Shown: positions 1 to 56,522, numbered from the stretch's first letter. The stretch is DNA of 56,522 nucleotides from Candidatus Zixiibacteriota bacterium (GCA_050117845.1 JASFLY010000017.1:1-56522); one strand, 5' to 3'. Notes: generated by a model not told the origin, from the sequence alone. A program made the numbers and translations.

Positions 1-243
1 CCGAACGGTTATCTTATTATAAAGGAAATGACGGACCGGCCTGCCTGGAAGCGGCGTTGGTGCGCCTTCCAGGAATGGCTTGCCGTCAAGGTGTTTCATT
101 TCACGGCCGGCTCCGGTATATACCTTCGTTCCGGGGACGAATACCGCCGGGCGATGGAGGAGGCCGGCCTTAGCGTCGAACAGTTCGAGTTGCACCGGCG
201 TTACCCGCACCCGCATTGCGCGTGGCGGGGAAGGAAGAGGTAA
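1..243 (+). CDS. 3' end of a gene running in from upstream of the window; C-terminus resembles class I SAM-dependent methyltransferase tails
   Basis: Frame is open from nt 1 with no stop before the listed ORF 28..243. The YLRSGDEYRRAMEEAGLSVEQFEL tail resembles methyltransferase C-termini. Weak. Confidence 0.25.
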   Translation, partial: PNGYLIIKEMTDRPAWKRRWCAFQEWLAVKVFHFTAGSGIYLRSGDEYRRAMEEAGLSVEQFELHRRYPHPHCAWRGRKR

Positions 244-245
244 TT

Positions 246-656
246 ATGTCGAGATTAAAAACTTTCGTAGCGGTGGCTCTGGTGCTCGCGATGGCGGGGC
301 CGGCGGCGGCAGGGTTCTTCGACGCGCTGGCCGGGGCTATCGCGTGGACGGCGGAACTCGCGGTGCTTCTCGCCGAGAAGAAGCCGCGCCTCAAGGAGAT
401 ATACCTGGCCCACTTCGGCCCGAGCGGCCCGACGGGCGTCCTGCACCCCAGCCTGACCGTCGCCGGGGACGGCACCGTTACGGCCGCCGTCATCGAGGAG
501 GACGAGATAGGCGACGCCGCGTTCGCCGAAGACGTCCGGCGGGAGCTGTTGACCTGGAAGATGCCGAAATCTACCTGGGATATGACGCTCGGCTTCGACC
601 TCGAGTTCGATCCGAACCGCGACCTCTACGGCGCCGACGTCGAGGTGGAGAAGTGA
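246..656 (+). CDS. small secreted hypothetical protein (signal peptide)
   Basis: Start MSRLKTFVAVALVLAMAGPAAAG is a typical Sec signal. No family recognised. Confidence 0.45.
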   Translation: MSRLKTFVAVALVLAMAGPAAAGFFDALAGAIAWTAELAVLLAEKKPRLKEIYLAHFGPSGPTGVLHPSLTVAGDGTVTAAVIEEDEIGDAAFAEDVRRELLTWKMPKSTWDMTLGFDLEFDPNRDLYGADVEVEK

Positions 657-1255
657 GCGGTGGATTCGACCTCGACGCCTGGAGCGCGGTCGAGGAGGAG
701 GTCCGCCTCGAGAACGAACGCCAGCGCGGCGAGAAATTGCCGCCCGAACGGCGCTACCGCTCCCTTCACCCTCAGTCCGGGGAATTCCTCCATTTGCTGA
801 CGCTCGCGACCGGCGCCCGTAGTATAGTCGAGGTGGGTATGAGCGCCGCCTACTCGACGATGTGGCTGGCCCGGGCCTGCGCGGCCACCGGCGGCCGGGT
901 CGTAACGCTCGAGCGCAACGACGGCGCCGTCGTGACGGCGCGCGACCACCTGACCCGGGCGGGCGTGGCCGATTATGTCGAGATCGTCGTAGGCGACGCC
1001 CGGGAGACGCTGGGGGCTTTGGCCGGGCCGTACGACCTGGCGTTCGTCGACGGCGAGAAGGACGAGTACGTGGCGTACGTCGAGGGCGTGTGGCCGCTGC
1101 TCGCGGCCGGCGCTTCACTCGTGGCCGACAACGTCCTGTCCCACGCCGAGGCCGTGGTTCCCTTCCTGGAATACCTGGACGCCGTACCCGGAGCGAGCAC
1201 GACCGTACTCGAGATAGGCATGGGCCTGTCCTGGACCGTCAAGGCGCGGGAATAA
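653..1255 (+). CDS. class I SAM-dependent O-methyltransferase (caffeoyl-CoA OMT-like)
   Basis: GTG start overlapping the upstream stop. Motifs VEVGMSAAYSTMWLA ... LAFVDGEKDEY ... LVADNVL are typical of the O-methyltransferase family 3 fold. Confidence 0.6.
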   Translation: MSGGFDLDAWSAVEEEVRLENERQRGEKLPPERRYRSLHPQSGEFLHLLTLATGARSIVEVGMSAAYSTMWLARACAATGGRVVTLERNDGAVVTARDHLTRAGVADYVEIVVGDARETLGALAGPYDLAFVDGEKDEYVAYVEGVWPLLAAGASLVADNVLSHAEAVVPFLEYLDAVPGASTTVLEIGMGLSWTVKARE

Positions 1256-1451
1256 TCGCGGCGTTACCGGCCGGGGTTTCGCGGGCGAGATAATCACCGC
1301 GGCGCCGCGGGGGGAGATCCGTACCGTTGTCCCGTCCGGGCGCCGTTTTATTTGTTTTCGGGTACGGAAGCGGTTACAATTAAGAGTGGGTACGAGGGGA
1401 TTTTGTTGATTCGGAGGATGAAAACGCCGGCCCCAACCGGAGGTAAACCCA

Positions 1452-2111
1452 ATGCCGGATGTGGACCTGGACGTCCCCGCGGCCGAGGAGTTCATAGGCC
1501 GCTGCCGGGACTACGAACAGCGAGTCAAGAAGGACCCGTATTACAAGATGTACGGCGTCGCGTTATACCTGGTCGACAGGGCGTGGGGCGACGCCGCCGG
1601 TATGGCCAACGGCGTAAGCGTTCTTTTGGTAACCTGGAATTGGGCGTTCTTTAATCGTTACGGCCGCTACGACGTCGACAACCTCGCCCGACTCATCGAC
1701 GATAACATGGAAGTGTTGGCGGCGTACCGGGCCCGGGACGTCCGTGAGTTGACCGAGGCGGACGTCGCCGAAATCCGGGCCCTCTTCACGGGCTTCCTGA
1801 ACGCCCTCCGGGCCGACACCAACGACGCCGCCGGCAACGAAAGCCCGGTCGCCGCGGGTAAGGCCCTGCACGTAGTTTGCCCCGCGTTCTTCCCCCTGTG
1901 GGACCGTAAGACGGCCTTGCACTACGTCGGCGAGTACGGCGACGACGCGGCCGGGAAATACATAGCGTTTTGCCGCGCCACGAGTTATATCCTTCGGGAA
2001 CTCTGCGGCGAGCCGGACGTGGAATTGTACGTCGACGGTTCCAAACACACCCTCGTAAAACTGTTCGACGAGTATAATTACTCCAAATATACCCGGGGTT
2101 GGCCGGGGTAG
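1452..2111 (+). CDS. hypothetical protein, no recognisable family
   Basis: 219-aa ORF with coding-like composition and an RBS-like GGAGG upstream. Confidence 0.45.
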   Translation: MPDVDLDVPAAEEFIGRCRDYEQRVKKDPYYKMYGVALYLVDRAWGDAAGMANGVSVLLVTWNWAFFNRYGRYDVDNLARLIDDNMEVLAAYRARDVRELTEADVAEIRALFTGFLNALRADTNDAAGNESPVAAGKALHVVCPAFFPLWDRKTALHYVGEYGDDAAGKYIAFCRATSYILRELCGEPDVELYVDGSKHTLVKLFDEYNYSKYTRGWPG

Positions 2112-2134
2112 GTTGGGGATAAACGGATAACGAC

Positions 2135-2165
2135 GGCGGGTCCCTCGAGGCCCGCCTTTCGATTT
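2135..2165 (+). terminator. putative rho-independent terminator
   Basis: GGCGGG-N11-CCCGCC hairpin followed by TTTCGATTT, just after the stop at 2111. Confidence 0.3.
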
Positions 2166-2177
2166 ATTCCGGCCCGG

Positions 2178-2207
2178 TTGACAACGGCCGGCCTAGTATC
2201 ATAATAT
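2178..2207 (+). promoter_or_regulatory. sigma70-like promoter (TTGACA-N18-TAATAT), near-leaderless for the MBL gene
   Basis: TTGACA at 2178-2183 and TAATAT at 2202-2207. The ATG at 2215 is only ~8 nt downstream of the -10. Confidence 0.35.
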
Positions 2208-2214
2208 ACCGCCG

Positions 2215-2865
2215 ATGCTACTAGAGACGCTTCAACTCGGCCCCATCGGGACCAACTGCTACATCTATTCCCGGGACGGCGAACGCGCGGTCGTCATAGA
2301 CCCCGCGGCCGAGGCCGCGGAGATAATAGGCCACGTCCGGGCCCTGGGGGTGGAAGTGGCCGCCATCGTCAATACCCACGGCCACTTCGACCACATCGGC
2401 GCCAACGGCCCGCTCAAGGAAGCCTTCGACGCGCCGCTCTGCATCGGCGCCGGCGACGCGCCCTACCTGGGCCCCGACGCCGAAGCCGTCCACCGCCAGG
2501 ACGCGCTCATCCTCGGCCCCGAGGCGGTCGCGCTGTTCCAAATAGTATACGTCGCGTCGCCCCCACCTGACGTGCTGCTACGCGAGGGGGACGAGATCCC
2601 GGGAATGGACCTGCGGGTCCTCGAGACGCCCGGCCACTCGCCGGGCGGCATATCGCTCGCGGCCCCCGACGTCGTATTCACCGGCGACTCGCTCGTCGCC
2701 GGGGCCATAGGCCGGACGGACCTCTGCGGCGGCGACGAGGACCTGTTGATATCCTCCATTAAAAGGAAACTGATGTCCCTGCCGGCGGAGACGGCCGTTT
2801 TTCCCGGCCACGGGCCCGCGACGACCGTCGCCGCGGAGAAGGCCTACAACCCGTTCTTAACGTAA
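2215..2865 (+). CDS. MBL-fold metallo-hydrolase (glyoxalase II-like)
   Basis: HGHFDHIG metal-binding motif (HxHxDH). Typical ~215-aa beta-lactamase-fold hydrolase. Paralogous to 54090..54674. Confidence 0.75.
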   Translation: MLLETLQLGPIGTNCYIYSRDGERAVVIDPAAEAAEIIGHVRALGVEVAAIVNTHGHFDHIGANGPLKEAFDAPLCIGAGDAPYLGPDAEAVHRQDALILGPEAVALFQIVYVASPPPDVLLREGDEIPGMDLRVLETPGHSPGGISLAAPDVVFTGDSLVAGAIGRTDLCGGDEDLLISSIKRKLMSLPAETAVFPGHGPATTVAAEKAYNPFLT

Positions 2866-2942
2866 AAGGTATCATAATCGGGGGTGGTCGGGGCGGCCGG
2901 GAATCGACTCGGACCCCTCGGTAAAAGCGGCCAAAATCGATA

Positions 2943-2971
2943 TTGACTTTAAGTAGGCAGTGTGCTAGTTT
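2943..2971 (+). promoter_or_regulatory. candidate promoter TTGACT-N17-TAGTTT with TGC extended -10
   Basis: Lies upstream of the aminotransferase-gcv gene block. An imperfect CCAAT/ATTGG inverted repeat follows at ~2975-3010. Confidence 0.3.
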
Positions 2972-3044
2972 CACAACCAATAGGAAATACGTTCCATTGT
3001 TGGGTTCTTTGGTTGAAAAAGTTCCTTAAGAGATAGGAGAGCGT

Positions 3045-4208
3045 ATGTACATCGCGAAGCGAATGAGCCGGCTCGGTACCGAGACGGCTTTCGAGGTTTT
3101 GGCGAAGGCCAAGGCGCTCGAATGCCAGGGGCGAGACATCGTCCATCTGGAAATCGGCGAACCGGATTTCGATACGCCGGTGAACATTCGGGAAGCCGCC
3201 AAGCGCGCCCTCGACGAGGGCTGGACGCACTACGGCCCCAGCGCCGGCTTGCCGGAGAACCGCAAGATAATCTCGGAGTACATGAAGAAGTACTGGGACC
3301 TCGATTACACGACGGACGAAATCGTCGTCGTCCCCGGCGCCAAGCCCATTATGTTCTATACTATCTTGGCCTGCGTCGAGGATACCGACGAAGTCATCTA
3401 CCCCAACCCCGGGTTCCCCATCTACGAGTCGATGATCAACTACATCGGCGCCAAGGCCGTGCCGATTCAGCTTCGCGAAGAACTGGACTTCCGGCTGGAC
3501 GTGAACGAACTCGCTTCCCTCGTGAACGATAAGACGCGCCTTGTTATAATCAACTCGCCGCAGAACCCGACCGGTGGCGTCCTGACCCCCGACGACCTCA
3601 AGGCCGTCGCCGACCTCGCCGTCAAGCACGACTTCATGGTCATGTCGGACGAGGTTTACAACCGTATTATTTACGACGGCGAGCATCACTCCATCGCGAG
3701 TTTGCCCGGCATGAAGGAACGGACCATCATCATCGACGGTTTCTCGAAGACCTACGCCATGACGGGGTGGCGTCTCGGCTGGGGCGCCATGCCCGCCGAC
3801 CTGGCGCCGCACATCACGCGCCTGATGACGAATTCCAATTCCTGCGCCTGCTCCTTCGCGCAGGTCGCCGGGATGGAGGGCCTGACCGGCCCGCAGGAAG
3901 ACTCGGCCAAAATGGTGGAGGCCTTCCGCCAGCGCCGCGACGTTATAGTGGACGGAATGAACTCCCTGCCGGGGGTAACCTGCAAAAAGCCCCGCGGCGC
4001 GTTCTACGTTTTCCCGAACATCACCGGAACCGGCAAGGACGAAAAATTCCTGGCCGACTATTTCCTCAACGAAGCGGGCGTGGCCTGCCTCGCCGGGACG
4101 TCTTTCGGCGCGTTCGGCAAGGGCTACATCCGTTTCTCGTACGCCAACTCGGTGGACAATATCGAGAAGGCTATCAGCCGCATGGGCGAAGCCCTGAAGT
4201 CGCTGTAG
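3045..4208 (+). CDS. pyridoxal-phosphate aminotransferase class I/II (aspartate/aromatic aminotransferase-like)
   Basis: SKTYAMTGWRLGW lysine motif, NPTG, and the N-terminal LEIGEPDFDTP motif of the AspAT family. Confidence 0.85.
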   Translation: MYIAKRMSRLGTETAFEVLAKAKALECQGRDIVHLEIGEPDFDTPVNIREAAKRALDEGWTHYGPSAGLPENRKIISEYMKKYWDLDYTTDEIVVVPGAKPIMFYTILACVEDTDEVIYPNPGFPIYESMINYIGAKAVPIQLREELDFRLDVNELASLVNDKTRLVIINSPQNPTGGVLTPDDLKAVADLAVKHDFMVMSDEVYNRIIYDGEHHSIASLPGMKERTIIIDGFSKTYAMTGWRLGWGAMPADLAPHITRLMTNSNSCACSFAQVAGMEGLTGPQEDSAKMVEAFRQRRDVIVDGMNSLPGVTCKKPRGAFYVFPNITGTGKDEKFLADYFLNEAGVACLAGTSFGAFGKGYIRFSYANSVDNIEKAISRMGEALKSL

Positions 4209-4221
4209 GGGGGCGGCGGGA

Positions 4222-5325
4222 ATGTCGAAAGTTATCAAAACGCCGCTATACGAAAAACACGTCTCACTCGGCGGCAAGATGGTCGAGTTCGCCGGCTACA
4301 TGATGCCGGTTCAATATACCGGGATTATCGACGAGCACTTAACCGTGCGCGAGAACGCCGGTATCTTCGACCTAAGCCACATGGGCGAGTTTTTCGTATC
4401 GGGCAAGGGCGCCCCGGCGGCCCTCAACCACGTCGTCACCAACGACGTCGAGAAGCTCAAAGTGGGTCGGGCGTTGTACACTCCCGTGTGTACGCCGGAA
4501 GGCGGCATCGTGGACGACATCCTCGTCTACCGCGATGCCGACGAGGAGTACATGCTGGTCGTCAACGCCTCCAACATCCCTAAGGACTACAAGTGGTTCC
4601 AGGACCACCTGCCGAAGGGCGTTAAGCTCGACGACCGATCGCTCGATACGGCCCTCGTGGCCGTGCAGGGACCGCAGTCGGAAGCCATTCTCGGCGAGGC
4701 CACCGGTGCCGACCTGAGCACGCTGAAGTACTACGCCTTCATGCAGACGGTCATCGACGATATTCCGGTGCGCCTGTCGCGAACCGGATACACCGGCGAG
4801 GACGGCTTCGAGGTCTACGTGAAGAACGAATACGCCCCGGACATCTGGGACATCCTCTTCGACCTCACGGCCGGTATCGGCGGCGTGCCCGTGGGCCTCG
4901 GGGCCCGGGACACCCTTCGCCTCGAGATGAAGTATTGCCTCTACGGCAACGACATCGACGAGACGACGACGCCGCTCGAGGCGGACATCGCCTGGACGGT
5001 CAAACTCGGCAAGGAAGATTTCATAGGCCGGGAGCCCCTTCTCAAGCAGCACGACGACGGCCTCTCCCGCGAGCTGGTCGGTTTCGTTATGGTCGACCCG
5101 GGCGTGCCCCGCCACGATTACGAGATAATCGACGTGGACGAACAGAAGATAGGGCGCGTGACCTCCGGGTCCTATTCGCCGAGCCTGGGCGAGAATATCG
5201 GCCTCGGATACCTGGACGTCGGCAACGCGGACGTCGGGACCGAGATTATGATAAATATCCGCAACAAACCGCGTTTGGCACGCGTGGTCGAAACGCCGTT
5301 TTTAAAACTACTCGGCGGAAAATAA
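4222..5325 (+). CDS. gcvT: glycine cleavage system T protein (aminomethyltransferase)
   Basis: TPLYEKHVSLGGKMVEFAGYMMPVQY ... GIFDLSHMGEF matches the GcvT N-terminus. Length is 367 aa. Confidence 0.9.
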   Translation: MSKVIKTPLYEKHVSLGGKMVEFAGYMMPVQYTGIIDEHLTVRENAGIFDLSHMGEFFVSGKGAPAALNHVVTNDVEKLKVGRALYTPVCTPEGGIVDDILVYRDADEEYMLVVNASNIPKDYKWFQDHLPKGVKLDDRSLDTALVAVQGPQSEAILGEATGADLSTLKYYAFMQTVIDDIPVRLSRTGYTGEDGFEVYVKNEYAPDIWDILFDLTAGIGGVPVGLGARDTLRLEMKYCLYGNDIDETTTPLEADIAWTVKLGKEDFIGREPLLKQHDDGLSRELVGFVMVDPGVPRHDYEIIDVDEQKIGRVTSGSYSPSLGENIGLGYLDVGNADVGTEIMINIRNKPRLARVVETPFLKLLGGK

Positions 5326-5351
5326 ACGGCCATTTGCGAAAGGAGCCGCCG

Positions 5352-5729
5352 GTGTATCCGGAAGATCTGCGCTACGACGAAACGCACGAGTGGGCGAAGG
5401 TGGAGGGCGACGTCGCCACCATCGGCATCACGAATCACGCCCAGTCGGAACTGGGGGATATGGTTTACCTCGAGCTGCCCGCCGTGGGTACCGAGGTGAC
5501 GGCCGGCGGCGAGTTCGGCGTCGTCGAATCGGTCAAGGCCGCGTCGGACGTCTACGCCCCGCTCTCCGGCAAGATAATAGAGGTCAACGACGCCGCCGTC
5601 GAGGACCCCACCGCCGTGAACCGCGACTGCTACGGCGAGGGGTGGCTCGTCAAGATAGAGATAAAAGACGCCTCGGAAGTCGAGAACCTCAAATCGGCCG
5701 CCGAGTATAAAGAGTTCATCGGAGCATAA
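5352..5729 (+). CDS. gcvH: glycine cleavage system H protein (lipoyl carrier)
   Basis: GTG start with an AGGAG RBS. LRYDETHEWAKVEGDVATIGIT ... ESVKAASDVYAPLSG carries the lipoyl-lysine motif. Confidence 0.85.
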   Translation: MYPEDLRYDETHEWAKVEGDVATIGITNHAQSELGDMVYLELPAVGTEVTAGGEFGVVESVKAASDVYAPLSGKIIEVNDAAVEDPTAVNRDCYGEGWLVKIEIKDASEVENLKSAAEYKEFIGA

Positions 5730-5847
5730 TATAGTAGGGCGCGTCGCGCCGGCCGGCCTCGGGCTGGCCGCGCTTCCTCGCAGGCGAGGGGTTGCGGCCC
5801 CTCGTTTTGTTTAAGGAGCCCGGCGCCGCCCTCCACGGAGGACCCGA

Positions 5848-7200
5848 ATGCCGTACGTTCCCCATACCGACAAAGACAGGGGGGAAATGCTCGCCGGCCT
5901 CGGCGCCGCGAGCGTTGACGAATTGTTCTCGCCCGTCGCGAAGGAACTCCTGCGCGACGGTTTCGACCTGCCGGAGGGGCTGGACGAACCCGCCTTGGCC
6001 CGGCACATGGAAGAGCTGGCCGCGGAAGGCCGGGCGCACAACCTCTCGTTCCTCGGCGCCGGCTGCTACGACCACTTCGTGCCCGCCGCCGTAAAAGATC
6101 TCGCCGGCCAGAGCCAGTTCTACACTGCGTACACGCCGTACCAGCCCGAAGTCAGCCAGGGTACGCTGGCGGTCATCTTCGAGTTCCAGACCTACGTCGC
6201 CGGCCTCACCGGCATGGAGGTCGCCAACGCGTCCATGTACGACGGCGCGACCGCCGCGGCCGAGGCCGCGCTTATGTCGCTCCGCGTAAAGCGGGACCGC
6301 TCCCGCGTCATGCTGGCGCCCAACCTCCACCCGGAGTACCGGCAGGTCGTCGAGACCTACCTCTCCAACATCCCGGGCGTGTCCGCCCGGACGCTGGAGT
6401 GCTGCGCGCCGTACGCCGAGGGCGGCAAGGTGGACCTGAACCGCCTCACCGGGTCGCTGGGCGAGTCGGCCTGTTTCATCATGCAGTACCCGAACTTTTT
6501 CGGCCTGGTGGAAACGGACCTCGCCGAGATAGCGGAAGTCGTCCACGGCGAGGGGGCGCTCCTCGTCGTCGCGGTGGCGGAGCCCTTGAGCCTCGCCCTG
6601 CTCGAGCCGCCCGGCAAGTTCGGCGCCGACATCGTCGTGGGGGAGGGGCAGAGCTTCGGCCTGGCCCGTTCCTTCGGCGGCCCGGGCGTCGGCCTCTTCG
6701 CGACCCGCATGGAGTATGTGCGCCAGATGCCCGGCCGGTTGGTCGGCAAGACGACGGACCGGGAAGGCAAGCCGGGCTACGTTATGACGCTCCAAACCCG
6801 CGAGCAGCACATCCGCCGGGAGAAGGCCACCTCCAACATCTGCACCAACCACGCCCTCGCCGCCACTATTTTTACTATATTCCTCTCGACCGTGGGCCGG
6901 ACGGGCCTGCTCGAGCTGGCCCGGCAGAACCTGCAAAACTGTACCTACGCCCAGTACAAGACGACGGAACTCGCCGGTTATATAATGGTCTTCGAGGAGC
7001 CGGTCTTCAACGAGTTCGTCTTGCGCTGTCCCAGGGACGCGGAGGAAGTGCGCGCGGCGTGTCTGGAGCGGGGCGTCGACCCCGGCCTGCCGCTGGGCCG
7101 CTTCTACCCCGAGTACGACGACTGCCTCCTCGTCACGGTCACGGAGACCAAGACCAAGGCCGACATCGACCGGCTGTGCGAGGCGCTGGCGTTGGCGTAA
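5848..7200 (+). CDS. gcvPA: glycine dehydrogenase (decarboxylating) subunit 1
   Basis: MPYVPHTDKDRGEMLAGLG ... GAGCYDHFVPAAV is typical of the GcvPA N-terminal half of the P protein. Confidence 0.9.
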   Translation: MPYVPHTDKDRGEMLAGLGAASVDELFSPVAKELLRDGFDLPEGLDEPALARHMEELAAEGRAHNLSFLGAGCYDHFVPAAVKDLAGQSQFYTAYTPYQPEVSQGTLAVIFEFQTYVAGLTGMEVANASMYDGATAAAEAALMSLRVKRDRSRVMLAPNLHPEYRQVVETYLSNIPGVSARTLECCAPYAEGGKVDLNRLTGSLGESACFIMQYPNFFGLVETDLAEIAEVVHGEGALLVVAVAEPLSLALLEPPGKFGADIVVGEGQSFGLARSFGGPGVGLFATRMEYVRQMPGRLVGKTTDREGKPGYVMTLQTREQHIRREKATSNICTNHALAATIFTIFLSTVGRTGLLELARQNLQNCTYAQYKTTELAGYIMVFEEPVFNEFVLRCPRDAEEVRAACLERGVDPGLPLGRFYPEYDDCLLVTVTETKTKADIDRLCEALALA

Positions 7201-7221
7201 AGGAGGGACGCGGGGGAGGAT

Positions 7222-8226
7222 ATGATGCGGGCAATAATCGCCGGGATCGTTACGGCGGCCGTGGCGCTGGCCATCGCCGTAACGTTCCGTGAGTACGATT
7301 GGGTCCTGGATGGTATGGCGCCGGGATGGCGCGGACCGGACTTTATCGCCCCGGGCGCGAAGTTGCCGGAGGCCGATTTCGAGGGATGGGTGCCTCCCGA
7401 CCCCGTAATCCACGTAAGCGAGAAGTGGGTTAAGGTTAGCGGCAAACGCGTCGTGTCCGCCGACGAAGTGATCTCCGATCCCGATTATGTTATAGAGTCA
7501 CTTCATGAGGAAATCGTATTTGCCGTCGAGGGCCGGTGGGACCGCTCCTGCGCGCTCAGTCGTTGGAATACGTATCTTAAGGTACCTATATCCGGCGACG
7601 CTAGCGGCAACCCCCGCGGCGTTATTATCCAGGCCGACGAGGGGGTCGAATTCGGATTACTTCGGACCGTTTTATATAACTGCCACAGGGCCAACTGCGA
7701 AGCATGGCGCCTCGCGGCCGTTAACGGCGAAAGCGGCGCGCTTGAAGTTGTAACGGTCCACCCGTTGTTTCTGCGGTACCCCTGGCCCGAGGGTCTTTGG
7801 GGAGTCGGCGCCGGCCCCGTTTCGGGTATCTCGCCCGCGTTGACCGAACGGGAGGGCGTAAGCGAGTTGGACCTGGAGTACGGTCCTATTCCCGAAATCG
7901 AGGGGCCGTTGGGGGAGGACATTCAATATGCCGTTGTTTTATACGTCGGCGAAGGTTGGTTTCTACTCCCGGATAGAGAGGCCGGCGCGACGCTCATATT
8001 GCGCGACGACGGCGACGGCGCGTATACTTTGTTGGCGGAGAAACTTAAACGGATTAAACGACGGTACCCCGACCAAAGGTGTTTGATAATCGTGTGCACC
8101 GCCGGCGTGGAATACGAGGAACTCATCCGCGTCCTGGAAGTTTCGGTTCAACCCGAAATCGCCTTAACGGAAATATACCTGGATCTGGCGCTGCTGGAAG
8201 AGAAGCAACGAGTAATTATAGATTAG
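7222..8226 (+). CDS. membrane-anchored protein with two ExbD/TolR-like periplasmic domains (paralog A)
   Basis: N-terminal TM helix. Two segments fit the ExbD/TolR periplasmic fold, with ...IIQADEGVEFGLLRTVLY... and ...LIIVCTAGVEYEELIRVLEVS... as its VVIRADKdVpYg-type cores. The family call is tentative. Confidence 0.4.
   Translation: MMRAIIAGIVTAAVALAIAVTFREYDWVLDGMAPGWRGPDFIAPGAKLPEADFEGWVPPDPVIHVSEKWVKVSGKRVVSADEVISDPDYVIESLHEEIVFAVEGRWDRSCALSRWNTYLKVPISGDASGNPRGVIIQADEGVEFGLLRTVLYNCHRANCEAWRLAAVNGESGALEVVTVHPLFLRYPWPEGLWGVGAGPVSGISPALTEREGVSELDLEYGPIPEIEGPLGEDIQYAVVLYVGEGWFLLPDREAGATLILRDDGDGAYTLLAEKLKRIKRRYPDQRCLIIVCTAGVEYEELIRVLEVSVQPEIALTEIYLDLALLEEKQRVIID
8119..8178 (+). repeat. ~60-nt near-identical segment shared with 9003..9062 (3' ends of the two ExbD-like paralogs)
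   Basis: Direct comparison: gaactcatccgcgtcctggaagtttcggttcaacccgaaatcgcctt(a/g)acggaaatatac occurs in both genes. The gene bodies are much more diverged. Confidence 0.8.
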
Positions 8227-8264
8227 CGGCCTTAAAGGCGTAAAGAAGGAGAGCGGGGGAGGAA

Positions 8265-9095
8265 ATGACGCGGGCCATTATTGCCGGGATCGTTACGGCG
8301 GCCGTGGCGTTCGCCATCGCCGTAACGCTCCGCGAGGACGTCGGCCTAAGGTGGTTCGGGCCCGATTTCATAGCCCCCGGCGCCAGGTTGCCGGAGGCCA
8401 GGATGGGGGAGAAGCCGCCCGCCGCCCCGGTCGTCCACGTTAGCAGGGAGTGGATTACGGTCCGCGCCAAACGCGTGGCCTCGGCCGAAGAGGCGATTGC
8501 CGACGAGGATTTAATTATAGATGGTTTTTACGGGGAGTTAGTTTCGATCGGTGAAACGTTAGGGAAATGGGATGGGCCCCGTGTGATTCCAGTTGACGCC
8601 GAGGGTCGAATTATCCCCGAATATGGGCCCGAAGACGATTTAATTATTCAAGCCGATAGGGACGTCGAATTCGAATTACTACGCCGCGTTTTTTATACTT
8701 GTGGCCGCGCCGAGTACGGGAGGTTGAACCTTGCGGCAATTAATCCGGATAACCGGGAGTTGGGAGTATTCTCCTTGGATTTACCTACCCTCGGCGATAT
8801 AGACGAACTTGAACCTGAGCCCGGTTTAATAATGGGGGATGATTCGTTGAAGCTAAGTTATAGAGATACCTCCGGGGAGTACGTATTTAGTACCATCGAA
8901 AAGGATTATTCCGTATTGGCGGAGGAGTTAAGGCAAATGAAACGGCGGCGGCCCGGGCAGAAGAGTTTATTGATCATTTGCGCCGCCCACGTGAGATACG
9001 AAGAACTCATCCGCGTCCTGGAAGTTTCGGTTCAACCCGAAATCGCCTTGACGGAAATATACTTAGCCAAATCGGTCGAGGCTTTTGTTAAATGA
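8265..9095 (+). CDS. membrane-anchored protein with two ExbD/TolR-like domains (paralog B)
   Basis: N-terminal 25 aa and C-terminal ~25 aa are near-identical to 7222..8226. The middle is diverged, with visibly lower GC over ~8500-8950. Confidence 0.4.
   Translation: MTRAIIAGIVTAAVAFAIAVTLREDVGLRWFGPDFIAPGARLPEARMGEKPPAAPVVHVSREWITVRAKRVASAEEAIADEDLIIDGFYGELVSIGETLGKWDGPRVIPVDAEGRIIPEYGPEDDLIIQADRDVEFELLRRVFYTCGRAEYGRLNLAAINPDNRELGVFSLDLPTLGDIDELEPEPGLIMGDDSLKLSYRDTSGEYVFSTIEKDYSVLAEELRQMKRRRPGQKSLLIICAAHVRYEELIRVLEVSVQPEIALTEIYLAKSVEAFVK
9003..9062 (+). repeat. second copy of the ~60-nt segment (see 8119..8178)
   Basis: Identical apart from one or two substitutions. Confidence 0.8.
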
Positions 9096-9586
9096 AAATC
9101 GCAACCATAGTAATGGGGGTAATCGTCGCGATCCTGATTGGCGTCGCGATATGGCGGGGCGAAGGTTCCTTGCAGAAGGGCCTTACCTTCGGCGGCAAGA
9201 CCTTCCTGAGTACGTTGCCGCTGCTCGTTTTCGCCTTCGCGATAGCCGGCCTGGTGCAGGTCCTGGTGCCGCGCGAGTTCATCGTAAAGTGGTTGGGTGA
9301 AGGGTCGGGGATTAAAGGCATTTTAATAGCGACGGTCGTGGGCGGCCTGACGCCCGGCGGCCCCTACGTCTCGTTCCCCATCGTGGCCTCGCTGTACAAG
9401 GCCGGCGCGTCGGTGGGGACGGTGGTGGCCTTCGTGACGTCGTGGTCGGTATGGGCCTTCAACCGCCTCCCTTTGGAGATAGGACTGGTCGGCCCCAAAC
9501 TCGCGATCGCCCGTTTCCTGACGACGCTCATCGTCCCGCCGCTCGCGGGCCTGTTCGCGCAGGCCGTGTTCGGCCGGTGGCTCTAA
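9092..9586 (+). CDS. small polytopic membrane protein, putative permease (DUF318/ArsP-like half-size)
   Basis: Four or more hydrophobic helices. The GGLTPGGPYVSFPIVASLYKAG motif resembles predicted-permease families. Overlaps the upstream stop (ATGA). Confidence 0.4.
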   Translation: MKIATIVMGVIVAILIGVAIWRGEGSLQKGLTFGGKTFLSTLPLLVFAFAIAGLVQVLVPREFIVKWLGEGSGIKGILIATVVGGLTPGGPYVSFPIVASLYKAGASVGTVVAFVTSWSVWAFNRLPLEIGLVGPKLAIARFLTTLIVPPLAGLFAQAVFGRWL

Positions 9587-9607
9587 TCGTTCCTTGCGGA
9601 GTGACGT

Positions 9608-11071
9608 ATGAATTTCGAATATCGTAACATCTTCGAAGTCCCCGGCGGCCCGGCGTTCCGGGTGGGCCGGACGGATACCCCCGACGTTAAACCCGAGGAG
9701 TTCTTCCCGAAAGAGTTCCTGCGGACGGACCTGGGGCCGATGGCCGACCACGCCGAGGGCGAGGTCGTCCGGCACTACACCCGGCTGGCGGCGATGAACT
9801 TCGGCGTCGATTCCGGCTTCTATCCCCTCGGGTCCTGCACCATGAAGTACAACCCCAAAATAAACGAGGAAGCGGCGCGCCTGCCCGGCTTCGCTAACCT
9901 GCACCCCTACGCCACGCCCCGGGACGCGGCGGGAGCGCTGCGCCTGATGTACGAACTCGAGCGCGACCTCTCCGAGATATGCGGCATGGCGGCCTTCACG
10001 CTCTGCCCGGCGGCCGGGGCCCACGGCGAACTCGTGGGGATGCTCATGGCCCGGGCGTACCACCGGGCGAACGGCGGCGACGGCCGCAACGTCATGCTTA
10101 TCCCCGACTCGGCCCACGGGACCAACCCCGCGTCGGCCCGGATGGTGGGCTTCGACGTCGTATCGGTGAAGTCGACCGACGAGGGTCTCATCGACCTCGA
10201 CGACCTCAAATCCAAATTGGACGACCGCGTCGCCGGCATGATGATAACGAACCCGAATACGCTGGGCCTCTTCGAGCGCGACATCCTGGAGATTGCGAAG
10301 CTCGTGCACGGGGCCGGCGGCCTGCTCTACTACGACGGCGCGAACCTGAACGCCATCGTGGGCCGCGCCCGCCCCGGCGACATGGGTTTCGACATCTGCC
10401 ACGTCAACCTGCATAAAACGTTCTCGACGCCGCACGGCGGCGGCGGCCCGGGCTCCGGGCCCGTCGGCGTCTCCGCCCGGCTGGTCGATTTCCTCCCGGT
10501 CCCGCGCGTCGTCAAGGAAGGCGACGGCTACGGTTGGGCCGAGGCCTGCCCGAAGTCCATAGGCCGGATCCGTTCCTTCGCCGGGAACTTCGGCGTGCTC
10601 GTCAAAGCCTACACGTATATACGGAACCTCGGCGCGGCGGGTCTCAGGAACGTGGCCGAGGCTGCGGTGCTGAACGCCAACTACCTCCGGGCCCGGGTGG
10701 CCGAGTTCCTGGAAGTGGCTGGCTCCGCCCCCTGCATGCACGAGTTCGTGGCGTCGTCGGAGAAGTTCGGCCGCGGTTCCGCCGGGGATATAGACAAGGC
10801 ACTGATAGACGCCGGCTACCACCCGCCGACGACTTACTTCCCGCTGGTGGTGCACGAGGCGCTCATGATCGAGCCGACCGAGACCGAATCCCGCGAGACG
10901 CTGGACGCCTTCGCGGATACGCTCGCGGCTATCGTGGCCGAGATGGAGAAGGACCCGCACGCCTACGCCGACGCGCCGCTGTTGGCGCCGGTGCGGCGTC
11001 TCGACGAGGCCGGGGCCGCCCGCAACCCCGTCCTCACGCAGATGATGGCCGAGGCGGCGGGCGAAGAGTAA
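9608..11071 (+). CDS. gcvPB: glycine dehydrogenase (decarboxylating) subunit 2
   Basis: HYTRLAAMNFGVDSGFYPLGSCTMKYNP ... SAHGTNPASA are the PLP-binding-half motifs of the P protein. Confidence 0.9.
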   Translation: MNFEYRNIFEVPGGPAFRVGRTDTPDVKPEEFFPKEFLRTDLGPMADHAEGEVVRHYTRLAAMNFGVDSGFYPLGSCTMKYNPKINEEAARLPGFANLHPYATPRDAAGALRLMYELERDLSEICGMAAFTLCPAAGAHGELVGMLMARAYHRANGGDGRNVMLIPDSAHGTNPASARMVGFDVVSVKSTDEGLIDLDDLKSKLDDRVAGMMITNPNTLGLFERDILEIAKLVHGAGGLLYYDGANLNAIVGRARPGDMGFDICHVNLHKTFSTPHGGGGPGSGPVGVSARLVDFLPVPRVVKEGDGYGWAEACPKSIGRIRSFAGNFGVLVKAYTYIRNLGAAGLRNVAEAAVLNANYLRARVAEFLEVAGSAPCMHEFVASSEKFGRGSAGDIDKALIDAGYHPPTTYFPLVVHEALMIEPTETESRETLDAFADTLAAIVAEMEKDPHAYADAPLLAPVRRLDEAGAARNPVLTQMMAEAAGEE

Positions 11072-11075
11072 GGCC

Positions 11076-11741
11076 GTGGCGGACTGGAGCGGGTACCGCT
11101 TGATAGTCGACGGCCCGGGCGAGGCGCGGGAGAACATGGCCCGGGACGAGGCCCTGCTGGCGGCCTACCGGGCCGGGGAGATTCCGCCCACGTGGCGGCT
11201 CTACACCTGGCGGGAGCCGGCGGTCACGTACGGCCGGTCCCAGGAAGCGCCGGCGTGGCCCGCCGAGGTAACCGTGTTGCCCCGGGTGAGCGGCGGCGGT
11301 TACGTCCCCCACGGCGCGGACTTCACGTACTGCGTCGTGCGGGAGCGGCGGACCGGTTTCAGCAATTACGAGGACATCGTGGCCGCGGTGGCCGCGGCGC
11401 TGGCGGAGTTAGGCGTTCCGGCGGACGTGTGGCGGAGCGGCCCGGCGGGCGCGGCGGGTCGTTGTTTCGCGTCGCTCGCGCCCTTCGACGTCCACGTCAA
11501 GGGCAGGAAGATAGCGGGTTGCGCCCAGCGCCGTTTCCGCGACGCGATACTGCATCACGGCTCGATTGCGGCGGCGGTTCCGGCCCCGGCCTTGCGCGAC
11601 CTCGGCCTCTGGGACGAGCGGCGAACGGTAACTCTGGAATCCATCGCCGGCCGAAGCGTCGAATTGGCGGAGTTCGCCGAGGCGCTGGCGGCGATTACGG
11701 GTATGCAAATAACTCCGGTTTCAAGCGCAGAGGATAAGTAA
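11076..11741 (+). CDS. lipoate-protein ligase / octanoyltransferase family protein (LplA/LipM-like catalytic domain)
   Basis: YRLIVDGPGEARENMARDEALL resembles the LplA N-terminus. Has the BPL/LplA/LipB-type domain. Sits in the GcvH context. Confidence 0.65.
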   Translation: MADWSGYRLIVDGPGEARENMARDEALLAAYRAGEIPPTWRLYTWREPAVTYGRSQEAPAWPAEVTVLPRVSGGGYVPHGADFTYCVVRERRTGFSNYEDIVAAVAAALAELGVPADVWRSGPAGAAGRCFASLAPFDVHVKGRKIAGCAQRRFRDAILHHGSIAAAVPAPALRDLGLWDERRTVTLESIAGRSVELAEFAEALAAITGMQITPVSSAEDK

Positions 11742-11743
11742 TT

Positions 11744-12655
11744 ATGAAAATAAAAAAAGTGATACTCTCGGGATGCGCGCTAATAATCGTAGCGGCCCTC
11801 GTCGGATGCGGCAAGGGACAGGCCCCCGAGCCCGAGGTAGTGGCCCGCGTGGGCGACGCCGTCCTTACGCTGGACGAACTCAACCGGCTGGACGAGGACC
11901 AGCATCGCGTAAAGATGCCGACCTACCTCACCAAAGAGGAGCTGATGGAGGAGTGGATTCGCAGCGAGGTCCTCTACCAGAACGCGGTGGAGGAGGGCGT
12001 TCCGGAGGAGAAGGAATGCGCCTGGCGGATCCGCAACAGCGCCAAGGGGATCGTCATCCAGCGGTACTGGGAACTCAACGTCTACGAAAAAAAGGCCGAA
12101 GTCAGCGACGAGGAAGCCCTGGCCTGGTACGAGGATAATAAAGAAAAAAGCTACCGGGCCAAGGAAACCGGCGTCTGGCTGAGGCGGATACTCCTTAATT
12201 CCGAAGGGGCGGCCGCCGACGTTTTGGCGCGTATCGGTAAGGGCGAGGACTTCGCCGCCGTGGCCTTGGACGTTTCGGTTACGCCCGAAAAGCTGAAAGG
12301 CGGAGACCTGGGATATCGGCGCCTGGGCGACGTCAGCCCGACTTACCGGGACGCCGTCGGGAAGATGAAGGAGGGCGAGGTCGCCGGGCCGTTCCGCCTC
12401 GGTCAATTCTACGCCGTATTGAAATTGGAAGACCGGGTGGATGCGGGCGATTACCTGAAGCCCGAGGGCATCGGGATGGAAAGCCTGCGCGATAAGGCGA
12501 AGGTCGAGATGTGGCGCGAGAAGGCGGCCCGCATCGCCGCGGACCTCGGCGCCGCGGCGGACGTCGAACGTCACCCGGAGCGGATCCCCGAGCCGGCCGT
12601 GGATATGGCGTTGGGGGAGGATCTTAAACCGGGGACCGCCGAAAAGGGCGAATAG
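11744..12655 (+). CDS. lipoprotein with parvulin-type peptidyl-prolyl isomerase domain (PrsA/SurA-like)
   Basis: Lipobox LVGC. The LKGGDLGYRRLGDVSPTYRDAV ... GEVAGPF segment resembles the PpiC/rotamase domain. Confidence 0.6.
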   Translation: MKIKKVILSGCALIIVAALVGCGKGQAPEPEVVARVGDAVLTLDELNRLDEDQHRVKMPTYLTKEELMEEWIRSEVLYQNAVEEGVPEEKECAWRIRNSAKGIVIQRYWELNVYEKKAEVSDEEALAWYEDNKEKSYRAKETGVWLRRILLNSEGAAADVLARIGKGEDFAAVALDVSVTPEKLKGGDLGYRRLGDVSPTYRDAVGKMKEGEVAGPFRLGQFYAVLKLEDRVDAGDYLKPEGIGMESLRDKAKVEMWREKAARIAADLGAAADVERHPERIPEPAVDMALGEDLKPGTAEKGE

Positions 12656-14128
12656 ATGGACCGAGACCTCGGATCGATTCAGGAAGCGCGCGATTGTATC
12701 CGGGCCGGCCGCAAGGCCGCGGAGGCGTTCGCGCACTTCGGCCAGGAGGCCGTCGACCGTATAGTCGCGGCCATGGCGCGTGCGGCCGAAGAGGCCGCCG
12801 TCCCCCTGGCGGAATCGGCGGCCGAGGAAACGGCCTTCGGCGTCGCCCGGGATAAAATACAGAAAAACCTCTTCGCGGCGCGCAACGTATACGAGTACAT
12901 AAAGGATATAAAGACCTGCGACGTAATCGCGGACGACCCGGCGACCGGCGTCACCGAGATAGCGAGCCCCGTGGGCCTCATCGCCGGCATAACGCCTACG
13001 ACCAACCCCACGTCGACGACCATATATAAAGCGCTGATTTCGGTAAAAGCGCGGAACGCGGTAGTTTTCTCGCCGCACCCGGCGGCGCTGCGCTGCTCGG
13101 GAGAGGCGGCCGCGATATTGGCCCGGGCCGCGACGGCCGCGGGAGCGCCCGAGGGCGTAATAACGTGGTTGACGCAGCCCACGGCCGAGGCCGCCGAGGA
13201 GTTAATGCGGCACCGCGACGTGGACCTTATCCTCGCGACCGGCGGGATGGCGATGGTGCGGGCGGCGTACTCCTCCGGGAAGCCGGCGTACGGCGTCGGT
13301 CCGGGGAACGTCCCTGCCTATATCGACCGCTCGGCCGACGTGCCGCGGGCCGTCGCCGACATCATATCGTCCAAAACGTTCGACAACGGCGTCATCTGCG
13401 CGTCGGAGCAGGCGGTGGTTTGCGACGCGCCGGCGCGGGACGAGGCGACCCGGGAATTCGAGCGGGGCGGCGCGGCCTTCCTCTCGGCCGAACAGAAACG
13501 CGCGGTCGCGAAAGTCCTCGACGGCGGCGGCCGCCTCAACCCGGCGGTCGTGGGGCAGCCGGCGAGCCGCATCGCCGAGATGGCCGGCTTCGCCGTCCCG
13601 GCGGGCACGAAGCTTTTAATCGGATACGAGGACCGGGTGGGCCCGGACTTCCCGTTCTCCTGGGAGAAGATATCGCCCGTGCTGGCCTGGTACGATACTA
13701 CCGACTGGAAGGCCGGGTGCGAGCGCTGCATGGAAATCCTGGCGTACGGTGGCATGGGGCATACGCTCTCGCTGCACGCGCGCGACGAGGAGGTCATCCG
13801 CGAGTTCGGCCTCCGCAAGCCCGTCTACCGCGTCGTCGTCAACACGCCCTCCTCCCAGGGCGCCATCGGCCTTACGACGGGCCTCGCGCCGGCGCTGACG
13901 CTCGGCTGCGGGACGTTGGGCGGCAATATCACGTCGGACAACATTACGCCCCGGCACCTCATGCACGTCAAGCGCGTGGCCCGGGGACGGGCGCCGGTTA
14001 CTCCCGAGAGTACGGCTTGCCCGGCGGTCGAAGGCGGCGACTCGCCCTGCGGCGGCACGGCCGACCCGGTCCTGGTGGAAAAGATAGTACGGGAGGTCCT
14101 CCGGGAATTGGGAAAAGGGGCGAGTTAG
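12656..14128 (+). CDS. CoA-acylating aldehyde dehydrogenase (EutE/PduP/AdhE-N family), BMC core enzyme with C-terminal encapsulation-peptide-like helix
   Basis: SKTFDNGVICASEQAVV catalytic-Cys motif of acetylating ALDHs. C-terminal DPVLVEKIVREVLRELGK amphipathic helix follows a low-complexity linker. Confidence 0.85.
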   Translation: MDRDLGSIQEARDCIRAGRKAAEAFAHFGQEAVDRIVAAMARAAEEAAVPLAESAAEETAFGVARDKIQKNLFAARNVYEYIKDIKTCDVIADDPATGVTEIASPVGLIAGITPTTNPTSTTIYKALISVKARNAVVFSPHPAALRCSGEAAAILARAATAAGAPEGVITWLTQPTAEAAEELMRHRDVDLILATGGMAMVRAAYSSGKPAYGVGPGNVPAYIDRSADVPRAVADIISSKTFDNGVICASEQAVVCDAPARDEATREFERGGAAFLSAEQKRAVAKVLDGGGRLNPAVVGQPASRIAEMAGFAVPAGTKLLIGYEDRVGPDFPFSWEKISPVLAWYDTTDWKAGCERCMEILAYGGMGHTLSLHARDEEVIREFGLRKPVYRVVVNTPSSQGAIGLTTGLAPALTLGCGTLGGNITSDNITPRHLMHVKRVARGRAPVTPESTACPAVEGGDSPCGGTADPVLVEKIVREVLRELGKGAS

Positions 14129-14620
14129 ATGGTCCTCTTCGTACGCCGCATCGTCGACGCGTTCCGAAGACGGCCCCTGGATTTGCACGTTTTCTGCCTG
14201 GTCCTCTTCATGATCGGCGCCGTTTTCGTCTTCGGGTACCAGGTGCGCGTCTTTTGGGAGGTCGTGATTACGGACCGGACGCCCCTGGAGGGGACGCCCG
14301 TCTTCCAGGCGCTCACCGGCATGACGCTGTTGACCGACCTGGTGTGGTCGCCGTTTCTCGTGGCTTCGTCGATAGGTATCTGGCTGTACCGGAACTGGGG
14401 CCGCAAGCTCGGTTTCATCATCGGCGGCGTCATGGCCTATATGGGGACGCAGGGGCTGCTATTCTTCCCGCTGACGCGCCGCTTCGGCGTCGACGCGGTG
14501 GAGGACTTCACTCGCTATTACGAATTCACGGCCTATATGGCCTACTACGCAATTTACGCGGCCGTCGGGTTCACGATGATATTTTACCTCTGGTTCCGAA
14601 AAATAGACTTGAGCCGGTAG
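14129..14620 (+). CDS. hypothetical 4-TM integral membrane protein embedded in the BMC locus
   Basis: Four hydrophobic helices and aromatic-rich. No family recognised. Confidence 0.5.
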   Translation: MVLFVRRIVDAFRRRPLDLHVFCLVLFMIGAVFVFGYQVRVFWEVVITDRTPLEGTPVFQALTGMTLLTDLVWSPFLVASSIGIWLYRNWGRKLGFIIGGVMAYMGTQGLLFFPLTRRFGVDAVEDFTRYYEFTAYMAYYAIYAAVGFTMIFYLWFRKIDLSR

Positions 14621-14676
14621 CATTTATTTGATAAATAGCGTTAAACGTATTCATACCATACGCGAAAGGAGCGAGG

Positions 14677-14976
14677 ATGCCCTCTAAAACGGAGATGGCC
14701 CTCGGAATGGTGGAAACGCGGGGCCTCGTGGCCGCAATCGAAGCGGCGGACGCGATGGTCAAGGCGGCGAACGTTCGACTCTTGGACAAGGTGCGGGTCG
14801 GCGGCGGCCTCGTAACCGTACTGGTGCGCGGCGAGACCGGCGCGGTCAAGGCCGCGACGGAGGCCGGCGCGGCGGCGGCGGCCAAGGTCGGCGAACTCGT
14901 ATCGGTCCACGTTATCCCGCGGCCCGACGACCACGTGGAATTTATACTCCCGGAAGAAGTCGGGAAAAAAGGCTAA
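14677..14976 (+). CDS. BMC shell protein, single-domain hexamer type (BMC-H, PduA/EutM-like)
   Basis: [29 protein letters not shown] is the canonical PF00936 BMC-domain signature. AGGAG RBS. Confidence 0.9.
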
Positions 14977-14995
14977 GCGGGGAAAACGTTAAGAC

Positions 14996-15823
14996 ATGGC
15001 CGCGGACGACCATGAAGCCGTTGTACGGGCTGTAACCGCGGCGGTGATGGCGAAGCTGGGGGCCGGCGGGCCTCGGACTTTCGAGGCGCCGGTGGGCGTT
15101 TCCGGCCCCCACATTCACCTGACGCCCGGGGACGTGGCGACGCTGTTCGGCGCCGGCGCGCGTTTGTCGGTAATGAGGCCGCTGGTGCAATGCGGCCAGT
15201 TCGCGGCGAACGAAGCGGTGACTATCGTCGGGCCGGCTTCGTCGCTTTCCGGCGTTCGCGTGGTCGGCCCGACGCGCGAGAGCACGGTGGCGGAACTTCT
15301 GGCGGGGGACCTGGTGCGGCTCGGCCTGGACCCGGACGTACGGGCGGGCGAGCCGTTCGCCGTTACCGTCGCGGGACCCGCGGGCGTCGTCCACCTTCCG
15401 GCGGGGGGCGTCGTGGCCCGGCGGCACCTCCACGTCCCGGCGGCCAGGGCCGGAGAATTGGGCGTGACGGACGGGATGGACGTCTCCGCGCGGATGGGTG
15501 CGCCGGGGCGGCGGGTTACGTTCCACGACGTCCTGGTGCGCGTGAGCCCGGAGGCCGGCCTGGAACTCCACGTCGACCGGGAGGAGGCCAACGCTTGCGG
15601 CGTCCGGACGGGAGCCGCGGCCGAGATCGTGATGGGCGCGGCCGTTCCCGCGGCGAGCGGGGTGCCGGCGAAAACGGCCGGAAGGCCCCTCGTAACCGAG
15701 GAAGACGTCGTGCGGGCCCACGCGGAAGGCCGGGAGCCCCGGCTGGCGGGCGCCATTCTTACGCCTTACGCCCGGGACGCCGTCCGTAAATTATTCCCGG
15801 AGTTGCTTAACTTTTTAGAATGA
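14996..15823 (+). CDS. phosphate acyltransferase PduL/EutD-type (phosphotransacylase of metabolosomes)
   Basis: Two PduL repeats: VGVSGPHIHLTPGDVATLFG and VVARRHLHVPAARAGELGV. N-terminal EAVVRAVTAAVMAKLG is amphipathic and encapsulation-peptide-like. Confidence 0.8.
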   Translation: MAADDHEAVVRAVTAAVMAKLGAGGPRTFEAPVGVSGPHIHLTPGDVATLFGAGARLSVMRPLVQCGQFAANEAVTIVGPASSLSGVRVVGPTRESTVAELLAGDLVRLGLDPDVRAGEPFAVTVAGPAGVVHLPAGGVVARRHLHVPAARAGELGVTDGMDVSARMGAPGRRVTFHDVLVRVSPEAGLELHVDREEANACGVRTGAAAEIVMGAAVPAASGVPAKTAGRPLVTEEDVVRAHAEGREPRLAGAILTPYARDAVRKLFPELLNFLE

Positions 15824-15946
15824 GTTATAATCCTATAAGGAAAGAAACATAATGAACGGGACCGGGGCCGGTTCCGCTAACGCGCGACGCGGCCTCCGGC
15901 GCATACGGCCGACGCGTAGGCCGGTTTATTATTGGGGTTCGATACG

Positions 15947-16219
15947 ATGATGCGGATCGCGGAAGTGGTGGGCAACGTGTGGGCGACGCGCAAGGTTGAA
16001 AGCGTGCGCTCTCTCAAGATGCTGCTCGTTCGACCCTTGAACGCCGACCTAAAACCGACCGACGAAATGTGGGTCGCGGCGGACGTGGTGGACGCCGGCG
16101 CCGGCGACCGGGTCATCGTCGCCGTAGGCCGGGCGGCCCGGCTGGCGGTGGGCGACGACGACGCGGCCGTATCCGCGGCCGTTGTAGGCGTCGTGGACTC
16201 GCACGAGGTGAAGGCGTAA
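15947..16219 (+). CDS. BMC vertex protein (BMC-P, EutN/CcmL/PduN family)
   Basis: MMRIAEVVGNVWATRK N-terminus and ~90-aa size are typical of PF03319 pentamer proteins. Confidence 0.8.
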   Translation: MMRIAEVVGNVWATRKVESVRSLKMLLVRPLNADLKPTDEMWVAADVVDAGAGDRVIVAVGRAARLAVGDDDAAVSAAVVGVVDSHEVKA

Positions 16220-16226
16220 CGGCCCG

Positions 16227-17537
16227 ATGACCTTCGTCGAGACCATTAGAAACGCCGGAATCCTGGGGGCCGGGGGAGCCGGCTTCCCGGCTCACGTGAA
16301 GTACGGCCGGGAGGCCGAGATACTTATTATTAACGGTGCGGAGTGCGAACCCCTCTCCCGCAAGGACGCGGCCATCCTGGCCCACCGGGCCGCCGACGTA
16401 GTAACCGCGGCCGGTACGTTGCGGGAGGAACTCCGGGCCCGGGAAGTAATCCTGGCGGTCAAGGGGCCCGCGGCGACCGAAATAAGCGGCCTTTACGGCG
16501 GCGTCAGGATACACCCTTTGCCGGAGGTGTATCCCGCCGGCGACGAGGCCGTCCTGGTATACGAGGTGGCGGGCCGTCGCGTTCCGGCCGACGGCGTTCC
16601 GCCCGACGTGGGCGTCGTTGTCTCGAACGTCGAGACGGTGCTCAACGTCGCCCGGGCGGGCCGGGGAGCGCCGGTGCTCACGACCTGGGTGACGGTGGCG
16701 GGGGCGGTGCGCGAGCCCTTCACCGCGGAGGTTCCGGTCGGGACGGGCGCGCGTTTTCTCATAGACGAGGCGGGCGGCCCCGCGGTCGCCGATTACGTCG
16801 TCTTTGAGGGGGGACCGATGATGGGCGAGGAGGTGGACCCGGCCTCGTTCGGCGTCGGGCCCACGACCGGTTTGATCCTCGTCCTGCCGGCGGGCCATCC
16901 GGTGGTGGCGCGAAACCGCCTGCCGCTCGAGCACGTACGGACCATCGCCGGTAGCGCCTGCACGCAGTGCCGCGACTGCACCGAGATGTGCCCGCGGTAC
17001 CTCCTGGGCTACGACGTTACGCCCCACCTTTCGATGCGGCGCTTCTTCAGTTGGGGCGACGACGCCGCGGCCGCGGGGGAGTTTTTCGCGAACGCCGCCG
17101 GCTGTACCGGCTGCGGCCTTTGCGAATTGTACGCCTGCCCGATGGCCATATCGCCTCGTCGCGTCCAGCTTCACTTGCGGGAAATCGTAACGGCGGCGAG
17201 GGCCGAAGGGGCCGGCGAGGTGCACGCCGACCGTTCGGGGCGGCAGGTCCCGGCGGGGCGGCTCAAGAAGCGCATAGAAGTGGACGAGTACGACCGGCCG
17301 GCGCCGCTGCGGGAACTCGCCGAGGCGCCCCGGACGGTGACGATAAAGCTGGTTCAACCGTACGCCGGCGCGCTCGACGTACTCGTGCGGGAGGGGGACC
17401 GCGTGGAAGCGGGGCAGGTTCTGGCGAAGCCGAAAGAGGGCGACGACCGGGCCGTACCGGCGTACGCGAGCATCGGCGGCCGGGTGGCCGCGGCCGGCCC
17501 GGGCGAAGTGACGATAGACCGAACGCAGGTGGCCTAA
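16227..17537 (+). CDS. RnfC/PduS-like Fe-S flavoprotein (SLBB + NADH-binding motif + two 4Fe-4S clusters)
   Basis: GILGAGGAGFPAHVKY is the RnfC/NuoF/PduS motif. Cys clusters CTQCRDCTEMCP and CTGCGLCELYACP. Confidence 0.75.
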   Translation: MTFVETIRNAGILGAGGAGFPAHVKYGREAEILIINGAECEPLSRKDAAILAHRAADVVTAAGTLREELRAREVILAVKGPAATEISGLYGGVRIHPLPEVYPAGDEAVLVYEVAGRRVPADGVPPDVGVVVSNVETVLNVARAGRGAPVLTTWVTVAGAVREPFTAEVPVGTGARFLIDEAGGPAVADYVVFEGGPMMGEEVDPASFGVGPTTGLILVLPAGHPVVARNRLPLEHVRTIAGSACTQCRDCTEMCPRYLLGYDVTPHLSMRRFFSWGDDAAAAGEFFANAAGCTGCGLCELYACPMAISPRRVQLHLREIVTAARAEGAGEVHADRSGRQVPAGRLKKRIEVDEYDRPAPLRELAEAPRTVTIKLVQPYAGALDVLVREGDRVEAGQVLAKPKEGDDRAVPAYASIGGRVAAAGPGEVTIDRTQVA

Positions 17538-17564
17538 CGCGTTGCGGTTAAGGAGATGTTGGCG

Positions 17565-18275
17565 ATGATAAGGAAAACGGCGATAATGCTGCTGGCGCTC
17601 GCGACGTTCGCGGCGGTAGGGTGGGCCGACTACGAGAAGCCGGACCTCGAGAAAGCGGACATCGACAAGGACGACCTCGCCCGTTTCAAGGAGGCGTACA
17701 CCCGCTACCTCGAGGGCGTCGAGTTCGAAAAGGAAGGGTCCTGGGTGTCGGCGAGCAAGTCGTACCGCGCGGCGGTGGATATTTACAATAACTATCCGGA
17801 CGCGCAGTACGGCCTGGGCCGGATGGCCCTGCGGCTGGGCCGCCTCGACGAGGCGGAGGATGCTTTGCGGGAAGCCCTTACCCTCAAGCCCGAACTGCAC
17901 CAGGCCCACACCGAACTCGGCAGCGTGCATTACCGGCGCGGCGATTACAATAAAGCTGCGTTCGAATATAAGGAAGCGCTCAAGCACGACTCGAGCGACG
18001 TCGTGGCCCGCTACAACCTGGGTAACGCATACCGGAACCTGGACAAGCCCAAGAACGCGATCGACCAGTACGAAAAGACGCTCGCGCTCGACGCTTCTTA
18101 CGTGGACTGTTACTACAACATGGCGCTGGCCTACGAGGACCTGGAAGACGCGGACAAGGCCATCACGGCGTACGACAGGTTCATAGAGGCGGCGCGGGAC
18201 GACCCCGATCAGGCCGAGTGGGTAAATCGGGCGAAAGAGTATAAACAGAAATTATTGGACGAGAAGGGTAAATAG
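17565..18275 (+). CDS. TPR-repeat protein, probably lipo/secreted, inside the BMC locus
   Basis: Signal-like IMLLALATFAAVGW. Multiple 34-aa TPR units (AQYGLGRMALRLGRLDEAE, AHTELGSVHYRRGDY, ARYNLGNAYRNLDK, CYYNMALAYEDL). The first ATG (17556) lacks RBS spacing, so the second was chosen. Confidence 0.65.
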   Translation: MIRKTAIMLLALATFAAVGWADYEKPDLEKADIDKDDLARFKEAYTRYLEGVEFEKEGSWVSASKSYRAAVDIYNNYPDAQYGLGRMALRLGRLDEAEDALREALTLKPELHQAHTELGSVHYRRGDYNKAAFEYKEALKHDSSDVVARYNLGNAYRNLDKPKNAIDQYEKTLALDASYVDCYYNMALAYEDLEDADKAITAYDRFIEAARDDPDQAEWVNRAKEYKQKLLDEKGK

Positions 18276-18833
18276 TTGACGCTGCCGGAAGAGGCCATCG
18301 GCCTGGTCGAGTTCTCATCCATCGCCCGGGGCATCGAAGCCGTGGACGCGATGGTGAAGGAGGCGGACGTCCGGCTGCTGGCGGCGCGGACGGCGTGCTC
18401 CGGCAAGTACATCGGCCTCGTGGCCGGGGCGGTCGCGGCGGTGAAATCGGCGGTGAGCGCCGGCAAGGATATGGGGCGAGGGCATTACGTAGACGGTTTG
18501 GTAATCCCGAACGTGCACAAACAGGTCCTGGCCGCGGCGGCCGGGACGGTGGAAGTACCCGAAAAGGGGGCCCTGGGGATAATCGAGACGTTTTCGCTGG
18601 CGTCCGCCCTTTTGGCGGCGGACGCGGCGGTGAAGGCCGCGCCGGTGACGCTTCTGGAAGTGCGCCTCGGCACGGGCATAGGCGGTAAAGGTTTCGCCAC
18701 GCTGGTGGGCGAGACGGCGGCGGTAACGTCGGCCGTGGGCGCGGGCGCTCGAGAGGCGTCGGCCCGGGGCCTTCTGGTCGCGACCGCGGTAATCCCGGCT
18801 CCGTACCGGGAAGTGATGGATAAACTCATATAA
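18276..18833 (+). CDS. tandem-domain BMC shell protein (BMC-T, PduT-like)
   Basis: Two BMC domains: IGLVEFSSIARGIEAVDAMVKEADVRLL and LGIIETFSLASALLAADAAVKAAPVTLLEV. TTG start assumed. Confidence 0.75.
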   Translation: MTLPEEAIGLVEFSSIARGIEAVDAMVKEADVRLLAARTACSGKYIGLVAGAVAAVKSAVSAGKDMGRGHYVDGLVIPNVHKQVLAAAAGTVEVPEKGALGIIETFSLASALLAADAAVKAAPVTLLEVRLGTGIGGKGFATLVGETAAVTSAVGAGAREASARGLLVATAVIPAPYREVMDKLI

Positions 18834-18859
18834 CCGGTAACTGGCGGTATGATTAAGAG

Positions 18860-19147
18860 ATGACTGTCAAGGAGATAATCAACGTAAAGGGTAAGCACCT
18901 CGGCTATTTCGAAGCCTGGTGCAAGGCGTGCGGCATTTGCATCGCGCTGTGCCCGAAACACGTCTTCGACACCGGGGCCGACGGCAAGCCCATCGTGGCC
19001 CGGCCGGCCGATTGCATAAACTGCGGCATGTGCGAAATCATGTGCCCCGATTTCGCGATAGGCTGGTACGAGGACCCGTTGTGTGACGAAGAGTTGAAAG
19101 AGGCTCACAAACGCAGTGGCGACGACGAGTGGGCCAAGCACCGCTAA
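18860..19147 (+). CDS. 2-oxoacid:ferredoxin oxidoreductase delta subunit (2x[4Fe-4S] ferredoxin)
   Basis: CKACGICIALCP and CINCGMCEIMCP motifs in a ~95-aa protein immediately upstream of the alpha subunit. Confidence 0.75.
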   Translation: MTVKEIINVKGKHLGYFEAWCKACGICIALCPKHVFDTGADGKPIVARPADCINCGMCEIMCPDFAIGWYEDPLCDEELKEAHKRSGDDEWAKHR

Positions 19148-19189
19148 CCAATCGTTCTTAACTCCGTTCATAAGGTAGCGTGCAGTAAA

Positions 19190-20323
19190 ATGACCTTGAT
19201 GCAAGGGAACGAGGCGATTGCCCGGGCGGCGTTGGACGCCGGCGTGCGTTTTTTCGCCGGTTATCCGATAACGCCCTCGACGGAGATCGCCGAAATCATG
19301 TCGGTGGAACTCCCCAAGGTAGGCGGGAAGTTCCTTCAGATGGAGGACGAGATAGCGTCGCTGGCCGCGGTCATCGGCGCCTCTCTCACCGGGGCGCGGG
19401 CCATGACGGCCACGAGCGGCCCCGGCTTCTCTCTCATGCAGGAGAACCTCGGCTACGCGTACATGACCGAGGTTCCTTGTTTAATCGTTAACGTAATGCG
19501 GGGCGGCCCCAGCACCGGCCTTCCCACCGGCCCGTCCCAGGGCGACGTTATGCAGGCGCGCTGGGGTACCCACGGCGACCATCCGGCCATTTCGCTGGTG
19601 CCGTCGTCCGTCCTCGATTGCTACAAGCAGACCGTGCGGGCCATTAACCTGGCCGAACGTTTCCGGATGCCCGTCATACTCCTGCCGGACGAGGTGGTGG
19701 CCCACATGCGCGAGGACGTGACCCTGCCCGACCACGCCGACGTCGTCCCCCGCGCCGAACCGGAAGTCCCGTACGAGTGGTACAACCCGTACGACGACTC
19801 CACGACCGACGTGGCGCCGCTCGCGTCTTTCGGGACGGGGTTCCGCTTCCACGTCACCGGCCTGGTGCACGACCGGGCGGGCTTCGCCACAACGGTGCCG
19901 GCGGAAGTCGACCGGGCGATACGCAATCTCAAACGCAAGATGGACCGTTTCCGCAAGGAGATAATACAGGTGGAGCGCCTGCACCTGGCCGACGCCGACA
20001 TCGTCGTCGCGGCCTACGGCATCTGCGCCCGTTCCGCCGAGGCGGCCACGCTCAAGGCCCGCGAGAAGGGCTACCGTGTCGGCTGCATCAATATGAAGAC
20101 CGTATGGCCGTTCTGCTTCAAACTCATCCAGCGCGTGGCACAGACGGCCCGGGCGATAATCGTCCCGGAGATGAACCTCGGCCAGCTCGTGCGCGAGTTC
20201 GAACGCGCCGTATGCGGCAAAACCCAGGTTATACCTCTGAACCGGGTCGACGGCGAGGCGATAACGCCGCGCCAGATTATGGACGTAATCAACGAACTCG
20301 GCCCCGGCGGAGGTGAGGCCTAA
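19190..20323 (+). CDS. 2-oxoacid:ferredoxin oxidoreductase alpha subunit
   Basis: MTLMQGNEAIARAALDAGVRFFAGYPITPSTEI ... ATSGPGFSLMQE match the KorA/PorA/OorA family. Confidence 0.85.
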   Translation: MTLMQGNEAIARAALDAGVRFFAGYPITPSTEIAEIMSVELPKVGGKFLQMEDEIASLAAVIGASLTGARAMTATSGPGFSLMQENLGYAYMTEVPCLIVNVMRGGPSTGLPTGPSQGDVMQARWGTHGDHPAISLVPSSVLDCYKQTVRAINLAERFRMPVILLPDEVVAHMREDVTLPDHADVVPRAEPEVPYEWYNPYDDSTTDVAPLASFGTGFRFHVTGLVHDRAGFATTVPAEVDRAIRNLKRKMDRFRKEIIQVERLHLADADIVVAAYGICARSAEAATLKAREKGYRVGCINMKTVWPFCFKLIQRVAQTARAIIVPEMNLGQLVREFERAVCGKTQVIPLNRVDGEAITPRQIMDVINELGPGGGEA

Positions 20324-21171
20324 TGGAGAAACCGCGCGAATTGAATCCGTCGGAACTCATGCACGAGTTCCTGCGCCATAAAAAGAAGTTCCCCCACGTG
20401 TGGTGTTCCGGCTGCGGCATCGGGACGACGATGGGCGCTATTATCCGCGCCATCGCCGATACCGAACTCGACCGCGACCGGGTCGTAATGGTCTCGGGCA
20501 TCGGCTGCAGCTCGCGTATGCCCATATACGTAGACTTCAACACGCTCCACACCACCCACGGCCGGCCCATCGCCTTCGCGACCGGCATCAAGACCGCCCG
20601 CCCCGACCTCGAGGTCATCGTGGTCACGGGCGACGGCGACGCCGCCGCCATCGGCGGCAACCACCTCATCCACGCCTGCCGGCGCAACATCAACCTCACC
20701 GTCATCTGCATCAACAACAACATCTACGGCATGACCGGCGGCCAGGCCTCGCCCACGACGCCGCCCGGCAAGTTCGCGACGACCGCCCGCTACGGCGACT
20801 TCGAGCGGGACTTCGATTTATGCGATCTGACGGCCGGGGCCGGGGCGGCCTTCGTCGCCCGCGGCGCGGTATACTACGCGAGGCAACTCCAGAAACTGAT
20901 CCAGCAAGCCCTCGTCAAGAAGGGATTCGCCTTCGTCGAGGTCGTCTCACAGTGCCCGACCTACTACGGGCGTTTTAATAAATTCAAATCGCCGGTGGAA
21001 ATGCTCTACTGGCAACGCGACAATACGGTGAACGTTAAGACGGTGGGGAAGATGAAACCGGAAGAGCTCGAAGGCAAGCTGTTAACCGGCGTCCTGGCGG
21101 ACCACGATTATCCCGAATTCACGGAGAAGTACGACAAGCTGATCCAGGATTTGGCGGCGGGGAGGAAGTAA
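20323..21171 (+). CDS. 2-oxoacid:ferredoxin oxidoreductase beta subunit (TPP-binding)
   Basis: WCSGCGIG ... VVTGDGDAAAIGGNHL ... CINNNIYGMTGGQ match the TPP/Fe-S beta-subunit motifs. The start overlaps the alpha stop. Confidence 0.85.
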   Translation: MEKPRELNPSELMHEFLRHKKKFPHVWCSGCGIGTTMGAIIRAIADTELDRDRVVMVSGIGCSSRMPIYVDFNTLHTTHGRPIAFATGIKTARPDLEVIVVTGDGDAAAIGGNHLIHACRRNINLTVICINNNIYGMTGGQASPTTPPGKFATTARYGDFERDFDLCDLTAGAGAAFVARGAVYYARQLQKLIQQALVKKGFAFVEVVSQCPTYYGRFNKFKSPVEMLYWQRDNTVNVKTVGKMKPEELEGKLLTGVLADHDYPEFTEKYDKLIQDLAAGRK

Positions 21172-21173
21172 TA

Positions 21174-21743
21174 ATGGTAGTCGTGAGATTCGCCGGATAC
21201 GGCGGCCAGGGACTCCTAACGGCCGGCCTGATACTAGCGGACGCGGCCGGCATGTATGATAAGAAAAAGGTCGTCCAGACGCAGAGTTACGGCGCCGAGG
21301 CGCGAGGGGGAGCGAGTCGCTCCGACGTCATCGTCTCCGACGAAGACATCGTATTCCCCAAGCCCGACCACCTCGACGTGCTGGTGGCCATGAACCAACT
21401 CTCGGTCGACAAGTACTCCTCGGCGTTGTCCGAGGGCGGAACGCTGATAGCCGACGCGACCTTCGTCACGACGGTTACCTTCACGAACGCGTATCTCATA
21501 CCGTTCACCGCCGTCGCCCGCGACAAGATAGGCCGGGAGATAGTCGCCAACGTCGTGGCCCTCGGGGCCCTGGTGGAGCTCGAGAAGGTCGTTTCCAAGA
21601 AAGCGGTTACGAAGGCCCTCGAGCAGCGCATCCCGCCGGGCGCCCTGGATATCAATCGCAAGGCGTTGGAGGCCGGCTTCAAGGCGGGCCGGGCTTGCGC
21701 GGCCGAGCGCGAAAAGGCGGTCGAGGACTTCGACATCGTATAG
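21174..21743 (+). CDS. 2-oxoacid:ferredoxin oxidoreductase gamma subunit
   Basis: FAGYGGQGLLTAGLILADAA ... QSYGAEARGG match the PorG/KorC/OorC family. Gene order delta-alpha-beta-gamma as in OorDABC. Confidence 0.8.
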   Translation: MVVVRFAGYGGQGLLTAGLILADAAGMYDKKKVVQTQSYGAEARGGASRSDVIVSDEDIVFPKPDHLDVLVAMNQLSVDKYSSALSEGGTLIADATFVTTVTFTNAYLIPFTAVARDKIGREIVANVVALGALVELEKVVSKKAVTKALEQRIPPGALDINRKALEAGFKAGRACAAEREKAVEDFDIV

Positions 21744-21755
21744 CGAAGGAGATTC

Positions 21756-22160
21756 ATGGAAAAAACGCTCTTCATGATCAAGCCGGACGCCACCGCCCGG
21801 GGCCTCGTCGGCGAGTTGGTCGCGCGGATGGAAAGCGAAGGTTTCACGCTGGAGCGACTAGAGCTGCAGCGTTTCGACCGCCCGCGGGCCGAGGCATTCT
21901 ACGGCGTCCATAAGGGCAAACCCTTCTTCGAGAGCCTGGTGGAATACATTACGTCGGGGCCCGTGGTGCCGATGGTCCTTTCCGGCGAGGGCGTCATAGG
22001 CCGCGTCCGGGAGATAATGGGGGCCACGAATCCGGCCGAGGCCGCGTCCGGCACGATCCGCCGGAAGTACGCCGAGTCCTTGGAGCGCAACTCGGTTCAC
22101 GGTTCGGACAGCCCGGCCTCGGCGGAGCACGAAATTCAAGTAGCCTTCGGAGGGCCGTAG
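21756..22160 (+). CDS. ndk: nucleoside diphosphate kinase
   Basis: TLFMIKPDATARGLVGELVARMESEGF ... NSVHGSDS includes the active-site His region. Confidence 0.9.
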   Translation: MEKTLFMIKPDATARGLVGELVARMESEGFTLERLELQRFDRPRAEAFYGVHKGKPFFESLVEYITSGPVVPMVLSGEGVIGRVREIMGATNPAEAASGTIRRKYAESLERNSVHGSDSPASAEHEIQVAFGGP

Positions 22161-22162
22161 GC

Positions 22163-22717
22163 ATGGCCGCGTCGCGGTGGAACCTGGCCAATCTGCTCAC
22201 GCTGTGCCGCCTGCCGCTGGCGGCGGCGGGGGCGTACTTCCTGTGGGGCCGGGAGTACCCGGGCGTGGGCGTGGCGTTCCTCGCCGCGGCGGCGCTGACC
22301 GATATTTTGGACGGCGTGGCGGCCCGAGCGCTGAATCAGATAACCGATTTCGGCAAGAAGATTGACCCTATCGCCGACAAGATATCCATCGCCGCCGTGG
22401 GCGTCGTCCTCGTCCTGCGATACGGCGTACCGTGGTGGATCTTCGCCGTCGCGGTGGCCCGGGACGTGGCGATCCTGATATCGGCCGCGATAATCATCTC
22501 GCGGCGCGAGGTGGTCGTACCGTCCAATTTCTGGGGCAAGGCCGCGGCGCTCATGATGGTGCTCTACGGCATCGCCGCCGTCGTCGCGACCGGGTCCTGG
22601 ATTACCGTAGTATTGATGTGGCTCGTGCTGGCGGCGATTATCATCTCCACCGCCTCGTACGGTTACGATTTCTACCGGGTGCTGTCCTCGGGCGCGCCCG
22701 GCCGCCGCGAGAAGTAA
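22163..22717 (+). CDS. CDP-alcohol phosphatidyltransferase family protein (PgsA-like)
   Basis: DILDGVAARALNQITDFGKKIDPIADK follows the D-G-x2-A-R-x8-G-x3-D-x3-D pattern. Multi-TM. Confidence 0.7.
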   Translation: MAASRWNLANLLTLCRLPLAAAGAYFLWGREYPGVGVAFLAAAALTDILDGVAARALNQITDFGKKIDPIADKISIAAVGVVLVLRYGVPWWIFAVAVARDVAILISAAIIISRREVVVPSNFWGKAAALMMVLYGIAAVVATGSWITVVLMWLVLAAIIISTASYGYDFYRVLSSGAPGRREK

Positions 22718-22788
22718 CGCGGCTAGGTTTTTCGTTATTTAACCGTTCATTTCATTCCACAAAGGAGTCGGGACTTTTCATGGCGTAT

Positions 22789-23616
22789 AAGATACTCGCG
22801 CGGGACGATATTACGAGCGAGTCGGTCCGTATGGTCGTCGCCGCGCCGCACGTGGCCCGAAAATGCGATCCGGGTCAGTTCATCATGTACCGGTTGGACG
22901 AACGGGGCGAACGCATCCCGCTCACTATCGCCGATTTCGACCGCGATGCCGGGACTATCACTATCATCTTCCAGAAGGTCGGGAAGAGCACCTACCATCT
23001 GGCGGAGTTCCAGGCCGGCGACGAGATTCTCGATTTCGTCGGGCCGCTGGGCCGCCATATGGACGTGGGGAAGCTCGGCACCGTGGCCTGCCTCGGCGGC
23101 GGCCTCGGCATAGCGCCCATTTACCCCAAGGTCCGCGCCCTTAAGGCGGCGGGGAACACCGTCGTGTCCGTAATCGGCGCGAGGCGCAAGGACCTCGTCA
23201 TACTCGAGGAAGAGATGCGTTCCCACAGCGACGAACTCTTCGTCACCACTGACGACGGTTCGTACGGCCTTCACGGCTTCGTCACCGACCAGCTCAAACA
23301 GCTCATCGACGAAGGCCGCAAGTTCGACGCCTGTCTCGCCGTAGGCCCCATCCCGATGATGGAAGCGGTTTGCCGACTCACGAAGGAACTCGGCCTCCCG
23401 ACTCTCGTCAGCCTCGACACCATCATGGTCGACGGGACCGGGATGTGCGGTTCCTGCCGCGTAACCGTGGCGGGCGAGACCAAGTTCGCGTGCGTGGACG
23501 GGCCGGTCTTCGACGGCCACCAGGTGGATTGGGATGAGGCGAAAGCGCGGCAGGTCCGGTACCGGCCGCAGGAGTGCCAGGCGTTGGAGAAATTCCAGAA
23601 GGAGCAGGGTCAATAA
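22789..23616 (+). CDS. nfnA: NfnA/SudB-like FAD/NAD-binding [2Fe-2S] oxidoreductase subunit
   Basis: MAYKILARDDITSESVRMVVAAP... is the ferredoxin-NADP-reductase-like fold. C-terminal CGSCRV...C cluster. Family of DHOD electron-transfer subunit / NfnA. Confidence 0.7.
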   Translation, partial: KILARDDITSESVRMVVAAPHVARKCDPGQFIMYRLDERGERIPLTIADFDRDAGTITIIFQKVGKSTYHLAEFQAGDEILDFVGPLGRHMDVGKLGTVACLGGGLGIAPIYPKVRALKAAGNTVVSVIGARRKDLVILEEEMRSHSDELFVTTDDGSYGLHGFVTDQLKQLIDEGRKFDACLAVGPIPMMEAVCRLTKELGLPTLVSLDTIMVDGTGMCGSCRVTVAGETKFACVDGPVFDGHQVDWDEAKARQVRYRPQECQALEKFQKEQGQ

Positions 23617-23618
23617 TA

Positions 23619-25046
23619 ATGGCTGACAAAGACAACAAAGACAAGCCGGCGAAGCCGAAAATAGTCGCCGAGAAATATAAAATGAAGGAACAGCCGCCGG
23701 GCGAGCGTATCCATAATTATAAAGAAGTCCCGTACGGATACGACGTCGAGACGGCGGTCAAGGAAGCCGAGCGCTGCTTGCAGTGCAAGAACGCGACCTG
23801 CGTCGCGGGTTGTCCCGTGGAAATAGATATTCCGGGATTCGTGAAGGCCATCGCGGAGCGTGACTTCGCCGAGGCCATCGGCGTAATGAAGAAGTACAAC
23901 AACCTCCCCGCGGTCTGCGGCCGCGTCTGCCCGCAGGAAGAACAGTGCGAAAAGGTGTGCGTCCTCAGCAAGAAGTTCGAGCCGGTCGCCATAGGCCGCC
24001 TCGAGCGTTTCATCGCCGATTACGACTACGAGCATAAAGTCGCCCCGCCGCCGGAGATAGCGCCGGCCAAGGGCAAGAAGGTCGCCATCGTGGGCGCGGG
24101 GCCCGCGGGCCTCACGGTAGCCGGCGACCTCGCCCGCATGGGCTACGACGTTACGATGTTCGAGGCGTTCCACGCCACCGGCGGCGTCCTCCGGTACGGC
24201 ATTCCGGAGTTCCGTCTCCCCAAGGCCATCCTCGACATGGAAGTGGACTACGTCCGGTCGCTCGGCGTCAAGGTCGAGTGCAACATGGTTATCGGCAAGG
24301 TCTACACCGTTAAGGAGCTCTTCGACGAACTCGGCTTCGAGGCCGCGTTCATCGGCACCGGCGCCGGCCTGCCTCGCTGGATGAACGTCCCCGGCGAGAA
24401 CCTCATCGGCGTGTACTCGTCGAACGAGTGGCTTACCCGCGTCAACCTGATGCGCGCCTTCGAGTTCCCCGAATACGATACGCCGATATGGGCCGGCAAG
24501 AACGTGGCCGTCATCGGCGGCGGCAACACCGCCATGGACTCCGTCCGGACCGCCCTGCGCATGGGCGCCGAGCGCGCGGTAATTTACTACCGCCGTAGCG
24601 AGGCCGAGATGCCCGCCCGTATCGAGGAGATCCACCACGCCAAGGAAGAGGGCGTGGAGTTCAACTTCCTCGTGGTGCCGGACAAGGTACTCGGGACCGA
24701 AGACGGCTGGGTCCGCGGCATGGAACTCTGCCAGATGGAACTGGGCGAGCCCGACGACAGCGGCCGGCGGCGGCCGGTGCGCTGCGAGGGGTCGCAGTTC
24801 GAGATAGAGTGCGACATGATCGTCGTCGCGGTGGGCACGTATCCCAACCCCATCATCCCGGAGACCACGCCCGAACTCAACCTCACGAAGTGGGGAACCA
24901 TAGAGGTCGACGAGGAAACCGGCATGACGAACGTGGCAGGCGTCTTCGCCGGCGGCGACATCGTGACCGGCGGCGCGACCGTCATCTCGGCCATGGGGGC
25001 CGGAAAGCGGGCGGCGCGCGGCATCGACGCGTACCTCAGCAAATAA
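23619..25046 (+). CDS. nfnB: NfnB / glutamate-synthase small-subunit-like NAD(P)H oxidoreductase (two 4Fe-4S, FAD, NADPH)
   Basis: CLQCKNATCVAGCP and CGRVCPQEEQCEKVC clusters. GAGPAGL and GGGNTAMD Rossmann motifs. Confidence 0.75.
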   Translation: MADKDNKDKPAKPKIVAEKYKMKEQPPGERIHNYKEVPYGYDVETAVKEAERCLQCKNATCVAGCPVEIDIPGFVKAIAERDFAEAIGVMKKYNNLPAVCGRVCPQEEQCEKVCVLSKKFEPVAIGRLERFIADYDYEHKVAPPPEIAPAKGKKVAIVGAGPAGLTVAGDLARMGYDVTMFEAFHATGGVLRYGIPEFRLPKAILDMEVDYVRSLGVKVECNMVIGKVYTVKELFDELGFEAAFIGTGAGLPRWMNVPGENLIGVYSSNEWLTRVNLMRAFEFPEYDTPIWAGKNVAVIGGGNTAMDSVRTALRMGAERAVIYYRRSEAEMPARIEEIHHAKEEGVEFNFLVVPDKVLGTEDGWVRGMELCQMELGEPDDSGRRRPVRCEGSQFEIECDMIVVAVGTYPNPIIPETTPELNLTKWGTIEVDEETGMTNVAGVFAGGDIVTGGATVISAMGAGKRAARGIDAYLSK

Positions 25047-25062
25047 ATAACGCCGGGAGTTT

Positions 25063-25773
25063 ATGCCGGGCACGGCGATAAAACTCGTGCGGGAACTGGC
25101 GGGCGGCTTGGAGTCGCTGTTGTTCCCGTCGGTGTGCCGGGCGTGCGGAGCCGAACTGGATGGCTCCCGCGCCCGGCTTTTGTGTCCGCTATGCCGGGAG
25201 GAGTTGACGGCGCCGCTCCCCCCGGGCGGGTACCGCGCTTGCCGTCTGGCCGTCGCGCATCAGCCGGCGTACGCCCGGGCCCGCTACGACGGGCCGGCGG
25301 GGGTCGCCGTCCGCCTCCTCAAGTTCTCCGGTAAAACGCGTATGGCTTCGGTGCTCGCGGAGTGCGTCGCGCCCCTTGCGGCCGACCTCGTCCGTACTTA
25401 TAATCTGGACGTGGCCGTGCCGGTCCCGCTCCACCCGGTGCGGCGCCGCGAGCGCCGCTTCAACCAGGCCGAGGAGATAGGGGAGCGCGCGGCCGAGGCG
25501 GCGGGGGTGCCGTTCCGGCCCCGGGGCCTCTCCCGCGTCCGGAACACCCGGCCGCAGGTGGGTATCCCCGGCGGCGAGCGGGTTGCGAACGTGCGGGGCG
25601 CCTTCGCCGGCCGGGAGGACTTCGGCGGCCGGCGGGTCCTGCTCGTCGACGACGTTATTACGACCGGGGCGACCGCGGCCGAGTGCGCCGCGGCTTTGCG
25701 GGCCGCGGGGGCGGAGGCCGTAGTGGCCCTGGCGGCGGCCGGGGTGGACTTCACGGAAGCGGGTTCGTCATGA
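25063..25773 (+). CDS. comF: ComF family protein (phosphoribosyltransferase-like, competence-associated)
   Basis: N-terminal CRACG...CPLC zinc ribbon plus C-terminal PRTase motif VLLVDDVITTGAT. Confidence 0.7.
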   Translation: MPGTAIKLVRELAGGLESLLFPSVCRACGAELDGSRARLLCPLCREELTAPLPPGGYRACRLAVAHQPAYARARYDGPAGVAVRLLKFSGKTRMASVLAECVAPLAADLVRTYNLDVAVPVPLHPVRRRERRFNQAEEIGERAAEAAGVPFRPRGLSRVRNTRPQVGIPGGERVANVRGAFAGREDFGGRRVLLVDDVITTGATAAECAAALRAAGAEAVVALAAAGVDFTEAGSS

Positions 25774-26483
25774 AGGCAAAAAAGTTTTTCCTGTGGCTCG
25801 GCGTGAGTTTCGTCCTCTTCGTGTGCCTTATCGGCTCGTGCCTGTTGGCCGCGTTCTCGATATCGGAGGCGGGCCGGGAGATAACGGGCGACGCCTGGCG
25901 CGAGGCCGGCAACATAGGCCGCGACTACGAGGAGACGCTCGTGGTTAACGAAACCTACGAGCTCTCGTTCGACGAGGACGGCACGGTCCACTTCTACGGC
26001 GGCGGGATGAGTATCGCGCTGCCGCGGGGATACAAAGTGCGGACGCCGGAAGGGCGCCCCGAGGACGCGAGGCCGTACCAGTACTTCCTCGAAAGTCCCG
26101 ACGGCCGGACGCAGGTGCGCCTCCGCCGCGAAACCGAAACGCCGGGCGTAATGTTCTGGTACGGCGCCGACCGGGAAATATTCCTCGCGCACGCCCAGGC
26201 CTATGCCATGACGCTCGCGGGGGAAGCGGCGGCCGAGGCGACGCCGGTGGCGTTCGTGGGCTCCTCCACGCTAGAGGCGAGTTTCTCGGATATCGGCATC
26301 GAGGGGTGCTATCGATACGCGGGGGACGAGCGCGCGAAGGAGGGCTACGACGGCGAGTATTTCCTTTTACTGGGTCGGGGTTACAACAACGTCGTATTGC
26401 TGTCCGTGGCGTTCAAGCCGTTCGACCGCGCGGCGGCGCTGCAAAAGGGCCGCGAATTCGCGGCGGGGTTGGTTTTTAGTTAA
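25770..26483 (+). CDS. hypothetical membrane-anchored protein
   Basis: N-terminal TM (FFLWLGVSFVLFVCLIGSCLLAAF), start overlapping the comF stop (ATGA). No family recognised. Confidence 0.45.
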   Translation: MKAKKFFLWLGVSFVLFVCLIGSCLLAAFSISEAGREITGDAWREAGNIGRDYEETLVVNETYELSFDEDGTVHFYGGGMSIALPRGYKVRTPEGRPEDARPYQYFLESPDGRTQVRLRRETETPGVMFWYGADREIFLAHAQAYAMTLAGEAAAEATPVAFVGSSTLEASFSDIGIEGCYRYAGDERAKEGYDGEYFLLLGRGYNNVVLLSVAFKPFDRAAALQKGREFAAGLVFS

Positions 26484-26497
26484 CTTAACTAAAAACC
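26471..26497. repeat. perfect 13-bp inverted repeat (GGTTTTTAGTTAA-C-TTAACTAAAAACC) spanning the stop codon of the upstream gene
   Basis: Read directly from the sequence. AT-rich palindrome in a GC-rich context. Could be a terminator hairpin or a protein-binding site. Confidence 0.5.
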
Positions 26498-26737
26498 CGT
26501 AGGAGAGAGGCGGGTTCCCGGGAGGGGCGGCGGCGAGGGTAGGCCGGACGGTTTCAGGTATTCCGGGGGGCCGTTTCGAGGAAGGGGCCGGAGTTGAGGG
26601 AGAATGGCGCCCGGCCAACGTTCCGGGCATTCCCCGAGCGAAGTACGCTGCAACTAAGAGGCGTTCGTCCTATCGGCGAACGACGGTTTTCCGTCCCCGT
26701 ATAAGATAATGGGAGTCGGGGATCACGGGTAGGCGTT

Positions 26738-27661
26738 ATGGCGAATGATAATAAGGTGGATTGGACCGACGACCGGCACCGCCGCGTCATCGAGGAGCAA
26801 CGCAAGTTCCTGTGGACTCCCGAGCAGCGCGAGAGCATCGCCGCGTGGATAGGGTTCGAGGCCGGGTGGTCGATGCTCGACCTCGGCTGCGGGTACGGTT
26901 ACCTCGGCTGGACGTACGCGCCGTACATGTCGCCCGGCGGCCGCGTCGTCTGCGTCGATAGAGAGGCGCCGCTGCTGGACGAGGCCCGGCTCCAGGCCGA
27001 AGAGAAAGCGGACGACGGGTGCGCCTTCGACTTCACGTGCGGCGACGCTTACGCGGTTCCGCTGGCGGACGAGTCGGTGGACGTGGCGTTTTGCCAGACG
27101 CTGTTGATGCATTTGAAGGAACCGGAGAAGTGTCTGGCCGAGATGGTGCGCGTCGTGAGGCCGGGCGGCGTCGTCGTGTGCAACGAGCCGGATAACGCCC
27201 CGGGGAAGCATGACTACGTTTCGACTTACGAACCTACGTTCGAGGAGTTGATGGAGGAGGAACGGGCGCTGTGGATGTCGCACTTCGGCCGCAAGGCGCG
27301 GCGCGAGGGCGATTGGGCCGTGGGGCCCCGCGTGCCCGCGATGATGCATCGCCTGGGCCTCGTCGACATCGAGGGCCGCCAAAATGAAAGAGTAACGCTA
27401 CTCGTTCCCCCCTACGATACGCCGGTCCAGCAGCACGTGAAGCGGATGTACGTCGAGAACTTCGAACGGCGCGAGGAGTGGAAGGAGGAGTTCCGCGAGG
27501 ACTACCTCGCCGGCGGCGGTTCCCCGGAGGACTTCGAGAGTTTTTGGGAGAGGTGGGGCAGGCGGGGAAGCGACATGATAGCGGCGCTGGAGCGCGGCGA
27601 GTTTATTATGGCGAGCGCCGGCAACTTCTACGTATTTAAGGGGCGGAAGCCGGAGGCGTAA
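26738..27661 (+). CDS. class I SAM-dependent methyltransferase
   Basis: [10 protein letters not shown] (motif I) and VVCVDREAP (motif II-like) resemble the Methyltransf_11/25 fold. Confidence 0.65.
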
Positions 27662-27755
27662 GGACGTTACGATTTGCCTTGCGAAGCGGATACCCGATTG
27701 CTATATTTCGGCTAACACACGCTCATTTCTTTCTCGGCAAGGAGGATTTCCGAAT

Positions 27756-28751
27756 ATGGCGATAAAAATAGGCATCAACGGTTTCGGCAGGATAGGACGG
27801 CAGGTCCTACGGATTATGGTCGAACGGGGCGGCTTCGACGTCGTCGGCGTCAACGATCTCACCGACGCGGCGACGTTGGCGCACCTTCTCAAGTACGACT
27901 CGGTCCACGGCCGCTTCGACGCGGACGTGTCCGTCGACGGCAACGACATCGTCGTGAACGGCGACCGCGTACGCGTCATGGCCGAGAAAGACCCGGCCAA
28001 TCTCCCCTGGAAGGACCTCGGCGCCGAGATAGTCATTGAGTCCACCGGCAAATTCCGCGACCGCGACGGCGCCGGCAAGCACATAGCCGGCGGCGCGAAG
28101 CGCGTCCTCATCAGCGCCCCCGCCAAGGAGCCCGACTGGACCGTCGTCCTGGGCGTCAACGACGACGAGTACGACGCCGAAAAGCACTTCATCATCTCGA
28201 ACGCCAGTTGCACCACCAACTGCCTCGCGCCCGTGGCCAAGGTGCTCTTCGATACGTACGGCATCGAGTCCGGCATCATGACCACCATCCACGCCTACAC
28301 CAACGACCAGCGCATCCTCGACTTCCCCCACAAGGACCTCCGGCGGGCCCGGGCCGCCGCCGTCTCGATGATTCCGACGACCACCGGCGCCGCCAAGGCC
28401 ATCGGCCTCGTCATCCCGGAACTCAAGGGCAAGCTGGACGGCTTCGCCGTGCGCGTCCCCACCCCCAACGTCTCGCTCGTGGACCTCACCTGCGTGCTCT
28501 CGAAGGACGCCGACGCCGACGGCATCAACGACGCGATGCGCAAGGCCGCCGCCGGCCCCATGAAGGGCATCCTCGACGTTTCGGACGAGCCGCTCGTCTC
28601 CATCGATTACAACCACTCCGCGGTTTCGTCGACGGTGGACGCCGAGATGACGAAAGTCCTCGATAAACGCCTCGCGAAGATAGTCTCGTGGTACGACAAC
28701 GAGTGGGGCTACGCCGTTCGCCTCGTGGACCTCGCCGTAAAAGTGGGGTAG
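27756..28751 (+). CDS. gap: glyceraldehyde-3-phosphate dehydrogenase
   Basis: [17 protein letters not shown] ... [10 protein letters not shown] catalytic-Cys motif. Confidence 0.92.
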
Positions 28752-28756
28752 AGAGT

Positions 28757-29932
28757 ATGCCGGTAAAAACGATCGACGACGTCGACGTGGCAGGGAAACG
28801 CGTTCTCGTCCGGGCCGACCTCAACGTGCCGCTTTCGGAAGGCCGGGTGGCCGACGACACCCGCATCGTCGCGACGCTGCCCACCGTAAAAAAGCTCATC
28901 GCCGACGGCGGCAGGGTAATCCTCTGTTCGCACCTCGGCCGGCCAAAGGGAGAGGTCAAACCGGAATACAGCCTCGCGCCGGTAGCGGACATACTGCGCG
29001 AAAAACTCGGGCAAGACGTGGCGTTTGTGGAGGCGTGCGGGGGGCCCGAGGCCGAAGCCGCGGCGAACGCCCTCGCCGACGGCGACGTGCTCTTGCTCGA
29101 GAATACGCGCTTCTGGCCGGGCGAAACGGACAACGACCCGGCGTTCGCGAAGGGCCTGGCGGTGCTGGCGGACGTCTTCGTCGACGACGCCTTCGGCACC
29201 GCGCACCGCAAGCACGCGTCGAACTACGGCGTGGCGGAACTCGTCAAGCCGGCGGTAGCGGGATACCTCCTGGCGAAGGAGATACAGTATTTCGACAAGC
29301 TGTTGGAGAATCCGCCCCGGCCTCTCATCTTCGTGTTGGGCGGGGCGAAGTTGAGCACGAAGCTGGCCGTCGTGACCAACATGCTCGAAGCGGTGGACCA
29401 CTTCCTCATCGGCGGCGGCATGGCCTATACCTTCCTCAAGGCCCGGGGCCATAATATCGGCTCGTCGCTGGTGGAGGACGACTTCCTGGGCGAGGCGGAG
29501 AAGGTCCTGGCCGCGGCGAACGAGAAGATAGAACTCCCCGGGGACCACGTCATCGCCGCGGCGCCGGACGACCCGGTGTCGTCCCGGGCGGTCGATTGCC
29601 CGGATATCCCGGACGGGTACGTCGGCGTGGACATCGGCGCCGAAACGACGCAGCGCTTCACGGCCGCCACGGTAGGAGCCGGAGCGATATTCTGGAACGG
29701 CCCGATGGGGGTATTCGAGGTGGCGGCCTTCGCGGACGGCACGCGCGAGGTGGCCCGAGCCATCGCCGATTCGGGGGCCGTAACGGTCGCCGGCGGCGGC
29801 GAGACGGTCCAGGCCGCCCGGCAGTTCGGCGTCGCCGACCGCCTAAGCCATATTTCGACCGGCGGCGGGGCTTCCCTCAAGTATCTGGAGGGCAAGCCGC
29901 TCGCGGCCATAGAGGTATTGGACCGAAAGTAA
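28757..29932 (+). CDS. pgk: phosphoglycerate kinase
   Basis: KRVLVRADLNVPL ... the N-terminal PGK signature. 391 aa. Directly downstream of gap. Confidence 0.92.
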   Translation: MPVKTIDDVDVAGKRVLVRADLNVPLSEGRVADDTRIVATLPTVKKLIADGGRVILCSHLGRPKGEVKPEYSLAPVADILREKLGQDVAFVEACGGPEAEAAANALADGDVLLLENTRFWPGETDNDPAFAKGLAVLADVFVDDAFGTAHRKHASNYGVAELVKPAVAGYLLAKEIQYFDKLLENPPRPLIFVLGGAKLSTKLAVVTNMLEAVDHFLIGGGMAYTFLKARGHNIGSSLVEDDFLGEAEKVLAAANEKIELPGDHVIAAAPDDPVSSRAVDCPDIPDGYVGVDIGAETTQRFTAATVGAGAIFWNGPMGVFEVAAFADGTREVARAIADSGAVTVAGGGETVQAARQFGVADRLSHISTGGGASLKYLEGKPLAAIEVLDRK

Positions 29933-29960
29933 AACTAGAATATATAGTAAAATCGGAACG

Positions 29961-29985
29961 AGCCGGCCTTAGGGCCGGCTTTTTT
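29961..29985 (+). terminator. rho-independent terminator after pgk
   Basis: GCCGGCC-TTAG-GGCCGGC hairpin followed by a T6 tract. Confidence 0.55.
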
Positions 29986-30009
29986 ATTGGGGAAAGCGGC
30001 ACTTTAGGC

Positions 30010-30038
30010 TTGACTACCCGGAATGGGTATTATATTAT
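30010..30038 (+). promoter_or_regulatory. sigma70-like promoter TTGACT-N17-TATTAT for the efflux module
   Basis: Read from the sequence, ~80 nt upstream of the MFP start. Confidence 0.35.
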
Positions 30039-30118
30039 ACTAACCAGTAAGTACACTTTTGAACTAAGCGGTCACATTCACTGGAGGGCACGTCTCAACT
30101 GGTGCCGAGGAAATCAAT

Positions 30119-31018
30119 ATGCGGAAATGGATGATTTGGGCTCTCGTAGCCGTCGTAGCGCTTATAGTCGTTTGGCGGGTCATCGCCTTCGTTAATCGGG
30201 ATAAAGATTTGGCGGAAGATACTACTCCCGTGGTTTTGGCGTCGCCGGCAAGGGTCACGCCTTACGAGGAGTCGCTGGTATTCTACGGAACGCTTGAACC
30301 CCGGGACCAGGTGATGGTCTTTCCGGACGCCCCGGGGAAGGTTATCAGTTTCGCGGTGCGCGAGGGGACGGCGGTCGGCAAGGGTACGACGATAGCCACG
30401 GTGGACCGGGCCATCGCCGGCCTGGACTACAAACCCCTGGTGGTCGCTTCGCCGGCGTACGGCGTCGTGGCCGAGGTGCTGGTCGACCCCGGTATGCAGG
30501 TCGCGCCCAGCACGCCGATGGCGAAGATATACCGGACGAAAGACCTCATTTTGCCGCTCGACGTGGGGGAGAAGGACTTCCCCAAGATCGAAGTCGGCCA
30601 GAAGGTGAAGATAACTTTCGCGACGTTCCCCGACGAAGTCTTCGAAGGCGAAGTCAAGAGGATATTTCCCGCGCTGGATCCGCTCAGCCACATGGTCCGG
30701 GCGGAGGTTACGATAAACGATGCCGAGCGCGAGTTGCGGGCGGGGATGTTCGCCCGGGCCGACATCTCGGTGGGGTATCGCGAGGAAGTATTGTTCGTAC
30801 CTCGCGAGGCCGTCAGCCGGGAAGGCGAAGAGACCTTCGTTTGGGGGCTCGACGGCGGCAAGCTGGCGCGCCGGCCGGTTTGCGTCGGCGCCGTTTGCGG
30901 CGACGCGGTGGAGATAAAGGAAGGTTTGAAGGAAGGGGATCTGGTCGTCGTGCGGGGCGGCGAGGGGCTAGGTGACGGCGTGGCGGTCCACGTGGAAGAA
31001 AGAGGGTGGGCCGAGTGA
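30119..31018 (+). CDS. efflux RND transporter periplasmic adaptor subunit (membrane fusion protein)
   Basis: N-terminal TM anchor, then biotinyl/lipoyl-like and beta-barrel MFP domains (HlyD-like). Precedes the RND pump with overlap. Confidence 0.75.
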   Translation: MRKWMIWALVAVVALIVVWRVIAFVNRDKDLAEDTTPVVLASPARVTPYEESLVFYGTLEPRDQVMVFPDAPGKVISFAVREGTAVGKGTTIATVDRAIAGLDYKPLVVASPAYGVVAEVLVDPGMQVAPSTPMAKIYRTKDLILPLDVGEKDFPKIEVGQKVKITFATFPDEVFEGEVKRIFPALDPLSHMVRAEVTINDAERELRAGMFARADISVGYREEVLFVPREAVSREGEETFVWGLDGGKLARRPVCVGAVCGDAVEIKEGLKEGDLVVVRGGEGLGDGVAVHVEERGWAE

Positions 31019-34000
31019 AGATCCCGGAATTCGCGGTTCGGCGGCCGGTCAGCACGCTTATGCTGACGCTGGCCATCGTGGTCGTGGGGGTAGTGGGCCT
31101 GACGCAACTCCCCATCGACCTCCTGCCGGATATCAGCTATCCCGTGGTGACGGTTATAACGAGTTACGAGGGGTTGGGCCCCTACGACGTCGAGCGCCTG
31201 ATATCGGAACCGGTCGAGAGCTCGCTCAGTACGGTTTCCGACGTAAAGCACGTTACGTCCGTCTCGGAAAAGGGCGTATCGGTGGTGACCGTGGAATTCG
31301 ATTGGGGGACCAACGTAGACGAGGCAACCAACGAAGTCCGCGACCGCCTGAATTCGGTCGAAGCGTATTTGCCGGAAGGCGCCGACGACCCCATTATATA
31401 TAAAATGGATATCAAGGCGATGCCGGTAATGCTGCTCAAGGTGTACAGCGACGCCGGCCGCGATTCCTCCGAACTCCGAACGTACGCCGAGGATATCGTG
31501 AAGCCGGGGCTGGAGCAAATCGACGGCGTCGGCATGGCGATGGTCATGGGGGGCCGCGAGCCCGAGTTCAACGTTCGGGTGGAGCGGGCCGCGCTCGAGG
31601 CTTATAACGTCGATTGGCGCGAGGTGATGACGCGGCTCCAGGCCGAGAACGTGAGTCTGGGCGTGGGCAAAATAACGTACGGTATGACCGAATACACCGT
31701 GCGTTCTCTCGGCGAGTTCACGACCGCGGAGGATATCGGCGCGGTCGTCGTCGCCAATAGGGGCGGGAAGGTCATCCGGGTGCGGGACGTCGCGACCGTC
31801 GAGGACGGCTTCAAGGAGCGGGACGGGTACACGCTGACCGGGCGGGCGGAGAGCGTCATCGTAATGATCCGCAAGCAGGGCAACGCCAACACGGTGGAAG
31901 TGGCGGACGATGTAATGGCGGTCTTGCCCGACGTCGAGAAGCGTTTGCCCGGCGACGTGCGCGTGGGGCAGGCCTTCGACATGTCGTATATGATCAAGAA
32001 CTCCATTCGCAACGTCATGTGGGCGGGGCTGGAGGGGGCCCTTCTGGCCTTCCTCATAGTTTTCGTTTTCCTGCGCAACGTGCGGCCCACGTTGGTCGTC
32101 ATAGTGGCGATTCCGACGTCGGTCCTGTTCGCGCTGGGATTCATGTATTTCGGCGGCTTTACGATCAACGTCATGACGCTCGGGGGGTTGACGGTCGCGC
32201 TGGGCCGATTGGTGGACGACTCCATTGTCGTCACGGAAAATACCTTCCGGCACCTCGCCGTGGGCCGAACGCGCCACGAGGCCGCGGAAAAGGGCGCCTC
32301 CGAAGTGGGAATGGCCATTACGGCCTCCACGCTGGTTACCGTAATCGTTTTCCTGCCGCTCATTTTCGTGAAGGGCATCACCGGCGTCATCTTCAAGTCC
32401 TTCGCCCTTACGGTTACGGCGGCGATGTTGGCCTCTCTGTTCGTCGCCCTCACGGTCGTGCCGATGTTCGCCTCGCGCTTCCTCTCCGCGCGGGCCGGCG
32501 TCGAAAAGGAGTCGGGCATATTCCACCGATTCCGGGAGTGGTACGGCCGGGTGTTGTCCTGGTGCCTTGAGAGGAAAGGCCGGGTCGTCGGCGCCGCGAT
32601 GGCGGCGTTCGCGGCGAGCCTGCTCCTCTTGCTGGTCGTGGATACGGAATTCATGCCGGAAGGCGAGGAGTCGGAATTTATAGTTACCGTGGAGTTGCCG
32701 CAGGGGACGCCCCTGGAGGAGACGGAGCGCGCGGTGGCGCCGCTCTACGATTACGTCCTCGGCCTGGACGGCATCGATTCCGAAGTCATACTGATGGGCG
32801 AAATATCGTCGGACGCCCGCGGGATGAGCATGGGGAACGTGAAGCCGGGCCCCAATACCGCGATCTTGATGGTGTCGCTGGGAGAGGAGGGCGATTACCG
32901 GGAATTCATGAGCGGCTTCAGGTGGGAAGCGCGGAAGATAGCGGGCGCCCGTACCGAGGTCGGGTCGATGTCGGATCTCATGATGGGCGGCGGTAAGCCC
33001 GTGAGTATCGAGATAACCGGTTACGAAGTGGACGAGTTGACCCGCTATGCCGGGGAGGCCGAGCGTCGGATGGGGAAGGTCCGCGGCATTGCGGACGTCG
33101 ATAACAGCATGGCGCGGGGCCGGCCCGAGATAGAGATAGATTACGACCGGCGCAAGGCGGCGGAGATGGGTTTCACGGCCGGGTCCCTCGCGTCCTCGGT
33201 TAGCGTCGCGCTCGAGGGCGAAGTCGTCACGAGGGTCCGGCGCGAGGGTAAGGAGATAGACGTACGTGTCCGCCTCCGCGAGGAGGATCGGCGGACGGTG
33301 GAGGACATCGGCGCCCTTCCGCTCGTGTCGCCGTTGGGGTATACGGTTCCGTTGCGCGAGATAGCCACGATCCGGGAGGTGACGGCGCCCGCGGAAATAA
33401 AGCACAGCGACCAGCGGCGGCTGGCCGAGGTCACCGCCAACATCGAGGGGCGTAGCCTCGGGGCGGTCATCGCCGACGCGCGTACGGCGCTCGAAGGTAT
33501 GGATTTGCCGGCGGGGTACGTGTTAAAATACGCTGGCGAGTATGAACAGATGACCGAGAGTTTCACGTGGCTCGGCGCTATGCTCGCGATGGCGGTGCTG
33601 TTGGTCTATATGATAATGGCCGCCGAATTCGAGTCGCTCGTTCACCCCCTCGCGATAATGTTCGCGATGCCGTTCGCGGCCACCGGCGCTTTACTCGCGC
33701 TGTTCCTCACCGGCGAGAGTTTGGATATAACGGCCTTGATAGGCCTTATAATGCTGATGGGCATAGCGGTCACCAACGCTATCGTCCTGGTGGATTACGT
33801 GAACCAACTCCGGCGGGCGGGGACGCCGCTTCACGAGGCGCTGGTGGAAGGCGCGAAGGTACGGCTCCGGCCGGTGGTAATGACCGCGGTCGCGACCGTT
33901 TTCGCGATGCTCCCGATGGCGCTGGCTCTCCGCGAGGGCCAGGAGCTGGAGCGGAGTATGGCCATAGTCGTGATCGGCGGCCTCGCGACCACCACTGTAC

Positions 34001-34134
34001 TAACGCTGGTGATAGTGCCGCTGGTTTATGCTATCCTGGATAGCTTGGGCGGTACTATAAAAAACAAGTTCGCGAACCTGCTTCATCGAGGAGAAACGGA
34101 GAAGGGGGCCGCCGTTTCCTCGGACGCGTCCTAA
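31006..34134 (+). CDS. efflux RND transporter permease (AcrB/HAE1-like, 12 TM)
   Basis: 1042 aa with the AcrB-like N-terminus IPEFAVRRPVSTLMLTLAIVVVG and repeated TM bundles. GTG start at 31006 or 31015. Confidence 0.9.
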   Translation: MGRVKIPEFAVRRPVSTLMLTLAIVVVGVVGLTQLPIDLLPDISYPVVTVITSYEGLGPYDVERLISEPVESSLSTVSDVKHVTSVSEKGVSVVTVEFDWGTNVDEATNEVRDRLNSVEAYLPEGADDPIIYKMDIKAMPVMLLKVYSDAGRDSSELRTYAEDIVKPGLEQIDGVGMAMVMGGREPEFNVRVERAALEAYNVDWREVMTRLQAENVSLGVGKITYGMTEYTVRSLGEFTTAEDIGAVVVANRGGKVIRVRDVATVEDGFKERDGYTLTGRAESVIVMIRKQGNANTVEVADDVMAVLPDVEKRLPGDVRVGQAFDMSYMIKNSIRNVMWAGLEGALLAFLIVFVFLRNVRPTLVVIVAIPTSVLFALGFMYFGGFTINVMTLGGLTVALGRLVDDSIVVTENTFRHLAVGRTRHEAAEKGASEVGMAITASTLVTVIVFLPLIFVKGITGVIFKSFALTVTAAMLASLFVALTVVPMFASRFLSARAGVEKESGIFHRFREWYGRVLSWCLERKGRVVGAAMAAFAASLLLLLVVDTEFMPEGEESEFIVTVELPQGTPLEETERAVAPLYDYVLGLDGIDSEVILMGEISSDARGMSMGNVKPGPNTAILMVSLGEEGDYREFMSGFRWEARKIAGARTEVGSMSDLMMGGGKPVSIEITGYEVDELTRYAGEAERRMGKVRGIADVDNSMARGRPEIEIDYDRRKAAEMGFTAGSLASSVSVALEGEVVTRVRREGKEIDVRVRLREEDRRTVEDIGALPLVSPLGYTVPLREIATIREVTAPAEIKHSDQRRLAEVTANIEGRSLGAVIADARTALEGMDLPAGYVLKYAGEYEQMTESFTWLGAMLAMAVLLVYMIMAAEFESLVHPLAIMFAMPFAATGALLALFLTGESLDITALIGLIMLMGIAVTNAIVLVDYVNQLRRAGTPLHEALVEGAKVRLRPVVMTAVATVFAMLPMALALREGQELERSMAIVVIGGLATTTVLTLVIVPLVYAILDSLGGTIKNKFANLLHRGETEKGAAVSSDAS

Positions 34135-34145
34135 GGAGGCACGCC

Positions 34146-34781
34146 ATGGCCGAAGATACCAAAACTCCCGTAGTTTCGCGCCGAGAAAGGGAACGGTTGG
34201 CGCACCGGCGCGAAATGCTCGACGCCGCGCGACGGGTCTTCGGCCGTCGGGGTTTCGACCGGGCGACGATGGACGAGATTGCGGAGGAAGCCGGCTTCGC
34301 CAAAGGGACGTTCTATCAACATTTTAAAGACAAGACGGCCCTGTTCATCGTAGTTATCGAGGAGGATTTCAACGAATTAATTAAGGCCATGGACGAGGCG
34401 ATGGCGGCCGCCGACGGCGCGGCGGAAATAGTCAAGGGTTGCGTCACGGCCGAGTTGAAATACTTCGAAAGAAGGAAGGAATTTTACGATATCTTCGTCT
34501 CCCACTGGCCGACCAGCTTCACGGGCGAAATCGACGCCTTGCGCCAGGCGATGCTCAAGCGGGTGGAGGAGTTGACGAGTTCCCTCGCCCGACATTTGAA
34601 GAGGGGCGTCGACAAGGGGGAGATAAAACCGTACGACGTGCGTTTACTCGCCACTCTCCTTATGGGAATGGCGTCCTCTTATAGCTACGAAGTCCTGACC
34701 GGAAAAGCGAACTACTCCATCGAAGAGGCCGCGGAAACCATCGCGAATATATATATGGATGGCGTTCGCGCCGACCGTTAA
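34146..34781 (+). CDS. TetR/AcrR family transcriptional regulator
   Basis: HTH TetR N-terminal motif RRVFGRRGFDRATMDEIAEEAGFAKGTFYQHFKDK. Confidence 0.8.
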   Translation: MAEDTKTPVVSRRERERLAHRREMLDAARRVFGRRGFDRATMDEIAEEAGFAKGTFYQHFKDKTALFIVVIEEDFNELIKAMDEAMAAADGAAEIVKGCVTAELKYFERRKEFYDIFVSHWPTSFTGEIDALRQAMLKRVEELTSSLARHLKRGVDKGEIKPYDVRLLATLLMGMASSYSYEVLTGKANYSIEEAAETIANIYMDGVRADR

Positions 34782-34943
34782 AAGTGGGGGGCGCCGCCGG
34801 CCCGGCCTTTATTTTATGGCCGTAGTACGTCCCGGAACGAGAGTGGGGATTTTTGATTTGCCGTAACCGCCTTTTTATGGTATAGTCGGTTCGTTAACTG
34901 CCCTCTCTGGTCCAATTATTGACCCATCGGTCGATTTGTTGAT

Positions 34944-35594
34944 ATGTCTGAGGAAAAAAGAAAACCCGGCCGCCGAGAACGAGAGAAATTAACACGGCGT
35001 CAGGAAATACTTAACGCGGCGCGTAAGATATTCGGAGCCCGGGGTTACGAAGGCGCGACGCTGGACGAAGTGGCCCGTGAGGCGGAGTTCGCTAAAGGGA
35101 CGCTTTATAGTTATTTCGACTCCAAAGCCGAATTGTTCACGGCTTTAATGGAATACGAATTCGGCGAACTGACGGACAGGGCGGAAGAAGCTTTGACGGG
35201 GGAAAAGGATACCGTCCGGGCCGTACAGGCAACAATAGTCGCTTTCCTCACGTATTTCGAGGAGAGGATGGACTTCTTCCGCGCGGCGATAGCCCTACAC
35301 AAGTCCGGTTTACACGATGACGTCGAGGTCGTACACGATAAATTCATGCAGCACTTCGGCAGAATAGGCGCGCTACTCGCCGGGAAATTGGCCGAAGGTG
35401 CCCGGGGCGGCGTAATCAAGGAATACGATTCCGGCCTTCTCGGCTTTTTACTCCTGGGAATGGTACATTATTACGCGGCATATATCTTGAAGTTCGGGAG
35501 CGATCGGGCGCGTACCGACGCCGCCGAAATGCTTTCCGACATATATTTGGACGGCGTGCGGACCTTGGCCGCGTGCCGGCCGGAGGAACGATGA
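34944..35594 (+). CDS. TetR/AcrR family transcriptional regulator (second paralog)
   Basis: RKIFGARGYEGATLDEVAREAEFAKGTLYSYFDSK is the HTH motif. The overall architecture is the same as 34146..34781. Confidence 0.8.
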   Translation: MSEEKRKPGRREREKLTRRQEILNAARKIFGARGYEGATLDEVAREAEFAKGTLYSYFDSKAELFTALMEYEFGELTDRAEEALTGEKDTVRAVQATIVAFLTYFEERMDFFRAAIALHKSGLHDDVEVVHDKFMQHFGRIGALLAGKLAEGARGGVIKEYDSGLLGFLLLGMVHYYAAYILKFGSDRARTDAAEMLSDIYLDGVRTLAACRPEER

Positions 35595-36937
35595 ACAAGG
35601 TTAAATGGTTAACGGCTATTATTGCGCTCGCGGCCGGGATAACGCTCGCGGCCGACGAACCGATGACGCTGACGCTTCGCGAGGCGGTGGACCGGGCGCT
35701 CGAGGTCGACGAAACTTACCGCTCGGCGGCCGAGGACGTCGTGATCGCCGAGGCGCAGATTAAAGAGGCCAAGTCGGCCCTCTATCCCCGGGTCACGCTG
35801 GACGCGTCGGCGACCAAGATATACGGCATCGGGGCCATCGTCATGCCCGCCGATTCCTTCGGGCCGGGGTTTCCTCCCGAGGACGTCAACATCGATATGG
35901 GCTACGACGAGAACCTGGCCGCCGGCATAACCGCCACCCAGCCGTTGTACCAGGGCGGCCGGGCGTGGACGGCGTATAGGGCGTCCAAGGCCTATTACGA
36001 TCTGGCCAACGAGGCCCGAAGGCAGGCGTATTCCGACACGGTGTACGAGGTGGTCAAGGCGTACTACGACGCCGTGCTGGCGGCGGAGGCGGTGGGCGTC
36101 GCGGACACCGGCGTCGCCGTCGCCGGGAGCCACGTCCAGGCGACGGAGGACCGCTACGACGCGGGCCTCGTTTCCGAGTACGACGTGCTGCGGGCGCGGG
36201 TGGAACTCTCCAATCTGGAGACGTCGCGCCACCTGGCCGAAGACGGCCGCGCCGCGGCCGCCCGCTATTTACTATCCAAATTGAACCTGCCGCCCGAAAC
36301 CGAACTGGCGATGGTCGACCGGCTGTCGTACGATCTGGCGGTGTACGACCTCGAGGAGTCGCTCGTGGCGGCGGAGGACAATAGGCCGGAATTGGCTCAG
36401 CTCGAGTTAACCCGTCGCTTGGCGGAGGAGAATATAAAAATCGCCCGGGCGGGCGATAATCCGGGGTTGTATTTCACGGCGAACTTTCAGGAATACGCGA
36501 ACGATTTCACTCTCGATTTCGGCGACGAGTGGCAGGATCAGACGACGTTGAATCTCTCCTTTTCGTGGCCTATCTTCGACGGTTTCGCGACGCGCAGCCG
36601 CGTGCGGCAGGCGCGGGCCGATCTGTACAAGGCCGAGCTGAATCAGAACCAGTTGGAGGAAGGTATCGACATGGAGGTGCGGGCCGCGTACGACGCCCTT
36701 AAAACAGCCGAGGGCACGGTCCGGACCAGCAAGGAGAACGTAACGCTCGCGGAGCGGGGCCTGGAAATCGCGCAGGCCCGTTACGACGCAGGTCTGATGT
36801 CGAACCTGGAGGTTTTGGATGCCCAGGCGGCGCTGACGCAAGCGCGCCTCGGCTACTACGAAGCCTTGCACGGATACGCCGTGGCCAAACTCAATATGAT
36901 GCGGGCCCGCGGCGAATTAGACGAAGCCCAATTCTAA
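35591..36937 (+). CDS. TolC-family outer membrane efflux protein
   Basis: Signal peptide MNKVKWLTAIIALAAG. Two OEP repeats with coiled-coil alpha-helical barrel segments. ATG overlaps the TetR stop. Confidence 0.8.
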   Translation: MNKVKWLTAIIALAAGITLAADEPMTLTLREAVDRALEVDETYRSAAEDVVIAEAQIKEAKSALYPRVTLDASATKIYGIGAIVMPADSFGPGFPPEDVNIDMGYDENLAAGITATQPLYQGGRAWTAYRASKAYYDLANEARRQAYSDTVYEVVKAYYDAVLAAEAVGVADTGVAVAGSHVQATEDRYDAGLVSEYDVLRARVELSNLETSRHLAEDGRAAAARYLLSKLNLPPETELAMVDRLSYDLAVYDLEESLVAAEDNRPELAQLELTRRLAEENIKIARAGDNPGLYFTANFQEYANDFTLDFGDEWQDQTTLNLSFSWPIFDGFATRSRVRQARADLYKAELNQNQLEEGIDMEVRAAYDALKTAEGTVRTSKENVTLAERGLEIAQARYDAGLMSNLEVLDAQAALTQARLGYYEALHGYAVAKLNMMRARGELDEAQF

Positions 36938-36963
36938 GGAGGAGTTGGGGAATACCCAAAAAA

Positions 36964-36999
36964 GGACGGCCGCTTCTTTGGCGGCCGTCCCGTTTTTTT
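36964..36999. terminator. bidirectional rho-independent terminator between convergent TolC gene and rpmE
   Basis: A-tract, then GGACGGCCGC-TTCTTTG-GCGGCCGTCC hairpin, then a T7 tract. Confidence 0.6.
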
Positions 37000-37013
37000 A
37001 GGCAGTAGTAACT

Positions 37014-37529
37014 TTATTCTTCGGTCTTCTCTTCGGCCGGAGCCGCACCCTCCGTTTCGGCCGGAGTCGTAGCCTCCGTTTCGGCCGGAGTCGTAGCTTC
37101 GGTTTCGGCCGGAGCGGCAGGCTCGGTTTCCACGGGAGCGGGGGCTTCCGTTTTACCGGGTGTTTCCGCTTTAACTTCAGTCTCCGCTTTGGCCTTCGGG
37201 GGGGCCGGCGCCTTGGCTTTACGCTTGGCCTCGGCCTTCTCCCTGGCTTTCTTCTTCTTGCCCGTCCGCGCTTCCTTCTCTTCGCGGATCTTATCGCCGC
37301 GGGCTATGGCGTCGGCGGTGGAGCCCTCGTCACCGAGGCCGTAGCGCTTGCGGAAGCGGTCGACACGGCCGGCGGTGTCGACGAGCTTTTGCTTACCCGT
37401 GTAGAACGGGTGGCAATTGGAACATATTTCTACGTTGACGCCCGGGCGGGTGGTCCGTATTTCAACCTCGTTACCGCAGGCGCAACGAATGATGGCGAGC
37501 TCGTATTCGGGATGTATGTCTTTTTTCAT
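37014..37529 (-). CDS. rpmE: 50S ribosomal protein L31 with ~100-aa low-complexity C-terminal extension
   Basis: [64 protein letters not shown] matches L31 (CxxC...CxxC zinc type). It continues into a Lys/Ala/Glu/Pro/Thr-rich tail with PAETEATT repeats. The track ORF extends further upstream, but the first in-family Met is at 37529. Confidence 0.75.
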
Positions 37530-37851
37530 TTTGTCCGTCAACCTTCCATTCGAAAATAATCGACGCGAAATATAACACAAACGGCCGCGTATCGCAATAT
37601 AATTTTGCATTATGAGTTGGGGGTTACGATTTATGGAACCGTTTCTATTATCCGCGAGGCCATTCCTACGTATTTCTTTGCGGAGTAGGCTTGAATGATA
37701 ATAGTTCGTACTATTAATAAATGTCAAAAAAGCGATTGACAAATGTCGCGTAATATATTAAGCTACGGCATGATAATTTTTTTATTACGACGCGACCATG
37801 ATACTAATCGCTTCACAAAGGGTTAGGTTGGTTGCTGACCCTATTTTCAAC

Positions 37852-37870
37852 ATATCGGTAATACCGATAT
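37852..37870 (+). promoter_or_regulatory. perfect 9-bp-arm palindrome ATATCGGTA-A-TACCGATAT, 17 nt upstream of the paralog-1 start codon
   Basis: Read from the sequence. A degenerate version (ATATTTCGGTAATGCTTATAT) is present at the same position upstream of paralog 2. Confidence 0.35.
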
Positions 37871-37886
37871 TAACAAGGAGGGCACG

Positions 37887-38747
37887 ATGAAGAAGGTAGG
37901 TTTGGCAATTTTAATCGTCGGCGTCGGCGCCGCTTTTGCCGCGGAACCGCTCGTCGACCGGGACCCCGGCGCGGTACCGTGTAACGTCGCCGCGCCTCTT
38001 GACTATAATCCCGCATGGGGTACCGTCGTCCGCTCCTTTTCTTGCGTCGCATACCCTGGCGGCATTTGTAGCACGTACGACAATTACGTCATCACCGGCC
38101 ACTGGGGGACGTCGTTCACCGCGTGGTACGTCTATACCGAGGGCGGGACGCTGGTCCGCACCGTCAGCGGTCTGTCCGGAAACTCGGGCGGCTTCCGAGG
38201 CGGCTCGGCACGGAACCACCTGGGGACGGGTTACATCGTATCGGCTCAGTACACCGGCGGGTGCAATTACTGGACATACTCCGCCGGCGGCAACCCCGGG
38301 ACCACCGGCACGTCTCTGGGCATCCCGGCGGCCGGCCGCGGCATCAGCTGGGACGGCACCTACTACTACGCGACGACGGGCGGTTACAGCACGCCCATCG
38401 GCATCTACACCAGCTCGGGCACGCAGGTCGGTACGGTGCCCGGCACGGTTCATACCCTGGGTATCTACGACAACGCAACTACCTATCCCGGTAACGGTTA
38501 CCTCTACGTCTCCACGCAGTCGCCGAACGTCATGCGTGAAGTAGACCTCGCCACCGGCAACACGACCCGTTCGTTCACGGAGAGCGGTTTCAACGCGGGT
38601 TGCGATTTGGACTGGACTTCCCTCCCCTCCGACCCGTCGATATGGAGTACGCTCCAGGCCAGCCCGGGTTACGTATTCCTGTACGGTAACCCCATCACGG
38701 GTATTGAACCGGCGAGCCTGGGCAAGATCAAGGCAGTGTATCGGTAG
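37887..38747 (+). CDS. secreted Gly/Thr/Tyr-rich protein, unknown family (paralog 1 of 3); possible beta-propeller/lectin-like
   Basis: Signal peptide MKKVGLAILIVGVGAAFA. Repeated G..Y(V/I)..S/T..G blade-like units. C-terminal SLGKIKAVYR. Strong AGGAGG RBS. Confidence 0.6.
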   Translation: MKKVGLAILIVGVGAAFAAEPLVDRDPGAVPCNVAAPLDYNPAWGTVVRSFSCVAYPGGICSTYDNYVITGHWGTSFTAWYVYTEGGTLVRTVSGLSGNSGGFRGGSARNHLGTGYIVSAQYTGGCNYWTYSAGGNPGTTGTSLGIPAAGRGISWDGTYYYATTGGYSTPIGIYTSSGTQVGTVPGTVHTLGIYDNATTYPGNGYLYVSTQSPNVMREVDLATGNTTRSFTESGFNAGCDLDWTSLPSDPSIWSTLQASPGYVFLYGNPITGIEPASLGKIKAVYR

Positions 38748-39026
38748 TAGATACTAAGATGGTAAAGGGGGGGGGCGGTCGGCCACGGCCGTTCCCGCCT
38801 CCTCCCAGTCGGGCGCCGGGCAACGCCGGCGCCCGGCGACTGTTTCGGTTAGGCCGCCGGTTCGATCACTAAAACTTGACAGGTGGGGGAAGCTTTTAGG
38901 TGTTAAACCGGAGAGGATCGGGATGGCGGCGCCGGCCATTCCCGTACGCTGTTGCCGCGGCGTAGGGGATGGCGCCGGTTAACGAGTTAATATTTCGGTA
39001 ATGCTTATATCAATAAGGAGGGCACG

Positions 39027-39887
39027 ATGAAGAAGGTAGGTTTAGCTATTTTAATCGTCGGCGTCGGCGCCGCGTTGGCCGCCGACCCGCTCGTCGACCG
39101 GGACCCCGGAGCGGTGCCGTCTAGCGTCGCGGGGCCGCTCGACTACAACCCGGCGTGGGGTTCCATCCTCTACTCGTTCCCTTGTCTGGCGTATCCGGGC
39201 GGCGTTGCCAGCACGTACGACGGCTACGTTATCACCGGCCACTGGGGAGCTTCTTTTACGGAGTTCTGGGTCTACACCAGGTACGGTTCACTCGTTAGGA
39301 CGGTAAGTGGCCTGACCGGCAACGACGGTGGCTTCCGCGGCGGCTCGGCACGGAATCACCTGGGGACGGGTTACATCGTATCGGCTCAGTACACCGGCGG
39401 TTGCCGTTATTGGGAATACTCCGCCGGCGGTAACCCCGGCACCACCGGCACGCCGCTGGGCGTCCCGGCGGCCGGCCGCGGCATCAGCTGGGACGGCACA
39501 TACTACTACGCCACTACCGGTACCTACAGCACGCCCATCGGCATCTACACCAGCTCGGGCACGCAGGTCGGTACGGTGCCCGGCACGGTTCACACCCTGG
39601 GCATCTACGACAATGCGACTACCTATCCCGGCAACGGTTACATTTACGTCTCCACCCAGTCGCCGTACGTCATGCGGGAAGTGGATCTCGCCACCGGGAG
39701 CACGACCCGTTCGTTCGCGGAGGACGGTTTCAACGCCGGCTGTGATTTTGACTGGGACTACTTCGCGATCTAGAGTACCCAGCAGTCGAATCCGGGTTAC
39801 ATATTTCTATACGGCGACTCTAACTCTCTCTATCGTAATAGCGTTGAGCCGGAGAGCCTGGGCAGGATCAAGGCTGTGTACCGTTAG
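39027..39887 (+). pseudogene. paralog 2 of the secreted protein family, interrupted by an in-frame TAG (39771-39773) at a Trp conserved in paralogs 1 and 3
   Basis: Alignment of the three copies: DLDW..IWSTLQASPGY in copies 1 and 3, versus DFDWDYFAI*STQQSNPGY in copy 2. Reading continues in frame to TAG at 39885-39887 and ends with the family C-terminus ...SLGRIKAVYR. The 5' UTR and signal peptide are near-identical to paralog 1. Confidence 0.5.
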
Positions 39888-39969
39888 AAGGTACCAAGTT
39901 AAAAAGAAGGCGGTATAGGCGGCGTTCGCTTCGCTGCTTACGTTTTCACGCGGTTTGTGTTATCGTTGT

Positions 39970-40368
39970 GCGGGAAGGTGTCCGGGCGGCCGCGGCCGCG
40001 CCTTGCGCGCGAGCCGAGGAAATTCCGGGCTTCACCGGGCAGGGTGCCGGGTAACCCCCGGGCGCCGCGAGGCGACGGAAAGTGCCACAGAAAATACACC
40101 GCCGATGGCCCGCCCCCGGGCGGCGCACAGGTAAGGGTGAAAAGGCGAGGTAAGAGCTCACCGCGGCGCCGGTAACGGCGCCGGCACGGCAAACCCCACC
40201 CGAAGCAAGGCCGCATAGGCGGCGGGACCCGCCCGGGTCACGCGCCTTCGGGCGCGCCGCCGCGGGTAGGCCGCAAGAGCCGGTCGGCGACGTCCGGCCT
40301 AGATGAATGGTCGCCGTCTCTCCGCGAGGGGAGAAACAGAACCCGGATTATGGGACACCTTCCCGTAT
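39970..40368 (+). ncRNA. rnpB: RNase P RNA, bacterial type A
   Basis: Conserved blocks: GAGGAAATTCCGGGCT, GGGCAGGGTGCCGGGTAAC, ACAGAAAA, CACCGCCGATGGCCCG, CAGGTAAGGGTGAAAAGG, GGTAAGAGCTCACC, CACGGCAAACCCCACCCGAAGCAAGGCC, GGCCTAGATGAATGG and ACAGAACCCGGATTAT. P1 helix pairs GGGAAGGTGTCC (39972-39983) with GGACACCTTCCC (40353-40364). Blocks match the E. coli M1 RNA recalled from memory. Confidence 0.85.
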
Positions 40369-40396
40369 TTCCCCGGCGCTCGCGACGAAAAAAAGC

Positions 40397-40425
40397 TTGA
40401 CATGCGGCCCGTTTTTTCTTAAATT
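40397..40425 (+). promoter_or_regulatory. sigma70-like promoter TTGACA-N17-TAAATT upstream of paralog 3
   Basis: Read from the sequence, just downstream of the rnpB 3' end. Overlapping short inverted repeats ACACAT..ATGTGT / ATGTG..CACAT follow at ~40460-40490. Confidence 0.4.
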
Positions 40426-40550
40426 TCCGTTAGATAAAATTGAATTGAGCGCGGCCCGTCGTTACACATCCTCTATGTGTGGCACATAAGGGAAAACTGC
40501 AACGGCGGGACGAAAAAGCAAACCCCCTCAAACCCTTAAAGGAGGGTAAG

Positions 40551-41402
40551 ATGAAAAAGCTCGCTTTAATCATGGCGGTATTTGTAGCCAGCGCTGCTTT
40601 TGCTGCCGAACCGCTCGTGGACCGGGACCCCAACGTAATCCCGTCTAACGCTGCTACGCCTCTTGACTACAATCCGGCGTGGGGTTCCACCATCCGCTCG
40701 TTCTCCTGCGTTGCGTATCCGGGCGGCATCGCCAATACGTACGACGGCTATGTCATCACCGGGCACTGGGGAACGTCGTTCACGGCGTGGTACGTCTACA
40801 CCGAAACCGGGTCCCTCGTCCGCACCGTCAGCGGCCTGTCCGGAAATTCCGGCGGCTTCCGCGGCGGCTCCGCGCACAACCACTTGGGCACCGGTTATAT
40901 CGTATCGGCTCAGTACACCGGCGGTTGCAATTCCTGGACCTACGCCGCTGGCGGTAACCCCGGCACCACCGGTACGGCCCTGGGCATCCCGGCGGCCGGC
41001 CGCGGTATCAGCTGGGATGGCACTTACTACTACGCCACTACCGGTACCTACAGCACGCCGATCGGTATCTACACCAGCACCGGTTCGCAGGTCGGTACGG
41101 TGCCCGGCACGGTTCACACCCTGGGCATCTACGACAACGCGACCCACTACCCCGGCAACGGTTACATGTACGTCTCCACGCAGTCGCCGAACGTTATGCG
41201 CGAGGTAGACCTCACCACCGGTAATACGACCCGTTCGTTCGCGGAAACCGGCTTCAACGCCGGCTGCGATCTCGACTGGGATGCGGACGCCATTTGGAGC
41301 ACCCTCCAGGCGAGCCCGGGCTACGTATTCCTGTACGACGGCCCCGGCCACACCGGCGTTCAGCCGTCCAGCCTCGGCAACATCAAGGCTCTCTACCGCT
41401 AA
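40551..41402 (+). CDS. secreted Gly/Thr/Tyr-rich protein (paralog 3 of 3)
   Basis: ATG after GGAGGG RBS. Signal MKKLALIMAVFVASAAFA. Body co-linear with paralogs 1 and 2. C-terminal SLGNIKALYR. Confidence 0.6.
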   Translation: MKKLALIMAVFVASAAFAAEPLVDRDPNVIPSNAATPLDYNPAWGSTIRSFSCVAYPGGIANTYDGYVITGHWGTSFTAWYVYTETGSLVRTVSGLSGNSGGFRGGSAHNHLGTGYIVSAQYTGGCNSWTYAAGGNPGTTGTALGIPAAGRGISWDGTYYYATTGTYSTPIGIYTSTGSQVGTVPGTVHTLGIYDNATHYPGNGYMYVSTQSPNVMREVDLTTGNTTRSFAETGFNAGCDLDWDADAIWSTLQASPGYVFLYDGPGHTGVQPSSLGNIKALYR

Positions 41403-41430
41403 ACGGCGGTAATACCTTAGCTAAAAGAAA

Positions 41431-41453
41431 GGGCCCCTTTCGGGGCCCTTTTT
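41431..41453. terminator. bidirectional rho-independent terminator (convergent genes)
   Basis: GGGCCCC-TTTC-GGGGCCC hairpin flanked by an A-tract upstream and T5 downstream. Confidence 0.6.
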
Positions 41454-41538
41454 GTTTTACGGAAAGGCGGGGGGATGGAACGGGGCCGGGATAAATCTTT
41501 ACTTAATATCGGCGACAAGGCCAATTACCTTTCGGCGG

Positions 41539-43344
41539 TTATTCCTCCTCCCCGCGGTTGAGCCGCGCCGCCGCGGCCTCGTACGACGCCGCGTTCGTTA
41601 CGACCTCGTGGCGGGAGCGCAGCGACGCCAGCCACTCCAGGCTGAGCTTCCAGACCTCTTCGCCGGCGTAGTATTCCGCCCATGCTTTCTTCTGACACTT
41701 GCGGAACGTGCTGTCGTCGTCCAGCGTTTTCTGGACCCGCGGTTGGTAGTAGATGGGTTCGTAGAAAGCTCCCCGGCCGTCGTTTAGTTCGAAGACCTCG
41801 CCGAGTCGGCGGAGGCCGTTCGGGCCTTCGGGGTCGAACGGGAAGAGACGAGGCCGGAGCGCGGCTGCGAACGGGCCGTCGGGCCCTTCGGCGCCCGGCG
41901 CTTTCGTAACGGCGACTACGCCCCGCCACTCCTGTTCCTCGGGCGGGAGCACGGGAGGGGCCTCGTACATGTCCATCAGTTCGCGGCCCATGGCTTGATT
42001 GAGAGCCTCGTTGATTTCCACGATGTTACCGCCGGCCGCGATTTCCTCGTGGAAGGCGGTCAACTCCTCGCGGTCGGGCAGGGCCACCAGGTATACCTCC
42101 ACTTTTTCGGGTACTACGAACTCGTCCTTGTGCGCCTCGTAATACGCGGCGCAATCTTCGGCTGTTACCGGGGGAAGCTTCGCCGTGAATTCCCGGGTAA
42201 TGAATTTCTCGGTAATAAGCCGGCCGCGGTGATTGGCGAACTCCCTCTCCATTTCCGGTTCCCGGTCAAGGCCCCGTCGAAGGGCCTCGTGTTCGATGAG
42301 CGCCTCGTTCTCCAGTTCGTGCAGTAGGCGGTCGGCGACGTAGAAGAAATCATCGGCGTCGTCGGCGCGAAGGGTTTCCAGGCCTTCGTCCGGGGCGAGG
42401 AAATAATTGCCTATCAGGTCATAGAAGTCCGCGCCCGTAACGACGATGCCGCCGACGTCGGACGCGGTAATATCCGGTAAAGCCCACGTGGCGTGGAACT
42501 CCGTTAACGGCATTTCCCGGAGCGCGTTCCAAAACTCCTCGTTCCTTCGTATCGTTACTGAACCGCGCAACTCGGAAGCGAGTTCCGCCCCCAAGACGTG
42601 GCCCCGGAGCTGTTCCACCACGTACCGAAGTCGAGTGTGCGCTTCCTCGTAGGTATCGGTGCGGCCGTGGACGACTTTATCGACTCGATAGATGTTCCAT
42701 CGGATGTGGTCGTTCGCCGGCGTCGGCGGCGTGTACTCGCCGACGGGCGTAGCGAAAACGGCCTCGCTTGCCGTCAACCCGTCGTATATCATAGGGACCG
42801 TAACGGCGCCCGGTTCGTCCCCTGTTTCTTCACGTATGGTATACGTACGTACTACCTCCGCCCAGGGTTTTCCTGCGCGGAGTTCGTCGTACGCCGCTTC
42901 AGCGTCGGCCCGGTTCTTGGTTTCGATTACGGCGTATTTCCGCCATTTCGAATCCTTCTCGTAGTATGCCCGGAGGTCGTCTTCGGTTACCGGGTGCTGT
43001 TCCACCAGGGCCTCGCGCATCCTTTCCCGCAGACGGGCGTGACGATAATCGGCGACCTCTTTTGCGAGCGCCGGGTCGTCGGCGTAACCCAGCGCCTCCG
43101 CCTCCCGCAACACGATATCGGCGTTAACGATAGTCTCTACTATCATTTCGACGTCGGCCGCCTTAATTTCAACTCCCGCCGGGAGTTGGGCCGTGCCGAG
43201 GTAATAGGACAGGTCTTCAAGTGTCACGACCGGTTCGCCGTCCACCGTCGCGAGGACGTCGGTCCCCGCGGCCGGCGCGTAATAGAGTAAGGCCGAGGAC
43301 AGGAGGGCGAACGCGGCTGTTCGTAAGCTGCCGGTATTTGCCAT
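41539..43344 (-). CDS. periplasmic chaperone-like protein with SurA N-terminal-type domain (PpiD/SurA-like)
   Basis: Signal peptide. VLATVDGEPVVTLEDLSYYL is typical of the SurA_N domain. Long alpha-helical acidic protein with no clear intact PPIase motif. Confidence 0.5.
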   Translation of the reverse strand: MANTGSLRTAAFALLSSALLYYAPAAGTDVLATVDGEPVVTLEDLSYYLGTAQLPAGVEIKAADVEMIVETIVNADIVLREAEALGYADDPALAKEVADYRHARLRERMREALVEQHPVTEDDLRAYYEKDSKWRKYAVIETKNRADAEAAYDELRAGKPWAEVVRTYTIREETGDEPGAVTVPMIYDGLTASEAVFATPVGEYTPPTPANDHIRWNIYRVDKVVHGRTDTYEEAHTRLRYVVEQLRGHVLGAELASELRGSVTIRRNEEFWNALREMPLTEFHATWALPDITASDVGGIVVTGADFYDLIGNYFLAPDEGLETLRADDADDFFYVADRLLHELENEALIEHEALRRGLDREPEMEREFANHRGRLITEKFITREFTAKLPPVTAEDCAAYYEAHKDEFVVPEKVEVYLVALPDREELTAFHEEIAAGGNIVEINEALNQAMGRELMDMYEAPPVLPPEEQEWRGVVAVTKAPGAEGPDGPFAAALRPRLFPFDPEGPNGLRRLGEVFELNDGRGAFYEPIYYQPRVQKTLDDDSTFRKCQKKAWAEYYAGEEVWKLSLEWLASLRSRHEVVTNAASYEAAAARLNRGEEE

Positions 43345-43491
43345 ATTCGATTCCCGCTTTCTGGTCGGAGTGAATTGAGATTTGCGCCTATAATAATAAA
43401 AACGGCGTCCTCGTGCAACGGGTAGTTCCGAAGAAAACAGCGCTACCGCAGGTGTTGATTTCGTTTCCGGCTTAAGCTAAACTTACGTCAT

Positions 43492-45426
43492 ATGGAAGAG
43501 GGCCAAAGAGAATATAGGGCGTACACCGTCGGAACCGCGGGCCACGTGGATCACGGCAAGTCGGCGCTCGTGCGGGCGCTGACGGGCGAGGACCCCGACC
43601 GTCTCCCGGAAGAGAAGGAGCGGGGGATGACTATTGACCTCGGCTTCGTGCACGCGGATTTCGGCGATGGCGTAATCGCGACTTTCATCGACGTTCCGGG
43701 CCACGAACGCTTCATTCGGACCGCGGTCGCCGGCGTCGCCGCCATCGACCTCGCTCTGTTCGTGGTCGCCGCCGACGAGGGCGTGATGCCGCAGACGCGC
43801 GAGCACCTCGCCGTTCTGCGGCACCTCGGCATCTCCCGCGGCATCGTCGCGTTGACGAAGGTGGACATGGTGGAGGAAGAATGGCTCGAACTCGTCCGCG
43901 ACGACGTGGCGAAGTTTTTCGCGGGGTCGTTTCTGGCCGAGGCGCCGATGCTCGCCGTGTCCTCGACCACCGGGGCCGGGGTGGAGGAGCTGCGGGAGGC
44001 GCTCAAGGCCGCTCTCGCCGGCGTCCCGCCGCGGCCCGCCGGTACGGCCTTCCGCATGGCTATTGACCGTGTCTTTTCCTTGAAGGGCCACGGCACTATC
44101 GTGGCGGGGACGGTGGCCTCGGGCGCCGTGAAGCCGCGGGACGAACTCGAGATTCAGCCCCGCGGTCTGGCCGTCCGCGTGCGCGCGGTGCAGAGTCGCC
44201 ACGAGAGCGTCGACGTGGCCACGGTCGGGATGCGGACCGCGCTCAACGTCGCCGGCGCGGACCAGGACGAAATCCAGCGCGGTTACGAAATAGCGGAACC
44301 CGGCCTGCTATCGGCGACGCGGCGCATCGACGTGGAGTTGAATATGGACGCGGGCCAGATCCGCCACCGCGCGCGCGTCCGCCTGAACAAGGGAACGGCC
44401 GAGGCTATGGGGCGCGTACTGCTGCTGGCGGCGGACGTGGCCGAGGCCGGCGAAAGTCACTTCGCCCAGGTTGTCCTCGAAGAACCGATAGTGGCGATTC
44501 GCTTCGAGCCGTTCGTCGTGCGGGACCCGTCGACGCTGCGCCTCCTCGGCGGCGGTAAAATACTGGACCCGTTCCCGACGCCCCATCGGCGCCAGCCTTG
44601 GGTAGTGGAGGAACTCGCGAAACTGAAGGCGGCGGAAGGCGACCCGGCCGCGGTCCTGCGGGCGGTGTTTACCCGGGCCCGGGGGCCGAAGCGGGCGCAC
44701 CGGCCGGCGGAGTTGGCCCACGCGCTCGCTCCGGCCACGGTCGCCGACGTGGAGCGTTTGCTGGACGAACTCGTGGCGGAGGGCGTGGCGGCGCGGCTGG
44801 GGTCGGAGTATATCCCGGGGAAGGACGCGGACGCGGTCAGGGAAGCGGCGCTCAAGGCGGTGGGGGACGCGTTGGCTCGCGACCCCGTGCGGGAAGCCGT
44901 GGGTCGCGACGAGATCCGGGCCAAACTGCCGTACCGCCTCTCGCCCGAGAGCTGTACGACCCTTTTGGAGGCCATGGTCGACGAAGGCTCTTTGGAGACT
45001 CGCGGCGGCGGGTACCGTCCGCCGGGCGAGGGGCCGGCCTTGTCTCCCGCGCACGAGGAGGCGCTCGCGGCACTGAACGAGTTTATGGAGGCGGGCGCGC
45101 CTTTGCGGGGGCGGGAAGAGGTGGACCAGCTGTTGAGCGGCTATCCCGAAGGGGAGACGATGCTCAAGTACGCCCTCAGCCGGGGCATACTCGTAATGTT
45201 GCCGGAGAAGGTAGTTGCCCGGGCCGAGTTCGTGGCGTCGATGCAAGACGAACTCGTCGCTTATTTAAAGAAACACGAAACGGTCCGGGCGGCCGATTAT
45301 AAAGATATGTATAACGTGTCCCGGAAGCAGGCGACCGCGCTCCTGGATTATTATTACGAACAGGGAGTAACGGTACGCGAGGGCGGAACGCATCGCCTGT
45401 CCCCCCGGCATTTAAAGGACCGATAA
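43492..45426 (+). CDS. selB: selenocysteine-specific translation elongation factor
   Basis: GTPase motifs GTAGHVDHGKS, DVPGHERF and TKVD. Domain II/III, then a long C-terminal extension with winged-helix-like repeats characteristic of SelB (644 aa). Confidence 0.85.
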   Translation: MEEGQREYRAYTVGTAGHVDHGKSALVRALTGEDPDRLPEEKERGMTIDLGFVHADFGDGVIATFIDVPGHERFIRTAVAGVAAIDLALFVVAADEGVMPQTREHLAVLRHLGISRGIVALTKVDMVEEEWLELVRDDVAKFFAGSFLAEAPMLAVSSTTGAGVEELREALKAALAGVPPRPAGTAFRMAIDRVFSLKGHGTIVAGTVASGAVKPRDELEIQPRGLAVRVRAVQSRHESVDVATVGMRTALNVAGADQDEIQRGYEIAEPGLLSATRRIDVELNMDAGQIRHRARVRLNKGTAEAMGRVLLLAADVAEAGESHFAQVVLEEPIVAIRFEPFVVRDPSTLRLLGGGKILDPFPTPHRRQPWVVEELAKLKAAEGDPAAVLRAVFTRARGPKRAHRPAELAHALAPATVADVERLLDELVAEGVAARLGSEYIPGKDADAVREAALKAVGDALARDPVREAVGRDEIRAKLPYRLSPESCTTLLEAMVDEGSLETRGGGYRPPGEGPALSPAHEEALAALNEFMEAGAPLRGREEVDQLLSGYPEGETMLKYALSRGILVMLPEKVVARAEFVASMQDELVAYLKKHETVRAADYKDMYNVSRKQATALLDYYYEQGVTVREGGTHRLSPRHLKDR

Positions 45427-45447
45427 CGCAAGGAGGTTGCGTTCGAA

Positions 45448-46677
45448 ATGGTGAGCGCACAGGAGCTAATCTCGTACGAAGACACGTGGGGCGCGAACAA
45501 CTACAAGCCGCTGGACGTCGTGCTGACGCGCGGCGAGGGCGTATGGGTATACGACGTCGACGGCAATAAATACCTCGACTTCCTCGCGGCCTATTCCGCT
45601 CTCAATCAGGGTTACTGCCATCCCCGCCTCGTAAAGGTCATGCAGGAACAGGCGGCCCGCCTGACGCTGACCTCGCGGGCGTTCCGCAACGACCAGTTGC
45701 CGCTCTTCGAGAAGGAGCTGTGTAGCCTGCTGGGTTTCGAGAAGATGCTGCCCATGAACTCGGGCGCCGAGGCGGTCGAAACGGTAATCAAGCTGGCCCG
45801 GAAGTGGGGCTACCGGGTCAAGGGCGTCCCCGACGGCCGGGCCCACATCATCGCCTGCGACGGTAATTTCCACGGCCGTACGACGACTATCGTCGGTTTC
45901 TCGTCCGAGGAACAGTACAAGGACGGCTTCGGGCCGTTCACGCCGGGCTTCTCGCGTATACCCTACGGCGACGTGGCGGCGCTCGAGGCGGCCATCACGG
46001 ACGATACGGTCGCCTTTTTGGTGGAACCACTCCAGGGCGAGGCCGGGATCGTCGTCGCGCCGGACGGATACCTCCGGGCCGTGCGCGAACTCTGCACCGA
46101 GAAAAACGTTCTCTTAATCGCGGACGAAATCCAGAGCGGCCTGGGGCGTACCGGGAGGATGCTCTGCTGCGACCACGAGGGCGTAAAACCCGACGTCCTG
46201 ACGTTGGGTAAGGCGCTGTCCGGCGGCATGTACCCGGTATCGGCGGCGTTGAGTTCCAGGGCGATAATGGACATGTTCGAGCCCGGCGACCACGGCTCCA
46301 CTTTCGGCGGCAACCCCTTGGGTTCGGCCGTCGCCCGGGAGGCCGTAAAGATTATCGTGGACGAGGACCTCTGCGGCCGAGCCGCGGAACTCGGCGAATA
46401 CCTGATGGGCCGGCTCCGGGAAATCGAGAGCCCGTACGTCGAAACGGTGCGCGGCAAGGGATTATGGGCCGGCATCGTTCTCAAACAGGACGCCGGCGGC
46501 GCCCGGCGCTTCTGCGAGGCGCTCATGAGGCTGGGCGTCCTGGCCAAGGAGACGCACGAGACGGTCATCCGGCTGGCCCCGCCGCTGGTGATAAAGAAAA
46601 CCGAGGTGGACTGGGCGCTCGAACATATCACGCGGGTTCTCAGCGCCGACGTTCCTGAAGAGATAGGAGCGCTTTAG
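45448..46677 (+). CDS. rocD: ornithine aminotransferase (class III PLP aminotransferase)
   Basis: WGANNYKPLDVVLTRGEGVWVYDVDGNKYLDFLAAYSALNQGYCHP ... ADEIQSGLGRTG ... TLGKALSGG are OAT family motifs. Confidence 0.8.
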   Translation: MVSAQELISYEDTWGANNYKPLDVVLTRGEGVWVYDVDGNKYLDFLAAYSALNQGYCHPRLVKVMQEQAARLTLTSRAFRNDQLPLFEKELCSLLGFEKMLPMNSGAEAVETVIKLARKWGYRVKGVPDGRAHIIACDGNFHGRTTTIVGFSSEEQYKDGFGPFTPGFSRIPYGDVAALEAAITDDTVAFLVEPLQGEAGIVVAPDGYLRAVRELCTEKNVLLIADEIQSGLGRTGRMLCCDHEGVKPDVLTLGKALSGGMYPVSAALSSRAIMDMFEPGDHGSTFGGNPLGSAVAREAVKIIVDEDLCGRAAELGEYLMGRLREIESPYVETVRGKGLWAGIVLKQDAGGARRFCEALMRLGVLAKETHETVIRLAPPLVIKKTEVDWALEHITRVLSADVPEEIGAL

Positions 46678-46727
46678 GATAATCCTCCTCCGGCCCGTCG
46701 GGAGTGGGTCGGTCGGGAATTGCTTTA

Positions 46728-46758
46728 ACTGCTACGAACGGCCGGGGCATAAGCGCCC
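46728..46758 (+). terminator. rho-independent terminator after rocD
   Basis: CGGCCGGGGC-ATAAGC-GCCCCGGCCG hairpin followed by GTTTTCGG. Confidence 0.45.
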
Positions 46759-46774
46759 CGGCCGGTTTTCGGCG

Positions 46775-48169
46775 TTGACCCGGCGCCGGTATTATGATAA
46801 CTTTCACGAGTTAATATGCCGCTTTCGGCGGCTTTATATTTATATCGTGACCGGACTTTTTAAAAAGATACTCGGCCTCGGGCCGGTAAGCGCGGTGGTG
46901 TGCGCGGCGCTCGTAATGTCTTGCGGCGCGCCGACCGGCGACCCCGTGGGCTCGCCCGGCCCCGACCGGCCCCTTACCAAAGTAACCCTCTATCCCCCCG
47001 ACGTCGATTGGCGGGATACGTACTACGACGTATTCGTGCCGACGGGCCGGCATTACCGGCTGGCGGTCGGCAGCTACGGCGCCTCCGGCGAGCGTTTCCG
47101 CAGTCGGATGCTTTTGCGGTTCGAACTCGGCGACGTTCCGAAGAGGGTGCCCGTTTCCAAAATCGAGGCCGTACTTCTCAAACTCCCGTACTTGCGCGTC
47201 TCCGGGACGCTTAACGACGATATTTACGCCGACCCCAACGTGACGTTGGAGGCGAGGCCGCTCCACCGGGATTTCGACGAGGACCGGGCCACCTGGTGGC
47301 GGGCCACCCGCAAGGAGAACTGGACCGTCGAGGGCGGCGATTTCGGGCCGACGGTCGCGACGGCCGTCGTCGGCAAGCCGAGCTACCAGCGCGAGTTCGT
47401 AACGCTGGATATAACGCAACTCGGCATGGAATGGTTCTCCAACCCCTTCCGGAATTACGGCGTTATGCTCAAGGGCAGGGACGAGGAGCTGGGCCCCGGG
47501 ATCAAGGAGTTCTACTCCACCAATACCTACAGCAAGGTCGACCCTCCCCGCCTCGAGATAACCTACCTCAACGACGACGACGAGAAAACCTACGAGGTTA
47601 TTCTGCCGGAGAAGGACTGTTTTATAACCGATTACGAGGGCGAATTCGGCGGGGAAGAGGTCCACGGCTACGACGAGTACCTCGACTTCGGTTCGTTCAA
47701 CGGCTACGGCCGGCGAGTGTTGATCTACTTCGACCTGACGCCGGCGATATCGACGATCCCGGCCGACGCCTCCATCGCCCGGGCCAAGCTCCGGCTGTAT
47801 TACGTCCCGGCGAGCCGCGACGAGAGGGTGTACGTGGCGCTGTACCGCCTGACCGAAGCTTTCAGGGAAGGGGCGAAGCAGGACGAACTTGAGTTCCAGA
47901 AATACCACAACAACGTCGCCTATATCGACCGGGAGTTCAAAATCGGGGCTCCCGGCTACGTGGATTTATATATTAACCCGATGGTCCAGGAGTGGGTCTC
48001 GGGCAGCCACCTCAATTTCGGCCTGATGGTAAAGGCGCCCGACGAGGGCAAAGCCCAGGCTTTCCCGCGCTTCGGTTCGCGCGACAACGGCCAGACGGAC
48101 CGCCGGCCCTACCTCGAAATAGAATATACGGTGCCGGCCGACCCGTGGTATACGTCTCCCGGTGAATAG
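46775..48169 (+). CDS. putative lipoprotein with two repeated ~150-aa domains (DNRLRE/CBM-like, tentative)
   Basis: A probable later start (GTG ~46847) gives signal/lipobox KKILGLGPVSAVVCAALVMSC. Two repeats end ...GVMLKGRDEE...PPRLEITY and ...GLMVKAPDEG...RRPYLEIEY. Confidence 0.4.
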   Translation: MTRRRYYDNFHELICRFRRLYIYIVTGLFKKILGLGPVSAVVCAALVMSCGAPTGDPVGSPGPDRPLTKVTLYPPDVDWRDTYYDVFVPTGRHYRLAVGSYGASGERFRSRMLLRFELGDVPKRVPVSKIEAVLLKLPYLRVSGTLNDDIYADPNVTLEARPLHRDFDEDRATWWRATRKENWTVEGGDFGPTVATAVVGKPSYQREFVTLDITQLGMEWFSNPFRNYGVMLKGRDEELGPGIKEFYSTNTYSKVDPPRLEITYLNDDDEKTYEVILPEKDCFITDYEGEFGGEEVHGYDEYLDFGSFNGYGRRVLIYFDLTPAISTIPADASIARAKLRLYYVPASRDERVYVALYRLTEAFREGAKQDELEFQKYHNNVAYIDREFKIGAPGYVDLYINPMVQEWVSGSHLNFGLMVKAPDEGKAQAFPRFGSRDNGQTDRRPYLEIEYTVPADPWYTSPGE

Positions 48170-48195
48170 TGATAGTTAAAGTAATATCTTCGCAT

Positions 48196-49389
48196 ATGCG
48201 TTATATGGCGCTGTTATCCTTGGGGATAGCGCTGGTCGTTGCGTCGGCCGGGGCCAATTCGATATTGTCCGAAGGGACGCCCGGCGACCCCGGGGCCGGC
48301 GTGGACGCCCGCGCCGTCGGGATGGGCGGCGCGGCCCTGGGCATCTTCGACGGGAGCAACGTCAACGCCCTCAATCCGGCTGTTCCGGCCTCGTACGAGC
48401 GGGCCGTATTCAACCTCACGCTGATACGGGGCTACAATTCATACGAGACCGAACAGGGCAAAAGCGTCGAGGTCTCGTACGACATCCCCCGGGCGGAATT
48501 GACGATTCCGGTGTCGCGCGTCCTCGCGACGACCATATCTTTCTCGCAGGAGCTTAATCAGAATTACGAATACACCAGGCCGCTGGAAGCGGAGGGCAAC
48601 ACAATCGGCACCAGCCGCGTCCGGCGCCAGGGTTCGCTGTATACGTTCTCGCTCGGCCTCGCCGGCCGTCTGGGCGAGAAGTGGTACGTCGGCGGGGCGG
48701 TAGGTTACGACTTCGGCGCGCCCAAGGAAATCTTCACCAAGGAGTTCAAGGAGAAAGGCTATTCCAAGGTAGAGGAAAACCTCGAGGCCGCGTACAAGGG
48801 CGTCAGGGGGACGGTCGGCGCCGGGTGCTTGCTTACCGATAGACTTTCGGTCGGGGCGACGGCCGAAGTGTTCAGTAAGCACCGCGTGGACGAAACCATC
48901 TTCACGGAGTACGCGACGCTATACGAGAACGAGTACGATTTTACGATGCCCTGGTCCGCGGGCGCGGGCGCGGCGTACATAATCGGGCCGCGGGGCCGCT
49001 TGGCCGCCGACGTCCGATATACCGGGTGGTCCGGCTTCGCCGTGGACGGCGAGGGTCGGAGATACCGGGACACGCTCGAGTTCCACGCCGGCGTCGAGGG
49101 ACGCATATCCTCGGCCAACCGTGGCTTTTTCCTCTGGCGGATGCCGTACCGCGCGGGCGCGTTCTATGTCCCGTGGTACGCGACGGACCGGGGCGAATTC
49201 TCGAAGGTCGGGTTCTCGGTGGGCGCCGGGTACCTCTTCGCCAACAACGAGAACAGCCGCCTGGACTTCGCCCTCGAGGTGGGCCGACGGGGCGACCTCG
49301 CTTCGGCCGGCATACAGGAACAAACGTTGGACTTTTATATATCCGTGGTGGGGCTTGAAACCTGGTTCGGGAAGCGCGAGGAAGATTGA
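48196..49389 (+). CDS. hypothetical outer-membrane beta-barrel protein
   Basis: Signal peptide MRYMALLSLGIALVVASAGA. Alternating amphipathic beta-strand pattern rich in G/Y/F with aromatic C-terminal region (GLETWF). The track ORF starts at 48169. Confidence 0.35.
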   Translation: MRYMALLSLGIALVVASAGANSILSEGTPGDPGAGVDARAVGMGGAALGIFDGSNVNALNPAVPASYERAVFNLTLIRGYNSYETEQGKSVEVSYDIPRAELTIPVSRVLATTISFSQELNQNYEYTRPLEAEGNTIGTSRVRRQGSLYTFSLGLAGRLGEKWYVGGAVGYDFGAPKEIFTKEFKEKGYSKVEENLEAAYKGVRGTVGAGCLLTDRLSVGATAEVFSKHRVDETIFTEYATLYENEYDFTMPWSAGAGAAYIIGPRGRLAADVRYTGWSGFAVDGEGRRYRDTLEFHAGVEGRISSANRGFFLWRMPYRAGAFYVPWYATDRGEFSKVGFSVGAGYLFANNENSRLDFALEVGRRGDLASAGIQEQTLDFYISVVGLETWFGKREED

Positions 49390-49426
49390 GCCGGGGGCGT
49401 AGGGCCCAAAAGGAGCGAGTAATATT

Positions 49427-49966
49427 ATGCGTATAAAAACGATCCTGGGCGTGGTTTTGGCGGTCGCGATGCTAACGCCGGCCGTCCTGCGCGCCGACGA
49501 CGAAGAAGTTTTCAAGTACGCGTACGTCAATATGGAACGCCTTATCGACGAATACGTGCTGTTCGCGGAAGCGGAGAAAGAGGCCGAGGCGAAGATAGAC
49601 GCCGCCCGCGTGGGAGACGCCGACAAGCTGGCCGCTTACCAGACACAGGTGGACGCCCTGGAGGAGAAACTCGCCGGGCCGCTCACTCCCGAAGCCAAGG
49701 AAGAGACGATGGCGGAATACAAGGCCGTCGTGCAGGAGGCCCTCGATTTCCGGAACGGCGTTCTGGCCAGTTACAAGCAGATCGAGCGCGACGCGTTTGA
49801 AACCGTATACAAGAACGTTTACGAGAAAATCGAATCGTACGCGATAAAAAACGATTACGAGGTCGTTTTCGATTATTCCGCAATCCTCCTTTACGCGAAC
49901 GAGAAATTCGACATCACCGAAGATATCATCACGGAATTGAACGAAGAGGCGGGCATCGAAAATTAA
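49427..49966 (+). CDS. skp: OmpH/Skp family periplasmic chaperone
   Basis: Signal peptide. Acidic coiled-coil ~160 aa with KYAYVNMERLIDEY start typical of Skp. Directly upstream of lpxD, as in many Gram-negatives. Confidence 0.7.
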   Translation: MRIKTILGVVLAVAMLTPAVLRADDEEVFKYAYVNMERLIDEYVLFAEAEKEAEAKIDAARVGDADKLAAYQTQVDALEEKLAGPLTPEAKEETMAEYKAVVQEALDFRNGVLASYKQIERDAFETVYKNVYEKIESYAIKNDYEVVFDYSAILLYANEKFDITEDIITELNEEAGIEN

Positions 49967-49990
49967 TGCCCGCGAACGGGGCGACTGGTA

Positions 49991-51025
49991 ATGCCGGAAT
50001 ATACGGTCGATGAACTCGCGGCCGCGGTCGGCGGCGAAGTCGTGGGCGACGGCAGTGCCGTCATAACGGGCGTCAACGGCATAGAGGACGCCGGCCCCGG
50101 CGAAGCCGCCTTCATCGCGAACCCCAAATACCGGTCCGCCCTGCGGGACACCCGCGCCTCGGTCGTGATAGTGAGCCCGGACGTCGAGGCCGCGAACGTA
50201 ACGCTGATACGCGTACCCCACCCGTACCCGGCCTTCGCCCGTGTCATCACCATGTTCGCCCCCGCGCCGGAAGTCCCGACCGGCGTCTCGGAACTCGCCC
50301 ATATTCATGAAGATGCGCAAATCGGCGAAGGCGCCGGCGTGGGGCCGTTCGCCGTCGTGCGCGAGGGCGCGAAGGTGGGCGCGCGGACGACCATCGGCTC
50401 CGGGACGTACGTCGGCTCGGGCGCCGTCGTGGGCGAGGACTGCCTGCTCTATCCGGGCGTAACGCTGCGGGAATACGTCCGGGTCGGCGACCGTTGCATT
50501 ATCCACTCCGGTACGGTCGTCGGTTCCGACGGCTTCGGCTTCGCCACCGAGGGCACGGTTCACCATAAAATCCCCCAAATAGGGACCGTGGTCGTCGAGG
50601 ACGACGTCGAAATCGGCGCCAACTGCGCCATCGACCGGGCGACGATGGGGGAGACGCGCATAGGCCGCGGGTCAAAGCTCGACAACCTCATCCAGGTGGC
50701 CCATAACGTCAAAATAGGCGCGGGGACGCTCATCGCCGCTCAGACGGGCATCTCCGGCTCCACCACCATCGGCGACTACTGCGTCTTCGGCGGCCAGGTG
50801 GGCGTGGTGGGGCATATTCGCATCGAGGACCACGCCATCATAGCGGCTCAGAGCGGCGTTACGAAGTCGGTGAAGAGCGGCGTAACGCTCTTCGGCCGGC
50901 CCGCCCGGCCCATCATCGAGGTTAAAAAACGCGAGGGGCGCGTCGCCCTTCTCGGTAAGTACTTCGGCCGCGTTAAGGAACTCGAGCGGGAAGTGGAAGA
51001 GATTAAAAAGAAACTCAAGGACTGA
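49991..51025 (+). CDS. lpxD: UDP-3-O-(3-hydroxyacyl)glucosamine N-acyltransferase
   Basis: The N-terminal LpxD-type domain is followed by left-handed beta-helix hexapeptide repeats. 344 aa. Confidence 0.9.
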   Translation: MPEYTVDELAAAVGGEVVGDGSAVITGVNGIEDAGPGEAAFIANPKYRSALRDTRASVVIVSPDVEAANVTLIRVPHPYPAFARVITMFAPAPEVPTGVSELAHIHEDAQIGEGAGVGPFAVVREGAKVGARTTIGSGTYVGSGAVVGEDCLLYPGVTLREYVRVGDRCIIHSGTVVGSDGFGFATEGTVHHKIPQIGTVVVEDDVEIGANCAIDRATMGETRIGRGSKLDNLIQVAHNVKIGAGTLIAAQTGISGSTTIGDYCVFGGQVGVVGHIRIEDHAIIAAQSGVTKSVKSGVTLFGRPARPIIEVKKREGRVALLGKYFGRVKELEREVEEIKKKLKD

Positions 51026-51028
51026 CGC

Positions 51029-52363
51029 ATGGCCGACGACGGCATACAAGCGACCATAGGCAAGGACGTAACGCTGGACGGCGTGGGCCTCCACACCGGC
51101 GAGGCCGCCCGGGTGGTATTCAAACCCGCGCCCCCGGACACCGGCATCGTCTTCGAACGGGTGGACCTGGAGGGCAGGCCGCGAGTCCGGGCCCGCGTCG
51201 AGAACGTCACCGGCGCCAGCCGCGGCACGACCGTGACCGAAGGGGACGTTTCGGTCCACACCGTGGAGCACCTCTGCGCCGCGGCGACGGGCCTCGGCAT
51301 CGACAACCTCCTCGTCGAGATAAGCGGCCCGGAGCCCCCCGCCACCGACGGCTCGAGCGCCGTCTTCGCGCGGGCGTTGCTCGAGGCCGGGGTCGCGCCC
51401 CAGGGCGTACCGCGGAAAGTCATCACGCTGGACCAGCCGTTCGACTACAAGCAGGACGGCGCCGAGATGACCATCGTTCCGGAGGACAAACTCCGGATAT
51501 CGTTCACCATAAAATTCGACCACCCCTACCTGAAATCGCAGTTCTACACTTTCGACGTCGGCGACGACAATTTCGTCGACGAGATAGCGCCCGCCCGGAC
51601 CTTTGCGCTCGAGAGCGAAATAGAGATGCTCCGCCGGGCAGGCCTTATAAAGGGAGGAAGTTTGGAGTGCGCCGTCGTCGTCGGCGACAAGGGGCCGCTT
51701 AACCCGGACGGCTTCCGCTTCGACGACGAACCGGTACGGCATAAAATACTGGACTTGATCGGCGATTTGACGTTGTTCGGCGCCCGGTTCCACGGCCACA
51801 TCATCGCGATGCGTTCGGGCCACGCGGTCAACGTCGGCATGATAAGGAGCGTGAAACGCTATATGGAACGGAAGAGGGGCGTCCCGTCGGTTGAACCGTC
51901 CCAGTCGCTTTTCGACATTAACTACATAATGAAGTGCTTACCGCACCGGTACCCGTTTCTTTTAGTGGACCGAATCGTCGATTACAGCCCCGGCGAGTAC
52001 ATCATCGGAATCAAGAACGTTACGATAAACGAGCCTTTCTTCAACGGCCATTTCCCCGGGGCGCCGGTAATGCCGGGCGTCCTTATTATCGAGGCCATGG
52101 GCCAGGTGGGCGGCGTTCTCCTTATGCAGACGGTGGAGAACCCGGAGGATAAGCTGATTTACTTAATCGGTTTGGACAAGGTGAAGTTGCGCCGGCCCGT
52201 GATGCCCGGAGACCAGCTGGTCTTTAAACTCGTGCCCACCAAGTTCAAGGGGCGCATCGGCGTAATGCGCGGCCAGGCGTTCGTGGGTGATAACGTCGTG
52301 GCCGAGGGCGAATTCAAGGCCTGTCTGGTGGAAAAGAACGGCGTCGAAGATAAAGCGCCCTAA
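51029..52363 (+). CDS. lpxC/fabZ: bifunctional UDP-3-O-acyl-N-acetylglucosamine deacetylase / 3-hydroxyacyl-ACP dehydratase (LpxC-FabZ fusion)
   Basis: LpxC N-terminal part (TLDGVGLHTGE...HTVEHL...) continues without a stop into the FabZ hotdog domain (LPHRYPFLLVDRIVDY...INEPFFNGHFPGAPVMPGVL). Confidence 0.9.
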   Translation: MADDGIQATIGKDVTLDGVGLHTGEAARVVFKPAPPDTGIVFERVDLEGRPRVRARVENVTGASRGTTVTEGDVSVHTVEHLCAAATGLGIDNLLVEISGPEPPATDGSSAVFARALLEAGVAPQGVPRKVITLDQPFDYKQDGAEMTIVPEDKLRISFTIKFDHPYLKSQFYTFDVGDDNFVDEIAPARTFALESEIEMLRRAGLIKGGSLECAVVVGDKGPLNPDGFRFDDEPVRHKILDLIGDLTLFGARFHGHIIAMRSGHAVNVGMIRSVKRYMERKRGVPSVEPSQSLFDINYIMKCLPHRYPFLLVDRIVDYSPGEYIIGIKNVTINEPFFNGHFPGAPVMPGVLIIEAMGQVGGVLLMQTVENPEDKLIYLIGLDKVKLRRPVMPGDQLVFKLVPTKFKGRIGVMRGQAFVGDNVVAEGEFKACLVEKNGVEDKAP

Positions 52364-52472
52364 CGCGTTGAGAGTTTGTGGATAACTGCGCGCCGGAAGC
52401 GGTACAATATTAATAATCAGGCGGATACGGGCCTAAGTTAAAGTTAATAATAGGTTAAAAGGTGCCTACGCA

Positions 52473-53246
52473 ATGGCGGGAATACACGAAACGGCGATAA
52501 TCGACGGCCGGGCCGAACTGGCCGCGGGCGTCGAGGTCGGGCCCTACACCGTTATCGAAGGGCCCGTCGTTATAGGCGCGGATACCGTGATAGGCCCCCA
52601 CGTTTACATACAGGGGAGCGTGACGCTGGGCGAGCGGTGTTTGGTATTCTCGCACGCCGCCATCGGCGCGATTCCCCAGGACCTGAAATTCGAGGGGGAG
52701 GAGTCGACCGTCAGCATCGGCGACGGGACGACGATCCGCGAGTTCGTGACGGTGAACCGGGGGACCAAGGCCGCGGGCACGACGCGCATCGGCAAAAACT
52801 GCCTCCTCATGACGGAGGCCCACGTGGCCCACGATTGTATCCTCGGCGAAAACGTCGCGCTGGCCAATACGGTCGCGCTGGCGGGCCACGTGGAGGTGGA
52901 AGACCAGGCTTTCATCGGCGGCCTCTCCGCGGTGCACCAGTTCTCGCGCATCGGGAAACACGCCTACATCGGCGGGATGAGCCGTGTCAGCCAGGACATC
53001 ATCCCGTACGCGCTGGTCGCGAGCGAGCCCACCCGCATCGCCGGCATCAACGTCATCGGCCTCCAGCGCCGCGGCTTCTCCGAAGAGGCGCGCCACGCCC
53101 TCAAACGAGCGTACGCCATCCTGTACCGGGAGAAATTAAATACGGCACAAGCGCTCGAGAAACTAAAGGAAGAACTCGGGGACGTGGCGGAAGTCCGGGA
53201 TATAATCGAGTTCGTCGAGAAATCCGAACGGGGAATACTCAAATAG
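52473..53246 (+). CDS. lpxA: acyl-ACP--UDP-N-acetylglucosamine O-acyltransferase
   Basis: IHETAIIDGRAELAAGVEVGPYTVIEG hexapeptide repeats plus the C-terminal alpha-helical LpxA domain. 257 aa. Confidence 0.9.
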   Translation: MAGIHETAIIDGRAELAAGVEVGPYTVIEGPVVIGADTVIGPHVYIQGSVTLGERCLVFSHAAIGAIPQDLKFEGEESTVSIGDGTTIREFVTVNRGTKAAGTTRIGKNCLLMTEAHVAHDCILGENVALANTVALAGHVEVEDQAFIGGLSAVHQFSRIGKHAYIGGMSRVSQDIIPYALVASEPTRIAGINVIGLQRRGFSEEARHALKRAYAILYREKLNTAQALEKLKEELGDVAEVRDIIEFVEKSERGILK

Positions 53247-53253
53247 CGTAGAC

Positions 53254-54084
53254 ATGGAAGAGCTGGACGGAAAGATAGGCATAATCGCCGGCTCGGGCCA
53301 GATGCCCGTGCTCGTGGCGGAAGAGGTCATTTCCCGGCACCCCGAGGGCGTCGCCGGCGTCTTCGCCGTATGCATCACGGACGAGGCGGAGCGCCGCCTC
53401 AAGGACCGCATCCAGGTCGAGCGGGTGGCCCTGGGGCAGGCGGGCCGCGCCATCAAACTCCTCAAGAAGAACGGGGTCAAGTACTGCGTCTTCGCGGGGA
53501 AGGTGGAGAAGGCGCCGGTACTGGCCGGCCTCAAGTTCGACGCCCGGGCGATTAAAATACTGGCCCGCGTTCGCGACTTCACCGACGACGAGCTTATGGG
53601 CGAACTCGTCCGCGAACTCGAGGGCGAGGGCTTCGACGTTATCGCCCAGACCGAAGTGCTGGAGCGGTACGTCGTCCGGCCCCGGGCGTACACGAAGCGG
53701 AAGCCCACCAAGAAGGAACGGGAGGACATCGCCTTCGGCCTGGAGAAGGCCCGCGGCCTGGCGGCCCTGAGTATCGGCCAGACGGTCGTCGTGCGGAACC
53801 GCGCGGTCTACGCAGCCGAGGCGCTGGAGGGCACCGACGAGGCCATAAAGCGCGGCGCGAAATTGGCCGGGGGCAAGGGGGGCGTAGTCGTAAAGGCCAT
53901 GAAGCCGGGGCAGGACCTTCGCTTCGACATCCCCACGGTCGGCCTGGCGACCCTGCGGCTCGTTATCTCCGGGGGACTAAAAGTCCTGGCGCTGGAAGCG
54001 GGGACGTCGTTTCTCATAGACCAGGAAGAAGTGATAGCCGCCGCGGACGGCGGCAAGATAAGCATCGTCGGCGTGGGGGACTGA
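53254..54084 (+). CDS. lpxI: UDP-2,3-diacylglucosamine pyrophosphatase LpxI family (DUF1009)
   Basis: KIGIIAGSGQMPVLVAEE N-terminus and ~276-aa size. Sits in lipid A cluster context in place of lpxH. Confidence 0.75.
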   Translation: MEELDGKIGIIAGSGQMPVLVAEEVISRHPEGVAGVFAVCITDEAERRLKDRIQVERVALGQAGRAIKLLKKNGVKYCVFAGKVEKAPVLAGLKFDARAIKILARVRDFTDDELMGELVRELEGEGFDVIAQTEVLERYVVRPRAYTKRKPTKKEREDIAFGLEKARGLAALSIGQTVVVRNRAVYAAEALEGTDEAIKRGAKLAGGKGGVVVKAMKPGQDLRFDIPTVGLATLRLVISGGLKVLALEAGTSFLIDQEEVIAAADGGKISIVGVGD

Positions 54085-54089
54085 GAGCC

Positions 54090-54674
54090 GTGGACGTTAC
54101 CCGTCTGGTCGTGGGGCCGCTGGCGACGAATTGCTACATCCTGGCGGCCGGGGACAAGCGCGTCATTATCGACGCCGGGGCCGGGGCGGAGGAGATCCGG
54201 GCCGCCCTCGGCGGCGGCGAGGTCCTGGCGATAATCGCGACCCACGGCCATAACGACCACGTCGACGCCGTCGATTCTCTCGTCGCGCTTACGGGGGCGC
54301 CGTTCATGGTTCCCGCGGCCGACGCGGCCCTCGCCGGCCGTTCGGTAGAAACTAGCGCCGCGACGCTCCTCGAAGACGGCGCGACGCTCGATTTCCCCGG
54401 CATATCGCTCGACGTTATCGCCACCCCCGGCCACACGCCGGGGTGCGTTTGTCTTTACGCCCCGCCGCTGCTCTTCTCGGGCGACACGCTTTTCGCCGGT
54501 GGCGTGGGCCGTTTCGACCTGCCCGGCGGCTCGTCGGACGCGCTCTTCGATTCCATCAAGGAACGGATTTTCGTCCTGCCGGACGAGACCGACGTCCTCC
54601 CGGGCCACGGGCCGGCGACGACGGTGGGGCGGGAGAAGAGGTCGAATCCCTTCTTCTCGTCGGCATGGGTATGA
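54090..54674 (+). CDS. MBL-fold metallo-hydrolase (second paralog)
   Basis: ATHGHNDHVDA HxHxDH motif. The C-terminal ...PGHGPATTVGREKRSNPFF parallels 2215..2865. Confidence 0.7.
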   Translation: MDVTRLVVGPLATNCYILAAGDKRVIIDAGAGAEEIRAALGGGEVLAIIATHGHNDHVDAVDSLVALTGAPFMVPAADAALAGRSVETSAATLLEDGATLDFPGISLDVIATPGHTPGCVCLYAPPLLFSGDTLFAGGVGRFDLPGGSSDALFDSIKERIFVLPDETDVLPGHGPATTVGREKRSNPFFSSAWV

Positions 54675-55627
54675 ACGGTAACGTAGATACCGGTTCCGGC
54701 GCCCCCGGCCTTTCTACCGACGGGGCCGTAGCGCTCCGCGGTTTCAAGGCCTACCTGGTGGCCGAATGCGGCCTGGCCGAAAACACCGTGGCCGCGTACC
54801 TCCGCGACGTCGAGGACTTCGTCGCGTTCCACCCGGAATTCAAAGGGGCCGAGTTGGCCGACGTCGTGGCGTACGTGCGGAAACTCTCGGCGGCGGGGGC
54901 GGCGGCCTCGTCGCTTTCACGGCGTCTTTCGTCGCTCCGCGTTTTTTACCGCCACCTCCAGGACGAGGGCGAGGTAAAAAAGTCGCCGCTGGAGTTCGTG
55001 GCGTCGCCCAAGAAGCCGGCGCGCCTGCCGGACTACCTTCACATCTCCGAGGTCGAGGCGGTAATAAACGCCGCGGCGGCGCGGCTCGCGGCGGAGGAGA
55101 GGGCGGGGGCTTCCCCCCGGCGTATACGGCGCGTCGCCCGGGACGCGGCTCTCCTCGCGCTGGCGTACGCCTGCGGCCTGCGGGCCAGCGAACTCGTCGG
55201 CCTGCGGCGGGCCGACGTCGACTTGAAGCTGGGCCTATTGCGCGTGCGGGGAAAGGGCGGAAAGGAACGGCTGGTGCCCTTCGGCCCGGTCGCCCGGGAG
55301 CATATCGCCAAATTCCTACGTCTGGAGGAGGGCGGGGCCGGGAGCGATTCGGCGTTTCTCTTCCCTTCCGACCGGCGGCCGGGTCCCGTGAGCCGGCAGT
55401 ATTTATGGAAGGTGGTAAAGGAATACGCCGCCCTGGCGGGGGTCCCCGGCGTTAAGCCTCACCTTTTCCGCCATACCTTCGCGACGCATTTAATCCAGGC
55501 CGGGGCGGACGTCCGCACGGTCCAGGAGCTGTTGGGCCACGCCAACATAACGACCACGCAGATATACGCCCACCTGGATACGAAGAGCCTTAAGGAATTT
55601 CACGAGCGCTTTCACCCGAGGAAGTAA
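54665..55627 (+). CDS. site-specific tyrosine recombinase XerC/XerD family
   Basis: N-terminal SAM-like core-binding domain, then the catalytic R...HxxR...Y motifs (LRASELVGLRRADVD ... HLFRHTFATHL ... TQIYAHL). The ATG overlaps the MBL stop. Confidence 0.85.
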   Translation: MGMNGNVDTGSGAPGLSTDGAVALRGFKAYLVAECGLAENTVAAYLRDVEDFVAFHPEFKGAELADVVAYVRKLSAAGAAASSLSRRLSSLRVFYRHLQDEGEVKKSPLEFVASPKKPARLPDYLHISEVEAVINAAAARLAAEERAGASPRRIRRVARDAALLALAYACGLRASELVGLRRADVDLKLGLLRVRGKGGKERLVPFGPVAREHIAKFLRLEEGGAGSDSAFLFPSDRRPGPVSRQYLWKVVKEYAALAGVPGVKPHLFRHTFATHLIQAGADVRTVQELLGHANITTTQIYAHLDTKSLKEFHERFHPRK

Positions 55628-55630
55628 ATC

Positions 55631-56344
55631 ATGTTCACTGCCGATTGGTGGTTCGATAAATTGTACCTGGCGCCGGGCATATTGTTCGGCCTCGTCGTCC
55701 ACGAGGTATCCCACGGTTTCGCGGCGTATCGGATGGGCGACCCCACCGCCAAACGCGCCGGCCGCCTCAGTTTCAACCCCTTAAAGCACCTGGACCTTTT
55801 GGGCACGGCGGCGCTGTTCCTGTTCCGCTTCGGCTGGGCCAAGCCCGTACCGGTGGACAGCCGGAACTTCCGCGACCCGCGCAAGGGCATTTTGGTAACG
55901 TCCCTCGCGGGGCCGGTGTCGAACCTCGTCCTGGGTCTCATCTTCGGCGTGGTGCTGGGGGCGATTTTCTCGTACGCGCTGAAGACGCCCGCGGCGTTCT
56001 CTTCCTCGTGGCTGCGGCTGTTGTACTTCGTACTCTTCAACGCCGTCTATATCAACTTCGTCCTCGCCATCTTTAATATGTTGCCGGTACCGCCGCTCGA
56101 CGGGTCGAACGTCCTGTGGTCGATTCTGCCCCGCAACGCGGCGGTATCCTACGGCCGCTTCGTGGCGAAATACGGCAGGCCGATAGTGATCGTTTTCTTC
56201 CTGGCGCTCGCGTTCGGCCCATCGGTCGGCGTTCCCGTTTTCCAGTGGGTGCTAATGCCGCCGATGAAATTCCTCGTACGCGTGGCCACCGGGTATTCGC
56301 TAAACGAACTCTGGTATTTCTATAACGCTCTCATCTCTTTATAG
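55631..56344 (+). CDS. site-2 protease family (M50) membrane metalloprotease
   Basis: HEVSHG (HExxH) lies in the first TM region. A second motif, LPPLDG, is present. Polytopic. Confidence 0.7.
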   Translation: MFTADWWFDKLYLAPGILFGLVVHEVSHGFAAYRMGDPTAKRAGRLSFNPLKHLDLLGTAALFLFRFGWAKPVPVDSRNFRDPRKGILVTSLAGPVSNLVLGLIFGVVLGAIFSYALKTPAAFSSSWLRLLYFVLFNAVYINFVLAIFNMLPVPPLDGSNVLWSILPRNAAVSYGRFVAKYGRPIVIVFFLALAFGPSVGVPVFQWVLMPPMKFLVRVATGYSLNELWYFYNALISL

Positions 56345-56366
56345 CGCCCCGCGACCAAGTAAAAAA

Positions 56367-56387
56367 CCGCCCGTTAAGGGCGGTTTT
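56367..56387 (+). terminator. rho-independent terminator
   Basis: CCGCCC-GTTAA-GGGCGG hairpin followed by a T4 tract and preceded by an A6 tract. Confidence 0.5.
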
Positions 56388-56522
56388 CTAATTCTTCGGG
56401 TGGAGCGTTAGCGGTAAATCGCTTTAATGCTCCCGAACGAGGACGGGGATACGCTTACCGTAGCCGGGCAATGTACGCGATATACGTACCCGTTTCCGGC
56501 GCAGGCTACCCAGAGGTACTGG

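Follow-up and report, generated by a model that had tools for sequence, protein, structure and literature searches.

What do three neighbouring genes for small exported proteins contribute to this bacterium, why does the RNase P RNA gene lie among them, and what is the purpose of the short C-terminal peptide that they share? These questions were addressed in a stretch of 56,522 nucleotides of Candidatus Zixiibacteriota bacterium DNA (GCA_050117845.1 JASFLY010000017.1:1-56522), referred to here as the window, to which all coordinates refer.

Organization of the locus

Three co-linear paralogs were found on the + strand (37887-38747, 39027-39887 and 40551-41402), with nucleotide identities of 0.82, 0.81 and 0.79 among them. 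Each is preceded at 5-6 nt from its ATG by the ribosome-binding site AAGGAGGG, begins like a signal peptide, with MKK and a hydrophobic stretch leading to AFA|AE, and has the C-terminus ...SLG(K/R/N)IKA(V/L)YR, which in copy 2 lies in a remnant beyond an in-frame TAG. With the exception of the copy 2 reading frame, this is the arrangement of strong ribosome-binding site, signal peptide and shared tail that the initial annotation had read from the DNA. The Gly, Thr and Tyr richness that it pointed out was also evident, these residues making up 15.7, 12.3 and 8.2% of the mature proteins compared to 8.7, 5.4 and 2.9% in neighbouring genes. Of the sizes that it gave (286, about 287 and 284 aa), the first was correct, but copy 2 ends at 248 aa because of the TAG and copy 3 has 283 aa. 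The features of the locus are:

37736-37741, + strand: copy 1 -35-like hexamer, TTGACA, 151 nt ahead of the start codon and with an A-tract before it; -10 ambiguous
37887-38747, + strand: copy 1 coding sequence, 286 aa, intact; signal peptide (37887-37940), disordered N-terminal linker of about 25 aa, five-bladed beta-propeller (residues ~45-270), linker and tail
38709-38747, + strand: C-terminal tag of copy 1, P-A-S-L-G-K-I-K-A-V-Y-R plus stop, found by pattern match
38767-38837, + strand: pair of strong GC-rich hairpins following copy 1 (predicted RNA folding energy -69.4 kcal/mol, z = -4.4)
38876-38881, + strand: copy 2 -35-like hexamer, TTGACA, again 151 nt ahead of the start codon; -10 degenerate
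39027-39773, + strand: copy 2 as called, 248 aa, ending at the in-frame TAG (39771-39773)
39774-39887, + strand: copy 2 remnant past the TAG, translated in frame as ...EPESLGRIKAVYR plus stop; tail pattern at 39849-39887
39974-40366, + strand: rnpB, bacterial RNase P RNA class A (RF00010, 264.8 bits, full length)
40397-40425, + strand: copy 3 promoter, A-tract and TTGACA-N17-TAAATT (promoter scan, 10/12), beginning 31 nt past the rnpB 3' end
40551-41402, + strand: copy 3 coding sequence, 283 aa from the ATG at 40551, intact; signal peptide 40551-40604; tail 41364-41402
41428-41460, + strand: copy 3 intrinsic terminator, in which a T-run follows a GC stem of 10 bp
56408-56522, - strand: 3' part of a fourth gene with the tail, which runs off the contig; it encodes ...GYVYRVHCPATVSVSPSSFGSIKAIYR plus stop

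In the aligned upstream regions of the three copies TTGACA was invariant and lay at the same distance from the ATG, and the clean TTGACA-N17-TAAATT promoter reported earlier for copy 3 was located at 40397-40425. The palindrome that had been described as shared by the leaders of copies 1 and 2 is perfect in copy 1 (ATATCGGTA-A-TACCGATAT) but degenerate in copy 2 and absent from copy 3, and since it is perfect in copy 1 only, it was rejected as a conserved element. A permissive Rfam search covering the leaders of about 150 nt returned rnpB alone, together with sub-threshold matches in coding sequences or over downstream terminator hairpins. The hairpins 3' of copy 1 likely form its terminator, with a weak U-tract. 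The palindromic stem of the copy 3 terminator also scored on the opposite strand.

Divergence of the copies and inherited gene order

Codon 249 of copy 2 is TAG, whereas copies 1 and 3 have TGG (Trp) at this position. The TAG and the 248-aa product recur in two independent JGI assemblies, one of which is 100% identical over 3646 nt. With this in-frame stop, copy 2 either encodes a truncated product of 248 aa or is a pseudogene. Over the 13-codon tail, the comparison of the copy 2 remnant with copy 1 gave a dN/dS of 0.12. Neither the premature stop nor the age of the duplicates had been noticed at first reading.

Among the copies dS was 0.5-0.7 and dN/dS 0.13-0.24. The longest identical run between copies 1 and 2 is 68 nt (38385-38452 = 39525-39592), a length reached in none of 2000 simulations at 82% identity, and the site pattern among the copies is mosaic (permutation p<1e-4), so that the identical patches are best attributed to gene conversion. 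The long identical runs reported earlier are therefore real, although 38388-38460 pairs with 39528-39600, one position beyond the range first given (39527-39599), at 72 of 73 positions. Of the recent duplication or gene conversion proposed to explain them, conversion is favoured by the mosaic pattern and the 68-nt run, but the copies are not recent overall, as the dS values make clear. These comparisons indicate that the copies are old, that purifying selection acts on them and that gene conversion has made them alike in patches.

The RNase P RNA gene had been placed inside the array, and the RF00010 match between copies 2 and 3 supports this fully, spanning model positions 1-367 with a score far above the gathering threshold of 100 bits. 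Its position is explained by comparison with relatives. SCS5bin.27 and the P0017, P0005 and P0011 lineages share one order of genes around a single copy, and rnpB lies directly upstream of that copy in all except P0005, where the contig is cut about 500 nt upstream of the gene. Copy 3 is the positional ortholog of the relatives' single-copy gene (P0002 = PVH29_10285), and the A-tract and CTTGACA of its promoter are invariant across the four lineages. The ancestral order is rpmE (- strand), rnpB, one copy, a PpiC-like rotamase (- strand) and selB. With one copy in each of the four related lineages, the adjacency to rnpB and the A-tract/TTGACA promoter are ancestral, and the two extra copies, upstream of rnpB, were gained in this population alone. 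The nesting of rnpB is inherited gene order and not a feature specific to the array. This inherited character had been missed before.

Fold and family of the encoded proteins

The AlphaFold (AF2) model is confident and all-beta, with five blades of four strands each (pLDDT 82.9), in agreement with the earlier guess of a small beta-propeller. The N-terminal linker and the tail have pLDDT <50, and the tail is not packed on the fold; residues 278-285 are drawn as a helix, likewise at pLDDT <50. The locus consists of three paralogs, one of them truncated, of a Sec-exported, acidic, five-bladed propeller protein. The superfamily to which it belongs is large, often arranged in tandem and confined to Zixibacteria-like members of the FCB group.

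No named family was matched by sequence, as the initial annotation had also concluded. Pfam and NCBIfam scans of copies 1 and 3 revealed nothing relevant even at E<=1, and a profile of 26 homologs gave 0 matches at E<=10 against all PDB sequences. The NHL, YVTN and other named propeller repeats showed no Pfam repeat match above threshold, and the blades number five rather than six or more; neither an NHL/YVTN identity nor a tail private to the three genes, the two observations against which the first interpretation had been set, was found. The SdiA-regulated/YjiK family (PF06977; PDB 3QQZ) was tried and rejected (hhalign probability of 0.4% against E. coli YjiK, no Pfam match).

The best structural matches were glutaminyl cyclases (3MBR, 3NOK, 2FAW and 3NOL; PF05096). 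The five-bladed propeller fold is shared, and the proteins could be periplasmic enzymes of the glutaminyl cyclase type, in which case the tail would be incidental. However, identity in the structural alignments was 9-16%, the Pfam (E<=1) and PDB (E<=10) searches gave no sequence relationship, and the superfamily alignment contains no invariant polar residue outside the tail. Moreover, 10-20 divergent paralogs per genome are unlike a housekeeping enzyme, and such a huge expansion, together with a C-terminal tag, sets the present family apart from the cyclases. An enzymatic role of this kind is extremely improbable.

Conservation and distribution of the C-terminal tail

The tail follows a flexible linker, is 13-16 residues long and cationic, and fits V-x-P-x-S-h-G-[KR]-I-K-A-h-Y-R-COOH, where h stands for a hydrophobic residue. 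Nowhere else in the superfamily is conservation as high: in the alignment of the 26 homologs P, G, K and the terminal R of the tail were invariant and S, L and I nearly so, and the sole invariant columns of the superfamily alignment are P275 and G279, both in the tail. One tail-less member of the superfamily carries an N-terminal transmembrane anchor in its place.

A search for the tail beyond the three genes, which had been suggested as a check, revealed the fourth gene at the window end and hundreds of occurrences in relatives. The fourth gene belongs to a different propeller subfamily and resembles a 256-aa protein of L083. The census was made by DNA-pattern scans of genomes and metagenomes. 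Among GTDB species genomes the pattern occurred at 93 loci, clustered in a small number of MAGs that each have at least 10-20 tailed ORFs, and several related MAGs had at least 16-20 of them apiece. The stop codon directly follows the motif in 332 of 337 occurrences (144/145 in genome loci and 188/192 in metagenome loci). A hydrophobic, signal-like N-terminal segment was called heuristically in 206 of the 231 complete tailed ORFs. The tail was found in Zixibacteria, Coatesbacteria, Krumholzibacteria, Eisenbacteria and Gemmatimonadota.

The 242 distinct tailed proteins fell into at least 26 body clusters, and four other tailed proteins had Pfam domains of unrelated folds above the gathering score, namely PF20773 MAM-like, PF13229 beta-helix, PF00932 lamin-tail and PF24517 CBM96. 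Attachment to unrelated passenger domains is what a sorting signal predicts, and in this respect the census bears out the suggestion that the C-terminal motif is such a signal. About 70% of the tailed proteins belong to one propeller superfamily, so part of the pattern could be due to family inheritance with a few domain transfers.

The breadth of passengers also bears on the idea that the tail is a docking peptide, which would insert into another tailed propeller or a scaffold protein, or extend it by one strand, and thereby build a surface array. Blade junctions of the form T-G-S-h-V-x-S-F are in line with this, the P-x-S-h-G-K-I-K of the tail standing where a further blade strand would begin, as are the massive tandem expansion of paralogs (at least 7 in L020 and 5 in L184) and the strong promoter, ribosome-binding site and terminator signals, which suggest an abundant protein. 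Yet the same tail is present on beta-helix, MAM-like, lamin-tail and CBM96 proteins that have no propeller, and AF2 leaves it undocked on its own propeller. Docking of this type is highly unlikely.

The composition of the tail suggests another possibility, that of a short cationic amphipathic segment which binds anionic lipid or LPS directly, with no dedicated machinery, as does the C-terminal helix of PBP5. The mature protein is otherwise acidic, and 3 of its 11 basic residues lie in the tail. AF2 shows residues 278-285 as helical, and on direct reading of the sequence the spacing of L, I and V/Y suits one hydrophobic face. At most about 8-10 residues could be helical, however, and pLDDT there is <50. 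Lipid-binding helices also tolerate substitutions, whereas P, S, G, K and the terminal R/K of the tail are near-invariant across 116 sequences (last residue R in 106 and K in 10). This near-invariance and the exact C-terminal position of the motif point to recognition by a protein, and direct lipid binding is in our view quite unlikely.

Relation to type IX secretion and other C-terminal signals

The closest known parallel is the type A domain of the type IX secretion system (T9SS; TIGR04183, Por_Secre_tail). Like the tail, it occupies the extreme C-terminus of Sec-exported, non-lipoprotein cargo of FCB-group bacteria, is borne by passengers of many folds as a module, has hydrophobic residues leading to a basic end, and is found in the same genomes, even on a homologous passenger. 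For some Porphyromonas T9SS domains, secretion depends critically on about the last 22 residues. The tail could accordingly be a minimal type IX signal, the stand-alone equivalent of the last beta-strand of the type A domain, read by PorV/SprA. All lineages bearing the tail are members of the FCB group, and TIGR04183 cargo is encoded in the same genomes: non-tailed neighbours in related genomes scored 51.4 and 36.8 bits. One passenger domain (BLASTP 4e-14 between homologs) ends either in linker and tail or in further sequence closing with a T9SS domain. The local T9SS domains end in x-[KR]-[KR]-h-h-h-h-[KR] (AAKRLAVVK, ATKKLVVAR), which loosely resembles G-[KR]-I-K-A-L-Y-R.

On the other hand, TIGR04183 (threshold 23 bits) matched none of the tailed proteins tested, which were copy 1, copy 3 and three others, and no T9SS components were found within the window. 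The type A domain is a folded beta-sandwich of about 70-100 residues detected by its HMM, whereas the tail is 13-16 residues predicted to be disordered, and nothing in the T9SS domain ends corresponds to its invariant P, S, G and central K. Stable coexistence of both classes in one genome would also be unexpected if the two signals were equivalent. That the tail is a type IX signal is rather unlikely on this balance.

The LPXTG/sortase, PEP-CTERM/exosortase and GlyGly-CTERM/rhombosortase systems likewise use short C-terminal motifs on unrelated exported proteins, in restricted lineages and in many copies per genome. In those signals a transmembrane helix and a basic cluster accompany the motif, whereas the tail, with seven residues (K-I-K-A-L-Y-R) past the conserved Gly, has no hydrophobic span. 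Nor was any sortase-like gene found in association with it. NCBIfam CTERM models gave no match on the tailed proteins tested. Sortase-type cleavage at P-x-S-h-G was set aside because no transmembrane segment follows it. An Lpp-like covalent link between a C-terminal Lys and peptidoglycan was discounted as well, since 91% of the sequences end in Arg. The beta-signal of outer membrane proteins is also a short motif with a Gly, an aromatic residue near the end and a free C-terminus. However, its residue at -1 is aromatic (Trp, Tyr or, usually, Phe) and it completes a beta-barrel, whereas the tail ends in Arg or Lys on soluble folds; the TolC-like protein of the window ends in ...AQF.

Genes recurring beside tailed genes were sought as candidate machinery, and these were just a TPR protein, a cysteine desulfurase, an ABC transporter and similar genes, a recurrence attributable to shared gene order among related MAGs. 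A literature search returned nothing relevant on the tail motif, on T9SS of Zixibacteria or on novel sorting signals.

Proposed role of the tail

The data show the fold of the proteins and the evolutionary history of the locus, and the modularity of the tail and its restriction to the protein end are observed in the census; its recognition, destination and machinery we infer. From the sequences, the tail is probably an undescribed protein-sorting or anchoring signal. The explanation of the whole locus that we favour, with a probability of roughly 0.55, is that it encodes exported propeller paralogs, shaped by an ancestral gene order and by gene conversion, which end in a recognised C-terminal sorting or anchoring tag. 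The protein would be exported by Sec and its signal peptide removed. The exposed C-terminal peptide, with its free carboxyl end, would then be recognised by a component of the envelope, which would deliver or tether the protein at the outer membrane or cell surface. The role of the propeller there would be binding or structural, not enzymatic.

A more specific proposal, which we put forward tentatively and at odds somewhat below even, is that P-x-S-h-G-[KR]-I-K-x-h-[YF]-[RK]-COOH defines a previously unrecognised sorting or surface-anchoring pathway of uncultured FCB-group phyla, covering Zixibacteria, Coatesbacteria, Krumholzibacteria, Eisenbacteria and some Gemmatimonadota. This pathway would run parallel to T9SS, with a linear peptide instead of a folded domain and with machinery of its own. 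What speaks against a sorting or anchoring tag is that, to our knowledge, no characterised bacterial sorting signal is a 13-residue linear peptide lacking both a transmembrane segment and a folded domain.

LPXTG, PEP-CTERM and the T9SS domain have been entry points to whole secretion or anchoring pathways, and several such signals were first recognised by sequence census. A short linear tag that closes dozens of exported proteins per genome, in several candidate phyla, would mark the surface or envelope proteome of unculturable organisms and would give a handle on the recognising machinery through phylogenetic profiling. For annotation, several hundred hypothetical proteins, and probably more, become a defined class. 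The tag could also account for the extent to which small propeller genes have multiplied in these lineages.

The rnpB locus

In the window, a 56.5-kb contig of a Candidatus Zixiibacteriota MAG, the initial annotation had described three co-linear paralogs around rnpB, each with a ribosome-binding site, a signal-peptide-like start and a common C-terminal tail. The arrangement proved real, with the following coordinates:

37887-38747: copy 1, paralog in the same direction as copies 2 and 3
39027-39887: copy 2 (NCBI locus tag PVH29_10275), paralog with an internal stop at codon 249
39974-40366: rnpB, between copies 2 and 3 (RF00010, 264.8 bits)
40367-40425: conserved promoter spacer after rnpB, with counterparts in three loci from other genomes or metagenomes (L001 1028-1100; L097 5873-5950; L007, minus strand)
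40551-41402: copy 3 (PVH29_10285), paralog and positional ortholog of the single copy of relatives

The copies share 79-82% DNA identity. Each is preceded by a AAGGAGGG ribosome-binding site, starts with a signal-peptide-like MKK-hydrophobic-AFA|AE and ends in SLG(K/R/N)IKA(V/L)YR. The mature proteins are acidic, the tail excepted, and contain 15.7% Gly, 12.3% Thr and 8.2% Tyr, compared to 8.7%, 5.4% and 2.9% in neighbouring genes. Copies 1 and 3 are intact, whereas copy 2 is not: at codon 249 an in-frame TAG (39771-39773) takes the place of the TGG seen in the other copies, and beyond it the frame runs on to the conserved tail and a second stop. Two JGI metagenome assemblies yield the same 248-aa product; over 3646 nt one of them matches the window with 100% identity, indicating that the stop is no assembly accident. 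Copy 2 is either a pseudogene of recent origin or a truncated variant lacking the tail.

Gene order was compared in the related MAG SCS5bin.27, in the lineage of the homolog P0017 and on the contigs of the homologs P0011 and P0005. The relatives' order is TolC-like, rpmE (minus strand), rnpB, one copy, Rotamase_2 (minus strand) and selB, with protein identities of 75% (SCS5bin.27) and 45% (P0017 lineage). rnpB lies directly upstream of the single copy in SCS5bin.27, the P0017 lineage and the P0011 contig; the P0005 contig reaches about 500 nt beyond the gene on the upstream side, and the rnpB position falls outside its range. The spacer between rnpB and the gene holds an A-tract plus CTTGACA and a -10-like element, which coincide with the promoter originally proposed for copy 3. 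The A-tract and CTTGACA, right after the rnpB 3' end, are invariant across four lineages with protein identities of only 45-75%, which makes this an unusually conserved promoter, possibly including an UP element. The shared gene order and spacer show that the nesting of rnpB is an inherited adjacency, with copy 3 as the positional ortholog; copies 1 and 2 are lineage-specific additions upstream of rnpB. The distance from TTGACA to ATG is 151 nt in copies 1 and 2 and 154 nt in copy 3. The leader common to copies 1 and 2 does contain the reported palindrome, but it is perfect in copy 1 only and was therefore set aside as a conserved element.

Recent duplication, one of the two explanations offered for the identical stretches, did not hold, since dS between copies is 0.5-0.7. 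The other, gene conversion, accounts for them: the informative sites form a strongly mosaic pattern over the gene (permutation p<1e-4), and the identical run of 68 nt in copies 1 and 2 is longer than in any of 2000 simulations. The copies are under purifying selection (dN/dS 0.13-0.24, highest in pairs with copy 2). Other MAGs (L020, CAZWAM010000100.1; L184; L044) also have tailed small-propeller genes in tandem, in arrays of 3 to 7 or more, so that the superfamily typically amplifies in this way and the window is no special case. Triplication and rnpB nesting are ordinary local evolution.

Other genes of the window

Ribosomal protein L31, encoded at 37014-37529 (minus strand; PF01197, residues 1-64), is extended at its C-terminus by about 105 residues with a high content of Lys, Ala, Pro, Glu and Thr; L31 of relatives has 158-206 aa. 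A strong (11/12) divergent promoter-like site at 37727-37698 (minus strand) faces the copy 1 promoter region. Genes for an AcrB-type pump (31006-34134, plus strand) and a TolC-like protein (35573-36937, plus strand) flank two adjacent ORFs with similar N-termini (34146-34781 and 34944-35594, plus strand); the gene at the same position in L097 is a TetR_N gene. Two other adjacent ORFs (7222-8226 and 8265-9095, plus strand) are paralogous and both begin M(M/T)RAIIAGIVTAAVA. Downstream of the pump and TolC-like genes lie selB (43492-45426) and an lpxD / lpxC-fabZ cluster (49991-52363), after which come three more ORFs. Together with the pump and TolC-like genes, these indicate a selenocysteine-using diderm organism with LPS. 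Disaggregatase-repeat and CBM96-like domains are present in an exported protein (46775-48169, plus strand); a 406-aa ORF without Pfam match (48169-49389, plus strand) comes next, and both keep this position in SCS5bin.27.

Fold of the paralogs

The proposed small beta-propeller was borne out by AlphaFold2, which with the family alignment gave a confident model (pLDDT 82.9; core residues 45-270 mostly >85) of 20 strands in five four-stranded blades; pLDDT was <50 at residues 20-40 and in the tail (271-286). A search of 5.8 billion clustered proteins returned only 28 homologs (200-291 aa), none with a Pfam domain, and 13 came up when 1.84 billion representatives were searched exhaustively with phmmer. 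The earlier statement that no family could be assigned still stands at sequence level: Pfam and NCBIfam scans of the paralogs and a profile search of the PDB gave no match, hhalign against YjiK gave a probability of 0.4%, the wider-superfamily profile retrieved hypothetical proteins only, and the members' matches to propeller families in Pfam were generic and below threshold. A propeller enzyme of the glutaminyl-cyclase type is unlikely, since the superfamily has no invariant polar residue outside the tail, which argues against a conserved active site. In place of the tail, one superfamily propeller (P0066, JGI, 278 aa) has a transmembrane anchor at its N-terminus, which may be an alternative way to tether the protein.

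Occurrence and position of the tail

The tail reaches beyond the three copies. Back-translated to a DNA pattern including the stop codon, it matched the window four times (0 expected), the additional match being:

56408-56522, minus strand: fourth tailed gene, cut by the contig end, ending SPSSFGSIKAIYR plus stop

This gene belongs to a 'YRVHCP' propeller subfamily also present in the loci L083 and L006; a further superfamily member, PVH29_10805 (243 aa, ending ...PASVGRVKALFQ), lies on another contig of the same MAG. With one genome per GTDB species, the pattern matched 93 loci. Of these, a handful in Firmicutes, Nostoc and Bradyrhizobium are short ORFs that match by chance, and the remainder come from a small number of MAGs: tailed ORFs number 20 or more in each of Zixiibacteriota CSMAG_2382 and A-C077, 16 or more in each of SCS5bin.27 and SRP239594_co1_49, 13 or more in binchicken_co103_96 and 10 or more on a complete Coatesbacteria chromosome. 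Krumholzibacteriia, Eisenbacteria, Gemmatimonadota and one Fibrobacteraceae MAG gave one or two matches each. The metagenome scan added at least 120 loci.

The end position was tested with a protein-level pattern free of any stop-codon requirement; a stop nevertheless directly followed the motif in 144 of its 145 occurrences in the genome loci and, among the matches listed, in 188 of 192 in the metagenome loci. The consensus of 116 proteins is V-[AG]-V-x-P-A-S-[LFVI]-G-[KR]-I-K-A-L-Y-R, with G and the central K in all 116, P in 112, and R (106) or K (10) as last residue.

Among the genome and metagenome matches listed, at least 242 distinct tailed proteins fall into at least 26 body clusters. 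The largest (167 members among these matches) is the small-propeller superfamily including the window genes, and is matched by the family HMM at E 1e-8 to 1e-32. Other bodies carry unrelated domains above Pfam gathering scores (MAM-like PF20773, right-handed beta-helix PF13229, lamin-tail PF00932, CBM96 PF24517), are NHL-like six-bladed proteins or, in several cases, have no match. A signal-peptide-like hydrophobic N-terminus was present in 206 of 231 complete tailed ORFs.

A putative sorting tag

The tail is thus modular, strictly C-terminal, more conserved than the attached domains, carried by putatively Sec-exported proteins, and lineage-restricted with many copies per genome. These five properties are those that defined known C-terminal sorting signals, and by this analogy we read it as a putative envelope sorting or anchoring tag, whose free C-terminus would be recognised so that the protein is sorted to, or anchored in, the envelope. 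It differs in a defining trait from each known C-terminal signal class: it has no transmembrane segment, unlike sortase-type signals, and its last residue is not aromatic, unlike that of the outer-membrane beta-signal. The main competing reading is that of a minimal T9SS signal. Genuine sorting domains of T9SS type A (TIGR04183) occur in the same genomes (51.4 and 36.8 bits), and one passenger domain exists in two homologous forms (BLASTP 4e-14), followed either by a stretch of about 24 residues with the tail at its end or by one of about 190 residues that closes with a T9SS domain; the tail, however, has no folded domain, and TIGR04183 matched none of the five tailed proteins scanned. Direct lipid binding by the tail, or a role as docking or assembly peptide, is also possible.

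The overall interpretation of the initial annotation is therefore supported, with the corrections described. None of the Pfam and NCBIfam models and literature searched describes the motif, although it may have been mentioned elsewhere. The putative C-terminal tag is a widespread, apparently undescribed feature that merits follow-up.
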